Assembly (NCBI GenBank): GCA_004321885.1 | Contig: SCQK01000013.1 | Coordinates: 64,001-128,000, forward strand | Direction of reading: 5' to 3' | Length of the DNA: 64,000 nucleotides | Source of the DNA: Patescibacteria group bacterium | Lineage (GTDB): Bacteria > Patescibacteriota > Patescibacteriia > Magasanikbacterales > GWA2-37-8 | Shown: positions 1 through 64,000 of the stretch, piece by piece | Layout of the letters: each line of letters starts with the position of its first letter | How positions within the stretch are numbered: the stretch's first letter is position 1 | Made by a program: the position numbers and the translations under genes | Notes under the pieces: model-generated | Database searches by the model: none | The model's input: the letters and a program-made list of their open reading frames with translations, nothing else | What the model was told of the DNA's origin: nothing

Positions 1-596
1 AAGTACCGCAAGCCGTAAAATTTTCTGCCGGCAACAGCCAGATAGGTAAAATTCAGCAAACTGGGAATGGCGTAGGCGATTATCAGCCACATCAGCGGCC
101 AATGCAGAAGCAGGGCGGCCGTGCCCACAATCAGCGTGATGAACTGCGCGGCCACGATGGCGATTGATTCAAAAATCAAATTCTGGCGCGCGCGGAAAAA
201 ACTGTTGAACACCGACTGTAAACTGTCAAAAAACATCGTCACGCCAGAAATGTAAACCAAAAGCCTGGTCTCGGCCGCATACCCCAAAATATTGATAAAA
301 AAAATCGCCAACAAATAAGCGGCGACGCCGAAAAGCGCCTTGGTCCACAATATCGTATTAACGTAATTTTGCGCGTTGCTCGTGTCGCGCGCGACCTCGC
401 GGGTAAGCACCGGTGAAAGCCCGAAATCCGCCACCACGGTAAAAATAGTGGTAAAAGTGAGCGCGAAAAAATATTGTCCGGTATTGGCCGCCCCTAAAAG
501 GCGGGCAACCAAAATAAAATAAAAAAAAGAAATTATTTTTTGAAGCACCGAAGCCGCCGTCAAAAACGTGGTATTTTGCGCGACCGTATAAGACAT
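1..596 (-). CDS. Polysaccharide biosynthesis / oligosaccharide flippase family membrane protein, N-terminal part; the gene runs off the window start
   Basis: Minus-strand translation from ATG (cat at 594-596) gives MSYTVAQNTTFLTAASVLQKIISFFYFILVARLLGAANTGQYFFALTF..., a multi-TM N-terminus typical of Wzx/MOP-type flippases. No stop before position 1. Not in the ORF track because it is unterminated. Confidence 0.5.
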   Translation of the reverse strand, partial: MSYTVAQNTTFLTAASVLQKIISFFYFILVARLLGAANTGQYFFALTFTTIFTVVADFGLSPVLTREVARDTSNAQNYVNTILWTKALFGVAAYLLAIFFINILGYAAETRLLVYISGVTMFFDSLQSVFNSFFRARQNLIFESIAIVAAQFITLIVGTAALLLHWPLMWLIIAYAIPSLLNFTYLAVAGRKFYGLRY

Positions 597-666
597 AGAA
601 CCACTAATCTATATTCACTAATCACACTAATTGATGGCCACTTGTTACAATTTTACAGGAATTTGG

Positions 667-698
667 ACAAAAAAACAACCCCGACTAAGTCGGGGTTG
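667..698 (-). terminator. Rho-independent terminator downstream of rpsI: hairpin CAACCCCGACTAAGTCGGGGTTG followed by a T-run on the minus strand
   Basis: Perfect GC-rich inverted repeat at 676-698 followed (minus strand) by TTTTTTTGT. Same CCCGACTNAGTCGGG palindrome family seen elsewhere in the window. Confidence 0.6.
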
Positions 699-705
699 TG
701 TCGGA

Positions 706-1152
706 TTATCGTTTCGCCCACTGCGGAGCGCGTCTGGCTTTTTTGAGGCCGAATTTCTTCCGTTCTTTCACGCGCGGGTCGCGCGTCAGATACCCATTGG
801 TTTTTAGGGTTTTGCGCAGCTGTTCATCCCATTTGAGCAGGGCCCGCGCGATTCCGAGCTGAACCGCAACCGCCTGCCCTCTTTTGCCGCCGCCCTTAAC
901 TTTTACCGAAACGTCAAAATTCTTTTCTTTGGCAACGGCGCCAAGCGGCGCGACAACTAATTCGCGCTGTTCATATTCGGGAAAATAAATCTCCAACGGC
1001 TTGCCATTGATTGCAACATCTCCTTTTCCCAAACTCAACCGCACGCGCGCCGCGGCTGATTTGCGGCGCCCCACCGCGACGGCGGTTTCGCTTGCGGCAG
1101 GAGCTTTCACTGAAACCGGCCGCGCGCTTTTTTTCGCGGAAACTTTTGGCAT
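706..1152 (-). CDS. rpsI: 30S ribosomal protein S9
   Basis: GRRKSAAARVRL...VKGGGKRGQAVAVQLGIARALL...YLTRDPRVKERKKFGLKKARRAPQWAKR; classic S9 C-terminus. ATG at 1152 chosen; a GTG at 1173 overlapping the rplM stop is an alternative. Confidence 0.9.
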   Translation of the reverse strand: MPKVSAKKSARPVSVKAPAASETAVAVGRRKSAAARVRLSLGKGDVAINGKPLEIYFPEYEQRELVVAPLGAVAKEKNFDVSVKVKGGGKRGQAVAVQLGIARALLKWDEQLRKTLKTNGYLTRDPRVKERKKFGLKKARRAPQWAKR

Positions 1153-1169
1153 AAAACTTTGTTCAACTT

Positions 1170-1529
1170 TCACTTAAAACTAATCCTTTGCAGTCTTAAT
1201 TCCCTCATTTTGTTTTTCGGCAGCATTTTTGACACGGCCAAAATAATCGCTTTTTCCGGCTCGGCGGCCATAACCTCTTTGGCCGGCTTTTCTTTCAAGC
1301 CGCCCGGGTGCATGCTGTGATGCCGGTAAACCTTCTGCTGAATTTTTTTGCCGGAAAAATAAACCTGCCCGGCGTGGAGCACCCTCACGCGGTTATTTTT
1401 ATCCACATGCGGAGCATAATCCGGTTCATTTTTGCCCATCAAAAAGACACTTATTTCGGTGGCCACCCGGCCCACGGCCTTGCCGGCCGCGTCAACCTGA
1501 AATTTTTTGCCCTTAATTTTATTGCTCAT
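1170..1529 (-). CDS. rplM: 50S ribosomal protein L13
   Basis: MSNKIKGKKFQVDAAGKAVGRVATEISVFLMGKNEPDYAPHVD...; L13 family. ATGA overlap with the rplQ stop. Confidence 0.9.
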   Translation of the reverse strand: MSNKIKGKKFQVDAAGKAVGRVATEISVFLMGKNEPDYAPHVDKNNRVRVLHAGQVYFSGKKIQQKVYRHHSMHPGGLKEKPAKEVMAAEPEKAIILAVSKMLPKNKMRELRLQRISFK

Positions 1530-1876
1530 ACAAGCTCAATAATGGCTGCCTGGGCCGCGTCCCCTTTGCGCTCGCCCAAAGCCGTAACGCGCGTGTATCC
1601 GCCGACGCGCTCTTTGTAGCGACTAGCCAGCTCGCTCATCAATTTGCGCGCCGCCCTTGAACCGTAAAGCGCGCCCTCAATTTCGCGGCGCGCGGCCAAA
1701 TTTTGCTTTTTGGACTCGGTAATCAATTTTTCCACCAGCGGCCGCACTGCCTTGGCTTTGGCTTTGGTAGTTTTCACCTTTTCATACAAAATAACGCTAA
1801 CGGCCAAATTGGCGAGCAGTGAACGTCTGGCGGCGGTCTTTCTGTCTAAGGTAACCTTCTTTTTTTGATGACGCAT
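1526..1876 (-). CDS. rplQ: 50S ribosomal protein L17
   Basis: MRHQKKKVTLDRKTAARRSLLANLAVSVILYEKVKTTKAKAKAVRPLVEKLIT... matches the L17 N-terminus (MRHRKSGR...). ATG at 1874-1876; the track's upstream extension uses a TTG. Confidence 0.9.
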   Translation of the reverse strand: MRHQKKKVTLDRKTAARRSLLANLAVSVILYEKVKTTKAKAKAVRPLVEKLITESKKQNLAARREIEGALYGSRAARKLMSELASRYKERVGGYTRVTALGERKGDAAQAAIIELV

Positions 1877-1877
1877 A

Positions 1878-2711
1878 TCATTTCTTGACTTTCTTCTTCT
1901 CAATTTTTTCCTTTTTCACCTTCGCCTTTTTTTCTTTCTTGGGGGTTTCTTTTTTCTCTTCTTTCGCAAGGGCGTCTTTTTCTGTTTTCACTTCGGGAAC
2001 GGCTTCTTCTTCTATCTTGGCGTCGCCGGCCGCAGCCAAAATTATGGAAAAATGGTCCATCACGATTTGCGCGGCCTGCCTGATGGCCTCGTGGGGCGTC
2101 AACGCGCCGTTTGTTTCTATATTCAAAATCAATCTTTCAAAATTGGTGATGTCGCCCACGCGCGTGTATTCCACGCTGTAGCCCACGTCTTTAACCGGGC
2201 TGTAAATGGAATCAATCACGATGGTGCCCAGGTCGTAATGTTTTTTGTCTTTTTCCTCCACCGGCTTGAAGCCGCGCCCGCGGCCCGCGATAATTTCCAT
2301 TTCAAAAACACGCGGGCTGGTGAGATTGGCAATAACCAGGTCCTTGTTCATTATTTCAACATTGGCGTTGGGCTCGATGTCGCCGGCGAGTAGCGGCCCG
2401 GGGCCTTTTTTGGAAAAGGTCAGCACGACCGGCTCTTCACTAAATACTTTCAGCGCCAGCTGTTTTAAGTTCAAAATAATCTGCACTACGTCTTCTTTTG
2501 CGCCTTCCACGGCGCTAAACTCGTGCGCCACGCCCTTGATTTTGAAGGCCTCCACCGCGGCGCCCGGCAGCGAAGACAGCAAAACGCGGCGCAGGGCGTT
2601 ACCCAAAGTGGTGCCATAGCCGAAATAACAAGGTGAAATCAAAAACGCGCCCTTGGTTTTGGTTTCGCCTTCCATAAATTCCACCTTTGACGGTAAAAGT
2701 AAATTTTCCAT
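1878..2711 (-). CDS. rpoA: DNA-directed RNA polymerase alpha subunit, N-terminal domain only; the C-terminal domain is replaced by a Lys/Glu-rich tail
   Basis: MENLLLPSKVEFMEGETKTKGAFLISPCYFGYGTTLGNALRRVLLSSLPGAAV... is the alphaNTD. After about residue 235 the sequence becomes KIEEEAVPEVKTEKDALAKEEKKETPKKEKKAKVKKEKIEKKKVKK with no alphaCTD. ATG at 2709-2711; the track's longer ORF is a spurious 5' extension. Confidence 0.85.
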   Translation of the reverse strand: MENLLLPSKVEFMEGETKTKGAFLISPCYFGYGTTLGNALRRVLLSSLPGAAVEAFKIKGVAHEFSAVEGAKEDVVQIILNLKQLALKVFSEEPVVLTFSKKGPGPLLAGDIEPNANVEIMNKDLVIANLTSPRVFEMEIIAGRGRGFKPVEEKDKKHYDLGTIVIDSIYSPVKDVGYSVEYTRVGDITNFERLILNIETNGALTPHEAIRQAAQIVMDHFSIILAAAGDAKIEEEAVPEVKTEKDALAKEEKKETPKKEKKAKVKKEKIEKKKVKK

Positions 2712-2734
2712 ACTGTTCAAAATTTTACCCCTCC

Positions 2735-2767
2735 TCAATCCTCCCCTTAAATAAGGGGGGGATAAGC
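2735..2767. repeat. Palindromic element, family D (CCCCTCCTCAATCCTCCCCTTAAATAAGGGGGGG), intergenic between rpoA and rpsD
   Basis: Near-identical copy at 34084-34117; nested inverted repeat CCCCTTAA/TTAAGGGG. Confidence 0.6.
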
Positions 2768-2772
2768 AGAGT

Positions 2773-3399
2773 TTATCGCGAATAAAACTCAATGATAGTT
2801 TTGGCGTCAAAACCCGGCTCGGCAATCGTCGGCGCATTCAAAATTTTCGCGCGCAACTGGGACGGTTCCAGCCCCAGCCATCCGGGCGCCTCCAGCTTGG
2901 CCAGTTTTTCTTCCATTTTATCGTAAAGCAGGCTTTTCTTTTTGGATTCTTTAAGCGCGACCATGTCGCCGACCTTCACGCGGTAAGACGGAATATTGAC
3001 CGGACGGCCGTTTACGGACAGATGGCTGTGGCTCACGATTTGCCTGGCCGCGGCCCGGGATTTGCCCAAACCCATTCTAAACGCCACATTATCCAGGCGC
3101 GACTCCAGATAGGAAATCAAAAACTTGCCGGTGTTGCCGGTTTTCTTTGCGGCTTCGGCCACATAATTGGCAAACTGCCTTTCGCGCAGGCCGTACAATC
3201 GCTTGGCTTTTTGCTTCTCAAACAATTGTTTGCCGTAAACCGAGCGCTTGGAGTGCTTTTTGCTCGGCCCGTGCGCGCCCGGCGGATAATTGCGCTTTAC
3301 CATGGTGCATTTCGGCCCAAAACATTTTTCGCCTTTCAGCATCAGTTTAACGCCGGCTCCGCGGCACTGGGCGCATTTTGAATCTAACATTAAAACCAT
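2773..3399 (-). CDS. rpsD: 30S ribosomal protein S4
   Basis: N-terminal zinc-ribbon-like DSKCAQCRGAGVKLMLKGEKCFGPKCTMVKRNYPPGAHG aligns with Thermus-type S4 ([26 protein letters not shown]...). S4 body follows. Start Met approximate. Confidence 0.85.
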   Translation of the reverse strand: MVLMLDSKCAQCRGAGVKLMLKGEKCFGPKCTMVKRNYPPGAHGPSKKHSKRSVYGKQLFEKQKAKRLYGLRERQFANYVAEAAKKTGNTGKFLISYLESRLDNVAFRMGLGKSRAAARQIVSHSHLSVNGRPVNIPSYRVKVGDMVALKESKKKSLLYDKMEEKLAKLEAPGWLGLEPSQLRAKILNAPTIAEPGFDAKTIIEFYSR

Positions 3400-3406
3400 A
3401 AATCGT

Positions 3407-3436
3407 GTCATTCCCCCGACTAAGTCGGGGGAATCC
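3407..3436. repeat. Palindromic element, family A (GTCATTCCCCCGACTAAGTCGGGGGAATCC), intergenic between rpsK and rpsD
   Basis: Outer arms ATTCC/GGAAT enclosing the inner hairpin CCCCCGAC-TAA-GTCGGGGG. Copies at 6030-6060 and 19311-19341 lie in frame in alaS and mnmA. Confidence 0.7.
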
Positions 3437-3450
3437 AATCATGAATAAGT

Positions 3451-3924
3451 TTAAACTCTCCTTCGACCGGGCGGACGGCAGCCGTTATGCGGCATCGGTG
3501 TCACGTCGTTCACGGAAACCACGTTGAACCCGTTGATATGCAAAGCGCGAATAGCGCCCTCGCGCCCGCCGCCGATGCCCTTGACAAAAACATGCAAATC
3601 TTTCACACCAAAATCAGCCACCTTCCCGGCCACGTCTTTCACCACCATGCCGGCCGCATAGGGGGTGGCTTTCTTGGGACCCTTAAAGCCCACTTTTCCG
3701 GCCGATGACCAGCTCAAAATATCCCCGTTCGGATCGGCAATGGAAACAATGGTATTGTTATAGGAAGCCTGAATATACGCGTTGCCGTGCGCCACCTGTC
3801 TGACTGCTTTTTTCTTCTTGGATTTCACGACTTTTTTTGCGCCCGGTTTTATTTCCGCCGCCGGAACAGCCGCAGGCGCGCTATCGGCCGCTTCAATTAT
3901 TTTTGTCGCTTGTTCATCGGTCAT
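3451..3924 (-). CDS. rpsK: 30S ribosomal protein S11
   Basis: ...AHGNAYIQASYNNTIVSIADPNGDILSWSSAGKVGFKGPKKATPYAAGMVVKDVAGKVADFGVKDLHVFVKGIGGGREGAIRAL...; S11 family. Confidence 0.9.
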   Translation of the reverse strand: MTDEQATKIIEAADSAPAAVPAAEIKPGAKKVVKSKKKKAVRQVAHGNAYIQASYNNTIVSIADPNGDILSWSSAGKVGFKGPKKATPYAAGMVVKDVAGKVADFGVKDLHVFVKGIGGGREGAIRALHINGFNVVSVNDVTPMPHNGCRPPGRRRV

Positions 3925-3935
3925 ATCTCAATATA

Positions 3936-4322
3936 TCAAGTCTTTAACCCGGCCGGCTTGCGGCCGCTGCCCATGGTTTTGCGCACGTTGCCGCGCACGG
4001 TGCGGCTGTTGGTTTTGGTGCGCTGTCCGCGAACCGGCAAATGCTTCATGTGCCTGATGCCGCGATAGGCCTTAATGTCTTTCATGCGCTTGATATTGGA
4101 CATCACTTCGCGGCGCAAATCGCCTTCGGTCTTGTATTCTTTTTCCACAATCAAACGAATCTTATCTTCCTGTTCGTTGGTCAAATCCTTGACGCGGATG
4201 TCTTCGCTGATTTTGGCCTTGGCCAAGATTTTTTTCGCGGCCACGGCGCCCACGCCGTAAATATAGGGCAAAGACGCCACGATTCGTTTTTCTTTAGGTA
4301 TATTTATACCGGCGATACGCAT
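3936..4322 (-). CDS. rpsM: 30S ribosomal protein S13
   Basis: [33 protein letters not shown]...[27 protein letters not shown]; ATG at 4320-4322. The track ORF carries an N-terminal extension made of a (TAATTGG)x3 repeat. Confidence 0.9.
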
Positions 4323-4340
4323 AAAATCGTCATTCGTTAT

Positions 4341-4362
4341 TGGTAATTGGTAATTGGTAATT
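4341..4362. repeat. Tandem repeat (TAATTGG)x3 in the rpmJ-rpsM spacer
   Basis: ttggtaattggtaattggtaattgg read directly in the sequence. Confidence 0.6.
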
Positions 4363-4375
4363 GGCCATTTCAACG

Positions 4376-4489
4376 CTATCCCTGTCTTTGTTTATGTTTG
4401 GGATTAAAACAAATAACGCGGATTCTGCCTTTTCGGCGCACTATTTTGCACTTAGCGCAAATTTTCTTTACCGACGTTCGCACTTTCAT
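4376..4489 (-). CDS. rpmJ: 50S ribosomal protein L36
   Basis: [37 protein letters not shown] (37 aa) is canonical L36. The track ORF has a spurious upstream extension. Confidence 0.9.
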
Positions 4490-4612
4490 ACGGAAAACCA
4501 GTGTAAGAAAAACTCCAACCACTGCCGCGATATCCACGCCCGACGGCCCGTGCGCCGGACATTTGGCCGGAAAGCGCACGTCGGTCAAGCTACACCGCAA
4601 TGATTGGAATGT

Positions 4613-4831
4613 TTAAAATCTGTAAGTTATCCTTCCTTTGGTCAAATCGTATGGGGTCATTTCCAGCTTTATCTTATCTCCTATTCCCAGACGAATTTTA
4701 TTGAGCCGCATCTTGCCCGACAGATGAGCTATAATCACCTGGCCGCTTTCCAGTCTGACCTTAAAAGTGGCCGCAGGCAAAAGCTCCTCTACCGTCCCTT
4801 TTACCTCAATTACGTTTTTTTCGTTCGCCAT
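4613..4831 (-). CDS. infA: Translation initiation factor IF-1
   Basis: [72 protein letters not shown]; S1-like IF-1. Confidence 0.9.
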
Positions 4832-4881
4832 TTCCTAAGTTAGTTTTAACGAGATTATCTTACCCCAAAAGACAAAATCCG

Positions 4882-5349
4882 TCAAGGGGCGGCTGGCAAA
4901 TTATCCCCATGATTTCCGCTGTCATTCCCGCCCGCGAGTGGAAATCCATTTGCGTACACCCAGTATTTATACAATAAAAAATTCCAGGCCACGGCCACGG
5001 CAATATTTGCCACGCGCGCCAGGCGATAATCCAGGCCGAATTTTTCGTTAAAAAACCACATCCAGCCAATGGCGATGATGTAATTCAAAAACATTACCAC
5101 CAAAAAACGGGCCGCCTGCGTGGCGGCGCATCCGCGGGCTCCAAAAGACCAGTATTTATTCAGCAAAAAAACATAAGCCACCATAAACACCTGGTTTATG
5201 GCCACGGCCGCAACCGGACGCAGACGGGCATATTCTTTGAGCAAATAAAGCGAGCCGACGTCCAAAAACAAGGCGCTAAGCCCCACCAAAAAATATTTGG
5301 CAAACTGCGCTCGGCTGGCCCACAGTTTTTTTATAATATCTTTTATCAT
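4882..5349 (-). CDS. GtrA-like family membrane protein (putative polysaccharide-synthesis flippase component)
   Basis: MIKDIIKKLWASRAQFAKYFLVGLSALFLDVGSLYLL...YKYWVY fits the GtrA/DPM pattern. ATG at 5347-5349 overlaps the alaS stop (ATGA). Confidence 0.55.
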   Translation of the reverse strand: MIKDIIKKLWASRAQFAKYFLVGLSALFLDVGSLYLLKEYARLRPVAAVAINQVFMVAYVFLLNKYWSFGARGCAATQAARFLVVMFLNYIIAIGWMWFFNEKFGLDYRLARVANIAVAVAWNFLLYKYWVYANGFPLAGGNDSGNHGDNLPAAP

Positions 5350-7202
5350 TCTAATATCGCCTTTATCCTCCGCACGCCGGCGCTCACTGCCTCTTCTTTG
5401 ATAATGCGGAATTTTCCCAGCACACCCGTGTGCTCCACGTGCGGTCCGCCGCATATTTCGCGGCTAAAACATTGCGAGTTCTCGTGGGCTTCAACTTTGG
5501 CTTGCGAGTCGCCCACGGAATAGACCTTGACTTTTTGCCCGTAACGTGCTTCAAACAATCCAATGGCCCCCAATTTTTTGGCCTGTTCCACGCTCATTTC
5601 TTCAAAAACCACCGTATAATCGCGCTTTATGGCATAGTTGACAAGTTCTTCAATTTGTGCTTTCTGATTTTCAGTCAGCTTCTCGGGATGGCTAAAATCA
5701 AAGCGCAAACGCTCGGCCGTAATATTGCTGCCGCGCTGTGTCACATGCTCGCCCAACACCTTGCGCAGGGCGGCGTGGAGCAAATGCGTGGCCGTGTGGT
5801 ATTTTATGGACATCTCGCCGGTATCAGCCAGCCCGCCCTTGAATTTTTGCTCGGCGCCGGCCCGAGAAAGCTCCTGATGCTTTTTCATTTCCTCGTTAAA
5901 TCCTTTGATATCAACACTTAATCCTTTTTCCTCCGCCAATTCTATCGTCAGTTCAATCGGGAAGCCATAACTTTGATACAGGTCAAAAGCATCTTTCGCG
6001 GAAATTATTTTTCCGCCGTCAGTCACATTGTCATTCCCCCGACTAAGTACGGGGGAATCCAGTAACTCCTCAAATTTCGCCATTCCTCGTTCAATCGTAT
6101 TCCTAAATTTACTCTCCTCTTTTGCCATTTCGTTTATCACAAACTCGCGGTTGCGTTCCACTTCCGGATAAACATCGCTAAAAATTTTGATTGTTTCCTC
6201 GGCCATGGCCGAGGAAAAATTTTCTTTTATTCCCAGCAGTCGTCCGTGGCGCACGGCGCGGCGAATCAAACGTCTCACCACATACCCCTGGTCCACGTTG
6301 CTTGGCGCTATCCCCTTGTCATCGCCCATGATCATGGTGGCGGTACGCAAATGGTCGGCGATAACGCGCATTGATTTGGTGACTTCCGCGTTTTCCACGT
6401 ATTCGCGCCCGGAAATCTCTTCAATTTTTTGTATCAAAGGCCAAAAAGTGTCCACCTGAAAAACATCGGCAAAGCCGTTTAAGGCGACCAGCGTGCGCTC
6501 CAGACCCATGCCAGTGTCCACGTTCTTTTGTTTGAGGGGCGCGTAACTACCATCAACCAGTTTATTGTACTCCATGAAAACGTCGTTCCAAATTTCCAGC
6601 CAATTGTCTTCGTCGTTTTCCGGGTTGCTCTTTTTGGGTGGAAGCTCAGACTCCCCCATCCAATAAAACATCTCCGTGTCCGGACCGCACGGCCCGGTGG
6701 CTCCGGCCGGCCCCCACCAATTATTTTCTTTCGGTAAAAAACAAATTTTGTGCTCTGGCACGCCCGCTTCTTTCCAAATTTCGGCCGATTCTTCGTCGCG
6801 CTCGGCTGTTTTGCCTCCCTTAAACACGGACACGGCCAATTTCTTCGGGTCCAGCCCCAGCCATTTTTGGTCCGTTAAAAATTCCCAACTCCACTGTATC
6901 GCTTCCTTTTTAAAATAGTCACCCAGCGACCAGTTGCCGAGCATTTCAAAAAAAGTATCGTGGCGGTTGTCCCCCACTTCGTCAATATCCTGCAAGCGCG
7001 CGCATTTTTGCGCGCTGGCCAAACGCTTGCCCTCGGGATGTTTTTCGCCCAGTAAATACGGCACCAGCGGGTGCATGCCGGCGGTGGTAAACAAAACCGT
7101 CGGATCGTTTTCCGGAACGAGCGAGGCCGACAAAATCACCTTGTGTCCTTTACTGACAAAAAAATCCAAATATTTCTGCCGCAGTTGTTTTGATATGAGC
7201 AT
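5346..7202 (-). CDS. alaS: Alanyl-tRNA synthetase, short form lacking the C-terminal C-Ala domain; contains one in-frame palindromic insert
   Basis: Class II catalytic core (FTTAGMHPLVPYLLG, FFEMLGNWSLGDYFK), editing-domain motifs HTATHLLHAALRKVLGEHVTQRGS and CGGPHVEHTG. 618 aa against about 870 typical. Insert LDSPVLSRGND is encoded by the family A element at 6030-6060. Confidence 0.85.
   Translation of the reverse strand: MLISKQLRQKYLDFFVSKGHKVILSASLVPENDPTVLFTTAGMHPLVPYLLGEKHPEGKRLASAQKCARLQDIDEVGDNRHDTFFEMLGNWSLGDYFKKEAIQWSWEFLTDQKWLGLDPKKLAVSVFKGGKTAERDEESAEIWKEAGVPEHKICFLPKENNWWGPAGATGPCGPDTEMFYWMGESELPPKKSNPENDEDNWLEIWNDVFMEYNKLVDGSYAPLKQKNVDTGMGLERTLVALNGFADVFQVDTFWPLIQKIEEISGREYVENAEVTKSMRVIADHLRTATMIMGDDKGIAPSNVDQGYVVRRLIRRAVRHGRLLGIKENFSSAMAEETIKIFSDVYPEVERNREFVINEMAKEESKFRNTIERGMAKFEELLDSPVLSRGNDNVTDGGKIISAKDAFDLYQSYGFPIELTIELAEEKGLSVDIKGFNEEMKKHQELSRAGAEQKFKGGLADTGEMSIKYHTATHLLHAALRKVLGEHVTQRGSNITAERLRFDFSHPEKLTENQKAQIEELVNYAIKRDYTVVFEEMSVEQAKKLGAIGLFEARYGQKVKVYSVGDSQAKVEAHENSQCFSREICGGPHVEHTGVLGKFRIIKEEAVSAGVRRIKAILE
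6030..6060. repeat. Palindromic element, family A, in frame within alaS
   Basis: gtcattcccccgactaagtacgggggaatcc; the reading frame continues through it. Confidence 0.7.
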
Positions 7203-7219
7203 AGCGATAAAAAAATCGC

Positions 7220-7582
7220 CTACTTTACCAAGCGATTTTTGCCCAACAAATTTAAAATTTTAACAATCTCTTTCTTTAATTTTGGTATATCGTTCTCAAC
7301 GATTTTCCAAACCAGATTAATATCAACTCCAAAATATTCGTGAATGAGGACGTCCCGCGTACCGGCAATTTTTTTCCATTCTACCTGAGGATGCTTCTTT
7401 TTAAAACCAGCTGGCAAGCTTTTGCATGCTTCACCGATTATTTCCAAGCGGCGAATGATCGCGTCTTGAATTGTGGTTGAATCAAAAAAAAATTTTGGCG
7501 TTAATTTCGCCGCATTTTTTTCTATTTCTTCAATACTGGTTAAAATATATTCAAGAAAAAATTCAGGCTGTCTTTTTGCCAT
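7220..7582 (-). CDS. hepT: HepT-like (DUF86) nucleotidyltransferase substrate-binding toxin
   Basis: Rx4HxY motif in RDVLIHEY; size and 20-nt overlap with the upstream MntA-like gene are typical of HepT/MntA pairs. Confidence 0.7.
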   Translation of the reverse strand: MAKRQPEFFLEYILTSIEEIEKNAAKLTPKFFFDSTTIQDAIIRRLEIIGEACKSLPAGFKKKHPQVEWKKIAGTRDVLIHEYFGVDINLVWKIVENDIPKLKKEIVKILNLLGKNRLVK

Positions 7583-7859
7583 AAATTACCTTTTGCCCGC
7601 TCAAAATCGTCTTTCGCAATAACGGGTTGATGCCGCCGTATGAAAGCACGTCTACTCGCAAACCGAGTTTGTCTTCCAGCTCTAATTTTAAACCAACCAA
7701 ATCTAATAATGATTTATTTTTTTGTAATTTTACAAGGAGATCCAAGTCGCTTTTTTTGGTCTGTTCGCCTCGGGCGAAAGACCCAAAAATCGCGGCCTTT
7801 GTCACCCCGTTTTTTTTAAGAATCGGAAAAATTTTTTTGTTTAACGTTTTTAAGGTCAT
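7563..7859 (-). CDS. mntA: MntA-like minimal nucleotidyltransferase antitoxin
   Basis: GSFARGEQTKKSDLDLLV = GSx9-13DxD nucleotidyltransferase motif; ATG at 7857-7859. Confidence 0.7.
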   Translation of the reverse strand: MTLKTLNKKIFPILKKNGVTKAAIFGSFARGEQTKKSDLDLLVKLQKNKSLLDLVGLKLELEDKLGLRVDVLSYGGINPLLRKTILSGQKVIYGKKTA

Positions 7860-7941
7860 AGTTGAAATTATTACCAATTAGACACCAACCCATTAGGAAA
7901 GCTAAATCCATTATTATTCTAACCCTTTTTTGCTTTTTTGT

Positions 7942-9000
7942 CTATTTTTTCTTCAACGTCGTTATCGGCCTACTTTGAGTAATGTATACTGTACCGCTTT
8001 CCATGGCCCATTCAATATCACAAGGGAAACCATAGTGTTGCTCAATTTTCTTGCACACCTTGGCCACTTCAATAATTTCTTTGCCGGTCAGCTTCTGCTT
8101 ACCCCCCTCTTTCTCACTCAACTCAATCCATTTGTTGGAGTCTCTCCCCTTTATAAGGGGAGAGTTAGTGAGGGGTAATTTCGCTTTCACCAACTTCTTC
8201 GTCTGTACTCCAACATTTATATCTACAATACTCATTTCGCTTTTGGAAACAATATAACTGTCGGGTGTAATCTGGCCGCTCACAATCGCTTCGCCCAATC
8301 CAAACCCGGCCTCAATAATCATCTGGTCGGGGTCTTCAGTAACCGGGTGCACAGTAAAGGCGATGCCCGAAATTTCCGACTGCACCATTTTCTGCACCAC
8401 TACCGCGACCGAAACATAATGGTCAATCAGTTTTTTTTCGTGACGATAAAAAATCGCGCGGGGGGTGAAAAGCGAAGACCAGCATTGCTTAACTTTTTCA
8501 ACAACGTTAACGCGCGTGGTGTTCAAATAGGTTTCCAGCTCCCCGGCCCAACTGGCCACGTCGCTGTCCTCGGCCGTAGCGCTGCTTCTCACCGCCACCA
8601 GGTTGTCATCCTGAACTTGTTTCAGGATCCCCGTTCGCCGTCTGTCATTCAGACCCCGCTTAGCGGGGGAGGAATCCCTCCCGCCCAACTCATCAAACGC
8701 CCCCAATATCTCATTCTCCAAATCTTTCGGCATGGGCGTGTCGTGTATCACATCGCGCAAAACATTACTCGCCTTGTCCACGCTGTTGGTGTCTTCGGGA
8801 TCCACGTCAGCCAATCGCGCCTCAATCTCTTCTTTCAATTTCGTTTCCTCAATAAATCTGTCAAACGCGCTCGCCAATACCACAAAACCCGGCGGCACAC
8901 GCAGTTTCGCTTTAGTCATCTCGCCAAGCGAAGCGCCCTTCCCGCCCGCGCTGGCCACATCTTTCTTGGAAATATCCTTAAAAAATTTTATGTGAGGCAT
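7942..9000 (-). CDS. Stand-alone PEP synthase / pyruvate phosphate dikinase N-terminal nucleotide-binding (PPDK_N, ATP-grasp) domain protein; carries three in-frame palindromic inserts
   Basis: VASAGGKGASLGEM, RSSATAEDSDVASWAGELETYLN, AVVVQKMVQSEISGIAFTVHPVT are PPDK_N hallmarks. No phosphohistidine or PEP-binding domain follows. Inserts [32 protein letters not shown] (elements at 8605-8630 and 8644-8680) and NSPLIKGRDSN (8143-8175). Confidence 0.8.
   Translation of the reverse strand: MPHIKFFKDISKKDVASAGGKGASLGEMTKAKLRVPPGFVVLASAFDRFIEETKLKEEIEARLADVDPEDTNSVDKASNVLRDVIHDTPMPKDLENEILGAFDELGGRDSSPAKRGLNDRRRTGILKQVQDDNLVAVRSSATAEDSDVASWAGELETYLNTTRVNVVEKVKQCWSSLFTPRAIFYRHEKKLIDHYVSVAVVVQKMVQSEISGIAFTVHPVTEDPDQMIIEAGFGLGEAIVSGQITPDSYIVSKSEMSIVDINVGVQTKKLVKAKLPLTNSPLIKGRDSNKWIELSEKEGGKQKLTGKEIIEVAKVCKKIEQHYGFPCDIEWAMESGTVYITQSRPITTLKKK
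8143..8175. repeat. Palindromic element, family D (CTCTCCCCTTTATAAGGGGAGAGTTAGTGAGGGG), in frame in the PPDK_N gene
   Basis: Reverse-complement copy at 22373-22405 in the PEP-synthase-like gene, where it encodes SPLYKGRVSEG. Confidence 0.7.
8605..8630. repeat. Palindromic element, family B (GTCATCCTGAACTTGTTTCAGGATCC), in frame in the PPDK_N gene
   Basis: Hairpin ATCCTGAA-CTTGT-TTCAGGAT; further copies at 30589, 31039, 44822, 54761 and inverted variants at 54820 and 55176. Confidence 0.7.
8644..8680. repeat. Palindromic element, family A variant (GTCATTCAGACCCCGCTTAGCGGGGGAGGAATCCCTC), in frame in the PPDK_N gene
   Basis: Similar copy at 43602-43640 in dnaX. Confidence 0.65.
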
Positions 9001-9036
9001 ATTTCAAAAGCAGTCGCTTTGGGCGACTGCCACGAA

Positions 9037-9453
9037 CTATTTAATATATTCACCGATGATCTTCATAAACTTTTTTATATCTCCACTTTCCGCTTTTAGC
9101 TCGGTCAAAAATCGTTTCATGTCAATGTCTTCGTACTTGTGCACTATCCTGTTGCGCAAACCGACTATCGGAGCCAGTTTTAGAGCAAACGCCATGGGCA
9201 AAATTTTATTCTGGCCAAGCGTGATAAATGTGCTTTGATAATCTTCGGGCGCCTGCAAATTTTTCTCGGCGATAATATGCGTGTTGATATCTACCATACA
9301 GTCCACAATGAGCTGAAACAAGCGCTCAATCGCGTGCAATTTCGTCTCATCCTGAATTAAATCAAAAACATCGTCTTCTAAAAGCGCGTCCAACTCTTTC
9401 TGATACCCGCCGATGTCGGTGAGTTTGTTGTAAATAAGCGTTTTGTTGGTCAT
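9037..9453 (-). CDS. hepT: HepT-like (DUF86) toxin, second pair
   Basis: Rx4HxY motif in RNRIVHKY; immediately downstream of a MntA-like gene. ATG at 9451-9453. Confidence 0.65.
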   Translation of the reverse strand: MTNKTLIYNKLTDIGGYQKELDALLEDDVFDLIQDETKLHAIERLFQLIVDCMVDINTHIIAEKNLQAPEDYQSTFITLGQNKILPMAFALKLAPIVGLRNRIVHKYEDIDMKRFLTELKAESGDIKKFMKIIGEYIK

Positions 9454-9462
9454 ACACACAAT

Positions 9463-9864
9463 TTAAGCCAAAAATTTTTGAAGTTGTTTATGCCTTAATT
9501 CATAAAGCGGTTTCGCCTCAACATATCTCTTAAACGCGTACATGCGAAATTTGGCAAACTCGCCGACTTTATCCTCGTATAGAGGAACTCCGTCTCGCCC
9601 TATTTGCAGCATAAGTAACGGCGACGCTCCGCGCGCGTTCACCACTTCCACGTCGCCGCGGCCAAATATATGGCAAAAATTTTCCCGCAACCCGGCTTCT
9701 TCATAATAAGAAATTGGCCCTTTTGTTTTGACGGCAATATCAATGTCGCTGTATTTATGCGTTTTTCCGCGCGCGGCCGAACCAAATAATACGACGAAAT
9801 CAAGACCAGCTTGTTTAGCCGCCTTTTTTATCGCTGTCTTTGTTGTTGAATTTATGACTTTCAT
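9463..9864 (-). CDS. mntA: MntA-like nucleotidyltransferase antitoxin, second pair
   Basis: GSAARGKTHKYSDIDIAV nucleotidyltransferase motif. Confidence 0.7.
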   Translation of the reverse strand: MKVINSTTKTAIKKAAKQAGLDFVVLFGSAARGKTHKYSDIDIAVKTKGPISYYEEAGLRENFCHIFGRGDVEVVNARGASPLLMLQIGRDGVPLYEDKVGEFAKFRMYAFKRYVEAKPLYELRHKQLQKFLA

Positions 9865-9908
9865 GATAAAAGTATAGCATTTTTGCAGTATTTTGCAAAT
9901 TTTTGTCT

Positions 9909-10229
9909 TTAATCAATTTTTCTCACAATTCCCTTCTCCGCGTCCACCTCCACCATATCGCCATTTTTAATCTTCCACAAAATTTCTTCCGAAAGACCGA
10001 CAATCGCCGGTTTGTTATTTTCGCGCGCCACAATAGCCGCGTGAGAAGTTACCCCGCCATGCACTGCCAAAATCGCCTTCACTTTTTTAGCCAGCGCCGC
10101 GTTTGGTTTGACTTGATTCAATAACACAATATTCTCTTCCGTGCAATGAGCAAATTGGTCAGTATGATTAATAATACAAACCAGCCCGCTCGCCTTGCCG
10201 GGACAAGCAGAAATTCCTTTGAATTGCAT
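9909..10229 (-). CDS. Stand-alone PEP-utilizing enzyme mobile (phosphohistidine swivel) domain protein
   Basis: HGGVTSHAAIVARENNKPAIVGL ... GDMVEVDAEKGIVRKI; 106 aa, only the PF00391-type swivel domain. Confidence 0.8.
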   Translation of the reverse strand: MQFKGISACPGKASGLVCIINHTDQFAHCTEENIVLLNQVKPNAALAKKVKAILAVHGGVTSHAAIVARENNKPAIVGLSEEILWKIKNGDMVEVDAEKGIVRKID

Positions 10230-10275
10230 AAATTATAAATAATGGCTTTGTTCTGCCATTATTTTACTCTTACTC

Positions 10276-10304
10276 TTGACAAAAGTCAAAAAATGTGCTA
10301 TATT
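10276..10304 (+). promoter_or_regulatory. Sigma70-type promoter TTGACA-N17-TATATT upstream of the high-GC histidine-phosphatase gene
   Basis: ttgaca (10276-10281), 17-nt spacer, tatatt (10299-10304). About 190-nt AT-rich leader, then RBS AGGAGAG and ATG at 10493. Confidence 0.55.
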
Positions 10305-10492
10305 GTTTTGTTGTGGTTTATTGGAAAATTGCGCTTTATTGCGCTATTTTCCGGCTATAACGTGAGTGTGTTGTTTTTTGAAAATTTGAGGTTTCTTTGG
10401 CCAGAAGTTGAATGCGTAATGCGAATATCTTTTGTTCGTAATGCGCAGTCAACTTCCACGCCCCACCGATGGGGCACACCAAGGAGAGGAAG

Positions 10493-11140
10493 ATGAAGAC
10501 CACGGTGCTGTTCACGAGGCACGAGGACCACAAAGACCAGGTCCTCCTGCCGGACGCGGTCGAGAGAGCGCGCATGCGCGGTCTGCGCCTGCGTGAGAAG
10601 GACTACAAGATCGACCGGGTCAAGGGCTCGCCCCTGCCCCGCGCCGATGCCACCGCCACCGAGATGATGACCGGCTACGGCCAGACCACGGACATCGAGC
10701 GCGAGGCGCGCCTCGGCGACTTCAAATCCGATCCAAGGACGCCGAAGGAGGCGGTGAAGGAGCTCAAGGCGAACGCGGTGGCCAAGCACGGGGATGACTC
10801 CGACTCCAACTTGGCCAAGGAGCTCATCAACACCCCCGCCCTGCACGACCTCCTCTTCGCCCGCGCGAAGGAAGGCGCCGAGGCCCTGCTGGAGATGGCC
10901 GCCGCCAACCCGGGCAAGACCATCCTGGCCGTGAGCCACGGCGTGGCCCGCATGGAGATCGTCCTGCGCTACCTGCGGGGCGTCCGCGACACCGCGCTCC
11001 TGGACATCGTCCCGGAGCTCATCGACCGCGGCGAGGTCATCAAGCTGACCTTCGAGGTCTCGGAAGAGTGGGACGACCTCGCCGAGACGCACCCGGCGCG
11101 GGCCGAGTTCGTCTCGGCCGAGCCCCTCCCGCTCCTCTAA
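10493..11140 (+). CDS. Histidine phosphatase superfamily (phosphoglycerate-mutase-like) protein encoded in a high-GC islet
   Basis: LFTRHEDH (RHG-type motif) near the N-terminus and ILAVSHGVARMEIVL (second catalytic His). RBS ccAAGGAGAGgaagATG. Local GC about 65% against about 40% background; the minus-strand 290-aa ORF is an antisense artefact. Confidence 0.65.
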   Translation: MKTTVLFTRHEDHKDQVLLPDAVERARMRGLRLREKDYKIDRVKGSPLPRADATATEMMTGYGQTTDIEREARLGDFKSDPRTPKEAVKELKANAVAKHGDDSDSNLAKELINTPALHDLLFARAKEGAEALLEMAAANPGKTILAVSHGVARMEIVLRYLRGVRDTALLDIVPELIDRGEVIKLTFEVSEEWDDLAETHPARAEFVSAEPLPLL

Positions 11141-11262
11141 CCCCCCATCTCGCCCGCGTTCCGCGGGCAACTCCAAACACAACTCACTGACACGGCGGTA
11201 CGCATCGCGCGACCGCCCAACTCTCAATGCTTTTCAACGAAAAACATTGAGCGTTACAAAAA

Positions 11263-11293
11263 ATCCTTCGCGTTTACGAAGGATTTTTTGTTT
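11263..11293 (+). terminator. Rho-independent terminator after the high-GC gene: ATCCTTCGCGTTTACGAAGGAT plus T-run
   Basis: Perfect stem TCCTTCG/CGAAGGA followed by TTTTTTGTTTCT. Confidence 0.7.
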
Positions 11294-11319
11294 CTCAATT
11301 TTAATACCAGCGCGCTATT

Positions 11320-12828
11320 TCAAATTCTCCTCACCACCCCTTTATACCCATCCACCTCCAACCAATCCCCATCTTTCACCACCTCGCGCACAAACCTGGT
11401 TTGTATTACTCCCGGAATTTTGGCTTCCCGCGCAAGCGTGGCCGGGTGCGTCGTAATACCATGCCCGCCATCGCAAACCAAACCTGCCGCTTTCATAATA
11501 GCTGTGGAGAAACTGGGTACCACTTGAATACTGACGATAATATCTCCCTTCTGCACTTTATCGCATTCATCGGGATGCAAAATTACACGCGCTGGCCCCT
11601 TGGCGACTCCGGGCGAAACCGGCATACCGGTAAACTCTTTAGCGTTCTTATCTACTTTACAGAAAAGATTAAACAATCTTTCGGCCTGACTTCTCTCAAC
11701 TATCTTCATTGGCTGTCCGCGCCGACAATACCACAACATCAGTTCTATCCTTTCGTTAATATCAAAAGATAATTCTTTTCCTTTGATCAAAGCCGTTCTT
11801 ATCTCTTCTATTTTTAAGTGCCTGACCTGATTCAGACTCAAATAGAATCTGCGGCCAATCTCTTTCAAAACGCTATCAAAATAATACAAAGATTCGGAAA
11901 CGTAGCGCTTGCGCAATTCTTTCAAGTAAGCCACATGGCGCATGGAATTGAAAGAATCTTGTTCTTGCTTGCTGAAGTTCAATCTGGCCAAATATCTCTT
12001 TCTTTCGCTTTCATTTTTAGCCAAGTTACCGACCAATTTCTCATATTCCTTCCTCACATTGAGTATGAGATAGCCGGTCAAACGTTGAACTATCGATCTA
12101 AAATCCAAAACGGAGTCTTCGTAATCACGCGTTACCCAAAAATAATTTCTTTCATGCTTCCTTATAAGATTACTAAGTTTAGAATCTTTTTTAATGGCGT
12201 CTATATCTTTGGTTGTGACCAGAGAAACCCAATGTTTATCGGCTAAAATCCTTAACGCCAATTCAAACAACGCCTTCAATTCAACAGTCGCCACCATGGC
12301 GCTGGGTTCGCGCGTTAAAATGTCCAAAACTACCGCGGCCTTCCTTTTGTCCGCCACTTTGCCTTCCACCATACGTAGCAGGTCGGCGATATAATGGTCT
12401 TCCGTAATCCAAATCCATCCGTACCGAGCGTACACCTCTTTGTATTTTTTTTCATAATCAGCGAAAAATTCGTACAATGTCTGATTGCTTATTCTTTCTA
12501 AATTAGAATTGCCTGCTTTCTTGGCAAAAGCCACTAAACGCGCACCGTAGATATGCTGTTCTTTAATGAACTTGCCGACCAATTTTGAATCATAATGAAT
12601 TTTATCGGACATGTCGCGAGCAACCTCTTCGTAACCCTTCCTACCAATAAACATGTAGTGTACGTTATGCGTGCAAAAATAAAGTACCTCTCCGAGGGCA
12701 AAGCCGACGGCACTTTTCATCTCATTGCAGACAGCCTCCATTGAAAAATAATTAGGAAACGGACTGACGCGTTGGCGTTGAGACTTAAATACCCAGTGGT
12801 CGATATCCGTTGAAAATTTAACTGGCAT
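11320..12828 (-). CDS. Paralog 1: unknown N-terminal domain (about 390 aa) fused to a C-terminal PEP-utilizing swivel domain (variant His loop)
   Basis: C-terminus MPVSPGVAKGPARVILHPDECDKVQKGDIIVSIQVVPSFSTAIMKAAGLVCDGGHGITTHPATLAREAKIPGVIQT...GDWLEVDGYKGVVRRI aligns with the other paralogs. N-terminus has no PPDK_N motifs. Confidence 0.7.
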   Translation of the reverse strand: MPVKFSTDIDHWVFKSQRQRVSPFPNYFSMEAVCNEMKSAVGFALGEVLYFCTHNVHYMFIGRKGYEEVARDMSDKIHYDSKLVGKFIKEQHIYGARLVAFAKKAGNSNLERISNQTLYEFFADYEKKYKEVYARYGWIWITEDHYIADLLRMVEGKVADKRKAAVVLDILTREPSAMVATVELKALFELALRILADKHWVSLVTTKDIDAIKKDSKLSNLIRKHERNYFWVTRDYEDSVLDFRSIVQRLTGYLILNVRKEYEKLVGNLAKNESERKRYLARLNFSKQEQDSFNSMRHVAYLKELRKRYVSESLYYFDSVLKEIGRRFYLSLNQVRHLKIEEIRTALIKGKELSFDINERIELMLWYCRRGQPMKIVERSQAERLFNLFCKVDKNAKEFTGMPVSPGVAKGPARVILHPDECDKVQKGDIIVSIQVVPSFSTAIMKAAGLVCDGGHGITTHPATLAREAKIPGVIQTRFVREVVKDGDWLEVDGYKGVVRRI

Positions 12829-12858
12829 AATTAACTGATAAAAATTTATTCAATTCTT

Positions 12859-14082
12859 TTAAATTTTTCTCACAATCCCTTTCTCCGCGTCCACCTCCAC
12901 CATATCGCCGTCTTTTAAAACCTTAGTCGCGATTTTCGTGCCGATAATACAAGGTATACCTAACTCACGGCTGACGATGGCAGCATGCGCGGTTAACCCT
13001 CCCTCGTCGGTCACGATAGCGGCCGCCTTTTTGACCGCCGTTATCAACGACGGCGTGGTCATGGATGAAACTAAAATATCACCCTTCTGCATCTTGACCT
13101 GATCTTCCCGCGTGATAACAATTTTGACCTTGCCGCGCACCTTTCCCTTGGATGCCACGAAGCCAATAATTTTATCCACCACCGCTGTTTTGTCTTCTTC
13201 AAAATAAAGCTTAAAATAATTCTGCGCCTTTTCGCCGCTTAAAATTTTTAATTTTCTCCGGCTGATCAGCAATATATAAAATTGTTGGCGGCGTTTCATT
13301 TCGCTTTCGGGCATTTTCTTGCCACCCAAATAATCGCGCAAGCTGACCGGATCGTACCAATCCAATTCAGCCAATTCTTTTTCGTTGTTGATGACCTTTC
13401 GCAAATGATCTAATAGCTGATCGTAAAGATAAGACGACACTCTTTCCCCCATTTCGTAAAAGTAAGTGAACCATGATAAAATTTCCGCAAGCTCTTTTTC
13501 TTTGGCGGTTAATTTTAGCCGTCGTGCAAGATCCTCTCTTTTTCTAATCAATCGCGGACTAGAACAATGCAATTGGTTTAATAGCCCGACAACCGCTTTC
13601 GGCACTGATAAAGTTGATAAGACATCGTCCAGCTCGCGCGCCGATACTTTCGCCGCCAGTAATTTTTTCAGCCGCTGTGCAACAGACTGCTCACCCCAGT
13701 AGCTATAGACAATAGCGCCACGCCCATAAGCGTGATATTTCATGAACAAACTGATGTAACTCCTCAAATCTTTGCGGGTCAAATTTTTATTCTCGTACTT
13801 TCTGCCCCAGTTATAACCTTGGATTAGCAACTTAACTATAATGTCACCCAAACGAGAAATATTTTTCCCTTTAAATTCTCGCAGAATAATTTTCTGCTGT
13901 CTTTTTTTGTCCGCGGGGTCAAAGTATAACGAGGTAACTCTGCCGCGGCCGACAATCGGACTTCTGGCTATTTTCGCCCGCCCAAATTTACCAATGCTCT
14001 GCGCATAAGCAATGGTGCGAAATCCGCGATCAAGCAAAGTATTTTCACGTGTTAATTGTTTGACGTATTTGACTTTGGACAT
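12859..14082 (-). CDS. Paralog 2: unknown N-terminal domain (about 300 aa) plus C-terminal PEP-utilizing swivel domain
   Basis: ...GKVKIVITREDQVKMQKGDILVSSMTTPSLITAVKKAAAIVTDEGGLTAHAAIVSRELGIPCIIGTKIATKVLKDGDMVEVDAEKGIVRKI. Confidence 0.75.
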   Translation of the reverse strand: MSKVKYVKQLTRENTLLDRGFRTIAYAQSIGKFGRAKIARSPIVGRGRVTSLYFDPADKKRQQKIILREFKGKNISRLGDIIVKLLIQGYNWGRKYENKNLTRKDLRSYISLFMKYHAYGRGAIVYSYWGEQSVAQRLKKLLAAKVSARELDDVLSTLSVPKAVVGLLNQLHCSSPRLIRKREDLARRLKLTAKEKELAEILSWFTYFYEMGERVSSYLYDQLLDHLRKVINNEKELAELDWYDPVSLRDYLGGKKMPESEMKRRQQFYILLISRRKLKILSGEKAQNYFKLYFEEDKTAVVDKIIGFVASKGKVRGKVKIVITREDQVKMQKGDILVSSMTTPSLITAVKKAAAIVTDEGGLTAHAAIVSRELGIPCIIGTKIATKVLKDGDMVEVDAEKGIVRKI

Positions 14083-14239
14083 AAATTAAAGCTTCCCCAT
14101 AACCCCCTTTAATATAGAACCCCGAAATTTGACAAATAACGTGCACATGTTATACTGATTATGGAATTGATACCGCTTCAAATAGTCCCGTTTATCGGGG
14201 CGTCCCGCAAGGGTAAGGAGCGGTATTTTTGTTTTACTC

Positions 14240-14869
14240 CTATTTCGGCCATCTTTGCACCCAAATCTCTTTGTCTGCCACGTATTTATAATAATTCGTC
14301 CAATCCTTTTTATTTTGAACTTTTCTGCTGACAACGCCGGTGATGTAATCAGCTACCTGCAGCAAATTATTTGATTTTGAACGCTGTTGTTTTAATTTTT
14401 TTATAACTTTCTTCCCGTTCGTATTTAACCGAACGCGCAAATATTTGGCAAGACGGCTGCGAAAATCCGGCGAACCTGACTTATCAAGTATTACTGTGGC
14501 GTTATTCAAATGCGGAAGCGCGTTGTTAAAAACCATCTGGCAGGCGTATTTGTAAAACGATTCTTTGGTGATAAAACCTGGCCCCCACAATTTATTTGGG
14601 TCTTTGTCTATCACGACTGCGAAGTATATAAAGCGATACGGCTGGATGGCCGATAAAAATCTTTCTTTTATCTTATCCGAATTAAAAGAAAAATGAAATT
14701 CAAAATCGGACGGCAAATCAAGCTCTTTTCGCAATAAATTAATCCGTTGGTCGCAAGATAGGGCGTCTTCATTGTCATCAAAAATAACCAAAGAAATTAT
14801 AAAATATCTGCTGGAACCGGATTCTGTTTTACGGCCGGTATCGCCGGCTTCATCTATAAAGACGAGCAT
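14240..14869 (-). CDS. DUF3800 family protein
   Basis: MLVFIDEAGDTG... start and LLQVADYITGVV motif are characteristic of DUF3800; it sits inside the paralog array. Confidence 0.6.
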   Translation of the reverse strand: MLVFIDEAGDTGRKTESGSSRYFIISLVIFDDNEDALSCDQRINLLRKELDLPSDFEFHFSFNSDKIKERFLSAIQPYRFIYFAVVIDKDPNKLWGPGFITKESFYKYACQMVFNNALPHLNNATVILDKSGSPDFRSRLAKYLRVRLNTNGKKVIKKLKQQRSKSNNLLQVADYITGVVSRKVQNKKDWTNYYKYVADKEIWVQRWPK

Positions 14870-14879
14870 AACTGTTAAT

Positions 14880-16361
14880 TCAAATTTTCTTCACAATCCC
14901 CTTTGTCGCATCCACTTCCACCATGTCGCCGTCTCTGAAAACCTTAGTGGCGATTTTCGTGCCAATCACGCAGGGAATACCGAGTTCGCGCGAGACGATA
15001 GCCGCATGGCAGACAATGCCGCCCATATCAGTAACTATCGCCGACGCCTTTTTCATGGCCGCCACGATTTCCGGTATGGTCATTTCCGAAACCAACACAT
15101 TTCCACTTACCATTTTTTTCATATCCTCTATGGTATTTACAATCGTTACTTTCCCTTTGGCCGCGCCCGGAACCGCGGTTTGCCCCCGCAGTTCTTGAAC
15201 TGATAAATCCACTTCTTCCTCACGAGCCATATTCATTTTTGACATTACGTATCTCGCTTCTTCGCCAACAATAAACTTGGATCCATTGGCGTCCACATAT
15301 AGTAAACTATATTTCCAACGTTCATTTAATTCATCCGCGTCGCACTGCCCGCTTCTAATCGCAGAAGGAACTTCTTGTGGCAAAAAATATCGCGCTTGAC
15401 GAATTGAAATAAGCAATCTTTTTGCTACTTCCCGCAGTATTTTATCAAGCGCATAAAATCCTAAAAATTGGTGCTCTTTGCTCCATGCCTTTTGATAAAC
15501 AAGGTCTTTGGTAACGCGAAATAAATGCTTGTGTTTTTCATCAATTTTTAAATTATCAAACCAGGCGTTTTGTTTTTTTTCAGCTTCAAAAAACTGATTT
15601 TTCTGACGCAAAATTTCTTGCTCAATATCGGTCCCAGCTTCTATAATCTCCTGAATATGCTTTACCACATCCTTCTCTGTCCAAGTCGGCCCTTCACAGG
15701 CAAAGGGCAAAAAACAATACTTCCGCGCATGCGCCGCAATTTTTTCCTCCCCAACGGATAATTGAATTTTGCCTTCCACAACTTCCTTCGCCAGCTCATA
15801 AAGTTCCAAATGTTCCTGTGTACCCAAAGCCGGCTTTGTCAGCGTGAGTAAATCAGCCAAAACAAGAACGGCATCTATATCAGGATTAAACTTTTTTAAA
15901 TAGTTCAATAAATATATTCCTAATTGTTCAAACGGAATTTCCAAAAGCCAACTCGGAACACGATATAAGTGTAATTCCGTCTGTAACGGCAACAGTTGTT
16001 CGTAAATTCGCGCGAGTTCTTCGTTGGATAACTTTGATAAATCACTCTCAATAATTTTCCAGGCATAATTTCTAAGCTGCGGTAAAATTTTATCTGATTT
16101 TACATGCATATCATCAATGAGCCGGGGATTTTCCACAATTGCTTCTAAAGTTTTTTTACCGGCCACTATCCATTCATTGCGAATATAGAATAACTTTGTC
16201 GCGCCGTTTTCATACAAAGGAAGGCTGTGTGCCACATCGGCAAGCCCCAGCTTGCTCAATTCGCTTGTCATGGCGCGAAAAGGCGGCTCCAATGTAATGG
16301 GAGGATACTGATACAACTTCTCAATCATTATCCATTCTTTTCTTAACAATTCTTCATTCAT
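14880..16361 (-). CDS. Paralog 3: unknown N-terminal domain (about 390 aa) plus C-terminal PEP-utilizing swivel domain
   Basis: ...GAAKGKVTIVNTIEDMKKMVSGNVLVSEMTIPEIVAAMKKASAIVTDMGGIVCHAAIVSRELGIPCVIGTKIATKVFRDGDMVEVDATKGIVKKI; 4-nt overlap with paralog 4. Confidence 0.75.
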   Translation of the reverse strand: MNEELLRKEWIMIEKLYQYPPITLEPPFRAMTSELSKLGLADVAHSLPLYENGATKLFYIRNEWIVAGKKTLEAIVENPRLIDDMHVKSDKILPQLRNYAWKIIESDLSKLSNEELARIYEQLLPLQTELHLYRVPSWLLEIPFEQLGIYLLNYLKKFNPDIDAVLVLADLLTLTKPALGTQEHLELYELAKEVVEGKIQLSVGEEKIAAHARKYCFLPFACEGPTWTEKDVVKHIQEIIEAGTDIEQEILRQKNQFFEAEKKQNAWFDNLKIDEKHKHLFRVTKDLVYQKAWSKEHQFLGFYALDKILREVAKRLLISIRQARYFLPQEVPSAIRSGQCDADELNERWKYSLLYVDANGSKFIVGEEARYVMSKMNMAREEEVDLSVQELRGQTAVPGAAKGKVTIVNTIEDMKKMVSGNVLVSEMTIPEIVAAMKKASAIVTDMGGIVCHAAIVSRELGIPCVIGTKIATKVFRDGDMVEVDATKGIVKKI

Positions 16362-17836
16362 ATTTTTCTCACAACCCCACTTGTCGCGTCAACCTTCACC
16401 ATATCGCCGTCTTTGAGTACGGAAGTGATTTTTTTCACGCCCACCACGCAGGGAATTTTAAATTCGCGCGCCACAATGGCCGCATGGCAAGTGATGCCGC
16501 CGTCCTCCGTCACGATAGCCGAGGCGCGTTTCATAGCCGGCAACATCGCCGGATAAGTCGTGAGCGCCAACATAATATCTCCTTTTTCCACCTTATCCGC
16601 GTCTGTTAACGATAGAACAACTTTTACTTTGCCTGAAACAAAACCCGGATACGCGGTGGCGCCCTTAAATCCGTCTTCAACATTTAATTTTATTTCTTCA
16701 ATATCCAAGCCGGCTATAATCGCGTCGGCCTCTTTGCCGTAATAATACTTTGTTCCGCTTTCAGTCGCTTCAATCACGCAATGCTTAATTCTCTCATTTA
16801 TTAAATCAATGTCCAATTTGTCACGCAATAGAGCGTTTTCCATTTCGTCCGTCAAAAAATGATTCGCTTGTTTATGCGATATATTCAATCGCTTGGCAAT
16901 TTCTTTGGTGAGCATGTCCAAAACATAGTGCCCATGCCAAATACAATATTTTCTGAGATCCTTAAGCCAAATAATCTCGCGGGCGATGGCGAACAATCGC
17001 GCGAGCTGCGGGGGCAAGTTGATTTCGGAAATTACTTTATTTTGTTCCGCGATGAGTTTCTCGTAGCGTTCTTTTTCTTCTTTGAGCATTTGGTCCGGGT
17101 CAGTTACGCGAGGCAGGGCTTCCTTAACCTGCTCTTCATAATATTTCAAATCATAAGCCGGCCCGATATAGCCGTATGGCGTCCAGCGCCATTTTTGCCA
17201 ATGCTTTGTTATTAATTCTTTGTACTGGATTCCCGCTTTCGCGGGAATGACAACGGCCTTAAGCAACTCCAAAAAATCCAATTGCTCCAACTGGACAAAA
17301 TTCTGTTTAGCCGGAGTGGTAAGCAGAACAAAATATTCTATTGTTTTTACCGGATCATCTATGCCTAAACTTTTTAAATGTTCTCCTAATTTTTGCTTTA
17401 AATACTCCGAAAAAATCATGCCGTCGCTGTCCACAAACCAAGTGGTGGCGATTGATGGAAGATGACCTTGCTCGGTAAGCCATAAAAGCGTTTTGTAGTA
17501 ATCAAAAAGCTCGGCATTGTTTAGCGCGCCAAAATCTTTTCCCACCAAACTTTGAGCGTAATTAAAATAATCCCAATTTAATTTTTCGGTTCGCGCATGC
17601 AATTCCTCTGCCCACTGCGGCTCGGTAATAATTTTTTCCGCAATCCATTTCACCGTCGTTTCTATTACTTCAACCGGCACATACGCCGTATCCCTGTCGT
17701 TTCTATAATCTTGATACCAAACAGTAAATAATTGTTTGCCATTCTTTTTTGGAATATGCGCAAAAATCCCTTGGGGGTAATAGCCCAGCATGTTAAAATT
17801 CACGTCGCGGATATCAAAATTTATTCGCCATTTCAT
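16358..17836 (-). CDS. Paralog 4: unknown N-terminal domain (about 390 aa) plus C-terminal PEP-utilizing swivel domain
   Basis: ...ATAYPGFVSGKVKVVLSLTDADKVEKGDIMLALTTYPAMLPAMKRASAIVTEDGGITCHAAIVAREFKIPCVVGVKKITSVLKDGDMVKVDATSGVVRKI. Confidence 0.75.
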   Translation of the reverse strand: MKWRINFDIRDVNFNMLGYYPQGIFAHIPKKNGKQLFTVWYQDYRNDRDTAYVPVEVIETTVKWIAEKIITEPQWAEELHARTEKLNWDYFNYAQSLVGKDFGALNNAELFDYYKTLLWLTEQGHLPSIATTWFVDSDGMIFSEYLKQKLGEHLKSLGIDDPVKTIEYFVLLTTPAKQNFVQLEQLDFLELLKAVVIPAKAGIQYKELITKHWQKWRWTPYGYIGPAYDLKYYEEQVKEALPRVTDPDQMLKEEKERYEKLIAEQNKVISEINLPPQLARLFAIAREIIWLKDLRKYCIWHGHYVLDMLTKEIAKRLNISHKQANHFLTDEMENALLRDKLDIDLINERIKHCVIEATESGTKYYYGKEADAIIAGLDIEEIKLNVEDGFKGATAYPGFVSGKVKVVLSLTDADKVEKGDIMLALTTYPAMLPAMKRASAIVTEDGGITCHAAIVAREFKIPCVVGVKKITSVLKDGDMVKVDATSGVVRKI

Positions 17837-17838
17837 AT

Positions 17839-18882
17839 TTATCCGAAGTAGTTTTTCACCGCGAATTCAAATTGCTGGACAAATAATTCCTTAAAGTAGC
17901 GCAAACTATTTTGTTCGTAAAATAAAAGCAACGCCTTCTTGTATTCGGCGCTATCAACGCTTCTAAACGACAAAGGACACCAGTCATGCGCCAAGAGAAT
18001 CGCATTGCCCAAAATTCTGCCTGTTCTTTTATTTCCATCCACGAACGGCTGAATATATGAAATCATCGCCGCCGCGATTATGGCCTTGATTATCGGTTGC
18101 TCCTCTGTATTTACCGCGGAAATCATTTTTTCCATCGCTTCTTTTATTTGGAATTGGTTGTCTATCGGCTTATAATTTGTGCCGACAATACCCACTACAA
18201 TCTTCCTGTAATCATCCGTCACGCCCAAATCTTTTATCAACAAAGAATGCAGGGCGCGTATCAGCGCGGCGGTCGGTTTCTTGAATTTATTTTTATTTTT
18301 CAAAACAAAATCAAGCGCGTATTTATGATTCAATATCATCGTCGCCTCCGCTTTAGTGTGCCCTTTCGCCTCTTTCATTTCCTTTAACAATACTTCCGTA
18401 TCCAATAACGAATAAGTATTACCTTCAAGTTCAGATGATTTCCAGCTCAATTCAATCAAAAGTCGCTCTAATTCTTTTTGAGCGACATCGACCGCCATTT
18501 TGTCTGTTTTTTGTTGATACGCCTTGTTGCGCTTTTCTAAATCTTTTAATTCTTCCTTGTTAAACAAGCCGGATAAATGGTCAAAAATTTCCCAGTCAAA
18601 TCTGTATTTTATTTTTCTTTCATCCACCGGAACCGCAAAATAATCCGCGGCATTAACATAACGCAGAAGCGGAGTTTTAATTTTTGACGAATATGTGACA
18701 CTGCGAGCCTTGCCTCTCTTTTCTATCTGTCCGATCGAGAGTAAAATTTCCAATTCACGCAGGATTGTCGGTTTTGACAATCTGTCAAATTTACCCGCTA
18801 ATCCTTTAATAAGTTCGGCCGCTGTTACCTGTTCATTAGCCTGTACAAATTCCAAAATCGCTTTTTGACGTTTTGTAAGCAT
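17839..18882 (-). CDS. Fic/DOC family protein with N-terminal winged-HTH; the core motif is degenerate (QPFVDGNKRTGR instead of HPFxDGNGRxxR)
   Basis: MLTKRQKAILEFVQANEQVTAAELIKGL... (wHTH); ...AAAMISYIQPFVDGNKRTGRILGNAILLAH carries Gln where the catalytic His belongs and Lys in place of the second Gly. Confidence 0.7.
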   Translation of the reverse strand: MLTKRQKAILEFVQANEQVTAAELIKGLAGKFDRLSKPTILRELEILLSIGQIEKRGKARSVTYSSKIKTPLLRYVNAADYFAVPVDERKIKYRFDWEIFDHLSGLFNKEELKDLEKRNKAYQQKTDKMAVDVAQKELERLLIELSWKSSELEGNTYSLLDTEVLLKEMKEAKGHTKAEATMILNHKYALDFVLKNKNKFKKPTAALIRALHSLLIKDLGVTDDYRKIVVGIVGTNYKPIDNQFQIKEAMEKMISAVNTEEQPIIKAIIAAAMISYIQPFVDGNKRTGRILGNAILLAHDWCPLSFRSVDSAEYKKALLLFYEQNSLRYFKELFVQQFEFAVKNYFG

Positions 18883-18984
18883 ATATTATAGGCAGAGCAT
18901 ATAATTTTATCGGCCTCGCAAACCCGAATAGAATCGGGTTTGTCTCGGCCTTAATAAAATTATTGTCTCATTTTTATAGTTTAA

Positions 18985-19003
18985 TTGTATCATAATGATA
19001 CAA
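18985..19003. promoter_or_regulatory. Perfect 19-bp palindrome TTGTATCATAATGATACAA upstream of the Fic gene (candidate operator)
   Basis: Read directly. It lies in the Fic promoter region about 100 nt upstream of its ATG and just downstream of mnmA. Confidence 0.35.
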
Positions 19004-19004
19004 T

Positions 19005-20186
19005 TCAAGCAATCACTCCCCCGCCCAAACATTCACCTTTAAGATAAAATACCGCGAACTGACCCGGGGTGACGGCGCGTTGGGGGTGAGTGAAAGTAAC
19101 TAAAGGGAGGGAAACAGTGCATCTCTGCAAAGGTTGACGGTGACGCAGGCGCACCTGGCATTTTAGCGGGAAATTGGGTGTGTTTCCACTTATCCAATTT
19201 ACGTCTTTGACCCTTGCTTCCATACTGTACAGCATATCGCTTTTCTCGTCGCCGACAATCAGTTCGTTCTTTTTTATATTCTTACCGACAACAAAGAGAG
19301 GCAACGCGCTGGATTCCCCCGTACTTAGTCGGGGGAATGACAAACTGATACGTTGGCCGATGGTGTAAAACGCCAGGCCATCGTGCTGGCCCACGACTTT
19401 ACCCCTCTCTCGCCACCGCCGCGAGGCGGGGCCCCGCCGTGGCGGTGGCTCTCCCCTTGTAAAGGGGAGAGAGAGCACTATGTTCCCGGGTTTGAATTTT
19501 ATCTTTTTCATCAAAAATTCTTTCATCGGCACTTCGCCGATGAAACAAATGCCCATGCTTTCTTCTTTTTCCGCCGTGGGCAAGCCGAATTTTTTTGCCA
19601 GGGCGCGCACCTGTGGTTTGGCATACTCACCGATGGGAAACAAAACGTGGCGCAGTTGTGCTTGAGATAATTGATTCAAAAAATATGTTTGGTCTTTATT
19701 GAGATCTTTTGACTGCAAGAGGTGCAGAACCCCACCCCCCTTTCGTTCCCCCTTTATTAAGGGAGGAAGAAACGCGTAGTGTCCAGTCGCTAATTTATCA
19801 AACCCTAACGCACGGGCTTTATCCAGCCAGGCGCCAAACTTGATGAATTTATTGCACAAAACATCCGGATTGGGCGTGCGGCCGGCCTTGTACTCGCTAT
19901 ACATGTAATCCAAAACATCGCGCTTGTATTTGCGCGTAAAATCCAGCTTCAAAAGTTTAATGCCCAGTTTGGCGGCCACGCGCAAGGCGTCGCGATAATC
20001 GCCGGTCCAACAGCGCGATCCCACCCCCCCTTCGCCCCCCCCTCTGGCATGAGGGGATATTTTCTCATCATAGTTCACCATGAACGCGCCGCTTACGTTA
20101 TATCCTTGCTTAACCAAAAGAGCGGCGGCAACGGACGAATCCACGCCGCCGGACATGGCGACTAAAATTTTTTGCTTTTTTTTCAT
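19005..20186 (-). CDS. mnmA: tRNA-specific 2-thiouridylase MnmA, carrying four in-frame palindromic-element inserts
   Basis: ILVAMSGGVDSSVAAALLVKQGYNV (PP-loop), GRTPNPDVLCN, NKDQTYFL, GLPTAEKEESMGICFIG. Non-homologous inserts ISPHARGGGEGGVGSR, PPLIKGERKGGGV, LPFTRGEPPPRRGPASRRWRERGKVVG and SLSFPRLSTGESSA map onto elements at 20022-20057, 19736-19776, 19395-19475 and 19311-19341. Confidence 0.85.
   Translation of the reverse strand: MKKKQKILVAMSGGVDSSVAAALLVKQGYNVSGAFMVNYDEKISPHARGGGEGGVGSRCWTGDYRDALRVAAKLGIKLLKLDFTRKYKRDVLDYMYSEYKAGRTPNPDVLCNKFIKFGAWLDKARALGFDKLATGHYAFLPPLIKGERKGGGVLHLLQSKDLNKDQTYFLNQLSQAQLRHVLFPIGEYAKPQVRALAKKFGLPTAEKEESMGICFIGEVPMKEFLMKKIKFKPGNIVLSLPFTRGEPPPRRGPASRRWRERGKVVGQHDGLAFYTIGQRISLSFPRLSTGESSALPLFVVGKNIKKNELIVGDEKSDMLYSMEARVKDVNWISGNTPNFPLKCQVRLRHRQPLQRCTVSLPLVTFTHPQRAVTPGQFAVFYLKGECLGGGVIA
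19311..19341. repeat. Palindromic element, family A (reverse orientation), in frame in mnmA
   Basis: ggattcccccgtacttagtcgggggaatgac is the reverse complement of the alaS copy. Confidence 0.7.
19395..19475. repeat. Compound palindromic element, family D type (…CTCTCCCCTTGTAAAGGGGAGAGAG), in frame in mnmA
   Basis: cccctctctcgccaccgccgcgaggcggggccccgccgtggcggtggctctccccttgtaaaggggagagagag; nested inverted repeats. Confidence 0.6.
19736..19776. repeat. Palindromic element, family D type (CCCCCTTTATTAAGGGAGG), in frame in mnmA
   Basis: ccacccccctttcgttccccctttattaagggaggaag. Confidence 0.55.
20022..20057. repeat. Poly-C/poly-G palindromic element in frame in mnmA
   Basis: cccaccccccccttcgccccccccctctggcatgagggg. 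Confidence 0.5.
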
Positions 20187-20200
20187 AACAATATAATACC

Positions 20201-20236
20201 ACACAAAACAAAAACTGCCAGCCTTGCGGCCGGCAG
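20201..20236 (-). terminator. Terminator hairpin CTGCCAGCCTTGCGGCCGGCAG with a minus-strand T-run, downstream of the zinc-ribbon gene
   Basis: Inverted repeat 20215-20236; RC of 20201-20214 is TTTTTGTTTTGTGT. Confidence 0.55.
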
Positions 20237-20253
20237 TTTCTTGTTTGCAGTAA

Positions 20254-20565
20254 TTACCTATCGCGCCTGGCCCGCAGACATTCTCTGCAGTAAACCGGCT
20301 TGTCGCCGGTGGGCTGGAAGGGCAACTCGGTGATCTTGCCTCCGCACTGGGCGCAGGTCAAGTCCACCTGGTACATCTGGCGCGGAGCGCCAAACGAGCG
20401 TCCGCCGCCGCTCGGGCGGGTCTGGCGGTACGCGCGATTGCATTCATTGCAATACACGGGTCTGTCGCCGGACGGCTGGAAGGGCAGCTGTGAAATATGG
20501 GTCCCGCATTTGCCGCAGGAAAGGTCCACATCGTACATCTGCCTAGTGCTGTTGTCAAAAGCCAT
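20254..20565 (-). CDS. Small tandem zinc-ribbon protein (two CxxC-x17-CxxC repeats) in a high-GC islet
   Basis: QMYDVDLSCGKCGTHISQLPFQPSGDRPVYCNECNR and QMYQVDLTCAQCGGKITELPFQPTGDKPVYCRECLR form an internal duplication. Local GC far above background. Confidence 0.55.
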   Translation of the reverse strand: MAFDNSTRQMYDVDLSCGKCGTHISQLPFQPSGDRPVYCNECNRAYRQTRPSGGGRSFGAPRQMYQVDLTCAQCGGKITELPFQPTGDKPVYCRECLRARRDR

Positions 20566-20881
20566 AACTTTGCTGTTTTTGTTCCCAAAATGTGTTTTGA
20601 GATTGTTTTAGTCGACCTATTTTGGGAACTTTGGCCGAAAACCGGCCTTTTTTAACGTTTCCAAAATTTGTTAAATTATATCACAAAAGCCTGATTTTGT
20701 CAATATCCCCCTAATTTTATCCACAACTATTCCACCAGGCGGCTATTGACAAAAAAACTTATTTGTGATACATATCTGGTATCTTACAATCAAGCCCGGA
20801 GAATGTTTGGCATAAGGAGAAGCGTCCCCTCCTTCGCTTCTTTCCTTTTGTCAAACATCTTCCGGGTTTTTTGTTTGCAGA

Positions 20882-20910
20882 TTGACATTTGGATAAAAAT
20901 TTTATACAAT
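20882..20910 (+). promoter_or_regulatory. Sigma70-type promoter TTGACA-N17-TACAAT upstream of the tRNA-Asp locus
   Basis: ttgaca (20882-20887), 17-nt spacer, tacaat (20905-20910); first tRNA-like sequence begins at 20930. Confidence 0.6.
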
Positions 20911-20929
20911 GAAGCCAACAATTTAACTT

Positions 20930-20984
20930 GGGTCGGTAGTTCAACTGGTTAGAGCATCCCGACTGAGTCGGGAAAGTTGCGGGT
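20930..20984 (+). pseudogene. tRNA-Asp-like 5' fragment with the anticodon arm replaced by the palindrome TCCCGACTGAGTCGGGA, truncated in the T-stem by the GIY-YIG ORF
   Basis: GGGTCGGTAGTTCAACTGGTTAGAGCA is identical to positions 1-26 of the intact tRNA-Asp at 21251. Then the 17-nt palindrome, AAGTTGCGGGT, and the sequence diverges into ATGGAGG (start of the GIY-YIG ORF). Confidence 0.6.
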
Positions 20985-21245
20985 ATGGAGGTAATTTTAT
21001 ATTATATTTACAGTAAAAAACTGAATAAATACTACTTAGGAAAAACCAATGATTTGGAGCGACGTTTTATAGAGCATAATAACGGTGAAGAAATTTTTAC
21101 CAGAACTGGTATTCCATGGAAATTAGTTGGATTTATTAAAGCCAGCGCGAAGATAATTAGTAAATTAGAGTATAAACTAAAAAAAGCAAAAAATCCAAAA
21201 TACGTTTATTGGTATTTCAATCAACACGGAACTGTATTGGAATAA
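20985..21245 (+). CDS. Small GIY-YIG nuclease (COG2827/YhbQ-Slx1-like) nested in the tRNA-Asp locus
   Basis: MEVILYYIYSKKLNKYYLGKTNDLERRFIEHNNGEE... matches GIY-x10-YLG-x-T-NDLERR-x3-H-N of the GIY-YIG (URI) domain; 86 aa. Confidence 0.7.
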   Translation: MEVILYYIYSKKLNKYYLGKTNDLERRFIEHNNGEEIFTRTGIPWKLVGFIKASAKIISKLEYKLKKAKNPKYVYWYFNQHGTVLE

Positions 21246-21250
21246 TGAGC

Positions 21251-21324
21251 GGGTCGGTAGTTCAACTGGTTAGAGCACTGCCCTGTCACGGCAGAAGTTG
21301 CGGGTTCGAGTCCCGTCCGACCCG
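21251..21324 (+). tRNA. tRNA-Asp (anticodon GTC)
   Basis: GGGTCGG-TA-GTTC-AACTGGTTA-GAGC-A-CTGCC-CTGTCAC-GGCAG-AAGTT-GCGGG-TTCGAGT-CCCGT-CCGACCC-G. Cloverleaf with U33, A37, anticodon GUC. Confidence 0.85.
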
Positions 21325-21345
21325 CTTATTATTCCATCAAAGCAA

Positions 21346-21406
21346 GCTGGTTAGAGCATCCCGACTGAGTCGGGAAAGTTGCGGGTTCGAGTCCCGTCCG
21401 ACCCGC
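21346..21406 (+). pseudogene. tRNA-Asp-like 3' fragment (D-loop to 3' end) with a palindrome replacing the anticodon arm
   Basis: AGCTGGTTAGAGCA-TCCCGACTGAGTCGGGA-AAGTT-GCGGGTTCGAGTCCCGTCCGACCCGC; lacks acceptor and D-stem 5' strands. Together with the 20930 fragment it reconstructs one variant tRNA. Confidence 0.6.
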
Positions 21407-21412
21407 ATAAAA

Positions 21413-24379
21413 CTATTTAACCGAGAACAAAGTAAACCAGCCGAGCATCTCGTCAAAGGTTTTTTTGTCGCCAGAAATTTCTATGATGTTTTTGGATTTT
21501 TTGAAACCTTGGGGATAAAGCTCCATTAATTTTGTGCCGTCGGCGCGAGTATAAATTTTGGCCGGAATATTTTGCCATACAGTTGTGGTAGACGAACCGG
21601 ACAGAGAACCCCCGGTCGCCTCAGGCGACCTCGGGATGACAGCTGAGGCTATTATAAACCGGCTTAACTTATCGGCCGACTGAAAACGCACCACCTTGTC
21701 CCCGTGCTCCACTGTCCAGGCCGCCGGATATTGCAAAGTAAACCGCGCGAAAGAATCCTCGCTGTACAAACTCTTGGGCTGTTCGCTTTCCCGCTTGCGA
21801 ATCTCGGCCGCCAGCTGTTCCAGCTGCGTTTTCAATTTTCCGGTTTCTTCCACGATGGCTTTTTTCACGTTTTCGTTCACAATCTGATTATTGGGCTGGC
21901 AGGCGTAGCCGCCCAGCGTGGAAAGCAAACCCACCACGCCAAAAATCAACAACAATTTCGTAGCCGCCGCTATTTTTATAATGGCGCCTTTTTTGGCCGA
22001 AACTTTTTTCTCCAGCCCGGCCACCCGCTCGCGCGCCTTTAGCACCGTGTCCGGATTAAGCGAAATGCTGTCTATCCCCTCTTGCACCAAAAAATCGGCG
22101 AACTCGGGATAGTCAGAGGGCGCCTGACCGCAGATGCCCACCTTGCGTCCATACTTGTGCGCCGTGGAAATCACCTGTCGTATCAAAGTTTTTACGGCCT
22201 CGTTTCTTTCATCATACACATGGCTCACCAAAGCGCTGTCGCGATCAACACCTAGGGTCAACTGGGTTAAATCGTTGGAGCCGATGCTAAAGCCGTCAAA
22301 AATCTGGCTGTACTCTTTGGCCAAAATCACGTTGGAAGGAATCTCGCACATCACGTAAACTTTCAAGCCAGACCCCTCACTAACTCTCCCCTTATAAAGG
22401 GGGGAGGAGCTTCCTCGCTCCAATCCGAATTCTTTCATCACAGCCAGCACCTTTTTTCCCTCGGCCACGGTGCGGCAAAACGGCACCATCACGATTATAT
22501 TTTTCAGCCCCCACTCTTCACGCGCCATTTTCAATGCCGCGCATTCCAGCCTAAAACCGGGCTTGTAGGCCGGGTCATAATAGCGCGAAGCCCCGCGCCA
22601 GCCCAGCATGGGGTTTTCTTCTTTGGGCTCGTACAAATGCCCGCCGATAAGCGTGGCGTATTCATTGGTTTTGAAATCAGACAAGCGCACAATAACATCG
22701 CGCGGATAATACGCGGCCGCGATAAAAGCGATGCCCTCGGCCAGCTTGTCCACGCAGTACCGGGCCTTGTCTTTGTAGCCGATGGTCAGCTCGTCAATTT
22801 TGGCTTTCAATTCCCGGTCCGCCAATTTTTTGTAATTTACCAAAGCGAGCGGATGGATTTTTATAAAATTGGTGAAAATAAATTCCTCGCGCGCCAGGCC
22901 CACGCCGTCACTGGGGATATGCGACAAAGCAAAAGCGCTGCCCGGGTCGCCCACGTTCATCATTATTTTGGTGCGGGTTTTGGCAATGGCTTTTATTTCC
23001 TGTTTTTCTATTTCAAAAGGCAGGCGCCCTTTGTACACATAACCGGCCTCGCCCTCGGCGCAGGAAACAGTCACTTCCTGCCCGGGCTTCACAATCTGAC
23101 GCGCCCTGGCCGCGCCCACCAGGCACGGCGTGCCCAGCTCGCGGCTGACAATAGCCGCGTGCGAGGTCTTTCCCCCCTGCTCCGTGACAATGGCCGAGGC
23201 AATGCGCATTATCGGCTCCCAATCCGGGTCCGTAATGCGCGTAATCAAAACTTCGCCTGGCCGAAAGCTCTTCATCTGCCTGGGCGAGTTTATTACCCGC
23301 GCTTTGCCCTGACCGATTTTTTGCCCGATGCTGATTCCCTCCACCAAAACTTTGCCTTTTTGTTTCAAATGGTACTGCTCTATTACATTTATATTGTCGC
23401 GCGAACGCACTGTTTCGCTGCGCGCCTGCACGATATAGAGTTTTCCGCTCCGTCCGTCTTTGGCCCACTCTATATCCATGGGCCGCTGGTAATGCTCTTC
23501 TATTTGCATGCCCCACTTGGCCAGTTGCAAGACTTCGTCCGGGGAAACGCAGAACCGGTGCTGGTCCGGCATTTTTACTGTTTCCTGCCTGGTGCCTGTT
23601 TTTCCGTAAACAAGTTTTACTTCTTTGCTCCCCAGCCGCTTGCTGATGATTGATTTCAATCCGCGCCGAACCCCATCTTTGAAAACAAAAAACTGGTCCG
23701 GTATCACCCGGCCCTTGACCACATATTCGCCCAAGCCATAAGCCGCGTTTATAAGCACCACGCCCTTAAAACCCGACTCGGTGTCCAGAGTGAACATCAC
23801 GCCGCTGGCGCCCAAATCCGAACGCACCATTTCCTGCACGCAAACCGAAAGCGCCACAGCCGCGTGGTCAAAGCCCTTGTCCACGCGATAGGAAATGGCG
23901 CGGTCCGTAAAAAGAGAAGCAATACATTTCTGGCAGGCTAAAATAAGTTCATCGGCGCCGACGACATTCAAATAGGTTTCCTGCTGGCCGGCAAAACTGG
24001 CGTCGGGCAAATCCTCGGCCGTGGCCGACGAACGCACGGCCACTGAACTCTTGCCCAATTCTTTATACGCCGCTTTCAATTCATCTGCTATTATTCCTGG
24101 AAACTCGGCGCTTAAAACCATCTGGCGAATCTTGGCGCCGGCCGCGGCCAGCGATTTCACGTTTTTGCCGTCGGTCTTGTTTAGAATTTCTTTTATTTTT
24201 TTATCCAATTTGTCCTCACGCAAAAAAAGCCGGTAGGCGTCGGCAGTAAGAGCGAACCCGTTTGGCACGGCCACTCCATTGGCAGTCAAATTATTATACA
24301 TCTCGCCCAGCGACGCGGTCTTGCCGCCCACGCTGGGAATGTCTTTGATGCCGAGTTCCTTAAACCAGCGGATATACAT
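21413..24379 (-). CDS. PEP synthase / pyruvate-phosphate-dikinase-like enzyme (PPDK_N + swivel His domain + PEP-utilizing TIM-barrel) with an about 200-aa C-terminal extension containing a TM helix; one in-frame palindromic insert
   Basis: VGGKTASLGEM, VRSSATAEDLPDASFAGQQETYLN, GGKTSHAAIVSRELGTPCLVG, MCEIPSNVILAKEYSQIFDGFSIGSNDLTQLTLGVDRDS, RKVGICGQAPSDYPEFADFLVQEGIDSISL. Then IIKIAAATKLLLIFGVVGLLSTLGGYA (TM) and a further 190 aa. Insert SPLYKGRVSEG comes from the element at 22373-22405. Confidence 0.8.
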   Translation of the reverse strand: MYIRWFKELGIKDIPSVGGKTASLGEMYNNLTANGVAVPNGFALTADAYRLFLREDKLDKKIKEILNKTDGKNVKSLAAAGAKIRQMVLSAEFPGIIADELKAAYKELGKSSVAVRSSATAEDLPDASFAGQQETYLNVVGADELILACQKCIASLFTDRAISYRVDKGFDHAAVALSVCVQEMVRSDLGASGVMFTLDTESGFKGVVLINAAYGLGEYVVKGRVIPDQFFVFKDGVRRGLKSIISKRLGSKEVKLVYGKTGTRQETVKMPDQHRFCVSPDEVLQLAKWGMQIEEHYQRPMDIEWAKDGRSGKLYIVQARSETVRSRDNINVIEQYHLKQKGKVLVEGISIGQKIGQGKARVINSPRQMKSFRPGEVLITRITDPDWEPIMRIASAIVTEQGGKTSHAAIVSRELGTPCLVGAARARQIVKPGQEVTVSCAEGEAGYVYKGRLPFEIEKQEIKAIAKTRTKIMMNVGDPGSAFALSHIPSDGVGLAREEFIFTNFIKIHPLALVNYKKLADRELKAKIDELTIGYKDKARYCVDKLAEGIAFIAAAYYPRDVIVRLSDFKTNEYATLIGGHLYEPKEENPMLGWRGASRYYDPAYKPGFRLECAALKMAREEWGLKNIIVMVPFCRTVAEGKKVLAVMKEFGLERGSSSPLYKGRVSEGSGLKVYVMCEIPSNVILAKEYSQIFDGFSIGSNDLTQLTLGVDRDSALVSHVYDERNEAVKTLIRQVISTAHKYGRKVGICGQAPSDYPEFADFLVQEGIDSISLNPDTVLKARERVAGLEKKVSAKKGAIIKIAAATKLLLIFGVVGLLSTLGGYACQPNNQIVNENVKKAIVEETGKLKTQLEQLAAEIRKRESEQPKSLYSEDSFARFTLQYPAAWTVEHGDKVVRFQSADKLSRFIIASAVIPRSPEATGGSLSGSSTTTVWQNIPAKIYTRADGTKLMELYPQGFKKSKNIIEISGDKKTFDEMLGWFTLFSVK
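22373..22405. repeat. Palindromic element, family D (reverse complement of 8143-8175), in frame in the PEP-synthase-like gene
   Basis: cccctcactaactctccccttataaagggggg. Confidence 0.7.
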
Positions 24380-24419
24380 AATTGAAGTTCAAAGCGTGCG
24401 GTATTATACCACACTTTGA

Positions 24420-27279
<2,860 letters not shown>

Positions 27280-27389
27280 AACTGTTATTTTAACATAAAA
27301 CGGCTGACTTATGCAACTGCCGGCTGACAAAAAAGCCCCCCGACAAGCTCGGGAGGCTTTTGACTAATATTATGGGGTACCCAATAATA

Positions 27390-27827
27390 CTAATCAGCAA
27401 TGCCTGACTGCGATAATGTTACTGTGCCGCTCATGCCGTTCATATTGCCTTCCAGAGTGGCAACCACGCTGTAACTGCTTGAGGCCGTGCTGGTGTAAAC
27501 ATAGTTCTGCCCGGCTTTCGGATCTTTTGGCACAACCGCCATGTATGGGTCGGCACAGCCAGTGGCGGCGAATCCGGCGGAAGATAAACAGACATAGCTG
27601 CCTCCGGTAACGCCCAGGTTCTGGCCAGTGGCCGCGGCCGGATAACCGCTGTTATCGGTGTAGTACAACTCCAGCGCGGTTTGAATCTGTTTAAGGTCGG
27701 ACAAGCGCTTGGAATCGCGCGCTTTTGTTCTGGCGTTTCCCAAAGCGACCACTGCCAAAGTGGACAACAAACCGATGATGGCTACCACGACCAATAACTC
27801 AATCAAAGTAAAACCTTTCTTATTCAT
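27390..27827 (-). CDS. Type IV pilin-like protein (class III signal peptide)
   Basis: MNKKGFTLIELLVVVAIIGLLSTLAVVAL: prepilin cleavage motif G/FTLIE. Confidence 0.8.
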   Translation of the reverse strand: MNKKGFTLIELLVVVAIIGLLSTLAVVALGNARTKARDSKRLSDLKQIQTALELYYTDNSGYPAAATGQNLGVTGGSYVCLSSAGFAATGCADPYMAVVPKDPKAGQNYVYTSTASSSYSVVATLEGNMNGMSGTVTLSQSGIAD

Positions 27828-27871
27828 AAATTCACCCCCTCTCTATGCGTAAAGTTTCTTGACATATCGTA

Positions 27872-28306
27872 TTAATCTTGTATGCCCCCGGGAACCAAAG
27901 TTATCCCGCCGCTTAATCCTTCCATGGTCCCTTCCAAATTGGCGGTGACGGAATAAGTGCTCGAGGCCGCGTTGTAAGTATAAACATAAACCCCGGAATT
28001 TTTGGGGTCTGTGGGCACCCGGCCCATCAGCGCGTTGGCGCATCCAACAGCCGCAAAGCCGGAAGCGTTCAAACAGGCGTAATTGGTTCCTCCGAGAGCA
28101 GCGCTCGCGCCGGCCGGATAGCTATTGTTCTCGTCCTGGTAAAGCTCCAGCGCGGTTTGAATCTGTTTAAGGTCAGACAGACGTTTGCCATCGCGCGCTT
28201 TTATGCGCGCGCCGTTTAGGGCCACCACCGCCAAAGTCGCAAGCAGGCCGATAATGGCGACAACGACCAATAACTCAATCAGTGAAAAACCCTTGCTCTG
28301 TTTCAT
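27872..28306 (-). CDS. Type IV pilin-like protein, tandem paralog
   Basis: MKQSKGFSLIELLVVVAIIGLLATLAVVAL; 53% identical in architecture to the upstream pilin. Confidence 0.8.
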   Translation of the reverse strand: MKQSKGFSLIELLVVVAIIGLLATLAVVALNGARIKARDGKRLSDLKQIQTALELYQDENNSYPAGASAALGGTNYACLNASGFAAVGCANALMGRVPTDPKNSGVYVYTYNAASSTYSVTANLEGTMEGLSGGITLVPGGIQD

Positions 28307-28310
28307 ACCA

Positions 28311-28703
28311 TTATTTTTTAAGTTTCAAAACGCTTCTCACTTTATCCACCACCTCGGACGGCTTAAAATGGATTTTAATCAAGTAGTCAGCCGCGCCCTG
28401 CTCTATACCGCGTTCCACGTCGTCTTTTTGGCCTAAATTCGTGAGTAAAATTACCGGAATATTTTTGACTTCCGGGTCTTTTTTTAGAGCCTCCAAAACC
28501 GCGAAGCCGTCCATTTTTGGAAGCAAAATATCCAGCAAAATAATGTCGGGCTTTTTTTTCTTCGCGTCGGCCAGGCCTTTTTCCCCGTTGTTTGAAACAA
28601 AAATCTTAAAACCCTCCATTTCAAATTTTTTCTGGTAAATGCCCGCTAAAAATACGTCATCCTCCACGAGCAGAACCACTGTCTCCTTTGGATTTTTTAG
28701 CAT
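28311..28703 (-). CDS. Stand-alone response-regulator receiver (CheY-like) domain protein
   Basis: VLLVEDDVFLAGIY...PDIILLDILLPKMDGFAVLEALKKD...IPVILLTNLGQ...ADYLIK; Asp phospho-acceptor pocket. Confidence 0.8.
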   Translation of the reverse strand: MLKNPKETVVLLVEDDVFLAGIYQKKFEMEGFKIFVSNNGEKGLADAKKKKPDIILLDILLPKMDGFAVLEALKKDPEVKNIPVILLTNLGQKDDVERGIEQGAADYLIKIHFKPSEVVDKVRSVLKLKK

Positions 28704-28745
28704 ATTTTTAATTATACGATTTGAAATTTGCGACTAACGCGTTCA

Positions 28746-29906
28746 TTATACCATATTTCTCAACGCGAGGCCAATAGCCACGGACATGCGCGGCCCGATG
28801 TCTTGCAAAATCGGCCGCAAGCTGTCTTGGTGCACCACTCGCGCCCACGGGTCCCCCACATAGCATTTTGTCTTGAACTTGTCCGCGATGATTTTAGCCA
28901 GATAGGGCAAACCAGCCATGCCGCCCGTCAGAATAATTTTTTCCGGACGCTTGTTTTCATTGCCGGTCTGGCGCAAATATAATTCAAAGCTCACTTCTAC
29001 TTCTTTTATTATCGGTTCAATGACCGCGCCGAACATTTCCAAAAGTTTGGCTGATAAATTCACGCCGCTGCGCGGCTGGGAAACAAAATCAAACAAGTCG
29101 CGCTTAATCTGCTCGGTACCGCCCTCGTCTATCCCCAGCGCGTTGCGCAAAATTTTGTCTATTTTCACTCCGCCCGCGTCTATGGTCTGGTGCGTTACCG
29201 GATAAGCCGAGTCAACGATAAAAAAATTGGTGCGCTCGGCCCCGATGTCTATCAGCATGCAAACGGCCTGGTCCCGCCAAACCAGCGAACGGGTGAGCGC
29301 GGCCGACTCGGGTTCCAGCGCCGATAGCGCGATGCCCGCCTTTTGAAAAACTCTGGTGTAAAAGCTGATAAGCTGGTGCGGCACCGCGTTGATGAGCACG
29401 CGCTGAATTTTCTGCTCTTCGTCCGCGGAGATTATTTCGTGCTCAATAGCCACTTCTTCCAGCGGAATGGGCACGAATTTTTTTATCTCGGCGCGTAAAA
29501 TGCGGTCCAGCTCTTCTTTTTTCACCAAAGGCAAAGTGACCACCGCGTGAAAGACCGATGAAACCGGCAGGCTGACCACCGCGCTTTTGGAAACCACGCG
29601 GCTGGCCCGGCACACGGCCGCGATTTTGGCCGCGTATTCTTTTATTTTTTCTTCGCTGAAATTTTCGGCCTTGGCCGCCGTGGCTTCGGCGGAAGCCACA
29701 CCCGCCTCGGCTCCGATTTTCTTTTTCAGCAATTCACTCACCGCGTCTTCTTTGGCCGTGCTTATCTGGTGCACGTCTTGCGACTGCGAAGTCAGGCCAT
29801 AGGTAAAAAGCACCGGCCTTTTTTTCTCCTGGCGCAATTCCGCTAACTTAATGCCGCCCGCTCCGATGTCTATGCCTAAAAACGATTTCGGCTTGAAGAA
29901 AAACAT
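28746..29906 (-). CDS. pilM: Type IV pilus assembly ATPase-like protein PilM (actin-like fold)
   Basis: FLGIDIGAGGIKLAELRQ... start and overall length; ATG at 29904-29906 (the track start is GTG). Confidence 0.7.
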   Translation of the reverse strand: MFFFKPKSFLGIDIGAGGIKLAELRQEKKRPVLFTYGLTSQSQDVHQISTAKEDAVSELLKKKIGAEAGVASAEATAAKAENFSEEKIKEYAAKIAAVCRASRVVSKSAVVSLPVSSVFHAVVTLPLVKKEELDRILRAEIKKFVPIPLEEVAIEHEIISADEEQKIQRVLINAVPHQLISFYTRVFQKAGIALSALEPESAALTRSLVWRDQAVCMLIDIGAERTNFFIVDSAYPVTHQTIDAGGVKIDKILRNALGIDEGGTEQIKRDLFDFVSQPRSGVNLSAKLLEMFGAVIEPIIKEVEVSFELYLRQTGNENKRPEKIILTGGMAGLPYLAKIIADKFKTKCYVGDPWARVVHQDSLRPILQDIGPRMSVAIGLALRNMV

Positions 29907-29990
29907 ACGGTAATAGTATAGCACATTTTTCCGCTGTTCGTAAGAAGGCCTGTTGATAAGTGGGCGCGAATAGAGTAAAATAAAAGCACT

Positions 29991-31385
29991 ATGCTACAAC
30001 TTTTCAATACCCTGATCAGAAAAACAGAAGAATTCGTCCCGCTCAAAAAAGGCCGCGCAGGCCTCTACACCTGCGGCCCCACTGTCTACAACTACGCGCA
30101 CATCGGCAATTTGCGCGCTTATGTTTTTGAAGATGTGCTCAAGCGAGTTTTGCTCTACGACAAATACAAGGTGAAGCACGTGATGAATATCACCGACGTT
30201 GGGCATTTGACCGATGACGGCGACGCGGGCGAAGACAAGATGGAAAAAGGGGCGCGACGCGAGGGCAAGACCGCCTGGGAAATCGCGAAATTTTACGAAA
30301 ATGCTTTTAAGAACGACTTGAAAAATTTGAACATTTTGCCGGCCGACAAATATCCGCGCGCCACCGAGCACATCAAAAACCAAATCGCTTTGATAAAAAA
30401 ATTAGAGGCGAAAGGATTTACTTACCGCACGAGCGATGGCGTGTATTTTGACACTTCAAAGTTGTCGGATTACGGCAAGCTGGCGCTTTTGGGCAAACAG
30501 GAATTGATGGCCGGAGCGCGGGTGGAGATGGGAGAAAAAAAACACGCGACTGATTTCGCGCTGTGGAAGTTGAGCGCCTCGCAGGGCGGTCATCCTGAAC
30601 TTGTTTCAGGATCCCCAAAACGCCAAATGGAATGGCCTTCGCCCTGGGGCATCGGTTTTCCTGGCTGGCATATAGAGTGCTCGGCCATGTCAGTAAAATA
30701 TTTGGGCCAGCCGTTTGATATCCACTGCGGCGGAGTTGACCATATTCCGGTGCATCACACCAACGAAATAGCGCAAAGCGAAGCGGCCGGCGGCAAACCC
30801 CTGGCGAATTATTGGTTGCACGGAGAGTTTTTGATAACCGGTACGGAAAAAATGGCCAAATCGGAAAACAACTTTTTGACTTTGGCGAAATTGAAAGAAA
30901 AAGGCATCTCTCCCCTGGCCTATCGTTATTTCCTGTTGCAGACGCATTACCGCAAACAACTGAACTTTTCCTGGGAGGCGCTCTCCGCCGCGCAAAAGGG
31001 CTTGGAGCATTTGTATGACTTAATCCCTGTGTCCAATAGTCATCCTGAACTTGTTTCAGGATCTCCGCTCGCTCAACGATTCCAAGAAGCCATCAACAAC
31101 GACCTGGACACTCCGGCCGCTCTGGCTCTGGTCTGGGATGCCCTGCGCGCCAAAACAATTTCCAAAAAACAACTTTTGGATTTTGACAAGGTTCTCGGTC
31201 TTGGTCTGAACAAAGTGAAAAAAGAAAAAATCAAAATCCCGGCCGAAGTTCAGAAGCTGATCAAGGAGCGCGAAACCGCCCGCACGGCCAAGAACTGGGC
31301 CGAATCCGACCGTTTGCGCCGTGAAATAGAGGCCGCCGGTTTTACGGTTGAAGACACGCCGGATGGGCAGAAGGTGAGGAAATAA
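29991..31385 (+). CDS. cysS: Cysteinyl-tRNA synthetase with two in-frame family B palindromic inserts
   Basis: [21 protein letters not shown] (HIGH), KMAKSENN (KMSKS), anticodon-binding C-terminus; duplicated insert HPELVSGSP at 30589-30614 and 31039-31063. Confidence 0.9.
30589..30614. repeat. Palindromic element, family B, in frame in cysS
   Basis: gtcatcctgaacttgtttcaggatcc. Confidence 0.7.
31039..31063. repeat. Palindromic element, family B, in frame in cysS (second copy)
   Basis: gtcatcctgaacttgtttcaggatc. Confidence 0.7.
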
Positions 31386-31388
31386 AAT

Positions 31389-31631
31389 ATGTCTAAATAT
31401 TTGACTGAATTAGATATTACAAGACCTGAGTATTTAGGTAACACAAATTGGCAATTAAAAGATCTTAACGAAATTACAATACTTTTTGGTAAAAATGGTT
31501 CTGGAAAAAGTAAACTGCTACGTACTCTACGCGATAGCAACAAAACTGTCTTTCATTATACATCACCAGAAAGAGCTGGTGACATAACTCACAATGTTGG
31601 TATCATGCAAGAGGAGCTAAACGGAGAATAG
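31389..31631 (+). pseudogene. N-terminal fragment (80 aa) of a P-loop AAA ATPase (AAA_15/21, OLD/abortive-infection-like); truncated
   Basis: ...ITILFGKNGSGKSKLLRTL... Walker A; stop after 80 aa and no continuation in frame. Confidence 0.5.
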
Positions 31632-31768
31632 CCACTCATAGCACCACCTTACTTTCCGCACTCGGTTATCACGACGAAGATAAAACTAGTATTATTTACA
31701 TCAACAATTCCGTAGCAGAACAACCAGCAAAAAAATTTGATAAAGAACACACTCAAATTAGTTACCTG

Positions 31769-32197
31769 ATGCTGGTTGTTACGCTGGCCGTGCTGGCGCT
31801 TTTCGCCTGTGCTTATATTTCGGCTCGGGCAGAACCCCCCTCGTACTACTCCGGCACAAATTTTGCCGCCACCGCCATGATGACATTAATCGTACTTATT
31901 CTTGCTTCCTTGGTGTCGCTCCAAGTAATTATTGATGAAAAATATTTACGAATTAAATTTGGCTACGGTATTTATAAAAAAAGGTTTTTACTTGATGATA
32001 TTGTGTCCGCTAAAACCGTAAAGAATCATTGGTATTATGGCTGGGGAATCAAGGTGTGGTTTTGGCCCAAGATGTGGATTTACAATGTTTCCGGTTTTGA
32101 CGCGATTGAAATAAAACTGAAAAATGGTAAAACGTACAGAATAGGCACGGATGAACCTGAAAAATTGGAGCAGACAATTTTTAATTCGATTAAATAA
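31769..32197 (+). CDS. Small membrane protein with bacterial PH-like C-terminal domain
   Basis: Two predicted TM helices (LVVTLAVLALFACAYI, MMTLIVLILASLVSLQVII), then ...AIEIKLKNGKTYRIGTDEPEKLEQTI. Confidence 0.45.
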   Translation: MLVVTLAVLALFACAYISARAEPPSYYSGTNFAATAMMTLIVLILASLVSLQVIIDEKYLRIKFGYGIYKKRFLLDDIVSAKTVKNHWYYGWGIKVWFWPKMWIYNVSGFDAIEIKLKNGKTYRIGTDEPEKLEQTIFNSIK

Positions 32198-32285
32198 CGA
32201 GGAACGGCAAAATTCTGAACTCAAGCGCCGCCACGCTCTCACTCCACAATACTTAGTTTCTATCTCTTGACAACATATAAACTAG

Positions 32286-32678
32286 AATGGGGGATAGTTT
32301 ACATCTTCTTATCAACAATAACTCTATGGACGACATCGCCTTCTCTGCAATGACGGAAGAAAATGAGATTGACTTTTTGCGCGATAAATCATCTCACAAA
32401 TACGTATACGACAAAACTACGATTGATTCGCTTAAAAAACGTTTCGCGTTAGAGGATAGTTAGAGAAATTCTTGTTGATCTGAATTTCCAAAAACAAGGT
32501 TTCGGAAAGCAACTGATGAGTATGTGCGTAGAACACGCGAGGGATAAAGGGGCCGTGGGCGTGGTGACTGAAACGGCTTTTGACAATATTCCCATGCAAA
32601 AACTGTGTGAAAAACTGGGTTTTAAAAAATGGGAAAATCCGCAATGGAAAAAAGGCATAACTTACAAATTAGTATTCA
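32286..32678 (+). pseudogene. GNAT acetyltransferase remnant, frameshifted and without a start codon
   Basis: Frame at 32440-32678 encodes ...VDLNFQKQGFGKQLMSMCVEHARDKGAVGVVTETAFDNIPMQKLCEKLGFKK (GNAT motif A/B) but opens after a stop. A separate 59-aa ORF at 32286-32465 may be the N-terminal piece. Confidence 0.45.
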
Positions 32679-32987
32679 ATTAGATATGCGTGAGTATGTT
32701 TTCAGAAAATACATCCCTGAATATCGGGCTTTTTACGCTTCAGAAAAGAAAAAAATAATAAAAGCTCTTGGCCCAACAACAAAAATTGAACACGTAGGTT
32801 CAACGGCTGTTCCCGATCTTGGGGGTAAAGGTATTCTTGATATTGTCGTGGGTATCCCAAAATCAAAAAAGAGGCGGTAAAAAAAGCCCTTGGCGATGGT
32901 GAAAAATACAGAAAATATAAAGAGGAATTTATTCAAAATATTTTGAGGATGAAGCCAATCAACATATTCAACGGGAGTTCGAAATAA
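32629..32987 (+). pseudogene. GrpB (UPF0157) family remnant, frameshifted
   Basis: IEHVGSTAVPDLGGKGILDIVVGIP is the GrpB signature. ORF stops at 83 aa; a C-terminal-like segment continues in another frame. Confidence 0.45.
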
Positions 32988-32990
32988 ATT

Positions 32991-33683
32991 ATGCCCGACC
33001 CATCCCAATTCACCGGCGACAAAAAAGTGGGGCAAAACTCACTGTTTAGCGCTCCGGAAAAAAAGTTCATAAACTGGGCCGCGCCAAAAGTGCCGGCTCG
33101 GATCAAAAGCCATCACCTCACCTACTCCACCATTGTTTGGAGTTTGGGTATAATTTTATTCGGCTATTTGGCGCAAGACGACCTCAACTGGCTGTGGGGA
33201 GCAAGCGCCATGATTTTATTGCAATGGCTCACGGATGTGCTGGACGGGGCGGTTGGCAGACGCAGAAACAAGGGGTTGGTCAAGTGGGGCTATTACATGG
33301 ACCATTTTCTGGACTATATTTTTCTCTGCTCGGTGCTTATCGGCTATTCGTTTTTCCTAAACGACTACTTGGACAATTCGCTGTTCTTTATTTTGGCGGT
33401 TTTCGGCGGCTTCATGGTCAATTCCTACTTGTCGTTCGCGGCCACAGGCGAATTCCGCATTACCTACCTCAAAATCGGCCCCACCGAGATGCGACTGGTG
33501 TTTATTATCGTCAACACCCTGCTTGTGATTTTCGGAAAAACTTACATGGCGCGCGCTCTTCCCTACGTGCTCGCTTTTTCCGCGGCCGGATTGTGGCTGG
33601 TGGTGTACAGAACCCAGAAAATGATTTGGAAAAAGGACATGGAAGCCAAAAATCCTAACGCAATTGAATCGTCTGGGCGGTGA
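32991..33683 (+). CDS. CDP-alcohol phosphatidyltransferase family protein
   Basis: DVLDGAVGRRRNKGLVKWGYYMDHFLDYI = D-x2-DG-x2-AR...G-x3-D-x3-D signature; multi-TM. Confidence 0.75.
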   Translation: MPDPSQFTGDKKVGQNSLFSAPEKKFINWAAPKVPARIKSHHLTYSTIVWSLGIILFGYLAQDDLNWLWGASAMILLQWLTDVLDGAVGRRRNKGLVKWGYYMDHFLDYIFLCSVLIGYSFFLNDYLDNSLFFILAVFGGFMVNSYLSFAATGEFRITYLKIGPTEMRLVFIIVNTLLVIFGKTYMARALPYVLAFSAAGLWLVVYRTQKMIWKKDMEAKNPNAIESSGR

Positions 33684-34071
33684 TACTGCCGTCCGAATTA
33701 GCCGCGCCGCCGGCCACGACATTCTCCCCCACCTTCAAATCATCAGCCGATCCGTCGGCTGATTTTGTTATTTGCGTGGAAGTGGAAAAAAATACTATTT
33801 TTGAACCGCCGTCGCGTAATTTAAGAGTAAGACTTTTGTCGTCTTTGGAGATAACTTCACCGGTCACGAAACCGGCGCCGCCGTCAAAACCCTGCCCTTG
33901 TCCGTTTCTTCTTGCCGCGCCTCCCTGGCCTTGCCCGCCTTGGACAAATCTCTGAAAATTATTTTGCCTGTTGGCGGCGACTTGGCTTTGGTTGAATTTC
34001 ATTCCGCCATAAAACGAACCGCCTCCGACCGCTATTAAAACGATGATAAATACCGGCAACATTTTTTTCAT
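33655..34071 (-). CDS. Membrane-anchored Gly/Gln-rich secreted protein upstream of the ABC permease
   Basis: MKKMLPVFIIVLIAVGGGSFYGG signal/anchor, then low-complexity GGQGQGG region. Confidence 0.45.
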   Translation of the reverse strand: MKKMLPVFIIVLIAVGGGSFYGGMKFNQSQVAANRQNNFQRFVQGGQGQGGAARRNGQGQGFDGGAGFVTGEVISKDDKSLTLKLRDGGSKIVFFSTSTQITKSADGSADDLKVGENVVAGGAANSDGSITAQTIQLR

Positions 34072-34083
34072 ATAAATTAATTA

Positions 34084-34117
34084 CCCCTCCTTAATCCTCC
34101 CCTTAATAAGGGGGGGG
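34084..34117. repeat. Palindromic element, family D (copy of 2735-2767)
   Basis: cccctccttaatcctccccttaataagggggggg. Confidence 0.6.
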
Positions 34118-34123
34118 AAATTG

Positions 34124-35347
34124 TTATTCGTAACGCAAAGCGTCTATCGGGTTAAGGGCCGCCGCACGCCTGGCCGGATAATAGCCAAAGATTATGCCGA
34201 TGGCGGCGGAAACGCCGAAAGCCAACAAGATCGAAAACAGCGAAACTTTAGTCTGCAAAATACCCAGCCGGGTGACGCCGAATGAGATCAGCCAACCCAA
34301 AATTACGCCGATCAGACCGCCCAAAAAAGTAAGCGCCACGGCCTCGGTTAAAAACTGAAAATTTATCTCATTGCGCTTGGCGCCGATGGCTTTGCGCAAA
34401 CCGATTTCCCTGGTTCTTTCCGTTACCGTGGTTAACATCATATTCATAATGCCGATGCCTCCCACCACCAGCGAGATGCCGGCCACGGCGGCCAAAAGGA
34501 TCGTAAACGTCTGGGTAACGCTGGAAGCGGCGGCTACGATGTCGGCCTGGTTTAGGGTGTTGAAATCTGCCAATTGCGGATCGGAAATATTATGTCTGTT
34601 CAGCAACAAGCCGGTAATCTCTTGCTGTATTTCGGCCATTGATTGTGAATCTTTGGCTTGCACGCTGATGGTGGTAACGTAAGAATCACCGGCCAAAAAT
34701 TTTTGCGCCGTGCTGATGGGAATAAAAATCATGTCATCCTGACTGCCAAAACCGCCTCCGCCTTTTGTCCTGGTGATGCCGATAATCTTAAACTCTATGC
34801 CCCTGACGCGTATTACCTGTCCCACGGCCTGCACGCCCTCGCCAAACAAGTCATCGCGCGCCGTGGGCCCGAGCACCGCCACTTTGGACAGCCCGCGCAA
34901 GTGCTGTTCGGATATAAAATCTCCCTGGTCTATCTGTATATTTCGCACAGCCGGATAAGCGGGCACGGTGCCAACTACCGAGGTGTTGGTGTTCTTGCCT
35001 TTGGCCGTTACCTGATAACGGCCGGATATCTCGGGAGCGACCGCCTGGGCCAGGGTGATTTCTTTGATGATGGCGTCGGCATCGGCCTGGGTGAGAGTGC
35101 GGGCCGAGCCGCGCCCGGCGCTAACCTGAAAACCCGGCCCTCTCTGCGCCCCGGGCATTACCAAAATCAAATTGGAGCCGATTGATTGAATACTGTTTTG
35201 AATAGTGCCTTTGGCTCCTTCACCGATGGCGATCATGGCTATCACCGAGCTGATACCGATGACAATGCCCAGAATGGTCAAAAACGACCGCGCTTTGTTG
35301 GCGGAAAGGGCCATATATGTTTCCTGCATCATGTCGCTTGTTTTCAT
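34124..35347 (-). CDS. ABC transporter permease, FtsX/MacB family
   Basis: N-terminal TM, large periplasmic domain, C-terminal FtsX-like 3-TM bundle (...LTFLGGLIGVILGWLISFGV...). Confidence 0.8.
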   Translation of the reverse strand: MKTSDMMQETYMALSANKARSFLTILGIVIGISSVIAMIAIGEGAKGTIQNSIQSIGSNLILVMPGAQRGPGFQVSAGRGSARTLTQADADAIIKEITLAQAVAPEISGRYQVTAKGKNTNTSVVGTVPAYPAVRNIQIDQGDFISEQHLRGLSKVAVLGPTARDDLFGEGVQAVGQVIRVRGIEFKIIGITRTKGGGGFGSQDDMIFIPISTAQKFLAGDSYVTTISVQAKDSQSMAEIQQEITGLLLNRHNISDPQLADFNTLNQADIVAAASSVTQTFTILLAAVAGISLVVGGIGIMNMMLTTVTERTREIGLRKAIGAKRNEINFQFLTEAVALTFLGGLIGVILGWLISFGVTRLGILQTKVSLFSILLAFGVSAAIGIIFGYYPARRAAALNPIDALRYE

Positions 35348-36039
35348 ACTCGTGTTTTAGCGTCGTTCACCAATTCGCCGTCTCTGATGGAAATAACCCT
35401 GCCGGCGTGCTGCGCCACTTCTCGTTCATGGGTGATCAAAACGATAGTCCGACCCTGTTCTTGATTCAATTTTTGAAATGTTTCCAGAACGATTTTTCCG
35501 GTTTTGGTATCCAAATTGCCGGTGGGCTCATCGGCTAAAATCAAAACCGGATTGTTGACCAGGGCCCGGGCAATGGCCACGCGCTGTACCTGCCCGCCCG
35601 ACAATTGATTGGGGCGGTGTTCAAAACGGCTTTCTTCCAAACCGGCCGCTTTCAGAGCCAAAGTGGCGCGCTCCTCCCTTTCCTTCTCTTCCACTTCGGC
35701 GTAGACGAGCGGCAACATTACGTTTCTTATCACCGTGGCCCTGGGCAAAAGATTAAATTGCTGGAAGACAAAACCGATTTTATTTTTGCGCAAATCAGCC
35801 AGTTCATCCTCGGAAAAATCAGCCACGTTTTTGTCGTTAAAAAAATACGCGCCGGAAGTGGGGTTGTCCAAGGCCCCCAAAATATGCATAAGCGTGGACT
35901 TGCCCGAACCGGAAGGGCCCATAATAGCGACAAACTCGCCGTCTTCTATCTTGAAACTAACGCCTTTTAGAGCCTGAAATTGACCGCCATCGCCGCTAAT
36001 GTAGGTTTTTACGACATTCTTAACCTCTAACATAATCAA
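35344..36039 (-). CDS. ABC transporter ATP-binding protein (MacB/LolD-like)
   Basis: [15 protein letters not shown] (Walker A), [15 protein letters not shown] (signature), [11 protein letters not shown] (Walker B). Confidence 0.9.
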
Positions 36040-37856
36040 CGGGTTTGCATCCGGAAAGTGCCGCCGCCCGCCCCTCCCGCGCCCCGATTGCCGCCTCCAC
36101 CAAACAAACTGGGGGCCTGCTGGCTTGGCGCGGCGGCCGTCTGGGTGATGGTTCTTGAAACCACCAAATCACCTTCCTTCAGTCCGCTTATAATTTCAAT
36201 GGAAGTATCGTTGGAAATGCCTGTCTCCACGTTTTGCCGGCGCGGCGGCGCAGCCGATATAACGCCCTGATTGCCGCCCGCCTGCGACACGCCGTCTAAA
36301 ATTTCCACGTAACTGGCATCGCCTTGCGTTTTTACGGCGGCCGAGGGAATTAGCAAAACATCTTGTTTCACGTCGGTGATTATGGAAGCCGAAACGCTCA
36401 TGCCCGGCTTGACTTGTTTGTCCTGCGTATCAAAAACGATTTTCACGTTATAGGTGACCACTCCCTGCGTTACCGTTCCAAGCGCATCAATTTCCGCAAC
36501 CTTGCCCGTCATATTCAAACCCTCTATGGCGTCAAACGTCAAAGTGGTTTTTTGACTCGGCTTGACTTTGGCCGCGTCAACCTCGTTTAAAGAAATCTCG
36601 GCCAGCTTCTGTTTGGTAATCAACGTGGCGGCCGCGACTCCGGCTGAAAGAGAATCGCCTTTTTTTACGGTCACCGAAGCCACCACCCCGTCAAACGGGG
36701 CGCGCACCGCGTAATCGGCCAGCTTTTCCCGGGCATCAGTCAAGGCATTCACGCGCTGGGCCACTGCCAGCTCCTGGGATTTTATATCCAACGGATCCGC
36801 CCCCCCCTTTAAGTCGGCCAGCGACAATGTCTTTTCCGTGATGGCGCGGTCGGCGCTGACAATACTATTTTTGGCGCTGTCTATGGCCTGCTTCGCCGAT
36901 AACAAATTCGCCAGCTGGTTGTTGACCTTGGCGGTGAAAGAATCAAGCGATGTCTGGTGGGTGGACACGGCCGCCGGAATCGTGATTCTAATCTGTGATT
37001 GGGCCTGTATCATGGCGTTTTGCGCCGCGTCCACAAAATCATTCATATTTTTCACCGCGTCGGCTATCAGCTTGGCTGTTTCATAAGTTTCAAAAATAAT
37101 ATTTTCCAAAGTGGAAGTGGAAGAGACGCGCGAAGACAATTTGTAGGCGTCAAAGGTAGTATTAAAATCAATGCGCGCCTTGTCATAAGAATTCACCGCG
37201 TCATTTTTATAGCTAACGTATTTGGGATAATTGGCATAATCGTATTGCGCCGACTGCTCCAGATACCAGTTTATGTTTGACTTGGTCGCGTCAAAAGTTT
37301 TGCCGTAAATCATGTCCTCCAATCCCGTCATTGTGGCGGGCAAATCCAAAAAAGCGGCGGCCACGTCATTGTAGCCGTCATCGTAAGACTTGTCTAAATC
37401 GCTTTGGGCCGTGACTTTCGCTTCCCTGGATTGTTCCAAGTCATTTTCCGCCTGCAAAACAGACAGCGGATCAGCCGCCTTTTTCAATTTATTCAAAGAC
37501 AATTTGGCCGAAGTTAGATTTGACTGGGCGTCACGCACGGCTTTCAAGGCGTCCTTGGCGTTAAGCGAAACCAAAATCGCGCCGGCCTTCACTTCTTGCC
37601 CCTGTTTTACCGCCACGTAAAGAACATCGCCCGATGCTTTTGCTTTGGCATCGGCCTGGTTGGACGCCGCTATCTGCCCGCTGCCGGTAATGGAATTTAT
37701 CAACGTTCCTCTTTCCGCGGCCGCCAAAACATATCTAATTTCCGTTTTACCGCCGGCCGCGGCTTTAATGATATAGTAACCTCCGAACGCGAGCGCGATT
37801 ATTATCAGCCCGAAAATTATTTTATGATTTTTCACGAATTGTAAAATTTTTCGCAT
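36036..37856 (-). CDS. Periplasmic adaptor (HlyD/MacA-like membrane fusion protein) with long coiled-coil and Gly-rich C-terminal tail
   Basis: N-terminal TM, extensive coiled-coil, beta-barrel/lipoyl-like motifs, C-terminus GGGGNRGAGGAGGG; translationally coupled to the ABC ATPase. Confidence 0.7.
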   Translation of the reverse strand: MRKILQFVKNHKIIFGLIIIALAFGGYYIIKAAAGGKTEIRYVLAAAERGTLINSITGSGQIAASNQADAKAKASGDVLYVAVKQGQEVKAGAILVSLNAKDALKAVRDAQSNLTSAKLSLNKLKKAADPLSVLQAENDLEQSREAKVTAQSDLDKSYDDGYNDVAAAFLDLPATMTGLEDMIYGKTFDATKSNINWYLEQSAQYDYANYPKYVSYKNDAVNSYDKARIDFNTTFDAYKLSSRVSSTSTLENIIFETYETAKLIADAVKNMNDFVDAAQNAMIQAQSQIRITIPAAVSTHQTSLDSFTAKVNNQLANLLSAKQAIDSAKNSIVSADRAITEKTLSLADLKGGADPLDIKSQELAVAQRVNALTDAREKLADYAVRAPFDGVVASVTVKKGDSLSAGVAAATLITKQKLAEISLNEVDAAKVKPSQKTTLTFDAIEGLNMTGKVAEIDALGTVTQGVVTYNVKIVFDTQDKQVKPGMSVSASIITDVKQDVLLIPSAAVKTQGDASYVEILDGVSQAGGNQGVISAAPPRRQNVETGISNDTSIEIISGLKEGDLVVSRTITQTAAAPSQQAPSLFGGGGNRGAGGAGGGTFRMQTR

Positions 37857-37857
37857 A

Positions 37858-38328
37858 CTAAGGCATAACCCTGATAAATTTCGCTTCTATCTGGCCAACG
37901 TCATTGGGCGAGCCGATGACCACGATATAACTGTCAACTTTCAAATCCCCGGGCTTGACCAAATCGCGAAAAAAACGGATGGCGGTGTTGTCTTTAAGCA
38001 AAACTATCTTTTCCATGCCTTCGCGACTTTTAATCACCAACTGCTTATCTTCAATTTTAATGATTTGCCCGAAAACGCCGTTGGCATTCATAAAATCTCG
38101 GCTTCCTATGACGTTCATCATGCCCATAAAGCCCGTTCTCGGACCGCCGAAATTGCGATGGTAATTATCGCTCCAGCGGTAAGAAAAGCCGGCTTTTCTG
38201 GCGCCGACAAACACGCCAGCTTGAAAAACAAAAAGCAGTAAAAGCAGGCAGCCGACGGACAAGACGGCGATGATAAACGATTTTGACGCCAAAAAGCTAC
38301 TTTTGATATTGATATTTTTGTTCTCCAT
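37858..38328 (-). CDS. Hypothetical membrane-anchored protein
   Basis: TM segment FIIAVLSVGCLLLLLFVF, then soluble domain; no recognisable motif. Confidence 0.4.
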   Translation of the reverse strand: MENKNINIKSSFLASKSFIIAVLSVGCLLLLLFVFQAGVFVGARKAGFSYRWSDNYHRNFGGPRTGFMGMMNVIGSRDFMNANGVFGQIIKIEDKQLVIKSREGMEKIVLLKDNTAIRFFRDLVKPGDLKVDSYIVVIGSPNDVGQIEAKFIRVMP

Positions 38329-38716
38329 AAATTATGATGCCGCGCACGAACAGCCTTAGCGATATTAAAAGCGCCAAAACCGCGGCGAGCAAAATTATTA
38401 AACCCATCACCGGCAATGATTCAAGCAAAGACCAGGCAAAATCCTGCCAATAGGCGTAGACCGAGCCAAAATCGGAAAATAACAGGGAAAAAAACTTAAA
38501 AAATCCGGATTCGGCAAAACCGCGCCCGGCCAGACGCAGGGCGCCCACCAGCGCGACCGCCGAACACAACGTACTGGCGAAAAAAATTACCAGTTTCCGC
38601 CTTAAAGCCAAAAATACCCGCTCTTTTTGAATGCGGTTCATTACTTTATCCAAAAGTTCCTCAGCCGGCCGGGGCGAACTTATATTGGTAAACAATTTTT
38701 CAAAATCTTGGCGCAT
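38297..38716 (-). CDS. Hypothetical membrane protein downstream of the ECF sigma factor (possible anti-sigma factor)
   Basis: Position immediately 3' of the sigma-70 ECF gene, single central TM; the function call is inference only. Confidence 0.35.
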   Translation of the reverse strand: MRQDFEKLFTNISSPRPAEELLDKVMNRIQKERVFLALRRKLVIFFASTLCSAVALVGALRLAGRGFAESGFFKFFSLLFSDFGSVYAYWQDFAWSLLESLPVMGLIILLAAVLALLISLRLFVRGIIIYGEQKYQYQK

Positions 38717-38778
38717 ATTATTCGCCTTAAAAAAAGACCTCTGCTAACTAATACGCACGGGGTCCTTGTTTTGGTGCG

Positions 38779-39345
38779 CTAATCCGCCCGCAAAAGCTTT
38801 TTTAGGGCTACCAGCGCGCGCAAATGGCGGCTTTTTACGGTGTTAAGCGGTTCGTCCAAAGTTTCGGCGATTTCTTGAAAAGTAAGATGGTCGTTGTAAT
38901 GAAGAAACAGCACATCGCGGTAAGCCGGGGCCAATGAAGCCACGGCCCGGGCCAATTCCTCCGCTAAATTTTTCCGCTCGTACAGCTCCGCGGGCAATGG
39001 CGACGGATCGGCTAATGTCTCTTCAAACCTCTCCGCTTCTTCAGCGCCCGAGTCCAATTGAGAAAAAACCGGCATCTTTTTTTTGCGTAAAAAATCAACG
39101 GCCGTATTATGGGCGATTCTGAAAATCCACGGTTTGAAACTTTTTGTTTGGTCAAATTTCTTCAAATTGCGCCAACATTTGACAAAAGTTTCTTGGGCCG
39201 CGTCTTCGGCATCGGGCGCGTTGCCAAGCCGCCTGTATAAAAAAGCGTAAATCGGCCCCAGCCAGCGGGAAAACAAAAACTCCAGCGCCTTTTGGTCGCC
39301 GCTTAAATATTCGGCCACGAGTTGTGGGTCGGACAATTCTTGCAC
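38779..39345 (-). CDS. RNA polymerase sigma-70 family (ECF-type) sigma factor
   Basis: Region 2 (AAQETFVKCWRNLKKFDQTKSFKPWIFRIAHNTAVDFLRKKK) and region 4 (HLTFQEIAETLDEPLNTVKSRHLRAL). Start placed at GTG 39345 (…LVQELSDPQLVAEY…). The track ORF extends over the divergent promoter and is too long. Confidence 0.7.
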   Translation of the reverse strand: MQELSDPQLVAEYLSGDQKALEFLFSRWLGPIYAFLYRRLGNAPDAEDAAQETFVKCWRNLKKFDQTKSFKPWIFRIAHNTAVDFLRKKKMPVFSQLDSGAEEAERFEETLADPSPLPAELYERKNLAEELARAVASLAPAYRDVLFLHYNDHLTFQEIAETLDEPLNTVKSRHLRALVALKKLLRAD

Positions 39346-39394
39346 AAGATAAAGTATATCATTATTTTTGAAAATGTGGTATAATATTGTCGCT

Positions 39395-39898
39395 ATGCCA
39401 GACATAAGCGAGGAGAAACCGTTAGCGGCAGTTGAAGAGAAACCAGCCACTGAAAACGAAACCGAAACGCCCCAGGCGGACCCGGCCGTTGTTGAAGTTG
39501 AGCAAGCGCCGGAAACGGACGAAAAGAAGCCTGAAGCAGAGCCGGCAAGAACCGAGGCTGTCTCCAAGCCGCGTTTTTCGCCTTTCAAAAAACCCGCTCT
39601 GCATTTGCCTCAAAGCCGAGACGAGGTCACGATGAAGATTGAAAAAATTTTAGAGGACGGCTTGAATGAACCATACCAACGCCTGTCGCCCATCGCGCGC
39701 AAGGAATTCAAACTCAAAGGCGAGCAGACCGCGGCCAAAATCCGCGAGCTGATGAGAAGCGCGCGCGTGAAAGCGAAAAAAATCTTGCGCCTGATTTTGG
39801 AGTGGCTAAAAATGCTGCCCGGCATAAACAAATTTTTTCTGGAACAGGAAGCGAAGATAAAAACGGATAAGATAATGGCGCTCAAGAGGGTTTCTTAA
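39395..39898 (+). CDS. Hypothetical acidic/Pro-rich protein upstream of the VirB4-like ATPase
   Basis: MPDISEEKPLAAVEEKPATENETETPQADP... then helical C-terminal half. Extended -10 (TGgTATAAT) 9 nt upstream gives a near-leaderless transcript. Confidence 0.45.
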   Translation: MPDISEEKPLAAVEEKPATENETETPQADPAVVEVEQAPETDEKKPEAEPARTEAVSKPRFSPFKKPALHLPQSRDEVTMKIEKILEDGLNEPYQRLSPIARKEFKLKGEQTAAKIRELMRSARVKAKKILRLILEWLKMLPGINKFFLEQEAKIKTDKIMALKRVS

Positions 39899-39900
39899 CT

Positions 39901-42447
39901 ATGTTTGAAGAACTCCGCCCCATTCTTGATTTCCTCTCCCAAAATAAAGCATTCATGCTTGTACTCCCCTACCTCGGCGGAGCGTTCGCGCTTTGGATTT
40001 TTTTGAAAATCCTACGTTCGGCATTTCACGCCGGCGGACAAAACAGCCGCGCCTATCACAAAGCCGTCCTTGTCATCAAAGTGCCCAAAGAAAAAAAACA
40101 CGAGGGCCAGCAAAACACCACGGCCGCCGAAGACAACATCACTCAAATCCGCGAGCAAATCGCCATTGCCGAAACACTCTTCTCGGCCATCGCCGGCCTG
40201 CGCCGCGAAAAAAGTTTTTTCCGCTGGCTAATCGGGCGCAACGACCACCTATCGTTTGAAATCGCGGTCATTGACAGCAAAATAAATTTCTACGTGGCCG
40301 TGCCCGAAAAATTAAAAAACTTCGCCGAACAGCAAATCCACGCCCAATACCCACACGCCGAAATATTGGAAGAGCCCGATTACAACATCTTTAAGCCGCA
40401 AAGCCATATTTTGGGCGCCAGCTTGTGGTTCAAATACCGCTCGGCTTTTCCGTTCAAGACCTACAAAAAAATTGACAGCGACCCCCTGCTTGCTTTGCTG
40501 AATCCGCTAAGTAAAATTTTGGACAACGAGGGCGCGCTTATCCAATACATCGTGCGGCCGGCCTCGCCCAAATGGCGACGCCAGGGCGTGCACATGATTC
40601 GCGACATTAAAGAGGGACAGAAATTTGAATACGTGGCCCGGCGCGGAAAAATTTTACGCTCCCTGATGCGTTGGAAAAAAGCGATTTTCCCCAAACGGCC
40701 AGACCCTTCCAAACAAACCAGCGTAGCCGAACCTTATCACTTGACTCAAATGGAAGAAGAGATGGTGAAGTCAATGGAAGAAAAGCTCTCCCACGGCGGG
40801 CTGGAGATTACGATTCGCGTCGTCAGCTCGGCCGACAATAAAGAAAAGGCCCAGCTCAATTTGGAAAATATCTTGAACGCGTACAGCCAATACAATATAT
40901 ATAGGTATGGCAACTCGTTTGGCGCGGCCGTGCCCCGCCGGCCCGGCGCCCTGATACGCGATTCCATTTTCCGCAACTTTGACGACAAGCGCTATATGGT
41001 GGCGGCCACTGATGAAATGGCCAGCTTTTGGCACTTGCCCAACCCGCACACCGAGACCCCGCACATCAACTGGCTGGGGGCGCGCAAGGCTCCGCCGCCG
41101 GTCAACATGCCGAAAGAAGGCGTAATACTGGGCCGGGCTGTTTACCGAACCGAGGAAACCATTGTGCGCAGCCAGCGAACCGACCGCCGCCGTCATCTGT
41201 ACACCATCGGCAAATCCGGCGTAGGCAAATCCAACCTGATACAAAATATGGCCGTTCAAGACGTGCAAAACGGGGAAGGTATCTGCATCATAGACCCGCA
41301 CGGGGATTTCGTGGAATACGTTTTACAACACGTACCCAAAGAACGCGCCGACGACGTGATATATTTTAATCCGGCAGATATTGAGCGTCCGATCGGTTTG
41401 AACATGCTGGAAGTGCGCACCGAAGAGCAAAAGGATTTCGCCACCCAGGAAATGATTTCTATTTTTTACAAATTAGTCACGGACCCGGCCATGATCGGCC
41501 CCATGTTTGAACATAACATGCGCAATGTGATGCTGACCCTGATGTCGGACCTGGAAAACCCGGGCACCATCGCCGAAATTCCGCGCATGTTCACCGACGA
41601 TGAATTCGTGAAGGGCTGGAAGAAAAAATTGACCGACCCCATGGTCTTGGCTTTTTGGGAAAAAGAAATGGCCAAGACCTCGGACTTTCACAAATCCGAA
41701 ATGCTCGGGTATTTAATTTCCAAAGTCGGCCGCTTTGTGGAAAATGCCATGATACGCAATATCATCGGCCAGTCGCATTCGGGTTTTAATTTCCGCGAAG
41801 TGATGGACAGTAAAAAAATTCTGCTGGTGAATTTATCCAAAGGTTTAGTGGGAGAAATAAACTCAAACCTTTTAGGTCTGATTATCGTATCCAAACTGCA
41901 AATGGCCGCTCTGGAGCGCGCCTCCATGCCCGAAGAACAGCGCCATGATTTTTACTTATATATGGACGAGTTTCAAAATTTTATTACCGATTCCATCGCC
42001 ACGATTTTGTCCGAAGCGCGAAAATACCGCCTGTGCCTGGTGATGGCGCACCAATATTTGAAACAGCTGGAAGACAACAAGGGCAAGACCGCGGTGCGCG
42101 ACGCGGTGCTGGGCAACGCCGGCACCATCGCCGCTTTCCGCATGGGCGTGGAAGATGCCGAGGTGCTGGTGAAAGAATTCACGCCGGTCTTTAACGCGTA
42201 CGACTTGGTAAATATAGAACAATACACGGCCTATGTAAAATTGCTTATTGACAACACGGCCGCGAAACCGTTTAATATGATGACCTACCCCCCCACCCCG
42301 GGCAACAAGGAACTGGCCGCGGCCATCAAAGAGCTGTCGCGCCTGAAATACGGCCGGCCGCGCGAAATAGTGGAAGCCGAGATAATTGAACGGGCACAAC
42401 TGTCCGCGATAGGGGGGAAAGCCGAGTTAAGCGAAGCGTCGCTCTAG
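39901..42447 (+). CDS. VirB4/TrbE/TraC-superfamily (DUF87-type) P-loop ATPase with N-terminal TM and membrane-proximal domain
   Basis: N-terminal TM (FMLVLPYLGGAFALWIFLKIL); Walker A TIGKSGVGKSNLIQNM at about residue 430; Walker B-like FYLYMDEFQNFIT about 250 aa later; 848 aa. The N-terminal 400 aa are homologous to the separate ORF at 48700-50118. Confidence 0.6.
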   Translation: MFEELRPILDFLSQNKAFMLVLPYLGGAFALWIFLKILRSAFHAGGQNSRAYHKAVLVIKVPKEKKHEGQQNTTAAEDNITQIREQIAIAETLFSAIAGLRREKSFFRWLIGRNDHLSFEIAVIDSKINFYVAVPEKLKNFAEQQIHAQYPHAEILEEPDYNIFKPQSHILGASLWFKYRSAFPFKTYKKIDSDPLLALLNPLSKILDNEGALIQYIVRPASPKWRRQGVHMIRDIKEGQKFEYVARRGKILRSLMRWKKAIFPKRPDPSKQTSVAEPYHLTQMEEEMVKSMEEKLSHGGLEITIRVVSSADNKEKAQLNLENILNAYSQYNIYRYGNSFGAAVPRRPGALIRDSIFRNFDDKRYMVAATDEMASFWHLPNPHTETPHINWLGARKAPPPVNMPKEGVILGRAVYRTEETIVRSQRTDRRRHLYTIGKSGVGKSNLIQNMAVQDVQNGEGICIIDPHGDFVEYVLQHVPKERADDVIYFNPADIERPIGLNMLEVRTEEQKDFATQEMISIFYKLVTDPAMIGPMFEHNMRNVMLTLMSDLENPGTIAEIPRMFTDDEFVKGWKKKLTDPMVLAFWEKEMAKTSDFHKSEMLGYLISKVGRFVENAMIRNIIGQSHSGFNFREVMDSKKILLVNLSKGLVGEINSNLLGLIIVSKLQMAALERASMPEEQRHDFYLYMDEFQNFITDSIATILSEARKYRLCLVMAHQYLKQLEDNKGKTAVRDAVLGNAGTIAAFRMGVEDAEVLVKEFTPVFNAYDLVNIEQYTAYVKLLIDNTAAKPFNMMTYPPTPGNKELAAAIKELSRLKYGRPREIVEAEIIERAQLSAIGGKAELSEASL

Positions 42448-42448
42448 T

Positions 42449-42475
42449 GTCATTCCGGCCCCCGAGCCGGAATCC
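42449..42475. repeat. Palindromic element, family A variant (GTCATTCCGGCCCCCGAGCCGGAATCC), intergenic before dnaX
   Basis: Read directly; inner hairpin CCGGC-CCCCGA-GCCGG. Confidence 0.6.
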
Positions 42476-42481
42476 AGTAAC

Positions 42482-43987
42482 ATGTCCACCCTCTACCGCC
42501 TCTACCGCCCGCAGAAGTTCGCCGACGTGACGGGCCAAGAGCACATCATCCAAACCATAACCAACGAGATATGCGCCGCTAAAACGGCGCATGCTTATCT
42601 ATTCTCGGGCCCGCGCGGCACCGGCAAGACCACCCTGGCCCGTCTGCTGGCTAAGGCCGTGAACTGCCAAAACCGCAAAGATGGGGAATCTGAACCGTGC
42701 AATGAGTGCCCATCTTGCGCGGAAATTTCCGCCAGCCGCAATATAGACGTAATGGAAATAGACGCGGCCTCGCATACGGGCGTGGAAAATGTGCGCGAAA
42801 ATATCATAGACAGCGCGCAATTTCAGCCCACCAAATCCAAATACAAAATTTTCATCATAGACGAGGTGCACATGCTTTCCACTCCGGCTTTCAACGCCCT
42901 GCTCAAAACCCTGGAAGAGCCGCCGGCGCACGTGATTTTCGTGCTGGCCACCACCGAACTGCAAAAACTGCCGGCTACCATTGTATCGCGCTGTCAACGT
43001 TTTACCTTCAAAAAAATCGGCTTTGACCAGATGATGAGCAAACTTTTGAAAATCTGCAAAGACCAGGACGTAAAGGTGGACAAAAAAGTGCTGGAGCGGG
43101 TGATAAACAAAAGCGACGGCTGTATGCGCGACGCTGAATCCCTGCTTGGTCAAATTTTAACGTTGAATCAAAAAAATATCGGGCCCGAAGACGCGGAAAT
43201 GATTTTGCCCACGTCCAATGCGCGACAGATTTTGAATTTCGTGGATGCAATTTTGAACCGCGACGTTAAAAGCGCCGTGGCTCTGATAAACGAACTGGTT
43301 TCCGACGGCGTGAATCTGGAGCAATTCGCCTATGACGCGCTGGAAATTTTGCGCCTGCTGATGATTTTGCAATACGACCCAACCAAGGAAATTTTGGATT
43401 ACAGCGACGAAGACGCCAAACTGATTAAAAAAATGACCAAACAGGCGCCGGCCGAGCAGATTATAAAATTAACGGACGCGCTGATGGCGCGCCGAGCGCA
43501 AATTAAATCCGCGCCTATTCCCCAGCTGCCCCTGGAGCTCTTCGCCGTGGAATTCTCAAACTGTCATTCCGGACTTGATACGGAATCCATCGCCGCCAAC
43601 TGTCATTCTGAGGCCCCGCTTAGCGGGGACGGAGAATCCCTCTCGCCATCTATCACGCAAAAAATCAAAACCACTCTGGACGAAATTAAAAACAAGTGGC
43701 ACGATATAACTGCCGGCCTCACCGAACAAAATCACTCACTCGGCTTTATCCTGAAAATGGGCGAACCGGCCAGAATGGAAGGAAATGAACTGTATTTGCG
43801 CGTGCCATTTTCCCTGCACAAAGAAAAAATTGAAGAGCAAAAAACCAAAAAATTGATAGAGGGCGCGATGACAGACGCCTTTGGGGAAAAAATTTGCCTG
43901 ATTTGCGAGGTGACGCAGGCGCAAAATGATGATGGCGAAATCACCCAGCTCGCGAGTGAATTTGGGGGTGAAGTTGTCTCACTCTAA
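42482..43987 (+). CDS. dnaX: DNA polymerase III subunit gamma/tau with two in-frame palindromic inserts near the C-terminus
   Basis: GPRGTGKTTLARLLAKAVNC (Walker A), zinc module CNECPSCAEISASRNIDVMEIDAAS, Walker B KIFIIDEVHMLS, sensor SRCQRF; inserts CHSGLDTESIAANCHSEAPLSGDGESLS from elements at 43563-43588 and 43602-43640. Confidence 0.9.
   Translation: MSTLYRLYRPQKFADVTGQEHIIQTITNEICAAKTAHAYLFSGPRGTGKTTLARLLAKAVNCQNRKDGESEPCNECPSCAEISASRNIDVMEIDAASHTGVENVRENIIDSAQFQPTKSKYKIFIIDEVHMLSTPAFNALLKTLEEPPAHVIFVLATTELQKLPATIVSRCQRFTFKKIGFDQMMSKLLKICKDQDVKVDKKVLERVINKSDGCMRDAESLLGQILTLNQKNIGPEDAEMILPTSNARQILNFVDAILNRDVKSAVALINELVSDGVNLEQFAYDALEILRLLMILQYDPTKEILDYSDEDAKLIKKMTKQAPAEQIIKLTDALMARRAQIKSAPIPQLPLELFAVEFSNCHSGLDTESIAANCHSEAPLSGDGESLSPSITQKIKTTLDEIKNKWHDITAGLTEQNHSLGFILKMGEPARMEGNELYLRVPFSLHKEKIEEQKTKKLIEGAMTDAFGEKICLICEVTQAQNDDGEITQLASEFGGEVVSL
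43563..43640. repeat. Two adjacent family A palindromic elements (GTCATTCCGGACTTGATACGGAATCC and GTCATTCTGAGGCCCCGCTTAGCGGGGACGGAGAATCCC) in frame in dnaX
   Basis: Read directly; the ORF remains open through both. Confidence 0.65.
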
Positions 43988-43997
43988 CCATCCCCAC

Positions 43998-44831
43998 ATG
44001 AAAATAATTATAATATCTTTATTACTAATCCTTGCTCCGGTCGCAGTTTCGTCAAAAACTCTAGTCAACCTTAACGTGCCCTTTACTCCGGAAACACCGG
44101 ACAATGTTTGGACAGCGCCCTGGAAAGACGCCTGCGAAGAGGCCAGTATCGTGATGGTCAGCCAATATTATTTAGGCAAACAAAACGCGCTCATACCAAA
44201 AGCGGCCGCCAAGGCGCTGATGCAAAAATATTTTACGATAGAAAACAAAATTTTTGGCTGGAACGCCAACACCGACGCGGCGCATACGGCTAAACTCATA
44301 AACGAGCACTCAAAAATTTTTGCCGCGGAAATAAAAAACAATCCGACGTTGGCAGAAATTAAAGCCGAGGTACAGGCCGGCCGGCCGGTAATTGCCGCCT
44401 TAAACGCTCTTGCGTTGACAAAAATCAACGACCATTTGCGCTTCCGCCGCAACGGCTCGTATTATCACATGCTGGTCATAGTGGGCTATGACGATGAAAC
44501 GAACGAGTTTATCGTGAACGATAACGGCGATTACAGCGGACTTGACCATCGCTACAGTTATGATATTATAATGGACTCTTTGCGCGATTACAGCTACAAA
44601 ACGCACAAGGCGAACGGCCCGGCGCGGGCGTTATTTACTTATCGCAAAATGCTGGCCAAAACCGCGACCAGCAACCGAATTTATTGGATAGAAAAAAATG
44701 TGAAACAATACGTCACCCACCCGGCCGTATTCAAACAACGCGGTTGGAGATGGGCCAACGTGCAGGTGGTGGAAAAAAGTGTGTTGGATGGGTTGACCAG
44801 CGGCACGCCAATCGCGCCATTGTCATCCTGA
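43998..44831 (+). CDS. Secreted peptidase C39-like (papain-fold cysteine peptidase, BtrH-like) protein; the stop codon is supplied by a family B palindromic element
   Basis: Signal peptide MKIIIISLLLILAPVAVSS; CEEASIVMVSQYY (catalytic Cys) and YYHMLVIVGYDDE...VNDNG (His). The ORF ends ...PLSS* where TGA lies inside gtcatccTGA of the element at 44822-44846. Confidence 0.6.
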   Translation: MKIIIISLLLILAPVAVSSKTLVNLNVPFTPETPDNVWTAPWKDACEEASIVMVSQYYLGKQNALIPKAAAKALMQKYFTIENKIFGWNANTDAAHTAKLINEHSKIFAAEIKNNPTLAEIKAEVQAGRPVIAALNALALTKINDHLRFRRNGSYYHMLVIVGYDDETNEFIVNDNGDYSGLDHRYSYDIIMDSLRDYSYKTHKANGPARALFTYRKMLAKTATSNRIYWIEKNVKQYVTHPAVFKQRGWRWANVQVVEKSVLDGLTSGTPIAPLSS

Positions 44832-44846
44832 ATTTATTTCAGGATC
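44822..44846. repeat. Palindromic element, family B variant (GTCATCCTGAATTTATTTCAGGATC)
   Basis: Read directly; provides the peptidase stop codon. Confidence 0.65.
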
Positions 44847-44860
44847 TCCAACCCGTAACC

Positions 44861-44931
44861 TCCGAGGTCGTCTAATGGCAGGACTCGAGACTCTGAATCT
44901 CGATATCTAGGTTCGAATCCTAGCCTCGGAA
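44861..44931 (+). tRNA. tRNA-Gln (anticodon CTG)
   Basis: TCCGAGG-TC-GTC-TAATGGCAG-GAC-T-CGAGA-CTCTGAA-TCTCG-ATAT-CTAGG-TTCGAAT-CCTAG-CCTCGGA-A; anticodon loop CUCUGAA. Confidence 0.75.
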
Positions 44932-44933
44932 CA

Positions 44934-45644
44934 ATGAAGATCGTCATTGTAATTCCCACATACAACGAAAGGAAGAACATCTCCAAACTAACCGAGAAAA
45001 TTTTTGCTTTGCGAATTGACGGGCTGGAAATGATCGTAGTGGACGACGGCTCGCCCGACGGAACCGGCGACAAGGTAAAAAAATTGGGCGAACGATTTCC
45101 GGTGACCCTGCTGGCGCGCGAAAAAAAACGCGGACTCGGTTCGGCTTACCTCGCCGGATTCAAGAAAGCCCTGGAAATGGGGGCTGATTTTATTTTTGAA
45201 ATGGACGCGGATTTGTCGCACGACCCCGACGACGTGCCAAGATTACTGGAGCCGTGCCTGGACGGCGCCGATTTGGCCATCGGCTCGCGCCGGGTGGCCG
45301 GCGGAAAGATTATCGGATGGGGCTGGGCGCGCAAATTCATGAGCGCCGGAGCCATGCGGCTGTCGCGCCTGATACTTCAATTAAAAAACAAAGACGTTAC
45401 CTCCGGCTTCAGATGTTGGCGCCGCGAAGCGCTTTTAAGAATTGACTTGGACAAAATCAAAAGCAACGGCTACGCTTTTCAGGAAGAAATACTCTGGCGC
45501 GCCCAGCAGGCGGGCCTGAAAATTGCCGAGGTACCGGTAATTTTTGTTGACCGCGAAGAAGGCAAATCCAAACTGGGCTGGAGAGAGGTATTGGAATTTT
45601 TTAAAGTAATGCTGTCATTGCGAGCGAAGCGAAGCAATCCCTAA
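44934..45644 (+). CDS. GT2 family glycosyltransferase (polyprenol-phosphate / dolichyl-phosphate mannosyltransferase-like)
   Basis: IVIPTYNERKNI, MIVVDDGSPDGT, FEMDADLSHDP (DxD). The last 9 codons and the stop come from the family C element at 45614-45692. Confidence 0.8.
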   Translation: MKIVIVIPTYNERKNISKLTEKIFALRIDGLEMIVVDDGSPDGTGDKVKKLGERFPVTLLAREKKRGLGSAYLAGFKKALEMGADFIFEMDADLSHDPDDVPRLLEPCLDGADLAIGSRRVAGGKIIGWGWARKFMSAGAMRLSRLILQLKNKDVTSGFRCWRREALLRIDLDKIKSNGYAFQEEILWRAQQAGLKIAEVPVIFVDREEGKSKLGWREVLEFFKVMLSLRAKRSNP

Positions 45645-45692
45645 CACAAATGATTGGGATTGCTTCGGCGCTATGCGCCGCCTCGCAATGAC
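45614..45692. repeat. Palindromic element, family C (GTCATTGCGAGCGAAGCGAAGCAATCCC…GGGATTGCTTCGGCG…CGCCTCGCAATGAC), between and overlapping the 3' ends of the GT2 and dus genes
   Basis: 79-bp nested palindrome with perfect outer arms GTCATTGCGAG/CTCGCAATGAC. Related copies at 45860-45939, 51238-51287 and 53855-53936. Confidence 0.7.
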
Positions 45693-46648
45693 AATAACAA
45701 CTCGTCAAAGGTTTTCACCCTCATTAATTTCATTTTTAATTCCTTCACTCCGGGAACGCCTTTGAAATAATAGGCGAGGTGTTTGCGAAAAGTTACCATA
45801 CTTCCTTCGCCGTAGCGCTCTAAATGCAGTTGCGCATGGCGGAGAATGACGTTTAAAATGTCATCGCGAGGAGACTGCAGGCCGACGAAGCAATCCCCTG
45901 CTTTATCAGATGGGGTTGCTTCGCTACGCTCGCAATGACAACGGAAAATCCACGGGTTGCCAAGCGCCCCGCGGCCTATCATCACGCCGTCCGCGCCAGT
46001 AATTTCCAAACACCGGCGGATGTCTTCGGACGAATTTATATCACCATTGGCCAGCGCCGGAATCTTTAACAACTTTTTCACGCGGCCAATCATTTCCCAG
46101 TTCGCTTTGCCGCTGTAGCCCTGCGTCTTGGTGCGGCCGTGAATCGTGAGTAAATCAGCGCCGGCCGCTTCCAATTTAGGCGCGAACTCCAAAATTTCTT
46201 CCTCTCTCCCCCACCCCAGCCGCGTCTTCACGGAAATCGGCGCGCCCAAATCCGCTTTTTTTAATTCTGCCACGATTTTTACCGCTCGCTCGTGGTCTTT
46301 CATCAAAGCCGCGCCCGAATTGACTTTGCCGGTTAATTTCGGCACCGGACAGCCCATATTAATGTCAATCCCGTCGGGTTTAAATTTTTCAACTAAAATC
46401 TCCGCGGCCTGACGCACTTGTTTGGGCTCGGCGCCGAACAATTGCAAAACAATCGGCCTTTCAATCGCGTCAAACTCGCACATTTTCAAGGTCTTGGCGT
46501 TGCCGCGGCAAATCGCCTCGGCGCTCACCATTTCCCGAAAAATCACGAAATCCGGGCCTGAAACCTCGCGGCAAACGCGACAAAACGGCCCGTCGGTCAT
46601 ATCGGCCATGGGCGCGAGCGCGACAATAGATCGTTCATCCATCCACAT
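45671..46648 (-). CDS. dus: tRNA-dihydrouridine synthase (Dus family) with an in-frame family C insert
   Basis: LAPMADMTDGPFCRV, QLFGAEPKQ, DINMGCP, TIHGRTK, GVMIGRGALGNPWIF; insert RCHCERSEATPSDKAGDCFVGLQSPRDD from the element at 45860-45939. Start at ATG 46646-46648; the upstream track extension is a high-GC antisense artefact. Confidence 0.8.
   Translation of the reverse strand: MWMDERSIVALAPMADMTDGPFCRVCREVSGPDFVIFREMVSAEAICRGNAKTLKMCEFDAIERPIVLQLFGAEPKQVRQAAEILVEKFKPDGIDINMGCPVPKLTGKVNSGAALMKDHERAVKIVAELKKADLGAPISVKTRLGWGREEEILEFAPKLEAAGADLLTIHGRTKTQGYSGKANWEMIGRVKKLLKIPALANGDINSSEDIRRCLEITGADGVMIGRGALGNPWIFRCHCERSEATPSDKAGDCFVGLQSPRDDILNVILRHAQLHLERYGEGSMVTFRKHLAYYFKGVPGVKELKMKLMRVKTFDELLLSLRGGA
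45860..45939. repeat. Palindromic element, family C, in frame in dus
   Basis: gtcatcgcgaggagactgcaggccgacgaagcaatcccctgctttatcagatggggttgcttcgctacgctcgcaatgac. Confidence 0.7.
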
Positions 46649-46650
46649 AG

Positions 46651-46688
46651 TAAAAATTAAGGGCCTCCGCGAAGACGCGAGGAGGCCC
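46651..46688 (-). terminator. Terminator hairpin GGGCCTCCGCGAAGACGCGAGGAGGCCC plus T-run, downstream of the high-GC islet gene and 3 nt from the dus start codon
   Basis: Perfect 8-bp GC stem. The minus-strand continuation is TTAATTTTTAC. Confidence 0.6.
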
Positions 46689-46709
46689 ATCTTGCGTCGA
46701 CGCGCCTCC

Positions 46710-47312
46710 TCATCGCGCCGACGAGAACTGATAAACCAAACCCGGATTCTGATACTTCCCCGACGGGTCGCGGTAGCCGAGCTCGCTCCGGCCAGCCTTG
46801 GCGAGCGTCTCGGCAAAGAGATCGACGACAACCTCCTCGCCGCCCTCACCGGCAACCACCACCCAGGTGTAGCCAAATCCGAGGCCCGGCAGCATCTTGC
46901 CGCACGCCCTGGCCTGCAACCCCGCCTCCATCAGCAAGACAAACAGATAGGCGTGATAGTACCGGCAGCACGCTATGGCATGGCTGAGCGCGAATGACAG
47001 TTTGGCCTGCTCCGGCGAGGGCGAGAACACGAATCTGTGATACGTCTGGCGCGCATCCTCGTCCAGCTTCGTGTCGTTAGCCAGAACCACCGCGTTATGC
47101 GGCAACGCGGCGAGCACGAGGGTCTTTACCGCCGCAAGTCGCGCGCCGATGCCCTGCGGAGAGCTGGCTTGTTCCCGCGCCAGCCGCAGATGACATCCTA
47201 TGAAGCGGTACTCGTCATCCATCTGCACGTCGAAGATGTTCTCTCCCACCCACTGTCGCCTCGCCTCAACGACCTGGGGCTTCCCGTTGTCTGCCTGCCC
47301 GTTGTCTGACAT
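46710..47312 (-). CDS. Hypothetical 200-aa protein encoded in a high-GC islet
   Basis: RBS aacAGGAGAGAGAGaacATG on the minus strand; GC about 65%; no recognisable family (MSDNGQADNGKPQVVEARRQWVGENIFDVQMDDEYRF...). Confidence 0.5.
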   Translation of the reverse strand: MSDNGQADNGKPQVVEARRQWVGENIFDVQMDDEYRFIGCHLRLAREQASSPQGIGARLAAVKTLVLAALPHNAVVLANDTKLDEDARQTYHRFVFSPSPEQAKLSFALSHAIACCRYYHAYLFVLLMEAGLQARACGKMLPGLGFGYTWVVVAGEGGEEVVVDLFAETLAKAGRSELGYRDPSGKYQNPGLVYQFSSAR

Positions 47313-47454
47313 GTTCTCTCTCTCCTGTTTTTGCTAACAAAATAATGCCCAAAAAATCGTTTTCTGTCAACAATTGCGTAATTTCATTTCTCGGGTTATA
47401 ATATCCGAAAGATTTGACATAAGCAAGCTATCCGCCTTGCGCCATTAAACCAAT

Positions 47455-48030
47455 ATGAAAAAAATCATCGCCGTAGCCGCAGTCATCATAGTCGCCGCCG
47501 GCCTCTGGTACGGTTTTACACTTAACAGTAAGAAGCAAACCAACAGTTCCAACGACTATCAAAAATACGAAAACACCGCTTACGGTTTTAGTTTGGAATA
47601 CCCGAAAACCTGGCACGCGACCGGAGCAAGCGCCACTTCCACGGTTATCAGTTTCAACGACACGGCGCCCAGCGAACCTGTGGAGGGCGCAGAGACGACC
47701 TCATCAGCCGTGATAGACATCATGATAATAGAAAACTACGACAACATCAGCTTGGGGGAATGGACTGACTTGTCTTTGGGGCTGGGGCCGGAACTGAACA
47801 TTTTGAGCGAAGAAACAATTGAAGCAAACAATACAAAATTTTTGGTGAAAACTTTTACGCCCCTGAAATTGCCCGAGGCCGCGCCGACCGCGGCGGCTTT
47901 TACCGCCTTGAATGATGAAAAATATTTCGCGCAAATTAACTACATGGGCGAAGAGCCGAATTTTACCGCCGGCATGAAACATTTCAAGCATTTACTGTCC
48001 AGTTTTCAGTTGACTTCGGCCGCGCCGTAG
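47455..48030 (+). CDS. Secreted hypothetical protein (signal/anchor plus about 165-aa domain)
   Basis: MKKIIAVAAVIIVAAGLWYGF signal-anchor; FSLEYPKTW-type beta-rich domain common in small secreted proteins; no specific family assignable. Confidence 0.45.
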   Translation: MKKIIAVAAVIIVAAGLWYGFTLNSKKQTNSSNDYQKYENTAYGFSLEYPKTWHATGASATSTVISFNDTAPSEPVEGAETTSSAVIDIMIIENYDNISLGEWTDLSLGLGPELNILSEETIEANNTKFLVKTFTPLKLPEAAPTAAAFTALNDEKYFAQINYMGEEPNFTAGMKHFKHLLSSFQLTSAAP

Positions 48031-48061
48031 GATATAATGCAATAACTAAAAAATTTCAGAT

Positions 48062-48697
48062 ATGCGAACTTCCCTTCCATTTACCCATCGCCAGCTCTCC
48101 CCTTCGCCGCCTTCGCGGCATGAGAAAGGGGAGAGGGGGACGACTGCAATATTGCCAGCTATATTGCTCATCGCGTTTGGCATTGCGGCGAGATTTTTGC
48201 CCCATCCGGCGAACTTTACTCCCATCGGCGCCATTGCTATTTTTGGCGGACTGTATCTGCCCAAAAAACTTTCTGTTTGGCTGCCTCTCTCGGCCATGCT
48301 TATCAGCGATATTTTTATCGGCTTTTATTCATTGCCGATTATGGCCAGCGTGTACGTCGGCTTTATGTTCGCCAATCTGCTATCCTTGACAGCGCGGGGC
48401 AAACTCGCATATACAAAAACCGCCTTTGGGCGGTTTGGGACTATTGCCGGCGCCACGGCGCTAAGTTCAGCCATTTTTTACCTCTTGACAAACGCGGCGG
48501 TTTGGGCATTCGGCTCTATGTATCCGCACAATTTCACCGGCCTTTTGGAATCATACTACCTGGCTCTCCCCTTCTTCCGAAACAGCCTGGCGGGCGACGT
48601 TTTCTTCACTTTCGTTTTAGTAGGCGGGATGGAGTTGCTAAAACATACGTTAAGGGATTCCTCCGCTCTCCGCCGGCTGGCGAATCGATCGGAATGA
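48062..48697 (+). CDS. Integral membrane protein (possible ECF-transporter S-component-like); the N-terminal region contains an in-frame family D palindromic element
   Basis: Five or six hydrophobic segments (ILPAILLIAFGIAARF, FTPIGAIAIFGGLYL, ...). The element at 48104-48138 encodes LSPSPPSRHEKGERG. The true start may lie downstream. Confidence 0.4.
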   Translation: MRTSLPFTHRQLSPSPPSRHEKGERGTTAILPAILLIAFGIAARFLPHPANFTPIGAIAIFGGLYLPKKLSVWLPLSAMLISDIFIGFYSLPIMASVYVGFMFANLLSLTARGKLAYTKTAFGRFGTIAGATALSSAIFYLLTNAAVWAFGSMYPHNFTGLLESYYLALPFFRNSLAGDVFFTFVLVGGMELLKHTLRDSSALRRLANRSE

Positions 48698-48699
48698 CA

Positions 48700-50118
48700 T
48701 TATCCATACGGTAACTCCTCTGGCTCTGGCGGTTCTTCTTTTCTCTCTTCTTCCACAGCAGGCCCGACAGGCAAATCCAAATCAATGGGCAAGCCAAACG
48801 GCGGCTCCGAGCGCTTGGTGGCGGATTTCTGCAACAACGGGGTCTTCACACTCGGCAACGGGAAGTGCCACAAAGTGGCCAGCTCTTCTATGTTCAAAAT
48901 ATAGGGCGTGCCGTACACTTTAATCTTGCGCTTCTTAAACGCGTTCACGAATTTGCGTTTTTTCCAAACCACTATAAGCTTCTTAAACGCGTAGTAGGCC
49001 TTGGTCACCACGTAGGGCGTGAGCTGGTTGCGGTTGACCATGCTAAATTGCTTTAGCGAGCCGACATAGCCGTCCAAGCACCGCGAGGGATTGAAAACTT
49101 CCTTGCGCGCCACATACAGGGCGCGTATTTTTGTCTTAAAGCCGACCTTGGCGATTTTGTCTTCCACGGCCTGCACCGTATTTTTCAGGCCCGGCGGCAA
49201 TTCGCTCACTTTGCCGGCCACGACCTCTTCCCTTTTGACTTCTTTTTCCTTTGGTTCAAAGTTCCAATTCCACACGTCCATGAGCATCTCAAACAGCTTG
49301 GCCGGCAAACCCAAAATGCCGCCCAGAATGCCGGCCTTGGCCGGGGCTTTTTTTTGCGCGATGATTTCCTTTACCAGACTGATGCCGGCGGCCTGCCAGG
49401 TATCGGCCACTGGCTCAATCACGATTTGCGTGAAAAAATTCTCGCCCGCCCCGAGTCGCGTGAAATTTTCCAGCACCGCGGCCATAGGGTCGTTGAACAT
49501 GGCGTCTTTGGTCACGCTGTGCTCAAACTCGGGATAGGTGCGGATGGGGTAGGCATTGTGGCCGGCTAAAGTGAATTCCACGCCGAAGACGTCTTCCGCG
49601 TCATTGGGAAATTTTGTCGGAATGACGCCGACATAATCCTCTATTTCCGTGATTTCGGCCGTCGGGTATTGGGCGTAAATGGCCGCTTCCACCACGTCGC
49701 GAAATTCTTGCTCGGTATAAATTAAAAATTGAATATAGCCGGCCATGGAAATAATCTCAAAGCTGAACCACTTTTGTTTTTTGCCCAGCCAAAATTTTTC
49801 GCCGACATTGGGCCCGACCAGCGCGCCCGACAGGTGCGAAAAAAGCTGTTCCACGGCCTTGGGGCTTTGAATCACCTCTTGCGGAATCTCAATGGCCAGC
49901 ACGAGCCATTTCCATTTGCTTGTGTAAAGCCCCTGCCGATACCACAGCCACAGCTCCTGCCCCATGTAGAAAAAAATTAAGAGCAAAATAGCCCAGCCGA
50001 TGATGCCAAACAGGGCCAAAATTATTTTTCCGCTGGACCACGTAAGCAATTGGTCCCAAAACGAAAAATTTAGATTGAATGAGACTCCGCCAAAAGGCGA
50101 CTCCATGCCAGTGGGCAT
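48700..50118 (-). CDS. Membrane protein paralogous to the N-terminal (non-ATPase) domain of the VirB4-like ATPase at 39901-42447
   Basis: AIYAQYPTAEITEIEDY vs QIHAQYPHAEILEEPDY; ATLWHFPLPSVKTPLLQKSATKRSEPPFGLP vs ASFWHLPNPHTETPHINWLGARKAPPPVNMP; no Walker motifs; 472 aa. Confidence 0.55.
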   Translation of the reverse strand: MPTGMESPFGGVSFNLNFSFWDQLLTWSSGKIILALFGIIGWAILLLIFFYMGQELWLWYRQGLYTSKWKWLVLAIEIPQEVIQSPKAVEQLFSHLSGALVGPNVGEKFWLGKKQKWFSFEIISMAGYIQFLIYTEQEFRDVVEAAIYAQYPTAEITEIEDYVGVIPTKFPNDAEDVFGVEFTLAGHNAYPIRTYPEFEHSVTKDAMFNDPMAAVLENFTRLGAGENFFTQIVIEPVADTWQAAGISLVKEIIAQKKAPAKAGILGGILGLPAKLFEMLMDVWNWNFEPKEKEVKREEVVAGKVSELPPGLKNTVQAVEDKIAKVGFKTKIRALYVARKEVFNPSRCLDGYVGSLKQFSMVNRNQLTPYVVTKAYYAFKKLIVVWKKRKFVNAFKKRKIKVYGTPYILNIEELATLWHFPLPSVKTPLLQKSATKRSEPPFGLPIDLDLPVGPAVEEERKEEPPEPEELPYG

Positions 50119-50119
50119 A

Positions 50120-50281
50120 TCATTTATTTATAAACCGGTACACGCCGCCATAGATAATCAAAACCCCTAACACTGTCCACCACCAGCCAAACAAACCCGA
50201 AACATAGCCGGCGTAATAGGCAATAACGCAAATGATGGTGGCAATAGCCGCCACCATGTGACGCACGAGATTATCGGTCAT
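50120..50281 (-). CDS. Small two-TM protein (53 aa) immediately upstream of 48700-50118 (VirB3-like position)
   Basis: MTDNLVRHMVAAIATIICVIAYYAGYVSGLFGWWWTVLGVLIIYGGVYRFINK. The stop is 1 nt from the downstream ATG. Below the ORF-track length cut-off. Confidence 0.35.
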   Translation of the reverse strand: MTDNLVRHMVAAIATIICVIAYYAGYVSGLFGWWWTVLGVLIIYGGVYRFINK

Positions 50282-50306
50282 AGATAATAATTACCACGTT
50301 AGTATA

Positions 50307-51221
50307 TCACACAACCGCCCGCCTTTGCCATTTTTCCGCCAGCACCAGCAGAGGGGCGGCGATAAAAATGGAAGAATACGCCCCGCTGGCAAAACCAATA
50401 AGCAGGGCCAGGGCGAAGTAATGGATAGAAGCGCCGCCAAAGAGATAAAGGGCGATAAGGGCGAACAAAGTGGTAACGGTCGTGTTGATAGAGCGCATTA
50501 AAGTCTGGTTCAGACCGTTGTTAACCACCTCGGCAAAGTCTTCGTTGCGCCGGCGCAATAAATTTTCCCTGATGCGGTCGTAGACCACGATGGTGTCGTG
50601 CACGGAAAAACCCAGCACGGTTAAGAGAGCCACCACGAAAGCAATATCCACCTCCACGCCCCAGCCATGCCCCAAAACCGAAAAAATACCCATCACCAAA
50701 AAGACGTCATGCACCACCGCGATTATGGCCAACAGGCCGTATTTCCAGCTGGCCACGGGCCGCGACACCTTGCGAAAGGCATAGGCGATATACAATATAA
50801 TGCCCAGGTTGACGAAGATAATGGCCCACACCGCCCGCGTGCGCAATTGCTTGCTTACGGCCGAGCCGATTGTTTCAAAACTAATTTCCTTCACCGTGTT
50901 TTCTTTGGTCTGAAAATTTTGCGTCAAGCGCTTTAGCGCCTCCTGATGTTTTTCTTCGCTCAAAAATTCGGTGCGGATAATAATGCTGTCTTCGCCGACG
51001 TTTTGAACTTGAACATTTTTCAAATCCACTTCGGCAAAAACTTTTTGCACATCAGCGGCCGGCGGCCGGTTGCGGCTAAACGATATTTCCAACAGAGAAC
51101 CGCCGGTAAAGTCAATGCCCGGCTTTAGCCCCCACATAAATATCAAAACAAAGGCGGCCACAGTTACCAGTCCGCTGAAACTAAGCAGTACCTTGGAATA
51201 CTTTATGAATGGTATGGTCAT
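50307..51221 (-). CDS. secF: Protein translocase subunit SecF
   Basis: MTIPFIKYSKVLLSFSGLVTVAAFVLIFMWGLKPGIDFTGGS...; SecD/F family C-terminal 6-TM bundle. Confidence 0.85.
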   Translation of the reverse strand: MTIPFIKYSKVLLSFSGLVTVAAFVLIFMWGLKPGIDFTGGSLLEISFSRNRPPAADVQKVFAEVDLKNVQVQNVGEDSIIIRTEFLSEEKHQEALKRLTQNFQTKENTVKEISFETIGSAVSKQLRTRAVWAIIFVNLGIILYIAYAFRKVSRPVASWKYGLLAIIAVVHDVFLVMGIFSVLGHGWGVEVDIAFVVALLTVLGFSVHDTIVVYDRIRENLLRRRNEDFAEVVNNGLNQTLMRSINTTVTTLFALIALYLFGGASIHYFALALLIGFASGAYSSIFIAAPLLVLAEKWQRRAVV

Positions 51222-51230
51222 AGTGAAAAA

Positions 51231-53333
51231 TTATGTATGGGATTGCTTCCCGCCAGAGGCGGGCAGGCGCTCTTCGCTCGCAATGACATTTTTTTTATGC
51301 CCCAAAAACATCCAATTGCCATACTCATTGAACCAGCGGAAAACAATGCGGATATTGATGCGGGTAACGGTAATGGCCGTAAACATGGAGACCAACGTGC
51401 CGATGGCCAACGTGACGGCAAAGCCCTGCACAAACCCGGTGCCAAACCATATAAGGAATCCGCAACTGATAAGGGTGGTGATATTGCTGTCGCGAATGGA
51501 CGGCCAGGCGCGCGCGAACGACTCCTCGGCCGCCGACAGCAAACTGCGGCCATTGCGTAATTCTTCTTTCATGCGCTCAAACACCAGCACATTGGCGTCT
51601 ACGGCCATACCGATAGACAAAATAAAGCCGGCAATGCCCGACAAGGTTAAAGTTACTCCGATAATCTTAAAGATGGCCAAACTTAAAAGGGCGTAGACGA
51701 GCAGAGAAACATTGGCCAACAAGCCGGGAAAGCGATAATAGCCAATCATGAAAAGCAAAACTAAAATCAAACCAACAATGCCGGCGAAAAAACTTTTACG
51801 CAGATACTCGGAACCCAAAGTGGCGTCCACTTTCTGCTGGCTGATGAGGTCTACGGCCACGGGCAAAGCGCCGGCGTTGAGGCGCTGGGACAAAAGCCGC
51901 GCTTCGCCGAGCGTGAAACTGCCCGAGATGACGGCCGAGCCGCTGGTGATGGCTTCGTTCACGCGCGGAATGCTAATGGGCTCACCGTCCAAAAATATGG
52001 CCACGTTCTTGCCCACATTGCGCGTGGTGATATCGCCGAACAATTTTGTGCCTTCTTCGTTGAATTGCAGATTGACCTGCACTTGTCCGGACTGATTATC
52101 CTGGGTTACCTCGGCGCGCTTGAGCTGCTTGCCCGACAAGCCCGAGCTTTTCCATTCCTCGGCCGGCGGCACGACATCGGAAGCCTGTTTAGTCTTCACG
52201 TACACGCGGGCCACCTCATATTCCCTGGACGGCTTTTCATCTTTTTTGTAAATAATGTGAAAACCGAATTTTGTTTCCACCGCATTGGACACAGCGCCCT
52301 TGGGCATCGCGCCCGCCGCCTCTTCAAACTCCGGCACCATTTGGCCCTTCTTAAACCAGCCCAGCTCTTCGCCGCGCACTTCCAATTTTTTATCCGGAGA
52401 ATATTGCTGTACCAACTGGGCAAAATTGGCGGGCGACGCCTGGGCTTTTATTTCACCGGCTCTTTGGCGGGCCTGGTCTTTGTTCAATTTGCTTTCACAC
52501 CCTTCGGCGCCGGCATAACAAACCAACAAGTGCGACGCGTTTATCATTTTTTCGCCGTCGCGGCCGGAGAGCCGTTTTACCACGTTCAAGCCGTCAAAAC
52601 TTTTCACCAGGGTTTTGCCCGCCTGGCCGTCTTTGGCTTTCTCGGCCCAAGCAAAAATTTCCGGATAAATTTCTTTGGTAATAAATCCCAGATTGCCGCC
52701 CTTGTCTTTGCTGGCCTGGTCTTCGGAATATTGGGCCGCGATTTTGCCGAAATCGGCCCCGGGTTTTAGGGCCGCGGTTAGAGCTGTTTTGGCTTTTTTA
52801 TCGGCCGCGCTGTTAAAAACGTCCAGGTCTTTTTTTTCTTGGGGTGTCAAATCGCGGGCCGGGTCGTGATTTTCTTCCTTAAATTCCAGTATCGGAGTTT
52901 CGCCAATCATTTTGATGGCCTGATTGACATCGGTAACGCCGGGCAATTCCACAATCACGCGATAATCGCCGCCGACCTTGGTGGTTTGCACCAATGGCTC
53001 GGCCACGCCCAGGCCCCCGCGCACGCGCCGCTCTATCACGTCGCGCACGCCTTCCACGGCGTCGCCGCGGTCGCCTTCGGGAATGGTTTCTGTTTTGGCC
53101 TGATAAACCAAATGCGCGCCGCCCTGCAAATCCAGGCCCAGATTAAAGCCCTTATCCGGCAAGCGGGGCAAACCGATGTTGGCCGCGTTGTTGAGCCAGT
53201 CTATGCCGCGGTTGGCGAACGCCGGCAAAACAATAAGCAGGGTGGCAATGGCCAAAGCGACCACGCCGGCCGCGTGCCATTTTAATTTTTTCGCCGACGA
53301 AACCTTGTTGGAAATTTTTACTGCCATAAACAC
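51231..53333 (-). CDS. secD: Protein translocase subunit SecD with an inserted parvulin-type (PpiC-like) peptidyl-prolyl isomerase domain; C-terminal tail and stop supplied by a family C element
   Basis: SecD N-terminus and DLQGGAHLVYQ, C-terminal TM bundle. Middle segment ...INASHLLVCYAGAEG...GEELGWFKKGQMVPEFEEAAGAMPKGAVSNAVETKFGFHIIYK resembles the parvulin rotamase fold. Last residues …ASEERLPASGGKQSHT* are read from 51238-51287. Confidence 0.8.
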   Translation of the reverse strand: MFMAVKISNKVSSAKKLKWHAAGVVALAIATLLIVLPAFANRGIDWLNNAANIGLPRLPDKGFNLGLDLQGGAHLVYQAKTETIPEGDRGDAVEGVRDVIERRVRGGLGVAEPLVQTTKVGGDYRVIVELPGVTDVNQAIKMIGETPILEFKEENHDPARDLTPQEKKDLDVFNSAADKKAKTALTAALKPGADFGKIAAQYSEDQASKDKGGNLGFITKEIYPEIFAWAEKAKDGQAGKTLVKSFDGLNVVKRLSGRDGEKMINASHLLVCYAGAEGCESKLNKDQARQRAGEIKAQASPANFAQLVQQYSPDKKLEVRGEELGWFKKGQMVPEFEEAAGAMPKGAVSNAVETKFGFHIIYKKDEKPSREYEVARVYVKTKQASDVVPPAEEWKSSGLSGKQLKRAEVTQDNQSGQVQVNLQFNEEGTKLFGDITTRNVGKNVAIFLDGEPISIPRVNEAITSGSAVISGSFTLGEARLLSQRLNAGALPVAVDLISQQKVDATLGSEYLRKSFFAGIVGLILVLLFMIGYYRFPGLLANVSLLVYALLSLAIFKIIGVTLTLSGIAGFILSIGMAVDANVLVFERMKEELRNGRSLLSAAEESFARAWPSIRDSNITTLISCGFLIWFGTGFVQGFAVTLAIGTLVSMFTAITVTRINIRIVFRWFNEYGNWMFLGHKKNVIASEERLPASGGKQSHT
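51238..51287. repeat. Palindromic element, family C (half-copy: GGGATTGCTTCCCGCCAGAGGCGGGCAGGCGCTCTTCGCTCGCAATGAC)
   Basis: Shares GATTGCTTCG and CGCTCGCAATGAC with the 45614 and 53855 copies. Confidence 0.6.
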
Positions 53334-53342
53334 AATTATTAT

Positions 53343-53367
53343 GTCATTCCGGGCTTGACCCGGAATC
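53343..53367. repeat. Palindromic element, family A variant (GTCATTCCGGGCTTGACCCGGAATC), downstream of tRNA-Val
   Basis: Read directly. Confidence 0.6.
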
Positions 53368-53387
53368 TATTTCCGTGTGGACGGTGC

Positions 53388-53460
53388 AGGACTCGGACCT
53401 GCGGCCCTTGCGATGTAAACGCAATGCTCTACCAACTGAGCTAACCGTCCGTCCGCATCT
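53388..53460 (-). tRNA. tRNA-Val (anticodon TAC)
   Basis: RC: GGACGGT-TA-GCTC-AGTTGGTA-GAGC-A-TTGCG-TTTACAT-CGCAA-GGGCC-GCAGG-TCCGAGT-CCTGC-ACCGTCC-A. Confidence 0.8.
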
Positions 53461-53505
53461 CGGCTATGATTTTACCCCTTTTTGCCTTTTTTGGCAAGAA
53501 CCATT

Positions 53506-53530
53506 GTCATTCCTGCGCAAGTAGGAATCC
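53506..53530. repeat. Palindromic element, family A variant (GTCATTCCTGCGCAAGTAGGAATCC), upstream of tRNA-Val
   Basis: Read directly. Confidence 0.6.
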
Positions 53531-53537
53531 ACAATCA

Positions 53538-53840
53538 TTACGATTCGTCCAAAATTATCTTTTCTTTGAATCCTCCCCTGTCTTCGGCCTTGGTGGCGCG
53601 TATTTTTTCCAGCTCAACGGCGTCATAACCCTTGAAATCGCGCATGGAATTGAGAACTTCGTAAAGGTCGCCCAAATCATGTGGCGATTCCGAGGAAAAA
53701 AACTCTCCCAGCTCCTCCAGCAGTTTTTCCTTCAACTTTTTCCAGTATTCCTCACTGCCGGCGATATGGTACACCGCCTGTCCGCCTTTGGCTTTGATGA
53801 TTTCGGGAATCTTGTCCCGCACGAGTTTATTGTATTTCAT
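53538..53840 (-). CDS. MazG-like / HisE-like nucleoside-triphosphate pyrophosphohydrolase domain protein
   Basis: MKYNKLVRDKIPEII...EEYWKKLKEKLLEELGEF...DLGDLYEVL pattern of MazG-like all-alpha NTP-PPases (PF12643-like). Confidence 0.55.
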   Translation of the reverse strand: MKYNKLVRDKIPEIIKAKGGQAVYHIAGSEEYWKKLKEKLLEELGEFFSSESPHDLGDLYEVLNSMRDFKGYDAVELEKIRATKAEDRGGFKEKIILDES

Positions 53841-53854
53841 ATAATCTAATCGCT

Positions 53855-53936
53855 GTCATTGCGAGCGAGCCACAAGCGAGCGCGGCAATCCCTTCCGTGT
53901 TTGGGATTGCTTCGCCCCTTCGGGGCTCGCAATGAC
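53855..53936. repeat. Palindromic element, family C (GTCATTGCGAGCGAGCCACAAGCGAGCGCGGCAATCCC…GGGATTGCTTCGCCCCTTCGGGGCTCGCAATGAC)
   Basis: 82-bp nested palindrome between the MazG-like gene and the NUDIX fragment. Confidence 0.7.
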
Positions 53937-53967
53937 ATTTAAGTTTCAAAATAATTTTTACCTGTTT

Positions 53968-54195
53968 TTATCGCTTCCAACATGAAACGAACTTCAAATT
54001 TCCTATTTCAACGCCCAGTTCCTCCGTCGCTTCTCGTTTCACCGTTTCCATGGGGCTTTCTCCAAACTCCACGTGTCCGCCGATGGAACCATAACAACCG
54101 TCCGCGTGCGCGCCCTTGCGTTTGGCGAGCAAGGTCTTGCCATCTTTTATTATCACCGCCCCGGCGCCCACTTTGATTATTTTATCTTCCGACAT
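53968..54195 (-). pseudogene. NUDIX hydrolase, truncated to 76 aa just after the Nudix box
   Basis: MSEDKIIKVGAGAVIIKDGKTLLAKRKGAHADGCYGSIGGHVEFGESPMETVKREATEELGVEIGNLKF... (Nudix box GGHVEFGESPMETVKREATEELGV). The ORF stops about 55 aa short of a normal NUDIX fold, directly abutting the family C element. Confidence 0.55.
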
Positions 54196-54261
54196 AATTG
54201 AAACTTCGAACTTCTGATTATTTGACTTAAAAATATGATTATGGTAGGGTGTTTTTGCCGT

Positions 54262-54512
54262 CAGAGAGTGCTCGAAGGCCCTACTCCGGAAGACGTCCCG
54301 GAGCCAGGAGGAGAAGCCGTCCCACCATTCCATGCCGCCGGCCACAGTCCGGCCGCGAGGTGCGCGCGCTCCGCTTCCAAAGGGGCATCTCGAAAACTGT
54401 GCCGGGGTGGTTTGGCGTCTTTGCGCCAGATTGCACCCCACATGGACAGCGTCCTCCTACGGGGAGGACTATGGTTGCTTAGCGCCATCAACCCTCTCTG
54501 ACGGCGCTTTTT
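54262..54512 (+). ncRNA. Candidate structured non-coding RNA of unknown class: about 250 nt, about 65% GC, closed by 12-bp inverted repeat GCCGUCAGAGAG…CUCUCUGACGGC, ending in a T9 run
   Basis: GC spike with no coherent ORF (all six frames give short Arg-rich ORFs). Multiple local hairpins (CUCCGGAAGACGUCCCGGAG; GGCGUCUUUGCGCC; CCUCCUACGGGGAGG). GCGCCAUCAACCCUCUCUGACGGCGC plus U9 on the + strand resembles an intrinsic terminator. The CAGUCCGG…GUGCCGGGG segment is reminiscent of SRP-RNA/RNase-P P4-like strands but no family signature is complete. Confidence 0.35.
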
Positions 54513-54514
54513 TT

Positions 54515-54733
54515 TTATTTGTATTTCTTCAACAACTCATCTAATTTTTTCATGATTGGCGCGCGCCAGTCGTCAATCATTTGCGTCCTGATAAATTTTA
54601 CCATTTTTTTGTCTTCCGCCGTCATCTTTTTACTCTCAAGTTCGTAAATTTTTCCCAAAATAAAATAATCTCTATCTTCCTTCAAAACATAACGTTTTTT
54701 GTCAATCGGACGAATTTTTGGTAATTTGTTCAT
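54515..54733 (-). CDS. Small hypothetical protein (72 aa)
   Basis: MNKLPKIRPIDKKRYVLKEDRDYFILGKIYELESKKMTAEDKKMVKFIRTQMIDDWRAPIMKKLDELLKKYK. The track's upstream extension is read through family B elements and is probably not coding. Confidence 0.4.
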   Translation of the reverse strand: MNKLPKIRPIDKKRYVLKEDRDYFILGKIYELESKKMTAEDKKMVKFIRTQMIDDWRAPIMKKLDELLKKYK

Positions 54734-54760
54734 ACTACACAATTCGTTGTGGCAACAATC

Positions 54761-54786
54761 GTCATCCTGAACTTGTTTCAGGATCC
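54761..54786. repeat. Palindromic element, family B (GTCATCCTGAACTTGTTTCAGGATCC)
   Basis: Read directly; 30 nt from the inverted-orientation copy at 54820. Confidence 0.7.
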
Positions 54787-54819
54787 CCACTGTCCAATTC
54801 GCCGACTCGCTCGATCGGA

Positions 54820-54844
54820 GATGCCGAAACAAGTTCGGCATGAC
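54820..54844. repeat. Palindromic element, family B, inverted orientation (GATGCCGAAACAAGTTCGGCATGAC); left flank of the GIY-YIG gene
   Basis: Loop ACAAG is the RC of family B CTTGT; stem ATGCCGAA/TTCGGCAT. Confidence 0.65.
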
Positions 54845-54865
54845 AGTGACGCGGCTGGAAACTTA

Positions 54866-55159
54866 TCACTCCCATTCGTCGCTCAAGTCTTTCAAAGTGG
54901 GATTAAGTCCTTTTACTAAATTTATTTTCCACTGACGATGCCAATTTTTGATTTGTTTCTCTCTGTTAATTGCGTCACGTGGATCCAAAAAAACTTCGTA
55001 ATAAACTAACTTTTTCAGATTATACTGTTTTGTAAATCCCTCATTGATTCCATTTTTATGTTCTTCAAGCCGACGTTCTAGATTGTTCGTTATACCTACA
55101 TATAAAACCGTGTTGATGATGTTTGTTAAAATATACACATAAAATGTTTTCCCCTCCAT
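54866..55159 (-). CDS. Small GIY-YIG nuclease (COG2827/YhbQ-Slx1-like), second copy, flanked by family B elements
   Basis: MEGKTFYVYILTNIINTVLYVGITNNLERRLEEHKNG...; GIY-YIG (URI) core; 97 aa. Confidence 0.7.
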   Translation of the reverse strand: MEGKTFYVYILTNIINTVLYVGITNNLERRLEEHKNGINEGFTKQYNLKKLVYYEVFLDPRDAINREKQIKNWHRQWKINLVKGLNPTLKDLSDEWE

Positions 55160-55175
55160 ACGATTTGCGATTGGA

Positions 55176-55200
55176 GATGCTGAAATAAATTCAGCATGAC
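55176..55200. repeat. Palindromic element, family B, inverted orientation (GATGCTGAAATAAATTCAGCATGAC); right flank of the GIY-YIG gene
   Basis: Same orientation as the 54820 copy, so the two form direct repeats around the nuclease ORF. Confidence 0.65.
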
Positions 55201-55201
55201 A

Positions 55202-58045
55202 TTACTGGCCGTGACAGCGCTTGTATTTCTTCCCGCTGCCGCAAGGGCAAGGGTCGTTGCGGCCCACCACTTTGCCGGCCTCGTCGCGCACTTTTTTCCC
55301 GGCCGGCGCGGCGCCGTTGTCGCTGGTCTTGCTGGCCCCGCTAAACATCAGATTCCCCGCCTGCATCACCGACGGCGCTATCTGTATTCCCAAATTTACT
55401 TTATAAACCAAATACACCACTTCTTTTTGAATGTAATTAAGCAGTTCGTTGAACATCCGGTAGGTTTCTTTTTTGTATTCCACCAGCGGGTCGTGCTGGG
55501 CATAGCCGCGCAGGCCAATGCCGGTGCGCAAATAATCCACGGCCACCAAATGTTCCACCCACAGATTGTCTATGGCGCGCAGCAATACTTGTTTTTCTAT
55601 CTCGGCCATCATCTCGGGCGGGGCTTGTTTGACCAGCAGTTCCTCGTATTTATACTTGGCCGTTTCTATCAAAAATTCTATGAGTTGCGTCCTAATCGTA
55701 ACATCATCAACCCGCCCGCCCACCGGCGGGGCGCCAAATTCTCCGATTTTTTTCTTTTCATCGTCAGACAGCGGGAAAATGGTCGTCATTGTTTCGGCAA
55801 TTTCTTTCACATTCCAGTCACTGCGGTCTTCGGCGTTGGTATGGAACGAAACCACCTCTTCAATTTCCTGTTCTATCATTTCCAAAATCATGACGCGCAA
55901 ATTTTTTACCCCCTCTTTCGTCTCCCCCTTATCAAGGGGGAGAGAAGCGGTGGACGTCTCCGCCATATCACGAGAGAGAGAAGCGGTTGATTCAAAAGCG
56001 CGCAATACCTCGCGCCGTTTGCCGTAAATCACCTCGCGGTGCTTGTTGAGCACGTCATCGTACTCCAGCAAATGTTTGCGCGTGTCAAAATGCAAACCCT
56101 CCACTTTGCGCTGGGCGCTTTCTATAATGCGCGTAATCATCCCCTGCTCTATGGGCATGTCATCTGGCACTTTAAGGGCGTTCATTACCCCGCGTATTCT
56201 GTCGCCGGCAAAAATACGCATCAGGTCGTCTTCGGTGGAAAGGAAAAATTGCGACTGCCCCGGGTCGCCCTGGCGCCCGCTGCGGCCGCGCAACTGGTTG
56301 TCTATACGCCGGCTCTCGTGGCGCTCGGTGCCCAGCACAAACAAACCGCCGGCCGCGCGCACGCGCCCGGCTTCTTCGGGTACAGGCGGATTACCGCCCA
56401 AAATTATATCCACTCCCCTGCCGGCCATGTTGGTGGCCAGGGTCACGCGCCCGGGCTGGCCGGCCTGCGCGATTATCTCGCCCTCGCGCTCATGATTCTT
56501 GGCGTTTAGAATTTCATGCGCTATTCCCTCTCTTTGCAAATGCAAACTCAAGGCCTCGTTTTTCTCCACTGATACCGTGCCTATCAAAACCGGCTGGCCC
56601 TTGGCCTGTAATTCTTTTACCATCTGGGCGATGGCCTTGTGCTTGGCCTCTTCGGTTTTATAAATCCTGTCCGGAAAATTCGTGCGCTGGCTGGGTTTGT
56701 TCGGCGGAATTACCACCACTTCCAGTTTGTAAATTTTGCCGAACTCTTCGGCCTCGGTGACGGCCGTGCCGGTCATGCCCGACAGCTTTTCGTACAAACG
56801 GAAATAATTTTGAAAAGTAACCGTGGCCATGGTCTGACTTTCATGTTGAATGACCACGTTTTCTTTGGCTTCTATGGCCTGATGCAAGCCCTCGCTATAG
56901 CGGCGGCCCGGCATTTTGCGGCCGGTAAATTCGTCCACTATGAGCACCTCGCTGTTTTCCACGATATAGTCGCGGTCGCGCAAGAAAAGCGTCTGCGCCC
57001 GCAAAGCCTGCTCCACGTGGTGCACGGTACGCACCCCGCCCTCGGCGTAAATATTGTCCACGCCCAGCCATTTTTCCATTTTAGCGATGCCGGCTTCGGA
57101 AAGCGTGGCCGAGCGCATTTTTTCGTCTATGTTAAAGTCCTCGTTTTCTTTCAAGCGGCGCACCAGCTCGGCGAATTTGTAATACATGTCGGCCGCTTTT
57201 TCGGCCGGCGCGGAAATAATCAAGGGGGTGCGGGCTTCGTCTATTAAAATGGAGTCAACCTCGTCCACGATGGCGTAAAAAAACGGCCGCTGTACCATCT
57301 CGCTCAAATTTTGCACCATGTTGTCGCGCAAATAATCAAAGCCATATTCGTTGTTGGTGCCATAAGTGACGTCGCAGCCGTAGGCCTCTTGGCGCGAGCA
57401 GGGTTCCAAAAATTCCGTTTCCACTTTGTACATTCCTTTGGCGTCGCGTTCTTTGTCTGCTTCACTGCCCTCCTGTAACCCCACCCCCTGCCACCACACC
57501 AAAGATTTTGGTGTGGTGGCCTGCCCATCCCCTAATAGGGGAGGGGTTTTTGCGTAGCGAAAAGAAACACCAAGCTGTTGAATCACGCCCACGCTCAATC
57601 CCAAAGCATCATATATCTGCCCCATCCACACAGCGTCGCGTTTGGCCAAATAATCATTCACAGTCACCACGTGCACTCCCCTGCCGGCCAAGCCGTTTAG
57701 ATACACAGGCAAGGTAGCCACCAGGGTTTTGCCCTCGCCAGTGCCCATCTCAGCGATAGCGCCGCTATGCAAAGCCATGCCGCCCTTTAGCTGGACGTCA
57801 AAATGGCGCATACCAGTCAAACGTTTTGATGTTTCGCGCACCACGGCAAACGCCTCGGGCAAAATATCGTCCAGGGTGGCGCCGTCGGCCAAACGCTTTT
57901 TGAACTCATCGGTTTTGCCCCGCAACTGTTCCAAACTCAAAGACGCCATCCCGCTTTCCAGGGCATTGATTCTTTCCACGAGCGGCTTGTATCCGGCAAT
58001 CACTTTCGCATTCGGGTCGCCAAAAATTCTGCTAAAAAAAGACAT
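55202..58045 (-). CDS. secA: Preprotein translocase ATPase SecA with in-frame palindromic inserts
   Basis: MSFFSRIFGDPNAKVIAGYKPLVERINALE, GEGKTLVATLPVYLNGLAGRGVHVVTVNDYLAKRD, HQAIEAKE, TNMAGRGVDIILGG, C-terminal zinc motif CPCGSGKKYKRCHG; inserts PPLLGDGQATTPKSLVWWQGVG (57481-57546) and ASLPLDKGETKE (55921-55944). ATG at 58043-58045. Confidence 0.9.
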   Translation of the reverse strand: MSFFSRIFGDPNAKVIAGYKPLVERINALESGMASLSLEQLRGKTDEFKKRLADGATLDDILPEAFAVVRETSKRLTGMRHFDVQLKGGMALHSGAIAEMGTGEGKTLVATLPVYLNGLAGRGVHVVTVNDYLAKRDAVWMGQIYDALGLSVGVIQQLGVSFRYAKTPPLLGDGQATTPKSLVWWQGVGLQEGSEADKERDAKGMYKVETEFLEPCSRQEAYGCDVTYGTNNEYGFDYLRDNMVQNLSEMVQRPFFYAIVDEVDSILIDEARTPLIISAPAEKAADMYYKFAELVRRLKENEDFNIDEKMRSATLSEAGIAKMEKWLGVDNIYAEGGVRTVHHVEQALRAQTLFLRDRDYIVENSEVLIVDEFTGRKMPGRRYSEGLHQAIEAKENVVIQHESQTMATVTFQNYFRLYEKLSGMTGTAVTEAEEFGKIYKLEVVVIPPNKPSQRTNFPDRIYKTEEAKHKAIAQMVKELQAKGQPVLIGTVSVEKNEALSLHLQREGIAHEILNAKNHEREGEIIAQAGQPGRVTLATNMAGRGVDIILGGNPPVPEEAGRVRAAGGLFVLGTERHESRRIDNQLRGRSGRQGDPGQSQFFLSTEDDLMRIFAGDRIRGVMNALKVPDDMPIEQGMITRIIESAQRKVEGLHFDTRKHLLEYDDVLNKHREVIYGKRREVLRAFESTASLSRDMAETSTASLPLDKGETKEGVKNLRVMILEMIEQEIEEVVSFHTNAEDRSDWNVKEIAETMTTIFPLSDDEKKKIGEFGAPPVGGRVDDVTIRTQLIEFLIETAKYKYEELLVKQAPPEMMAEIEKQVLLRAIDNLWVEHLVAVDYLRTGIGLRGYAQHDPLVEYKKETYRMFNELLNYIQKEVVYLVYKVNLGIQIAPSVMQAGNLMFSGASKTSDNGAAPAGKKVRDEAGKVVGRNDPCPCGSGKKYKRCHGQ
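57481..57546. repeat. Two adjacent palindromes in frame in secA: GCCACCACACCAAAGATTTTGGTGTGGTGGC and CCATCCCCTAATAGGGGAGGGG
   Basis: Read directly; 11-bp and 7-bp perfect stems. Confidence 0.6.
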
Positions 58046-58176
58046 AGAACCACTAATCTTTTTCGCTAATCTCACTAATCGCGAACGCCGTAATTCTATC
58101 ATATTTACGCGGAAAAGCAAGGGGTCGCGCGGTACACTGGCTCGCGCGATGAACAAATTTATGCTATAATATCCCC

Positions 58177-59898
58177 ATGGCCGAAAACATCTTTTTGCAA
58201 ATAAGCCTGCTGTTGGCCCTCACGGTGGGCGCGGCTTTCATTCTGCGCCTCCTGCGCCAGCCCCTGATTATCGCTTACCTGGCCGTGGGCGTGCTGGCCG
58301 GCCCCATGTTTTTCAATCTGCTCAAAGGCGGGGCAAATGTTTACGACGCGTTCGCCAAAATCGGCGTGGTGCTTTTGCTGTTTGTCGTGGGCCTCAATCT
58401 CAATCTCGGCTATCTCAAAAAAATCGGCAAAGTGGCCATCATCACCGGCCTGGCCCAGGTTACGCTCACCGCTCTCATCGGCATGGCCATCTTGCAGGCG
58501 CTCAAATTTTCCCTGCTCTCTTCCATCTATCTGGCCGTCGCCATCACCTTTTCTTCCACCATCATCATCACCAAGCTGCTCAATGAAAAAAAACACACTG
58601 AAAGCATGTACGGCCGCTATGTCATCGGCCTGATGCTGATGCAGGATTTTGTCGCCATTATTATAATGATGATTCTGGGCATCACCCGCCAGCAGGCCGA
58701 ATTTTCCGCCGGCGCGCCCCTGGCCCTGAAAATTATTTTTCTGGCTGGCTTTATTCTGGCTCTAACAAAATACATTGCCCCCGCCATCTTAAAACGCGTG
58801 GCCGACTCCGGGGAATTTTTGTTTGTCTTTACCCTGGCCTGGTGCCTGGGCATCGCCAGCATCACCTATTGGCTGGGCTTTCCGGTGGAAGTCGGGGCCA
58901 TCATCGCCGGCCTCACCCTGGGCTCAACGCCCTATCAGCCAGAAATTTCCAGCCGCGTCAAACCATTGCGCGATTTTTTCATTGTTTTGTTTTTCATCAT
59001 TCTGGGCGGCAGTTTGGAGCTAAACAATTTGCGCGCTTCCCTCGCGCCCGGCCTCATTCTTTCGCTTTATATCCTCATTGGCAACCCGCTCATTCTTTAC
59101 ATCCTTTATCGCCTGCACAAATTCAACCGTCGCAACAGCTTTTTATCGGCCCTTACCGCGGCCCAGGTGAGCGAGTTCGGCTTTATATTGCTTTACACCG
59201 GCGCCGGCATCGGCCACCTGGGGAAAAACGAGATTCCTGTTTTTACTCTGGTTGCCTTAATCACAATCTTCATTTCTTCCTACCTTATTACTTACAATGA
59301 AAGAATTTATCATTTTTTGAAGCCGTTTTTTGCCCTGTTCGGCAAAGACAACCGAACGCAAAAAGAAGACGATGCCGCCTCTTATGATGTCTGGGTCTTC
59401 GGCTATCATCGCATCGGCTGGAAGGTTTGCGAAGCATTGATTGAAAAAAAGATTAAATTCGCGGTGGTGGATTACAATCCGGAAATTATTTCCAAATTAA
59501 AAAAACGCGGGGTGCCCAGTTATTTCGGCGATGCCTCGGATATAGAATTTTTAGACGCCTTGCCTCTGGGCGAGGCTAAACTTATTATTTCCACTTTGCC
59601 CACGGTAGAAGACCAGCGCGCCCTGATAGCGCATGTAAAGCACAACGGCAAAATTAGACGCGGGCGGGCGCGCCAGGCCCCGTTTTTCATCGCCAGCTTG
59701 TACGACGACGCCTACCTACAGGAGCTGTATGAAATGGGCGCGGATTATGTGATGATGCCGCATCTGCTGGGCGGCCAGCGCATTTACGATGTTTTGAAAC
59801 GCGGGCATTGGGCCAAAGAAGGCTTGAAAAAATTAAGGCAGTACCAAAAAGACGAGCATAATTCGCGCTTTGAGGCGCTGGGCGCCCGCCATTGTTAA
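58177..59898 (+). CDS. Monovalent cation:proton antiporter-2 (Kef/CPA2-type) with C-terminal RCK/TrkA-N domain
   Basis: 12-13 TM helices (…GVLAGPMFFNLLKGGANVYDAFAKIGVVLLLFVVGL…), then VFGYHRIGWKVCEALIEKKIKFAVVDYNPE (Rossmann GxGxxG-like RCK). Extended -10 TGcTATAAT 6 nt before the ATG. Confidence 0.8.
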   Translation: MAENIFLQISLLLALTVGAAFILRLLRQPLIIAYLAVGVLAGPMFFNLLKGGANVYDAFAKIGVVLLLFVVGLNLNLGYLKKIGKVAIITGLAQVTLTALIGMAILQALKFSLLSSIYLAVAITFSSTIIITKLLNEKKHTESMYGRYVIGLMLMQDFVAIIIMMILGITRQQAEFSAGAPLALKIIFLAGFILALTKYIAPAILKRVADSGEFLFVFTLAWCLGIASITYWLGFPVEVGAIIAGLTLGSTPYQPEISSRVKPLRDFFIVLFFIILGGSLELNNLRASLAPGLILSLYILIGNPLILYILYRLHKFNRRNSFLSALTAAQVSEFGFILLYTGAGIGHLGKNEIPVFTLVALITIFISSYLITYNERIYHFLKPFFALFGKDNRTQKEDDAASYDVWVFGYHRIGWKVCEALIEKKIKFAVVDYNPEIISKLKKRGVPSYFGDASDIEFLDALPLGEAKLIISTLPTVEDQRALIAHVKHNGKIRRGRARQAPFFIASLYDDAYLQELYEMGADYVMMPHLLGGQRIYDVLKRGHWAKEGLKKLRQYQKDEHNSRFEALGARHC

Positions 59899-59958
59899 GT
59901 TTTGAATATTAAAAACTCGCACACGAAAACATAGAAAAAGATATCCACAGCCCCGCGC

Positions 59959-59987
59959 TTGACACTAAGCGGGGTGTAAAGTATCAT
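59959..59987 (+). promoter_or_regulatory. Sigma70-type promoter TTGACA-N17-TATCAT embedded in the palindrome CCCCGCGCTTGACACTAAGCGGGG, upstream of the high-GC islet gene
   Basis: ttgaca 59959-59964; tatcat 59982-59987; about 110-nt GC-rich leader with hairpins; RBS cAAGGAGAGacggATG. Confidence 0.55.
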
Positions 59988-60101
59988 ATACCGGCTTCGG
60001 AAAGTGGTAACGGGCCCATCCGTCGGTTGACGGAGAATTAGGGCTACGTGCCAATCCTCTAAAGCCCTCGCATGAGCGAGGCAACGAACAAGGAGAGACG
60101 G

Positions 60102-60485
60102 ATGGAAACCAAGACGCAGAAGGGGAACCTCGCCGTGCCCGTCATCGCCCCCGACACGGACCAGCTCCAAAAGGCAATCTTCACGCACGAGCCCACCCCG
60201 ATCGTCTACAAGAACGAGAAGGGCGAGCTGGTGCGCTGCTGGGCGGCCTTCAACGCCGTCCACGCCGAGACCGCCGACAAGAGCGTGTTCGTGCTGCGGG
60301 GCAAGATCGTGGCCGGCGACGCGAACTTCCTGCGCGCGCACGAGAACGCGGTGCGCCGGAACTACGAGGCGTCCCTCATCTACAAGCTCGGGCAGGACTA
60401 CGCCCAGCTGGAGATGTGGGACAAGTCCGGCAAGGACGAGATCCCGCCGGGCACGTTCTCGAGCGACGACCACCGCGCGCGATAG
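60102..60485 (+). CDS. Hypothetical 127-aa protein in a high-GC islet
   Basis: METKTQKGNLAVPVIAPDTDQLQKAIFTHEPTPIVYKNEKGELVRCWAAFNAVHAETADKSVFVLRGKIVAGDANFLRAHENAVRRNYEASLIYKLGQDYAQLEMWDK...; strong GC3 bias; AGGAGAG RBS. The minus-strand 265-aa ORF is an antisense artefact. Confidence 0.5.
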   Translation: METKTQKGNLAVPVIAPDTDQLQKAIFTHEPTPIVYKNEKGELVRCWAAFNAVHAETADKSVFVLRGKIVAGDANFLRAHENAVRRNYEASLIYKLGQDYAQLEMWDKSGKDEIPPGTFSSDDHRAR

Positions 60486-60639
60486 CGCCACCGACAGAAC
60501 CACGGCGCTAACCGCAACCGCACATTCCCACCAGTCGTCCCCTCCCCAATTCGGGACGCATCTCACAGTAGACTGTGAACCCCATCGCGACACGCGTCGC
60601 GGTAGCGCGGTTCCCTCTGCGAGACACAACACAAGAGGC

Positions 60640-60669
60640 CCGACCCAGCAACAGCAGGTCGGTCTTTTT
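60640..60669 (+). terminator. Terminator CCGACCCAGCAACAGCAGGTCGG plus TCTTTTT ending the high-GC islet
   Basis: 6-bp GC stem and T-run, read directly. Confidence 0.55.
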
Positions 60670-60675
60670 CGTTTA

Positions 60676-60699
60676 CAAAAAACCCCGCTCATTGCGGGG
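60676..60699 (-). terminator. Terminator hairpin CCCCGCAATGAGCGGGG plus T-run (minus strand) after the 60736-61377 gene
   Basis: RC reads ccccgcaatgagcggggttttttgtaaac. Confidence 0.55.
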
Positions 60700-60735
60700 T
60701 CTATAGCTTTATAACTTGATAACTTTCTACTTCAA

Positions 60736-61377
60736 TCACGGTTCCACCAAAATCTGCGCCGCGCCGCCGCCATCGCACGTGATGAAGAACTTGCCCACAT
60801 ACTTGGCCGTGGCAATGGCGAAACCGTATTTGGGCACATAGTACGACTGCTTGCCGAAAGCAACGGTGTGCGCCTTGGCATCGCGGTTGTCCAGCATAAA
60901 CTGCTTGCCTTTTTTCATGGTCAAAGACCCGGGCGTGCCTTTGCATTTATAAAACTGATAATAATACCCGGATTTGCGATAGATACTTAAAGCCTTAGTG
61001 TAACTTAATGTGGCCGAAGGGCTGACGCCTGTTTTAGCGCCAGTACCCGTAACACCACCTGTGCCTGGCACCGTGGATGCGGCGGTAGTGGCGGTAGTGG
61101 CGGTTTTATCCGTGGACGGCTGTTCCCCTGCCTCGGTAGTGGTCGCGGTCTGCTCTTCGCCCGGCGCCGGACTGACGGCCGGTTTCTTGCCCCATTTATT
61201 CCAGGCCAGCAAAGCCACCACAATCGCCACAATCACGATAATTGTGGGCAGATTGCCTTTTTTGTCCGCCGGCGGCGCTTCGGGCGCCGACTGCCCGCCT
61301 GTTGGCGGGTTTCCCGCTCCGCCAACTGGCGGATTGGTATTTTGGTTGTCCATAAAGTCAAAAATTACATTACTCAC
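60736..61377 (-). CDS. Hypothetical membrane-anchored protein with Pro/Thr/Gly-rich linker
   Basis: TM anchor LPTIIVIVAIVVALLAW, low-complexity TATTATTAASTVPGTGGVTGTGAKTG, C-terminal about 90-aa domain. Confidence 0.4.
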   Translation of the reverse strand: MSNVIFDFMDNQNTNPPVGGAGNPPTGGQSAPEAPPADKKGNLPTIIVIVAIVVALLAWNKWGKKPAVSPAPGEEQTATTTEAGEQPSTDKTATTATTAASTVPGTGGVTGTGAKTGVSPSATLSYTKALSIYRKSGYYYQFYKCKGTPGSLTMKKGKQFMLDNRDAKAHTVAFGKQSYYVPKYGFAIATAKYVGKFFITCDGGGAAQILVEP

Positions 61378-61451
61378 ACTTTCCCTCCGCTATCATCAAT
61401 ATACCCCAACCCGCTCAAAAAGTCAACGATTGCGGGATCCCCGCCGCGTTT

Positions 61452-61489
61452 ACAAAAAATCCCCGACTTAGCCGGGAATTTTTTACTTG
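61452..61489 (-). terminator. Hairpin AAATCCCCGACTTAGCCGGGAATTT with flanking A/T runs, downstream of tRNA-Trp
   Basis: Palindrome family E variant; T-run on the minus strand. Confidence 0.45.
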
Positions 61490-61560
61490 CAGGGGCTGAG
61501 GGAATCGGACCCCCAACTTCTCTTTTGGAGAGAGGTGTTATACCACTTAACTAAGCCCCC
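61490..61560 (-). tRNA. tRNA-Trp (anticodon CCA)
   Basis: RC: GGGGGCT-TA-GTTA-AGTGGTAT-AAC-A-CCTCT-CTCCAAA-AGAGA-AGTT-GGGGG-TCCGATT-CCCTC-AGCCCCT-G; anticodon loop CUCCAAA. Confidence 0.75.
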
Positions 61561-61577
61561 GAGAGGGGCGGCTCTTA

Positions 61578-61733
61578 TTATTTCGTCTCTTTGTGCATGG
61601 TATGTTTTTTGCAATGCCGGCAGAATTTTTTCATCTCCAAGCGGTTTTTGAGAGTTTTTTTGTTGCGGGTGCTGAAATAATTCGCGCGCTTGCATTGCGA
61701 GCATTCCAACTTGGCCAAATTATCTTGAGACAT
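61578..61733 (-). CDS. rpmG: 50S ribosomal protein L33
   Basis: [51 protein letters not shown] (51 aa) fits C-x2-C…NY-x2-T-x-NK…L-x2-KK-x-C-x2-C-x-KHT-x-H-KETK; below the ORF-track cut-off. Confidence 0.8.
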
Positions 61734-61797
61734 AATAAAATATTAGGCTTGGTGGAGTGTAGCACACTTCACGCGAATTGTCAAAATTATTTCCCTC

Positions 61798-61825
61798 TTG
61801 ACAACTCATACACAGGAGGTATGAT
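61798..61825 (+). promoter_or_regulatory. Sigma70-type promoter TTGACA-N16-TATGAT driving a + strand GC-rich non-coding region
   Basis: ttgaca 61798-61803; tatgat 61820-61825. A divergent minus-strand TTGACA-N17-TACACT (61756-61784) sits upstream of rpmG. Confidence 0.5.
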
Positions 61826-62046
61826 AAAAGTAGACGAACCTTTTATTTCATACTGTATGGGGACGCGAAAGTGCGGGCGCGCCTAGGCTAACCGAGGCGC
61901 CTCTTTACAAGGAACCGCTGGCTGAAAAACAACCGGTTCGGGGCAAGAGTCCCGAAACAAGCGCTTGGCGCACGGATTGTTTTTCAACCCCAGGTCGGCT
62001 GGGTCTGCCCGCAGTGTAGAGTTAAAAACAGTCCCGACTTAGTCGG
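61826..62046 (+). ncRNA. Candidate small RNA (about 220 nt, GC-rich) between a consensus promoter and a bidirectional terminator
   Basis: Hairpins GGCGCGCC…GGCGCC, GGAACCG…CGGUUC, GGGG…CCCC; ends at ACAGUCCCGACUUAGUCGGGACUGU plus UUUU (62018-62046). Only a 21-codon ORF is present. Class undetermined; the strand call rests on the promoter. Confidence 0.3.
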
Positions 62047-62051
62047 GACTG

Positions 62052-62323
62052 TTTTGGCGCGAGCCGATGAGCGGATTTGAACCGCTGACCACCTCCTTCG
62101 CTTATACTTTATATTGCTATAAAGACTAGACTGTATCTTTGGCTTATCCTTTACCGGACTTAGCCACCCTTGTCAGTCGTTCGCCCGCGATTAGCGGGAC
62201 GGTCTTGTCCCAATTTATTTAGGGATATTAACCGTTATTCGGGATTCACCACGATGTTTCCATCGTGATGGGCGAGGCTTGCGGCTCACCATGGAGGTGC
62301 TCTACCAACTGAGCTACATCGGC
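62052..62323 (-). tRNA. tRNA-Thr (anticodon GGT) interrupted by a 199-nt group I intron in the anticodon loop
   Basis: 5' exon GCCGATG-TA-GCTC-AGTTGGTA-GAGC-A-CCTCC-ATGGT (62288-62323). 3' exon AA-GGAGG-TGGTC-AGCGG-TTCAAAT-CCGCT-CATCGGC-T (62052-62088). Joined anticodon loop AUGGUAA gives GGU. Position equals E. coli thrT in thrU-tyrU-glyT-thrT. Confidence 0.6.
62089..62287 (-). ncRNA. Group I intron (199 nt) in tRNA-Thr(GGU), inserted after U36
   Basis: 5' exon ends in U that can pair with a G in the intron (P1); the intron ends in G. GNRA-capped hairpins (GAGCC-GCAA-GCCUC; CACGAUGG-AAA-CAUCGUG); core-like elements AAUUGGGACAAG (P-like), UAAUCGCGGGCG (Q-like), ACGACUGACA (R-like), AAGAUACAGUCUAGUC (S-like, compare AAGAUAUAGUCC) in canonical order. 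Confidence 0.5.
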
Positions 62324-62328
62324 ATTTT

Positions 62329-62988
62329 CTAATTTTTTTTATTTTCCAAAATCCTCATTAATTCATCTCTCATTTTTTTATTATGGTAATAAACTGTTAA
62401 AACTCCATGTCTACTTTTTTCGCGATAAGTACCTTTTCTAACAGACATTGTTATCGTGCTTTTGTAAAATTGATTTTTATTTACCTTTATTTGCCCCTTC
62501 CAAAACCTTAGCGCTTCAGTCACTGAAATGTCATTGAATAACTGAAGGCTAAACTTAAGGTCTTTTCTTCTAATGGAAAAAAATTTAACTAAAAAGTCAA
62601 TAAATTTCTTGACCAATCTTGGGTCAGTATTTCCCAACCTAACTGTGCATTTATCCGCTTTTGTTCCCTCCCCCCAGTATAACCCAAGTCCAAAACCATA
62701 TAAAATTCCCTCTTTTAATGTATGTGGATACTTTATGACAAATGGATCACCGTTTGGGTTATTTTTTTTGTAAATAGCTTCACTGATAGATCTACACGTA
62801 ATCGAATATTTTTCCATCCAATAACGTATTTTATTTACTGAACATTCGAAAATATTGGCAATTTCTTGTGCCGACTTTCCCTGATTTTGATATAATTTTT
62901 GCAAAACACCTTTGCTTATCATATCACAAATTATATCATAGCCGACTGAATAGTACAAGTAACCCCAAGTAGATAATATGGTTGTCAA
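62329..62988 (-). CDS. HTH plus LAGLIDADG-like protein (possible free-standing homing endonuclease) lying between the two intron-containing tRNA genes, in the position of glyT
   Basis: N-terminal HTH (QGKSAQEIANIFECSVNKIRYWMEKY); central ILYGFGLGLYWGEGTK resembles a single LAGLIDADG motif (LxGFxDGDG); 219 aa. Confidence 0.4.
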   Translation of the reverse strand: MTTILSTWGYLYYSVGYDIICDMISKGVLQKLYQNQGKSAQEIANIFECSVNKIRYWMEKYSITCRSISEAIYKKNNPNGDPFVIKYPHTLKEGILYGFGLGLYWGEGTKADKCTVRLGNTDPRLVKKFIDFLVKFFSIRRKDLKFSLQLFNDISVTEALRFWKGQIKVNKNQFYKSTITMSVRKGTYREKSRHGVLTVYYHNKKMRDELMRILENKKN

Positions 62989-62997
62989 TGAACCTTG

Positions 62998-63292
62998 TGG
63001 GTGGAGTAGGATTCGAACCTACGAAGGCAGAGCCAGCAGATTTCATTTATCCAAAAGTTTCCTTCTAGCATGGACTATATCTTTATCCTATCCGCCAATC
63101 TGGCCGATAGGATACTCTGGTATCTAGTCTCTACGGCGCCCCCGACTTTGCCGGGGTTCCCACGGTATTAGCATGCCCGCCAGTTGGCGGATTTAGCTTT
63201 CACCGTTATCCCAGAGAGTTCATCCTAAAGTTACCTTTAGGAGCTGCGTTTCAACACAGTCTGCTCCAGTTGACCACTTTGGTATCCACCCA
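62998..63292 (-). tRNA. tRNA-Tyr (anticodon GTA) interrupted by a 213-nt group I intron in the anticodon loop
   Basis: 5' exon GGGTGGA-TA-CCAA-AGTGGTCAA-CTGG-A-GCAGA-CTGT (63257-63292), closely matching E. coli tRNA-Tyr (…CCAAAGGGAGCAGACUGUAAAUCUGC…). 3' exon AAA-TCTGC-TGGCTCTGCCTTC (long variable arm)-GTAGG-TTCGAAT-CCTAC-TCCACCC-A (62998-63043). Joined loop CUGUAAA. Confidence 0.65.
63044..63256 (-). ncRNA. Group I intron (213 nt) in tRNA-Tyr(GUA), inserted between anticodon positions 35 and 36
   Basis: Exon CUGU pairs with intron GCAG (U·G at the splice site). The intron ends …AAAUG. Contains CGUAGAGACUAGAUA (R element, AGAGACUA) and AAAGAUAUAGUCCAUG (exact S element AAGAUAUAGUCC), plus AAAUCCGCCAACUGGCGGGC (P/Q-like). 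Confidence 0.6.
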
Positions 63293-63311
63293 TCTTCTTA
63301 AATTTTCTTGA

Positions 63312-63383
63312 GCCGCCTCAGGGATTCGGACCCTGGACCTACGGTTTACAAAACCGTTGCTCTACCGCTGAGCTAAGGCGGCA
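63312..63383 (-). tRNA. tRNA-Thr (anticodon TGT)
   Basis: RC: GCCGCCT-TA-GCTC-AGCGGTA-GAGC-A-ACGGT-TTTGTAA-ACCGT-AGGTC-CAGGG-TCCGAAT-CCCTG-AGGCGGC-T; equivalent of E. coli thrU. Confidence 0.8.
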
Positions 63384-63443
63384 ATTATACCGCTGCCTGC
63401 CCGCCTTTGGCGGGAGCTAAGGCGGTGTCTGCGCGCGTTTGAC

Positions 63444-64000
63444 TCAAGCGGCTACTGCCCTAGTCACCTCTGGCGACCGCACTTCCATTTTTTTTATTCT
63501 TTCCCTAAAACCATCCAATTTGTTGTTGTCGGGATTGACCATCCGCAAACCATTCATTCCCTTCTCAGCCAGCTCTTTGTCGCCGCATATTATAGCAATT
63601 TCCGTCATTAAGTCAAGGTACTTGGGGTTTTGCGGTTCCAATTCCGCGGCCGCCACTATGGCCTCGCGCGCGGTTTTGGGCTGATTCACTCGCAAGAGCA
63701 GTTCGGCGATGTGGTAATAGCGCGGGGAAAAAGAATCATTAAGCAAAACCGCCTGCTGATAATACCCAATCGCTTCTTCCAAATCACCCTGGCTCTCGGC
63801 GATTTCGGCCAGCTTCACCAAAACGCTGTCATCATCAGGCTCCAGTTGAAGCAAAAAGCGATATGTCTGCCGCGCCTCCTCCAAAGAATTCTTAGCCGCG
63901 TAAGTGTCGCCCAATCCTCGGTAAGCGGAGGCGGCTTTGGGGTCAACTTTAACCGCGGAAATAAACAAATTTTCCGCTTTTTCAAAATCTCCTAATTTTA
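63444..64000 (-). CDS. TPR-repeat protein, probably extending beyond the window end
   Basis: …AASAYRGLGDTYAAKNSLEEARQTYRFLLQLEPDDDSVLVKLAEIAESQGDLEEAIGYYQQAVLLND… shows 34-residue TPR periodicity. The track start at 63968 is a TTG and the frame stays open upstream. Confidence 0.5.
   Translation of the reverse strand, partial: KLGDFEKAENLFISAVKVDPKAASAYRGLGDTYAAKNSLEEARQTYRFLLQLEPDDDSVLVKLAEIAESQGDLEEAIGYYQQAVLLNDSFSPRYYHIAELLLRVNQPKTAREAIVAAAELEPQNPKYLDLMTEIAIICGDKELAEKGMNGLRMVNPDNNKLDGFRERIKKMEVRSPEVTRAVAA

Follow-up and report, generated by a model that had tools for sequence, protein, structure and literature searches.

The GC-rich block at positions 54257-54505 of the window (the whole 64,000-nt stretch of DNA analysed here) is real as a sequence feature and belongs to no described RNA family, and we tentatively read it as a candidate for a strain-specific (accessory) orphan small RNA gene on the plus strand, a reading to which we give somewhat less than an even chance. 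The 249-nt unit, hereafter the element, is delimited by a perfect 12-bp inverted repeat (GCCGTCAGAGAG at 54257-54268 and CTCTCTGACGGC at 54494-54505; 100% complementary) with ~225 nt between the arms. Its GC content is 64.7%, against 33-35% in the immediate flanks, and G and C are locally balanced within it, unlike in the flanks. Behind the right arm, after the dinucleotide GC, comes a T9 run at 54509-54517, one of only three T/A runs of at least 9 nt in the window.

An earlier note on this DNA had reported ~65% GC, perfect terminal inverted repeats and a following T9, and all three were recovered here, the repeat being 12 bp long and its left arm beginning 5 nt left of the start then given. 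The note had also argued from the setting of an AT-rich genome, and this argument fails: GC content over the whole window is 48.9%, only the immediate flanks are AT-rich, and the element is only the 7th-highest 200-nt GC peak. The 12-bp repeat alone is weak evidence, since a random 64 kb should yield about one perfect inverted repeat of this length within 300 nt, and 11 occur in the window, most of them terminators or members of repeat families. The features of the element and its surroundings are collected in Table 1.

Table 1. Features of the element and its immediate neighbourhood (window coordinates).
Feature	Position	Strand	Basis or remark
Palindromic repeat (GTCATTGCGAGC ... GCTCGCAATGAC)	53854-53937		At break point of NUDIX gene
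Truncated NUDIX (MutT-like) gene fragment	53968-54195	-	Divergent from element; ATG 26 nt from -35 box
-35-like box TTGACT	54222-54227	+	Consensus motif match
Extended -10-like box TGG-TAGGGT, 17-nt spacer	54242-54250	+	Ends 7 nt before 5' arm
5' arm of terminal helix (GCCGUCAGAGAG)	54257-54268	+	100% complementarity; pair probability 0.98-1.0
Domain 1	54272-54393	+	MFE and centroid, helix list; one-sequence prediction
Domain 1 closing stems	54272-75/54390-93 and 54278-82/54382-86	+	MFE and centroid
Domain 1 hairpin	54284-89/54298-303	+	MFE and centroid
Domain 1 long irregular arm	54307-54378	+	MFE and centroid
Domain 2, 21-bp hairpin (CUGUGCC-GGGGUG-GUUUGGCGU ...)	54397-54449	+	Predicted fold
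Domain 3, 8-bp hairpin GUCCUCCU/GGGAGGAC	54451-54469	+	Predicted fold
Terminator-type hairpin AGCGCC-A-UCA ... UGA-C-GGCGCU, -12.4 kcal/mol	54481-54508	+	Predicted fold; abuts U9
3' arm of terminal helix (CUCUCUGACGGC)	54494-54505	+	Complementarity; pair probabilities
U9 tract	54509-54517	+	Last 3 nt overlap stop codon of convergent orf72
orf72, hypothetical protein TAN33046.1	54515-54733	-	Convergent with element

On the plus strand, the element is framed by promoter-like and terminator-like signals. The motif TTGACW-N16-18-TANNNT occurs 15 times in the window compared with 1.72 times expected from shuffles, and this roughly 9-fold enrichment indicates that most matches should be real promoters; that one of them ends just before the 5' arm argues for a small RNA gene. 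Its -10 hexamer TAGGGT keeps T1, A2 and T6 and is preceded by TGn, as in several other motif matches. At the other end, the terminator-type hairpin, which shares its 3' half with the 3' arm of the terminal helix, abuts one of the rare 9-nt T/A runs, which argues in the same direction. A stand-alone small RNA gene should have its own promoter reading into a non-coding segment, found here as a consensus match only, and an intrinsic terminator on the same strand, found here as the hairpin and U9. The reading is weakened because the -10 hexamer is weak and because an automated promoter/terminator scan with strict consensus called neither site of the element, the hairpin having been missed because of one A.C mismatch in its stem.

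The plus strand folds better than its shuffles (z -3.7), with a minimum free energy (MFE) of -121.8 kcal/mol at the exact boundaries; one of the 119 native 250-nt windows of 60-70% GC is marginally lower (-122.5), so that the element stands at the stable extreme, as would be expected of a structured RNA gene. The terminal 12-bp helix is part of the MFE structure, its ensemble pair probabilities (0.98-1.0) are a further argument for the small RNA reading, and a fold constrained to lack it is ~16 kcal/mol worse. The predicted topology is a multi-branch junction of local hairpins and not a rod, in keeping with the earlier description of a hairpin-rich segment closed by a terminal helix. The stems are nearly all perfect, and the minus strand folds about as well (z -3.7; MFE -123.7 kcal/mol, which is roughly in the top tenth to fifth only among GC-matched native windows). 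Because both strands are equally stable and the stems near-perfect, a palindromic element acting at the DNA level would look alike, and this weakens the case for an RNA. Elsewhere in the window, the folds most stable for their GC content lie at 11051-11300 (-) (MFE -137.9 kcal/mol at 58% GC, z -5.96 against GC regression), 10226-10475 (+), 19301-19550 and 46651-46900 (-), and none of them has an Rfam match.

If the element is a small RNA gene, transcription from a sigma-70-type promoter (TTGACT-N17-TGgTAGGGT) would begin near 54257, a position suggested by the promoter-type motif, and the promoter would fire divergently from the NUDIX fragment and convergently with SecA-GIY-YIG-orf72. The nascent RNA would fold into three or four GC-rich arms, and the local hairpin at 54481-54508 together with U9 would cause termination at about 54515. 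After release, the 3' arm may leave the local hairpin and pair with the 5' end, the whole fold being predicted to be ~16 kcal/mol more stable. The product would be a ~255-nt RNA with clamped ends around a multi-way junction, which is the layout of stable protein-binding or scaffold RNAs. We infer transcription, its start site, the hairpin-to-helix switch and any cellular role from the letters and the folds predicted from them.

The relatives of its SecA identify the window as part of a Candidatus Magasanikbacteria (CPR) MAG, the best SecA identity being 73-76%. In many relatives SecA is directly followed by SecDF, and the spacer between them ranges from 63 nt to >4 kb, so the 1.9 kb found here represents variable DNA. 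It contains a GIY-YIG gene, orf72, the element, the truncated NUDIX gene, a MazG-like gene and tRNA-Val. As all neighbouring genes lie on the minus strand, a plus-strand element would be an independent unit. The NUDIX fragment covers only positions 4-70 of the 134 in the Pfam NUDIX profile, and its similarity to a full-length homologue (locus L161) is lost after about residue 72. Decay of the locus, with the NUDIX gene truncated and palindromic repeats inserted, weakens the small RNA reading. An assembly chimera is unlikely, as the conserved SecA ... SecDF arrangement is intact on either side, in gene order as well as in orientation.

Several annotations and repeats in this part of the genome deserve mention in their own right. 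NCBI annotates a 'NUDIX hydrolase' of 125 aa (TAN33045.1; 53968-54345, minus strand) that extends the NUDIX fragment by 150 nt into the element; homology to NUDIX proteins does not begin until the ATG at 54195 and spans half a domain, and TAN33045.1 is probably an over-extended pseudogene call. The repeat at the break point of the NUDIX gene belongs to a ~75-nt palindromic family (GTCATTGCGAGC ... GGGATTGCTTCG ... GCTCGCAATGAC) found at 45613-45693, 45886-45939, 53854-53937 and 51276-51287 of the window, and a 12-mer of this family occurs 6 times where 0.32 occurrences are expected. A second repeat family, the hairpin CCTGAACTTGTTTCAGGA, is present at 8610, 30594, 31044, 44827 and 54766 (5 copies compared with 0.08 expected). 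Its copy at 54766 falls within the 5' part of 'orf108' in the open reading frame list, an ORF whose true start is M37, giving 72 aa as in the NCBI annotation.

Since the whole SecA ... SecDF gene string is co-directional, we also considered an RNA structure on the minus strand, either a 5' leader or riboswitch-like element for the NUDIX and MazG-like genes, or a processing or stability element after orf72. The minus strand is as stable as the plus strand, and the element sits 61 nt upstream of the NUDIX start (ATG at 54195). The gene downstream is a truncated fragment, however, full-length NUDIX homologues in other genomes have no such element or leader, the minus strand has neither an expression platform nor a U-tract, no match to a riboswitch family was obtained at E<=10, and it is the plus strand that carries the promoter and terminator signals. 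We therefore regard a minus-strand structure as very unlikely.

A small protein-coding gene is, in our view, highly improbable. The element contains open frames of 88, 77 and 76 aa, the longest of them on the plus strand at 54235-54501, and the plus strand holds 2 stops over its three frames where ~6 are expected. GC-rich ORFs with strong ribosome-binding sites do occur in the same spacer and on the same strand in five relatives (L020, L023, L050, L058 and L071); one weak match to a PHROG profile was obtained as well (phrog_23109, E = 0.0029, 18.4 bits), the sole one for the element. Against a coding role, no ribosome-binding site precedes any start codon of the element, and transcription is predicted to start downstream of the ATG at 54235. 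GC by codon phase is flat (0.61/0.61/0.71, compared with 0.58/0.37/0.65 in SecA), and the amino acid composition, with R, P, A, W and C abundant, matches that of GC-rich DNA read out of frame. No match to the element's frames was found in Pfam at E<=0.01 or in NCBIfam at E<=1; an exhaustive HMMER search of the 88-aa frame against 1.84 billion representative proteins gave zero matches, and none of the three other open frames has a protein homologue. When the minus-strand frame was searched as extra N-terminal sequence of the NUDIX ORF, the sole match was TAN33045.1 from this same genome. The earlier statement that there is no plausible ORF thus agrees with both codon phase and protein searches, and this non-coding character argues for the small RNA reading.

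The same window also contains a GC-rich (about 66%) small gene at 20254-20565 (-), which encodes a 103-aa protein with two CxxC ... CxxC repeats, and a promoter TTGACA-N17-TATAAT lies at 20703-20675; GC-rich small units of this genome can therefore be coding.

The earlier note had proposed covariance-model searches against Rfam for RNase P, SRP, tmRNA and 6S, and these have now been run without a match of the element to any family. With Rfam 15 at gathering thresholds, the whole window yields five tRNAs only; at E<=1, no RNase P, SRP, tmRNA or 6S RNA is found in the whole window, and at E<=10 (roughly >=12 bits for RNase P) the region 54150-54620 gives no meaningful match. ARAGORN finds no tmRNA in the window. 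Motif searches for RNase P CR-I/CR-V, SRP domain IV, the tRNA-like T-arm and the T-box found all of them absent from the element. The absence of Rfam matches and signature motifs bears out the note's remark that no complete signature of a known family is present, and its term 'unclassified structured RNA candidate' is apt as a description of a non-coding, unusually stable segment framed by promoter-type and terminator-type signals. The likeness to RNase P or SRP that it saw in 'CAGUCCGG ... GUGCCGGGG' finds no support in Rfam at E<=10 or in the motif search.

The element is not a core housekeeping RNA. That it might still be a highly diverged RNase P RNA, SRP RNA, 6S RNA or tmRNA in reduced CPR form, as the note had allowed, is almost certainly wrong. 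Such RNAs also pair their 5' and 3' ends, and the short strings AGUCCGG and UCCGGAAG are present in the element. Diverged CPR RNase P RNAs that score under Rfam thresholds do exist, and some were recovered with the bit-score threshold lowered to 5 (PMC8172020). Here, however, in addition to the missing family matches, the CR-I/CR-V motifs show at least 5 mismatches in their 13-15 specified positions and SRP domain IV at least 6 of 17, and a 250-nt multi-branch fold is unlike P4-type or rod-type architectures. Moreover, a close relative (contig L165, described below) has no such element at the orthologous site, and nothing recognisable as the element occurs in ~80 Magasanikbacteria loci.

The individual families were rejected on the following grounds. 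Bacterial RNase P RNA (RF00010/RF00011) has no model match at E<=10 in the region or at E<=1 in the window; the P4 regions CR-I (GAGGAAAGUCCGGGC) and CR-V (ACAGAAnnCGGCUUA) have at least 5 mismatches on either strand, the strands of the element nearest to them are locked in strong local hairpins in the predicted fold, and presence is not conserved, the element being absent at the orthologous site in L165 and having no homologue in 169 loci. SRP RNA (RF00169/RF01854) likewise has no model match, the motif GUCCGGAAGGAAGCAGC shows at least 6 mismatches, and the UCCGGAAG string forms a 6-bp stem with an 8-nt loop and not a GGAA tetraloop. For tmRNA, ARAGORN and Rfam gave nothing and the T-arm motif is missing. 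For 6S RNA (RF00013) there is no match, and the fold is multi-branched instead of a rod with a large central bubble. A T-box was rejected as having no Rfam match and no motif in the element. A group I intron (RF00028) was rejected as well, since the region has no match at E<=10 and the element is intergenic. Overall, the element resembles stable RNAs with paired ends (RNase P, 6S, SRP, Y RNA) in that a terminal helix closes a compact GC-rich fold, and differs from them in having no family signature, Rfam score or conservation.

Two group I introns were detected elsewhere in the window, at 63051-63263 (-) (RF00028, 61.7 bits, above the gathering score yet missed in gathering mode) and at 62107-62454 (-) (RF00028, 26.9 bits, E = 0.008). 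Each of them splits a tRNA-like gene (GGGTGGATACC ... and GCCGATGTAGCTCAG ... CCTCCAT, followed by the intron), neither of which is called by ARAGORN, and between the two introns lies a LAGLIDADG-like ORF at about 62340-62920.

Searches for the element in related genomes covered 160 loci of GTDB genomes and JGI metagenomes, retrieved by means of SecA, and 169 loci (about 2 Mb) in all for a single-sequence covariance model of the element. Neither blastn, nhmmer and tblastx in the 160 loci nor the covariance model over the 169 loci identified a homologue, and phage and plasmid collections contain none; a 19-mer scan of viral contigs gave one chance match, in a coding region of a GC-rich phage. 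There are consequently no homologues with covarying pairs, and the small RNA reading is weakened because covariation and conservation lend it no support. In the SecA-SecDF spacer of one locus (L071, about 4577-4639), a run of N represents a scaffold gap or masked stretch.

The closest relative is the Logan contig L165, reached via a member of the 90% cluster of orf72, which shares 94.5% nucleotide identity with the window over the GIY-YIG gene and orf72, and 80% over the NUDIX gene. L165 lacks the element and at its site carries ~1 kb of AT-rich DNA in which two protein genes overlap. Two orf72 homologues with 61% identity also have no such element downstream. Since L165 has two genes at the site, we regard the element as strain-specific and as the product of replacement, not of clean insertion; most likely, it was gained with, or after, a rearrangement in which two genes were lost and the NUDIX gene was crippled. 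The possibility that it is a remnant of the L161 or L165 genes was rejected, as there is no similarity. The presence of two protein-coding genes at the site in L165 further weakens the small RNA reading.

These observations bear directly on the possibility that the element is inert foreign or remnant DNA, that is, a short GC-rich fragment captured in an illegitimate recombination that deleted two genes at a hypervariable locus, its signals and inverted repeat being fortuitous or leftovers and any transcript functionless. We consider this unlikely, although, with the mobile element discussed below, it is one of the two main rivals: the nearest relative has ~1 kb of AT-rich coding DNA in place of the element, the neighbouring NUDIX gene is truncated and diverging faster than the genes beside it (80 vs. 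94.5% nucleotide identity), the length of the spacer is highly variable among relatives, none of the collections searched contains a homologue, and chance alone would give about one 12-bp inverted repeat per window. Against inert DNA stand the plus-strand fold at the stable extreme of GC-matched native windows (z -3.7) and the coincidence of three features, with a promoter motif 7 nt before the helix, the helix itself, and the hairpin with U9 right after it. As no frame resembles any protein, there is also no recognisable gene fragment.

Strain-specific presence and absence, perfect terminal inverted repeats at both ends of a GC-rich block, and equally good folds on both strands would alternatively fit a MITE-like non-autonomous mobile element, an inserted 249-bp unit with 12-bp perfect terminal inverted repeats that may carry an outward-acting terminator, and the genome does contain other small palindromic repeat families. 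MITEs and small palindromic repeats share with the element the terminal inverted repeats, a length of ~250 bp, hairpins on both strands and an insertion-like distribution. Unlike MITEs, the element is single-copy in the 64-kb window and all loci, the arm 12-mer not recurring even with 2 mismatches; there is no clear target-site duplication (flanks TTTTT vs. GCTTTTT), and no transposase is nearby. L165 shows no empty site and has instead 1 kb of other genes, which indicates replacement and not simple insertion. On balance a mobile element appears quite unlikely.

Although no homologue of the element was found, other small RNA-like modules are present in the same slot in relatives. In the Magasanikbacteria loci L011 (11213-11412, minus strand) and L035 (11412-11610, minus strand), an unannotated, homologous RNA of ~190 nt, referred to here as 'm1', is found downstream of SecA. 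A TTGACA-type promoter and a terminator of its own accompany it, Rfam has no match to it, and of its 39 predicted pairs, 7 show compensatory double changes between L011 and L035. Like the element, m1 occupies the slot downstream of SecA on the strand opposite SecA, has a TTGACA-type promoter and an intrinsic terminator, is GC-rich for its genome, and matches nothing in Rfam; in L035 it is also divergent from a NUDIX gene, the geometry seen here. m1 differs from the element in its length of ~190 nt, in a fold of two hairpin domains that lacks a terminal 5'/3' helix, and in its conservation, which includes compensatory changes. The element was rejected as an m1 homologue, as the m1 covariance model (R2) reached at best 6.1 bits on 53300-55300, in a spurious alignment.

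Two further modules are orphans. In L011, 'm2' (10975-11132, minus strand) consists of a promoter, a GC-rich structure (z -5.5) and a terminator, and L083 contains a module of the same make-up at about 7190-7532 (-), 345 nt long and with 50% GC in a locus of 37% GC; Rfam has no match for either module, and the loci contain no homologue of them. The modules in L011, L035 and L083 show that, in this phylum, the slot downstream of SecA does harbour small structured RNA genes. Because these analogues share the slot, strand and geometry of the element, they argue for the small RNA reading and raise its prior, even though they do not supply homology. Of these leads, m1 of L011 and L035 is more tractable than the element.

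The small RNA gene proposed here has counterparts in other bacteria. Strain-specific small RNA genes encoded on islands have their own sigma-70 promoter and an intrinsic terminator and are conserved only in close strains. Similarly, the element is non-coding, lies between a promoter-type motif and a hairpin with U-tract, is situated in DNA that is variable and rearranged, and is present in one strain and absent from another. Compared with typical base-pairing small RNAs, it has a greater length, a higher GC content and more structure, and a 12-bp helix clamps its ends.

A more far-reaching version, to which we give only a slim chance, is that the element represents a new class of compact, end-clamped structured RNAs, of which it would be the first one sighted, spreading horizontally among CPR bacteria. 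If so, such RNA genes would use the SecA-SecDF spacer as a landing pad, something that the non-homologous modules of L011, L035 and L083 hint at, and the function could be new, for example as the RNA partner of a host or symbiont protein.

The element is a single-genome orphan, and its value is mainly that of a lead. To our knowledge, the non-coding RNA content of CPR/Patescibacteria is almost unknown. If transcribed, the element would join a very small number of regulatory or scaffold RNA candidates described for this group, and it would show that the set of such RNA genes changes from strain to strain at a defined hot spot beside secA.

Follow-up and report, generated by a model that had tools for sequence, protein, structure and literature searches.

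A nuclease gene flanked by tagged hairpins

Between positions 54761 and 55200 of the window, by which we mean the whole 64-kb stretch of DNA analysed here, a small GIY-YIG nuclease gene, ssn, is accompanied by three copies of a short hairpin element of a kind for which the names SRM (Ssn-related motif; PMC11893778) and CGTC-tagged REP (PMC3733652) are in use:

54866-55159, minus strand: ssn, encoding a 97-aa single-domain GIY-YIG nuclease assigned to the Ssn family
55176-55200, minus strand: upstream hairpin of class B, tGTCATGCTGAATTTATTTCAGCATCtcc, an SRM and also a CGTC-REP, its tag pointing away from ssn
54820-54844, minus strand: downstream direct hairpin, GTCATGCCGAACTTGTTTCGGCATC, 21 nt past the ssn stop codon
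54761-54785, plus strand: downstream inverted hairpin, GTCATCCTGAACTTGTTTCAGGATC, 80 nt downstream of ssn

The upstream hairpin lies 16 nt 5' of the ssn ATG and 1 nt past the secA stop codon; its DNA fold has an energy of -6.8 kcal/mol (z=-4.7), and that of the hairpin at 54820-54844 an energy of -7.9 kcal/mol. The initial annotation had described the 97-aa ORF as bracketed by same-orientation copies of a hairpin that it called family B, and the degenerate 25-mer given there indeed has exact plus-strand matches at 54820-54844 and 55176-55200. In reverse orientation, and with 2 mismatches, the same 25-mer is found at 54761-54785, 8605, 30589, 31039 and 44822, bringing the matches in the window to 7, compared with 0.00 in 100 shuffles; the mismatches among the copies are compensatory stem changes (CCT/AGG, GCC/GGC, GCT/AGC). 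The forward copy reported further out is likewise present (54761-54785), at a distance of 34 nt, and forms with 54820-54844 a tail-to-tail pair around this 34-nt spacer. Since homologous loci usually carry an inverted pair with tags outward, the usual partner of 55176-55200 would be 54761-54785, not 54820-54844, whose orientation is rarer among the first downstream copies of homologous loci.

The G+C content of ssn is ~32% vs ~52% for the adjacent genes. A neighbouring 72-aa AT-rich ORF (54518-54733) was considered as a conserved partner of ssn and rejected, tblastn being negative across 80 homologous loci and L081-L085; NCBIfam and PADLOC hold no family for it.

Affiliation of the ssn protein

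Among Pfam families, only GIY-YIG (PF01541; E=1.2e-19, residues 6-80) matched the ssn protein above the curated cut-off, with T5orf172 falling below it (17.6 bits, cut-off 20); given this and the length of 97 aa, the protein is a single-domain GIY-YIG nuclease. It lacks the second, DNA-binding domain of I-TevI-type homing endonucleases, which mostly reside in introns or stand alone in phages. Pairwise comparison with the NTS-flanked gene of Neisseria gave 42% identity over 85 aa (E=8e-25, 75.9 bits), and tblastn against a 7.3-Gb database matched the Neisseria gene at E=3e-15, below the threshold of E<1e-10 that Chenal 2025 used to define homology to SsnA (PMC11893778). The comparison gene is the single GIY-YIG match in the N. 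gonorrhoeae chromosome and is surrounded by 11 NTS repeats within 3.2 kb; from this context and its being the sole match we infer that it is ssnA. Residues Y9, Y20 and E67 of the ssn protein are invariant across 26 homologues and align with Y6, Y17 and E64 of N. meningitidis (Nm) SsnA, where mutation of these residues abolishes activity (PMC11893778).

The nearest relatives of the protein come from many phyla and share merely 50-70% identity with it, and there were just two phage matches, both weak. All NCBIfam matches stayed under the cut-off, including TIGR01453 (26.5 bits, cut-off 56), which covered the N-terminal motif alone, and neither NCBIfam nor PADLOC holds a family for either GIY-YIG protein of the window. 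Solved structures include none of an Ssn protein, and the search of them returned weak UPF0213 matches alone (1zg2, E=7e-4, 22.9 bits; 1ywl, E=0.012), a level of similarity that would fit a distinct subfamily. UPF0213/YhbQ and Slx1 have the GIY-YIG fold and small size in common with the ssn protein, but the similarity to 1zg2 is marginal, and we know of no reported association of either with tagged hairpin repeats. The label Slx1/YhbQ-like, which had been attached to the protein, does not fit it, the UPF0213 score of 22.9 bits standing against 75.9 bits for the Neisseria gene.

Anatomy and distribution of the hairpins in the window

Fifteen hairpins of common layout were found in the window, compared with 0.35 +/- 0.57 in shuffles. 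Besides the three at the ssn locus, they are:

3407-3435, plus strand: GTCATTCCCCCGACTAAGTCGGGGGAATC, intergenic
6030-6059, plus strand: GTCATTCCCCCGACTAAGTACGGGGGAATC, in-frame in alaS
8605-8629, plus strand: class B, in-frame and antisense in a PPDK_N-domain gene, encoding GILKQVQDD
17228-17251, minus strand: GTCATTCCCGCGAAAGCGGGAATCcag, identical to the Neisseria NTS core, in-frame in a PEP-utilising-enzyme-domain gene
19312-19341, minus strand: same sequence as at 6030, in-frame in mnmA
30589-30613, plus strand: class B, in-frame in cysS, adding ~10 residues
31039-31063, plus strand: second class-B copy in-frame in cysS
42449-42474, plus strand: GTCATTCCGGCCCCCGAGCCGGAATC, intergenic, 2 nt past the stop of the ORF ending at 42447
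43563-43587, plus strand: GTCATTCCGGACTTGATACGGAATC, with one stem mismatch, in-frame in dnaX
44822-44846, plus strand: class B with an ATAAA-type loop, between the 3' end of a peptidase C39-like ORF and tRNA-Gln (44861)
53343-53367, plus strand: GTCATTCCGGGCTTGACCCGGAATC, intergenic, between a secD-like gene and tRNA-Val
53506-53529, plus strand: GTCATTCCTGCGCAAGTAGGAATC, with one stem mismatch, adjoining the 3' end of a 100-aa gene (53538-53840, minus strand)

All 15 elements consist of a GTC tag, an 8-9-bp stem starting with AT, a 4-5-nt loop and a tail C, a layout that matches the NTS repeat CGTCATTCCCGCGMAVGCGGGAATCYRG. Within this layout conservation lies in tag, loop and tail C, while the stem covaries. 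When the tag was left out of the search, GTC was present on 13 of the 14 hairpins that had a perfect AT-stem and a final C; when stem positions 6/22 and 8/20 were left free, they formed Watson-Crick pairs in 96/96 copies, with four and two pair types, respectively. Of 115 unique copies, 96 have T or C at the position preceding GTC (position 0), and T or C likewise follows the tail C.

The class-B copies have the consensus GTCAT-NCYGAA-YTYRW-TTCRGN-ATC. The published degenerate SRM pattern, HGTCWYN(0-2)YYVSBRHN(0-5)WNVSBRGN(0-2)RNCYNB, matched the window at 6029, 17225 and 19309 alone and recovered none of the seven class-B copies (NCYGAA stem, YTYRW loop). Because it misses class B, we used a structural finder instead, with control for bias (GTCAT, 4-9-nt stem, 3-8-nt loop, complementary arm, ATC). 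The published pattern is a search tool and not a definition, and the layout of tag, AT-stem and tail C is still present in class B. This class may consequently have gone uncounted in Chenal 2025, and the numbers of SRM-associated genes in the literature are probably underestimates.

At least four hairpin classes are represented in the window, alongside one ssn gene. Seven of the 15 copies (47%, compared with 2% intragenic copies in N. meningitidis) lie in-frame within housekeeping genes, namely alaS, cysS (twice), dnaX, mnmA and two genes with PEP-utilising-enzyme domains; among them are the family B copies in cysS and the PPDK_N gene on which the initial annotation had remarked. Both cysS hairpins encode the peptide HPELVSGSP, and the copy in alaS corresponds to an 8-residue insertion relative to a solved AlaRS structure. 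The ORF ending at 42447, just upstream of one of the intergenic copies, has type IV secretion coupling-protein domains. Rfam was searched with the whole window at the gathering threshold and, by E-value, with the surroundings of each GIY-YIG gene; tRNAs and chance-level matches alone were returned, and no Rfam family matched the hairpins.

Association of gene and hairpin across phyla

The association was assessed in 80 homologous genome loci from many phyla. In the 100 nt on either side of the gene, hairpin density was ~4.8 per kb, vs ~0.09 per kb elsewhere, an enrichment of ~50-fold that is in line with the association between GIY-YIG genes and the elements suspected from the window. Upstream of the gene, this 100-nt interval held 41 hairpins, 33 of them with the tag outward; downstream it held 36, of which 31 were inverted; and the remaining ~730 kb held 69. 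The outward-tag copy of homologues is placed 7-30 nt 5' of the gene. A copy occurred within 200 nt of the gene in 50/80 loci and on both sides in 26/80.

The class-B motif seen in the window was found in 40 of the 48 loci with flanking hairpins, and this one class accompanies the ssn protein clade over many phyla. Gene and element even overlap, in that DPETSSG* or DAETSSA* is the C-terminus of many homologues, the TGA within the hairpin being the stop codon. We also asked if hairpin class goes with protein sub-clade, but the signal was very weak (57% within class vs 55% between) and we make no claim of it. Hairpin pairs with 24-34-nt spacers also occur without a gene, at 54761/54820 in the window and at L086, L098, L104 and L107 in metagenomes. 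In two viral contigs, every hairpin has the same direction.

Comparison with published systems

Ssn/SRM systems comprise a small GIY-YIG enzyme that binds a hairpin repeat in single-stranded DNA and cleaves just upstream of it (PMC11893778). Cleavage of the hairpins by a purified nuclease, as envisaged in the initial annotation, has been observed for the Neisseria and Wolbachia homologues, which bind and cleave single-stranded DNA beside their own hairpins; the characterised enzymes do not cleave duplex DNA, Nm SsnA did not bind its hairpin in RNA form, and activity was lost when the palindrome sequence of a published enzyme's target was altered with the hairpin structure kept (PMC11893778). 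The sole biological role established, in N. meningitidis, is to restrict single-stranded DNA that enters by transformation (PMC11893778). Like Neisseria Ssn/NTS, the window combines a single-domain GIY-YIG protein of ~95 aa, in which the catalytic Tyr, Tyr and Glu are kept, with dispersed repeats and a gene flanked by oriented GTC-tagged hairpins with AT-start stem and tail C. Tags point inward at the Neisseria locus and outward at the ssn locus of the window, and the host differs, being here a member of the Patescibacteria (Magasanikbacteria-like), a group absent from the main text of Chenal 2025.

An identical anatomy has been described for CGTC-REPs by Di Nocera 2013, namely a tag (CGTC or TGTC), a stem of 8-9 bp that opens with AT, a loop of 4-5 nt and a short tail, CCA or CCC, that is left unpaired (PMC3733652), and all 15 window hairpins fit this description. 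Several classes per genome, pairs and copies within coding genes are further features in common. The CGTC-REPs, among them Neisseria dRS3 and Rickettsia RPE-4 and RPE-6, were reported from five phyla, mainly Alphaproteobacteria, and have no dedicated transposase (PMC3733652), whereas the window elements reside in Patescibacteria with a partner gene adjoining. RPE-4 and RPE-6 are the only Rickettsia palindromic elements (RPEs) equated with CGTC REPs (PMC3733652). As with RPEs, seven of the window copies are in-frame in housekeeping genes, which are not destroyed and gain short peptides. In the work of Ogata et al. 2000, RPEs are reportedly presented as selfish DNA that has entered protein-coding genes in frame; classical RPEs are longer (~100-150 bp), and to our knowledge that work contains no link to Ssn.

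Together, the protein comparison, the hairpin anatomy and the position-specific association make it very probable that the locus is an Ssn/SRM module, consisting of an Ssn-family GIY-YIG endonuclease and its cognate 25-nt hairpins. It is a further example of the system, now in Patescibacteria, with hairpins also in-frame in essential genes. This gives names and a biochemical precedent to a gene annotated merely as 'GIY-YIG nuclease family protein' and to its repeats, which would otherwise seem a private oddity of this genome, and widens the range of Ssn/SRM to Patescibacteria. The enzyme and motif form a candidate pair that could bring a new specificity to the ssDNA-cutting tools proposed in PMC11893778.

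We infer the enzymatic activity of the window protein from its characterised homologues. When an element becomes single-stranded, through replication, repair, or one-strand uptake or transfer, it would fold into an 8-bp hairpin; the enzyme would then bind this hairpin, requiring the C directly after the palindrome, and would cut the hairpin strand a few nucleotides 5' of the GTC tag. Duplex DNA, RNA and the complementary strand would not be acted on. The most likely role would be strand-specific cutting of motif-bearing single-stranded DNA, as in the restriction of transforming DNA in Neisseria, and selfish spread of the hairpins may be a by-product of, or depend on, the predicted Ssn activity. 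Given the loss of activity of a published enzyme on a changed palindrome, the single enzyme of the window may not serve all of its hairpin classes.

Gain and loss of hairpins and the question of mobility

Tagged hairpins are present in some and absent from other related genomes, and cysS is a case in point. The site at 30589 is empty in the closest orthologue; it is filled in the window genome and in L206, and empty in L207, which has another insertion. The sequence at 31039 occurs at that place in the window genome alone, among the 45 closest orthologues listed. At 77% aa identity, the cysS orthologues have diverged too far for a target-site duplication or an exact insertion boundary to be defined. 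The in-frame hairpins in essential genes and the filled and empty cysS sites provide material for asking if Ssn moves hairpins.

The Ssn/SRM reading may be supplemented by one in which hairpin, ssn and hairpin form an autonomous mobile element, with Ssn excising and inserting itself and solo hairpins; we regard this as possible but rather doubtful. RAYT is thought to move REPs, and TnpA moves IS200/IS605. The architecture of the locus is IS-like, with inverted flanking hairpins usual in homologous loci; ssn is foreign in composition with relatives scattered over phyla, and the cysS orthologues of the window genome, L206 and L207 document gain and loss. CGTC REPs are without a dedicated transposase (PMC3733652), and as in REP/RAYT (REPtron) and IS200/IS605 TnpA, a small gene is flanked by dispersed hairpins that its product would recognise single-stranded. 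This parallel with REP/RAYT, involving another nuclease family, had been proposed in the initial annotation and agrees with the comparison made in the Discussion of Chenal 2025, where IS200/IS605 is included and a transposon-like hypothesis for Ssn is already raised (PMC11893778). What separates ssn from REP/RAYT is its enzyme, a hydrolytic GIY-YIG nuclease and not an HUH tyrosine transposase, and its tag, (C)GTC and not GTAG. GIY-YIG nucleases cleave hydrolytically, without a covalent DNA intermediate, another difference from REP/RAYT and IS200/IS605, so that rejoining would require host factors. Furthermore, no transposition has been demonstrated for Ssn or reported in the literature, several hairpin classes face a single ssn gene in the window, cysS divergence obscures the insertion boundaries, and the phenotype demonstrated in Neisseria concerns the restriction of transforming DNA rather than movement.

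A stronger version holds that, in Patescibacteria, Ssn/SRM is an active mobile system whose 24-30-nt hairpins insert in-frame in essential genes and at recurrent sites (for instance one cysS loop, used in several lineages), with Ssn as the sole encoded protein; we consider this unlikely. If true, 'selfish DNA in protein-coding genes' of the RPE/CGTC-REP type would have in Ssn the enzyme that it has so far lacked, and the transposition route of Ssn would be distinct from the HUH, DDE and recombinase routes. The observation from which the initial annotation started is confirmed and its interpretation partly supported; that the small GIY-YIG nuclease mobilises, or homes into, the palindromes is a hypothesis.

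Homing has, in our estimation, only a slim chance of being correct. Here ssn would be a homing-endonuclease gene of the free-standing kind, whose product would cut at hairpin pairs and which repair would copy into them. This would account for its position between two hairpins, as found on both sides in 26/80 loci, and gene-less pairs with 24-34-nt spacers do occur in the window and metagenomes; GIY-YIG homing endonucleases are, moreover, well established. Homing, however, requires a duplex DNA break. The characterised Ssn enzymes spare duplex DNA (PMC11893778), the 97-aa, one-domain protein lacks a separate DNA-binding domain of the I-TevI type, and a single ssn gene per 64 kb contrasts with 15 potential target sites.

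It is highly improbable that the hairpins act in RNA, as terminators, processing sites or stabilisers, with the adjacency to ssn reflecting ordinary gene-end punctuation. Copies do lie right past stop codons (1 nt for secA, 2 nt for the ORF ending at 42447) or beside tRNA genes, and REPs of other bacteria affect mRNA 3' ends (PMC3733652), but no T-run, terminator-like site or promoter consensus was found at the hairpins, none matched Rfam, and about half of the copies (7/15) lie within coding sequence. Their conserved tag is not a palindrome, copies run both with and against transcription, and Nm SsnA fails to bind its hairpin as RNA (PMC11893778). An enrichment of ~50-fold at one gene family over phyla would also be unexpected for generic punctuation.

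A generic, structure-specific repair nuclease of YhbQ/UPF0213 or Slx1 type, having no sequence-specific tie to the repeats, is scarcely credible, for although 1zg2 and 1ywl are the best solved-structure matches, both are weak (E=7e-4 and 0.012, vs E=8e-25 for the Neisseria gene) and the hairpin association is strong and position-specific.

A second GIY-YIG gene in the window

The window contains another GIY-YIG gene, at 20985, for which a parallel with ssn had been drawn:

20957-20973 and 21359-21375: hairpins CCCGACTGAGTCGGG, bracketing the GIY-YIG gene at 20985

The bracketing by hairpins stands, while the element is not the same. No tagged hairpin occurs within 1.5 kb of the gene, and we rejected it as an Ssn unit. 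Its protein has one homologue alone among 5.8 billion proteins. The flanking hairpins, which do not carry the GTC tag, lie within a ~40-nt direct repeat derived from tRNA-Asp, and the gene itself lies within a split tRNA-Asp-like structure.

Organisation of the ssn locus

The 97-aa ORF set amid hairpins by the initial annotation was borne out, with a Pfam GIY-YIG match at E = 1.2e-19. The degenerate 25-mer describing the hairpins matches exactly at 54820-54844 and 55176-55200 and, on the opposite strand with two mismatches that compensate each other, at 54761-54785, 8605, 30589, 31039 and 44822 (seven matches in the window versus none in 100 shuffles), so that the observation is real and far beyond chance. 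We refer to the gene as ssn, after Neisseria SsnA, and to these seven hairpins as class B; the GTC preceding each stem is the tag. Downstream of secA, on the minus strand, the locus reads as follows:

secA stop codon, then 1 nt
55200-55176, hairpin, tag outward, then 16 nt
54866-55159 (-), ssn, then 21 nt
54844-54820, hairpin, oriented as 55200-55176, then 34 nt
54761-54785, hairpin, inverted
54518-54733 (-), orphan 72-aa ORF
NUDIX gene

Homologous loci typically have the layout formed here by the outer pair, 55176 and 54761. The direct copy at 54844-54820, which the initial annotation had stressed, is less usual, although similar triplets exist in the comparison loci L009, L010, L037, L039 and L040. 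The G+C content of ssn and the 72-aa ORF (~32–35%, versus ~52% in the surroundings) suggests recent acquisition. Neither a promoter-like nor a terminator-like site was found at the ssn locus, which is thus probably transcribed by readthrough from secA. The orphan ORF (beginning MNKLPKIRPIDKK; ~33% G+C) is situated immediately beyond the inverted hairpin pair. It had no significant match in Pfam, NCBIfam or PADLOC and no tblastn homologue in the other loci L001-L085, and may have arrived together with ssn.

Tagged hairpins in the window

On its GTCAT strand, every class-B copy is built from GTC, an AT followed by a 6-nt arm, a loop of 5 nt, the complement of the arm followed by AT, and a final C. 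Folded as single-stranded DNA, the copies reach -6 to -8 kcal/mol (z about -3 to -5). A finder based on architecture only (GTCAT, 4–9-nt stem, 3–8-nt loop, complementary arm, ATC) returned 15 elements in the window, versus 0.35 ± 0.57 in dinucleotide-preserving shuffles. The family therefore exceeds the seven class-B copies and includes several further classes:

GTCATTCCCCCGACTAAGT(A)CGGGGGAATC, three copies
GTCATTCCGG...CCGGAATC types
GTCATTCCCGCGAAAGCGGGAATCcag, 17228-17251, one copy

With the three bases before the stem unconstrained, 13 of the 14 perfect hairpins with this layout retained GTC; the tag is hence a real, non-palindromic component of the element.

Exactly this anatomy is shared with repeats described in Neisseria, where half of the dRS3 repeats belong to a longer oriented element, NTS (CGTCATTCCCGCGMAVGCGGGAATCYRG; Chenal et al. 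2025, PMC11893778), with related motifs (Ssn-related motifs, SRMs) at ssnA homologues across bacteria; the copy at 17228 is the NTS core. The same repeats had been described earlier as 'CGTC-tagged REPs', with a tag that is often TGTC, 8–9-bp stems starting AT, 4–5-nt loops and a CCA tail; they were equated with dRS3 and with Rickettsia RPE-4 and RPE-6, were in some cases intragenic, and had no dedicated transposase (Di Nocera et al. 2013, PMC3733652). Only three elements of the window fit the degenerate SRM pattern as published, and no class-B copy does.

The window protein and its association with hairpins

A tblastn search of a plasmid collection gave matches in two N. gonorrhoeae chromosomes filed as plasmids (2.17 Mb each); the single N. 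gonorrhoeae match is a GIY-YIG gene among 11 NTS copies in 3.2 kb. Its product shares 42% identity with the window protein over 85 residues (E = 8e-25), and the tyrosines and glutamate found by mutation to be essential in N. meningitidis SsnA are conserved in the window protein. The best matches among solved structures were UPF0213 (YhbQ type) proteins, at E = 7e-4 at best; 'Slx1/YhbQ-like', as the gene had been labelled, is thus not the best fit. In locus L085 (NZ_CP119142.1, 1880219-1883473), the ATG of the NTS-flanked gene (L085 1494) is out of frame with the remainder (from 1498), so this copy may be frameshifted or start elsewhere.

Relatives of the window protein are numerous (>8000 matches, the nearest at 70% identity). 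We sampled 80 homologous loci (50–63% identity) from Bacteroidota, Ignavibacteria, Patescibacteria, Melainabacteria, Gammaproteobacteria, Campylobacterota, Chloroflexota, Elusimicrobiota and others. Within 100 nt upstream of the gene, the architecture finder located 41 hairpins, 33 of them with an outward tag relative to the gene, and within 100 nt downstream 36, of which 31 were inverted. The rest of these loci (~730 kb) held 69, a local enrichment near the gene of ~50-fold. Upstream copies usually lie 7–30 nt before the ATG and downstream copies 0–20 nt past the stop codon or overlapping it, so that many homologues end in DPETSSG* or DAETSSA*, the translated hairpin including its TGA.

The class-B motif was present in 40 of the 48 loci having flanking hairpins. 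Stem positions 6/22 and 8/20, unconstrained in the search, formed Watson–Crick pairs in 96/96 copies, using four and two pair types respectively, while the loop and, within the stem, GAA/TTC were constant. This combination indicates that selection acts both on the hairpin and on specific bases. A reciprocal search agrees with the association: at least 120 metagenome stretches contain the class-B 25-mer in exact form, and 7 of the 80 loci returned had an ssn homologue in their flanks, always <1 kb from the hairpin.

On two predicted viral contigs (IMGVR_UViG_3300010223_000008, loci L217 and L220; IMGVR_UViG_3300028845_000195, locus L218), tagged hairpins of mixed class occur about once per kb and all point the same way (15/15 on each); no ssn homologue was found in the parts fetched. 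A bias this strict would be compatible with a process whose substrate is one single strand.

Hairpins within genes and their gain and loss

Seven of the 15 window elements lie in frame within genuine housekeeping genes, namely alaS, a PPDK_N-domain gene, a PEP-utilising-enzyme-domain gene, mnmA, cysS (two) and dnaX. The intragenic fraction is 12–13% in the other fetched loci and 2% in N. meningitidis (published value). This unusually high rate of in-frame insertion in essential genes, together with a motif class missed by the published pattern, is what is particular here. Alignments to solved structures show insertions at the hairpins, of 10 residues in CysS and 8 in AlaRS.

In the closest CysS orthologue (L207, 77% identity) the site is empty and 30 nt shorter, and a separate hairpin lies near the 5' end of cysS; in the next (L206, 73%) the hairpin is present with a decayed tag, and in more distant orthologues this loop holds other peptides encoded by hairpins, or longer inserts. 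Given these differences between orthologues, hairpins are both acquired and lost over times comparable to genus-level divergence. This shows the elements to be mobile; it bears on their mobility and not on the mover. The CysS loop past DFALWK(F/L)S (window 30560-30625; orthologues P0135, P0142, P0147 and P0168) is an insertion hot spot, in orthologues holding nothing, a class-B hairpin peptide, or inserts of up to ~60 residues with other repeat-like peptides such as TVIPTTKEES.

Possible roles of the nuclease

SsnA is a 94-aa single-domain GIY-YIG protein whose binding to NTS is limited to the single-stranded DNA form and which cuts a few nucleotides upstream of it; binding depends critically on the C that follows the palindrome, and cutting on the three bases that precede it (PMC11893778). 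Homologues of ssnA across bacteria are flanked by SRMs on at least one side in 71% of cases and on both in 42%, and in N. meningitidis SsnA lowers integration of NTS-bearing transforming DNA (PMC11893778). Judged by sequence, the locus is a new member of the Ssn/SRM system, from a host group new to it. In the best-supported account the window protein is an Ssn enzyme, an activity we infer from homology and from the conservation of the essential residues, the tag and the tail C; it would recognise its own hairpin in single-stranded DNA and cut 5' of the GTC tag.

The initial annotation went further, proposing that small GIY-YIG nucleases mobilise the dispersed palindromes or home into them. The proposal is partly right: its link between this gene and the hairpins stands and was published in 2025, and the nuclease may mobilise the hairpins. 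In favour of mobilisation are an architecture like that of an IS, a composition of ssn that is foreign to its surroundings, the polymorphic hairpin sites and the lack of any other candidate enzyme; against it, GIY-YIG chemistry is hydrolytic and offers no route to rejoin cut DNA, transposition has been demonstrated nowhere, and several hairpin classes face one ssn gene in the window. Homing in particular is unlikely, since characterised Ssn enzymes leave duplex DNA uncut. Several features likewise make a role of the hairpins at the RNA level unlikely: the tag is oriented, some copies are intragenic, T-runs are absent and SsnA does not bind RNA.

A different element at the second GIY-YIG gene

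The proposal had treated both small GIY-YIG genes of the window as one pattern. This generalisation did not hold: the second gene (PF01541, E = 1e-9) has only its N-terminal motif in common with Ssn, and belongs to a different, tRNA-Asp-associated element spanning 20931-21408:

5' tRNA-like fragment
20985-21245, GIY-YIG ORF, 86 aa
21251-21325, intact tRNA-Asp(GTC)
3' tRNA-like fragment

The tRNA-like fragments share a ~40-nt direct repeat, and in both the anticodon arm is replaced by a hairpin, CCCGACTGAGTCGGG; these replaced arms are the 'hairpins' that bracket the ORF. Rfam gave no family other than tRNA at this locus. The single homologue among 5.8 billion proteins, in Magasanikbacteria (locus L081, 2380-3045), has the same order, GIY-YIG then tRNA-Asp, within a longer structured stretch whose start and end resemble a tRNA acceptor stem. 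The arrangement suggests that an element carrying its own replacement tRNA has invaded a tRNA-Asp gene.

A palindrome core, CCGACTNAGTCGG, has six copies in the window versus 0.09 expected (675-699, 61463-61475, 62025-62055, 3416, 20959 and 21361). One centres the tagged hairpin 3407-3435 and two lie within the tRNA-like fragments; the remaining copies, ACAACCCCGACTAAGTCGGGGTTGT and AAAACAGTCCCGACTTAGTCGGGACTGTTTT, are without the GTC tag. Tagged hairpins also lie 14 nt before tRNA-Gln (both within 44822-44932) and 9 nt off the end of tRNA-Val (both within 53343-53450), and a palindromic element thus adjoins three of the five tRNA genes of the window (tRNA-Gln, tRNA-Val and tRNA-Asp).

Follow-up and report, generated by a model that had tools for sequence, protein, structure and literature searches.

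An integron gene cassette consists of a single ORF and a structured attC site. The Correia elements of Neisseria are palindromic repeats that give rise to new promoters where they insert. According to the model of Lawrence and Ochman, acquired genes with atypical GC content or codon usage are expected to ameliorate over time. Orphan genes are usually AT-rich. Phage morons are single genes located between their own promoter and terminator, with an atypical nucleotide composition (PMC4378225). The lgr genes of Protochlamydia amoebophila are 5-kb leucine-rich-repeat paralogs that originate from recent duplication; they are lineage-restricted and more GC-rich than the genome, with no homologs elsewhere (PMC2216083).

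The locus described here (islet 4, 59951-60705) is one of four GC-rich islets in a 64,000-nt stretch of DNA from a Magasanikbacteria-type genome (Patescibacteria; the window; all positions refer to it). It is located between two convergent genes, which code for a kefB-like antiporter and a 213-aa protein (60736-61377). We consider it somewhat better than even (a probability of about 0.55) that islet 4 is complete and expressed independently, that its orphan protein of 127 aa is real, and that the islet arose by an insertion and the partial duplication of a hairpin. A tRNA-Trp gene and the gene for ribosomal protein L33 are close to the islet, and secA-like and dnaX-like genes (both assigned by eye) are found elsewhere in the window. 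In genome and metagenome scans, the best matches to kefB have 58-59% sequence identity, and synteny 3' of kefB is not conserved; relatives of the gene for the 213-aa protein were undetectable. The features of the locus are:

59951-59974, no strand assigned: palindrome CCCCGC-N12-GCGGGG (arms CCCCGC at 59951-59956 and GCGGGG at 59969-59974)
59959-59987, plus strand: predicted sigma-70-type promoter TTGACA-N17-TATCAT (-35 at 59959-59964, -10 at 59982-59987)
59969-59988 and 60694-60713, no strand assigned: 20-nt direct repeat D2 (left copy GCGGGGTGTAAAGTATCATA, which includes the -10; right copy GCGGGGTCTATAGCTTTATA)
59994-60101, plus strand: 5' leader of about 108 nt with small hairpins, GC content 0.58 (start inferred from the -10)
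60090-60097, plus strand: Shine-Dalgarno sequence (SD) AAGGAGAG, with its GGAG core 6 nt from the ATG
60102-60485, plus strand: coding sequence of the orphan 127-aa protein (127 codons and stop), based on codon periodicity and usage
60486-60632, plus strand: 3'UTR of about 150 nt, GC-rich (0.62) and C/A-rich, with several stable hairpins
60633-60669, plus strand: predicted intrinsic terminator of the islet gene, with TTTTT after a GC-rich stem (-15.9 kcal/mol); the last position of the GC-rich tract is 60662
60673-60705, minus strand: native-type terminator (TTACAAAAAA followed by CCCCGC-tcatt-GCGGGG) serving the convergent gene 60736-61377

The initial annotation had described a self-contained cassette, and this description held: promoter, leader, SD, a real ORF, 3'UTR and terminator follow each other in order. 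It had also placed the -35 of a TTGACA-N17-TATCAT promoter inside a CCCCGC/GCGGGG palindrome, exactly where we find it. The promoter matches the consensus at 11 of 12 positions and is the top-scoring site between 59500 and 61500, a region that contains five promoter-like sites (1.2 expected). It is located 114 nt 5' of the ATG, and its spacer of 17 nt lies within the accepted range of 16-18 nt. The -35 hexamer TTGACA is shared with islets 1 and 3 and with islets of related genomes. The palindrome has a 6-bp stem and a 12-nt loop that contains the -35 hexamer (RNA fold of -14.3 kcal/mol), and it could be a candidate operator or a candidate weak terminator of kefB.

The leader had been considered structured, a view that we abandon, as its fold is no better than that of shuffled sequences (z = -1.7, not significant). 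A change-point fit places the GC-rich tract at 60115-60662, which corresponds to the coding sequence and the 3'UTR. When the leader was compared with Rfam, nothing reached the gathering threshold, and matches with E values up to 10 were at chance level. The whole window and the islet, searched at a lenient threshold, returned only tRNAs and noise, and there is therefore no known riboswitch or leader RNA in this region. An in-frame ATG at 60072 is an alternative start (137 aa) and is devoid of an SD. The motif AGGAGAG occurs only five times in the window (both strands), and three of these copies are found 5' of islet ORFs (10482 and 60091 on the plus strand, 47320 on the minus strand), which bears out the report that three of the four islets have this motif in common. 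That the shared AGGAGAG/SD is meaningful is supported, and native genes are SD-poor.

A GC3-rich ORF of 127 codons with an upstream ribosome binding site had been annotated, and our data agree (60102-60485). Its GC1/GC2/GC3 values of 0.62/0.39/0.97 show the periodicity GC3 >> GC1 > GC2, so that the ORF is a real coding sequence. The GC3 of the genome is about 0.58, and native genes have values of 0.55-0.65. T-ending codons are absent (third-position T of 0.00). Only AAG, TTC, ATC and CTC/CTG are used, whereas native genes favor AAA, TTT and TTG. The amino acid composition is native-like, with a GARP/FYMINK ratio of 1.06 (native 0.71-1.24) and a K/(K+R) ratio of 0.59 (native 0.41-0.90), which speaks against a recent arrival from an organism with about 70% genomic GC. 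Homology and structure searches had been proposed for the product. Two exhaustive homology searches, of 5.8 billion and 1.84 billion proteins, returned only the protein itself. AlphaFold2 without an alignment gave a pLDDT of 46.6, and the model is too poor to be used. There were no family or solved-structure matches in Pfam, PHROGs, PADLOC, NCBIfam and PDB sequences, no matches in a tblastn search of phages and plasmids or in a scan of viral contigs, and no credible relative in lenient local searches of all compared loci and the other GC3-outlier ORFs. An ortholog of islet 4 was not found in any search. Neither a signal peptide nor a membrane segment is evident by eye, and the product looks like a small soluble protein.

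The region downstream of the ORF had been described as a GC-rich stretch of about 150 nt, which is accurate (60486-60635, GC content 0.62). The 3' region contains only 28 T in 187 nt and, together with the terminators (60483-60705), folds much better than shuffled sequences (z = -5.7). It had further been proposed that the unit ends with two terminators. This was correct for 60633-60669. The hairpin at 60683-60699 (-17.1 kcal/mol on the minus strand) qualifies as an intrinsic terminator on the minus strand only; because of its minus-strand T-run and its native TTACAAAAAA context, we assign it to the convergent gene 60736-61377. TTACAAAAAA is the usual terminator context of the genome (7 copies, 0.73 expected). 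An idea that an A-rich tail 5' of the right hairpin indicates a retro-copy was dropped, because TTACAAAAAA plus hairpin is this standard context. The promoter palindrome and this right terminator hairpin have an identical stem and agree in 9 of the 14 next bases (p ~0.008, post hoc). The two copies of repeat D2, spaced by 725 nt, have 75% identity, and other repeats of 18-21 nt with similar identity arise by chance in the region of islet 4. The resemblance suggests a local origin, in which the promoter palindrome may have been copied in part from the hairpin at 60683-60699.

Scattered in Magasanikbacteria-like loci are GC3-extreme genes with an SD, mostly as single-gene units, and islet 4 is consistent with this class. 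When all candidate starts are considered, 10 of the 13 GC3-outlier ORFs have a strong SD, compared with 90 of 738 background ORFs (12%; Fisher p = 2.4e-7). The Magasanikbacteria-like loci (about 0.8 Mb) contain 15 outlier ORFs, whereas the other CPR/DPANN loci examined (0.57 Mb) contain none; when the phosphatase-selected loci are left out, 10 outliers remain (Poisson p ~5e-4 for the lineage contrast), and the class is partly set by the GC3 threshold (a selection bias), from which only the phosphatase orthologs are free. These belong to sister islet 1, which codes for a histidine phosphatase (10493-11140) and has syntenic orthologs in at least four other genomes (loci L082, L084, L166 and L167) as well as further, probable ones with weaker context (L168 and L099). 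The GC3 of the islet 1 orthologs is 0.80-0.94, whatever the background GC3 (0.27-0.58), and the logit offset over background is nearly constant (2.13 +/- 0.53). Protein sequence identity between genomes is only 44-58%. In the neighboring PPDK_N gene, the farthest pair that was compared (the window and L084) shares 25% of fourfold synonymous sites, which is near chance. This persistence at such different backgrounds implies that the composition of islet 1 is actively maintained and is not a leftover of a fresh transfer. Because it has outlasted the synonymous-site identity of its neighbors, a high GC content is not a sign of recency in this lineage.

From these observations, an origin of islet 4 can be proposed. 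A GC-rich gene segment may have been inserted beside the terminator of the convergent neighbor, an event that would have duplicated part of this hairpin. Of the two copies, the left one would have been converted into a promoter: its loop, now larger, would contain the -35, and the flank duplicated along with it would provide the -10. Codons ending in G or C are probably held by a fixation bias, either selection on mRNA or translation, or biased gene conversion; we infer this because sister islet 1 shows such a persistence across deep divergence. The mRNA, being GC-rich and structured, would need its SD, while the AU-rich native mRNAs would manage without one. The 3' hairpins would shield the transcript from 3'-5' exonucleases.

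A possible, though in our view rather doubtful, alternative is a recent horizontal transfer. A donor with a high GC content and SD-dependent genes would have supplied a fragment of about 0.6-0.7 kb, which arrived between the convergent genes; the sequence simply has not yet drifted, its GC content is not maintained, and the promoter is fortuitous or a newly evolved native site. This would explain the GC3 of 0.97 and the use of codons that are typical of genomes with about 70% GC, as well as the strong SD that distinguishes islet 4 from native genes, the GC-rich and hairpin-rich 3' flank, and the orphan state of the protein. The position is also suggestive: relatives have a tRNA cluster 3' of kefB, and in one of them (L001) a GC-rich pyrF-pyrE insert follows this cluster. 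Islet 4 does have the atypical composition of a foreign gene, but homologs from a donor lineage were not found; the two large protein sets contain none, even though GC-rich bacteria are well sampled. In addition, the encoded protein is neither GARP-rich nor Lys-poor, as might be expected of such an import, and the islet 1 orthologs keep their composition while their neighbors have lost nearly all synonymous-site identity.

It had been speculated that a dispersed palindrome, CCCCGCTTAGCGGGG, delivers or shapes promoters. Under this proposal, a mobile palindrome would bring promoters along or generate them, and the promoter of islet 4 would be a copy with an inserted -35. The class CCCCGC-N3-15-GCGGGG is indeed enriched in the window (4 copies, 0.19 expected; none of 100 shuffles gave more than one). 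The motif has a single match in 168 compared loci, an unrelated terminator hairpin, and because of this near-absence the stem is considered a feature of this genome. CCCCGCTTAGCGGGG itself, however, occurs only twice in the window (8654 and 43614). Both TTA-loop copies are within long ORFs, as pieces of a larger repeat (tgtcattc..ga..PAL..ggagaatccctc), and there is no promoter-like site near either of them. Their similarity to the promoter palindrome is limited to the 6-bp stem, and the longer flanks are absent at 59951. With the intragenic pair and the islet-flanking pair each taken as one event, sharing a 6-bp stem is not significant (expectation ~0.19). No other promoter-like site in the window is located within such a palindrome, and the promoters of comparable islets in related genomes lack it. 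This claim of the initial annotation is thus not supported, and we rate a mobile palindrome as very unlikely. The islet as a whole was also considered as a repeat, but nothing similar to the DNA of islet 4 was found in the window or the compared loci.

Less probable still, and hardly credible, is a spurious ORF, with islet 4 being either a GC-rich non-coding RNA gene or the complement of the real gene, an antisense ORF of 265 aa (59895-60692). Long ORFs do arise by chance in GC-rich DNA, the antisense ORF covers the entire islet, and the 3' part is strongly structured. Against this, the sense frame has canonical position-specific GC values, an ATG and a well-placed SD, and Rfam families were not matched. 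Values of 0.76/0.45/0.58 in the antisense frame are expected where a GC3-rich gene casts its shadow, and the antisense ORF was rejected for this reason. An assembly chimera, in which a Patescibacteria contig received mis-joined reads of a GC-rich organism, might explain why the composition changes so abruptly within a metagenome-assembled genome, but is effectively refuted by the independent Logan assembly of SRR8426592 (L169, 4820 bp), which is identical to 57497-62316 with 0 mismatches and spans both islet junctions, by the functional register of promoter, SD and terminators, and by the recurrence of such islets in many independent assemblies.

On its own, islet 4, read as an independently expressed unit, is an accessory gene of orphan type that comes with a neat set of expression signals, and a candidate route for the birth of a promoter on a duplicated terminator hairpin. 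Taken together with its class, it points to two gene regimes that coexist in the small genome of a parasite: the majority of genes lack an SD and lean towards A/T in their codons, and a few are SD-led and GC3-extreme. We put forward, as a tentative idea more likely wrong than right, that islet 4 belongs to an undescribed second regime in Magasanikbacteria, made up mostly of single-gene units and characterized by a strong promoter and SD, almost exclusively G/C-ending codons, a GC-rich and hairpin-rich 3'UTR and a composition actively held about 2 logit units above background in each genome, independently of its GC content. Patescibacteria are thought to evolve mainly through drift and reduction. 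The composition of islet 1 has resisted mutational drift while protein identity fell to 44-58%, which contradicts the amelioration expected for foreign-looking genes and implies selection on synonymous sites or biased conversion. Conceivably, the second regime is adapted to hosts that are themselves GC-rich. Another Patescibacteria parasite is reported to import host RNA, with complementary codon usages of parasite and host (2026 preprint, 10.64898/2026.06.21.733656). It is tempting to speculate on the form of such a tuning: possibly, translation relies on imported host tRNAs, turning codon usage into a sensor of host contact, the mRNAs resist the RNA-degrading machinery of the parasite itself, or the products or mRNAs are bound for the host. 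If the regime is tied to GC-rich hosts, it would offer a way to test how uncultured Patescibacteria interact with their hosts.

Islet 4 resembles each of the systems introduced above in part. Like a moron, it has one ORF with its own promoter and terminator, is located between two genes and is unlike its flanks in composition. It differs in its chromosomal housekeeping context, not a prophage, and in a GC content above that of the host; PHROG, phage and viral-contig sets gave zero matches. Its sister unit has kept its composition over a long history of conservation, which morons are not known to do. Like an integron cassette, islet 4 measures about 0.7 kb, has only one ORF and is structured in its 3' part, but it has its own promoter, is solitary and is outside any array. 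This candidate was rejected, as attC core sites (GTTRRRY or RYYYAAC) are missing from either strand of 60486-60720; an integrase-like product was not recognized among the ORFs of 58500-62500. The similarity to Correia elements is a promoter hexamer in an inverted repeat with a stem that recurs in the genome. Multi-copy shared termini, internal sequence and target duplication, as in Correia, MITE or REP elements, are lacking in the islet 4 palindrome. As an acquired orphan, islet 4 would be typical in being a compositional outlier with its own signals and an orphan product, near a terminator or tRNA-rich region, but atypical in being GC3-extreme. Contrary to the model of Lawrence and Ochman, islet 1 is un-ameliorated although neighboring genes have lost nearly all synonymous-site identity. 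The islet genes share with lgr genes that they are lineage-restricted and far more GC-rich than the genome; they differ in being small and mutually unrelated, in the contrast between SD-led and SD-less genes, and in their persistence at the level of orthologs.

Islet 4 is a compact unit between the stop codons of a kefB-like gene and a convergent gene for a 213-aa protein. It is the self-contained cassette that the initial annotation had described, with promoter, leader, ribosome-binding site, ORF, 3'UTR and terminator in order.

Features of islet 4 and its neighbours (window coordinates)
58177-59898, plus strand, kefB-like Na+/H+ exchanger gene (Pfam Na_H_Exchanger and TrkA_N domains)
59951-59956 and 59969-59974, palindrome arms CCCCGC and GCGGGG, loop of 12 nt
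59959-59964 and 59982-59987, plus strand, promoter TTGACA, 17-nt spacer, TATCAT (consensus match 11/12)
about 108 nt, plus strand, leader, GC 0.58
60090-60097, plus strand, ribosome-binding site AAGGAGAG
60102 (ATG) to 60483-60485 (stop), plus strand, ORF of 127 codons
about 150 nt, plus strand, C/A-rich 3'UTR
60633-60669, plus strand, terminator, GC-rich hairpin with T5 run
60683-60699, second hairpin CCCCGC-tcatt-GCGGGG, T-run on the minus strand, preceded by TTACAAAAAA
60736-61377, minus strand, convergent 213-aa gene

The promoter is the top promoter-like site within 59500-61500, and its -35 hexamer indeed lies inside the palindrome (59951-59974). The leader has the expected length and GC-richness, but not the structure attributed to it, as it folds no better than shuffled sequence (z = -1.7); no known leader RNA was recognised in islet 4. 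The 3' part folds better than shuffled sequence (z = -5.7). A change-point fit delimits a GC-rich tract at 60115-60662 (GC 0.66, versus 0.50 outside), which corresponds to the CDS and the 3'UTR as far as the terminator and contains the GC-rich 3' region of about 150 nt noted before. Two terminators had been assigned to the islet. The one at 60633-60669 stands, while the second hairpin serves the convergent gene as its native terminator, because its T-run is on the minus strand and it is preceded by TTACAAAAAA, which is found at other terminators (11254 and 61450). This motif has seven copies in the window (7718, 11254, 22826, 52242, 60673, 61450 and 62764; 0.73 expected). At the three sites inspected (11254, 60673 and 61450), a terminator hairpin and then T-runs come right after the motif, forming a stereotyped context for a bidirectional terminator. 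As far as can be read from the sequence, islet 4 has every predicted signal for autonomous transcription and for Shine-Dalgarno (SD)-dependent translation of a real CDS.

The GC3-rich ORF is a real coding sequence: GC1/GC2/GC3 are 0.62/0.39/0.97, T-ending codons are absent and A-ending codons amount to 3%, a periodicity foreign to non-coding GC-rich DNA. A 265-aa antisense ORF was rejected as a gene, its values (0.76/0.45/0.58) being those usually seen opposite a GC3-rich gene, as its shadow. An assembly chimera is ruled out because a 4820-bp Logan contig from an independent assembly (run SRR8426592) is identical to window 57497-62316, spanning both junctions.

The protein is listed at NCBI as hypothetical protein EPN28_03555 (Patescibacteria group bacterium). 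The homology search that had been suggested returned only the self-match, whether word-indexed (5.8 billion proteins) or run in full with HMMER (1.84 billion cluster representatives). There was no match in Pfam, PHROGs, PADLOC, NCBIfam or PDB sequences, nor in phage and plasmid records or viral contigs. An AlphaFold2 model computed without alignment is unreliable (pLDDT 46.6). Inspection by eye gave no sign of a signal peptide or a membrane segment. In amino-acid composition the protein resembles native ones (GARP/FYMINK 1.06 and K/(K+R) 0.59, versus native medians of 0.87 and 0.65), which is more in keeping with a resident gene than with a recent arrival from a ~70% GC genome.

It had also been proposed that dispersed palindromes deliver or shape promoters. 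The window has four matches to CCCCGC-N3-15-GCGGGG (0.19 expected); among 168 fetched loci, the single match is an unrelated terminator. The copies at 8654 and 43614, each with a TTA loop, are located in long ORFs, within a longer shared repeat (tgtcattc..ga..PAL..ggagaatccctc); they are intragenic palindromic repeats, unconnected with promoters. These repeat regions (8600-8690 and 43560-43650) comprise tgtcattc..., CCCCGCTTAGCGGGG, ...ggagaatccctc and GTCATCCTGAAC/GTCATTCCGGAC-type units, and the two ORFs hosting them are uninterrupted, one having a PPDK_N domain and the other being dnaX-like by eye. A Correia/REP-type promoter element was rejected, there being no shared multi-copy element. 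A general promoter-delivering palindromic element is not supported, because such a palindrome encloses none of the window's other promoter-like sites and none of the islet promoters of related genomes. The remaining two copies flank islet 4 (GCGGGGTGTAAAGTATCATA and GCGGGGTCTATAGCTTTATA, 725 nt apart), and their stems are identical, with in-register agreement at 9 of the 14 bases that follow (binomial p 0.008, post hoc). The promoter palindrome is most simply read as copied in part from the terminator next to it, and such a local duplication is more likely than promoter delivery by dispersed palindromes. A GC-rich gene segment would have been inserted beside the neighbour's terminator and the duplicated hairpin copy recruited as promoter, with the -35 element in the enlarged loop and the -10 element derived from the duplicated flank. 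The palindrome over the -35 element could be a putative repressor operator or a putative weak kefB terminator. Overall, the initial observation is confirmed with minor corrections, and its interpretation is partly supported.

The interest of the finding lies in the gene class that islet 4 points to, rather than in the cassette alone. The source organism is Magasanikbacteria-like: its kefB finds its best relatives (52-59% identity) mostly among entries labelled Magasanikbacteria. Native window genes have a GC3 of 0.55-0.65.

GC3-extreme islets of the window
10493-11140, islet 1, histidine phosphatase family, GC3 0.94
46710-47312, minus strand, islet 3, 200-aa orphan, GC3 0.78
60102-60485, islet 4, GC3 0.97

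All three share a TTGACA -35 element and, as previously pointed out, the unusual AGGAGAG-type SD. Islet 3 has the SD AGGAGAGAGAG, the promoter TTGACA-N17-CATTAT and its own terminator, and is just upstream of a gene resembling tRNA-dihydrouridine synthase by eye; its protein gave only the self-match among 5.8 billion proteins. Most native genes of the window lack an SD, and some seem leaderless, such as kefB, where TGcTATAAT ends 6 nt before the ATG (58162-58176). Among all fetched Magasanikbacteria-like loci, a strong SD at any candidate start was found for 12% of 738 background ORFs and for 10 of 13 GC3-outlier ORFs (Fisher p = 2.4e-7). Codon choice in islets 4 and 1 versus native genes is AAG:AAA 10:0 and 12:2 versus 206:522 for Lys, TTC:TTT 5:0 and 5:0 versus 120:259 for Phe, and 0 and 1 versus 322 TTG codons for Leu. 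There are 15 GC3-outlier ORFs in 0.80 Mb of Magasanikbacteria-like loci (10 without the loci fetched for the phosphatase), whereas the 0.57 Mb of other CPR/DPANN loci contains none. Many resemble secreted proteins or lipoproteins by eye, and for most of those tested Pfam gave no family.

The moderately GC-rich gene at 20254-20565 (minus strand) is probably the 'islet 2' of the initial annotation. A consensus promoter (TTGACAAAA...TATAAT at 20703) and a ~110-nt leader precede it, and its 103-aa product contains two treble-clef zinc fingers (Pfam zf_Tbcl_2, E = 9e-27). Low-GC ORFs at 7220-7877 and 62329-62988 (GC3 0.30-0.44) are compositional outliers in the other direction, the latter (219 aa) having no Pfam match. 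In eight fetched kefB loci from relatives (L001, L006, L007, L009, L010, L011, L014 and L015), three to four tRNA genes cluster downstream; in L001, a GC-rich pyrF-pyrE pair (8248-9641, GC3 0.75-0.84 versus 0.25) follows right after.

Orthologues of the islet 1 phosphatase occur, with the gene context preserved, in four independent assemblies (L082 4253-4909, L084 5001-5630, L166 197-856 and L167 5001-5621): PEP-utilizers genes adjoin, as does PPDK_N where the contig is long enough, and the phosphatase is on the opposite strand. L168 1386-2102 (short contig) and L099 7673-8344 (a phosphatase-like ORF with no Pfam match) are probable further orthologues. Phosphatase GC3 is 0.80-0.94, versus 0.27-0.58 in surrounding genes. 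Between genomes, the PPDK_N proteins encoded nearby share 73-79% identity, with a fourfold-site identity of 25-45% (25%, near chance, for the window versus L084), and the phosphatase proteins are only 44-58% identical; because of this divergence, the phosphatase gene is an old resident, not a recent arrival. The logit offset of its GC3 relative to background is almost the same throughout (2.13 +/- 0.53), so the gene has not ameliorated; a steady GC fixation bias atop each genome's mutational bias would produce this outcome. Thus, the GC-rich composition is maintained, at least for the islet 1 gene. The offset of islet 4 (3.1; 128 codons) would suit this regime too; since islet 4 has no orthologue, that it belongs to the maintained class can only be inferred. 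A ~190-nt leader (10305-10492) between a conserved promoter (TTGACAAAA-N13-TATAnT) and the phosphatase gene, also present in L082, L084, L166 and L167, forms a predicted long hairpin with compensatory changes in 12 of 19 pairs; it has no Rfam match and may be a new cis-regulatory RNA.

The compositional regime of islet 4 differs from that of the rest of the genome. Its GC-rich, structured mRNA would need an SD because initiation in the AU-rich, unstructured manner of native genes would be closed to it, and the stacked 3' hairpins may shield the transcript from 3'-5' exonucleases. According to a 2026 preprint (10.64898/2026.06.21.733656), a Patescibacteria parasite in culture imports host RNA and breaks it down with PNPase; it also reports that hosts are GC-rich and that the codon usage of parasite and host is complementary. 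On this basis one may speculate that a few parasite genes have host-like codon usage.

A full-text literature search found no description of the pattern in Patescibacteria. An integron cassette was rejected, as islet 4 has no attC core motifs, integrase-like neighbour or array. Phage morons are promoter-gene-terminator units of atypical composition (PMC4378225); islet 4 is alike in having its own promoter, gene and terminator and an odd composition, but it is not in a prophage. The closest concept is the compositionally atypical genomic islet or orphan gene. Unlike the usual examples, islet 4 has a very high GC3 together with an SD, in a genome where SDs are scarce, and its sister islet 1 persists at the level of orthologues.
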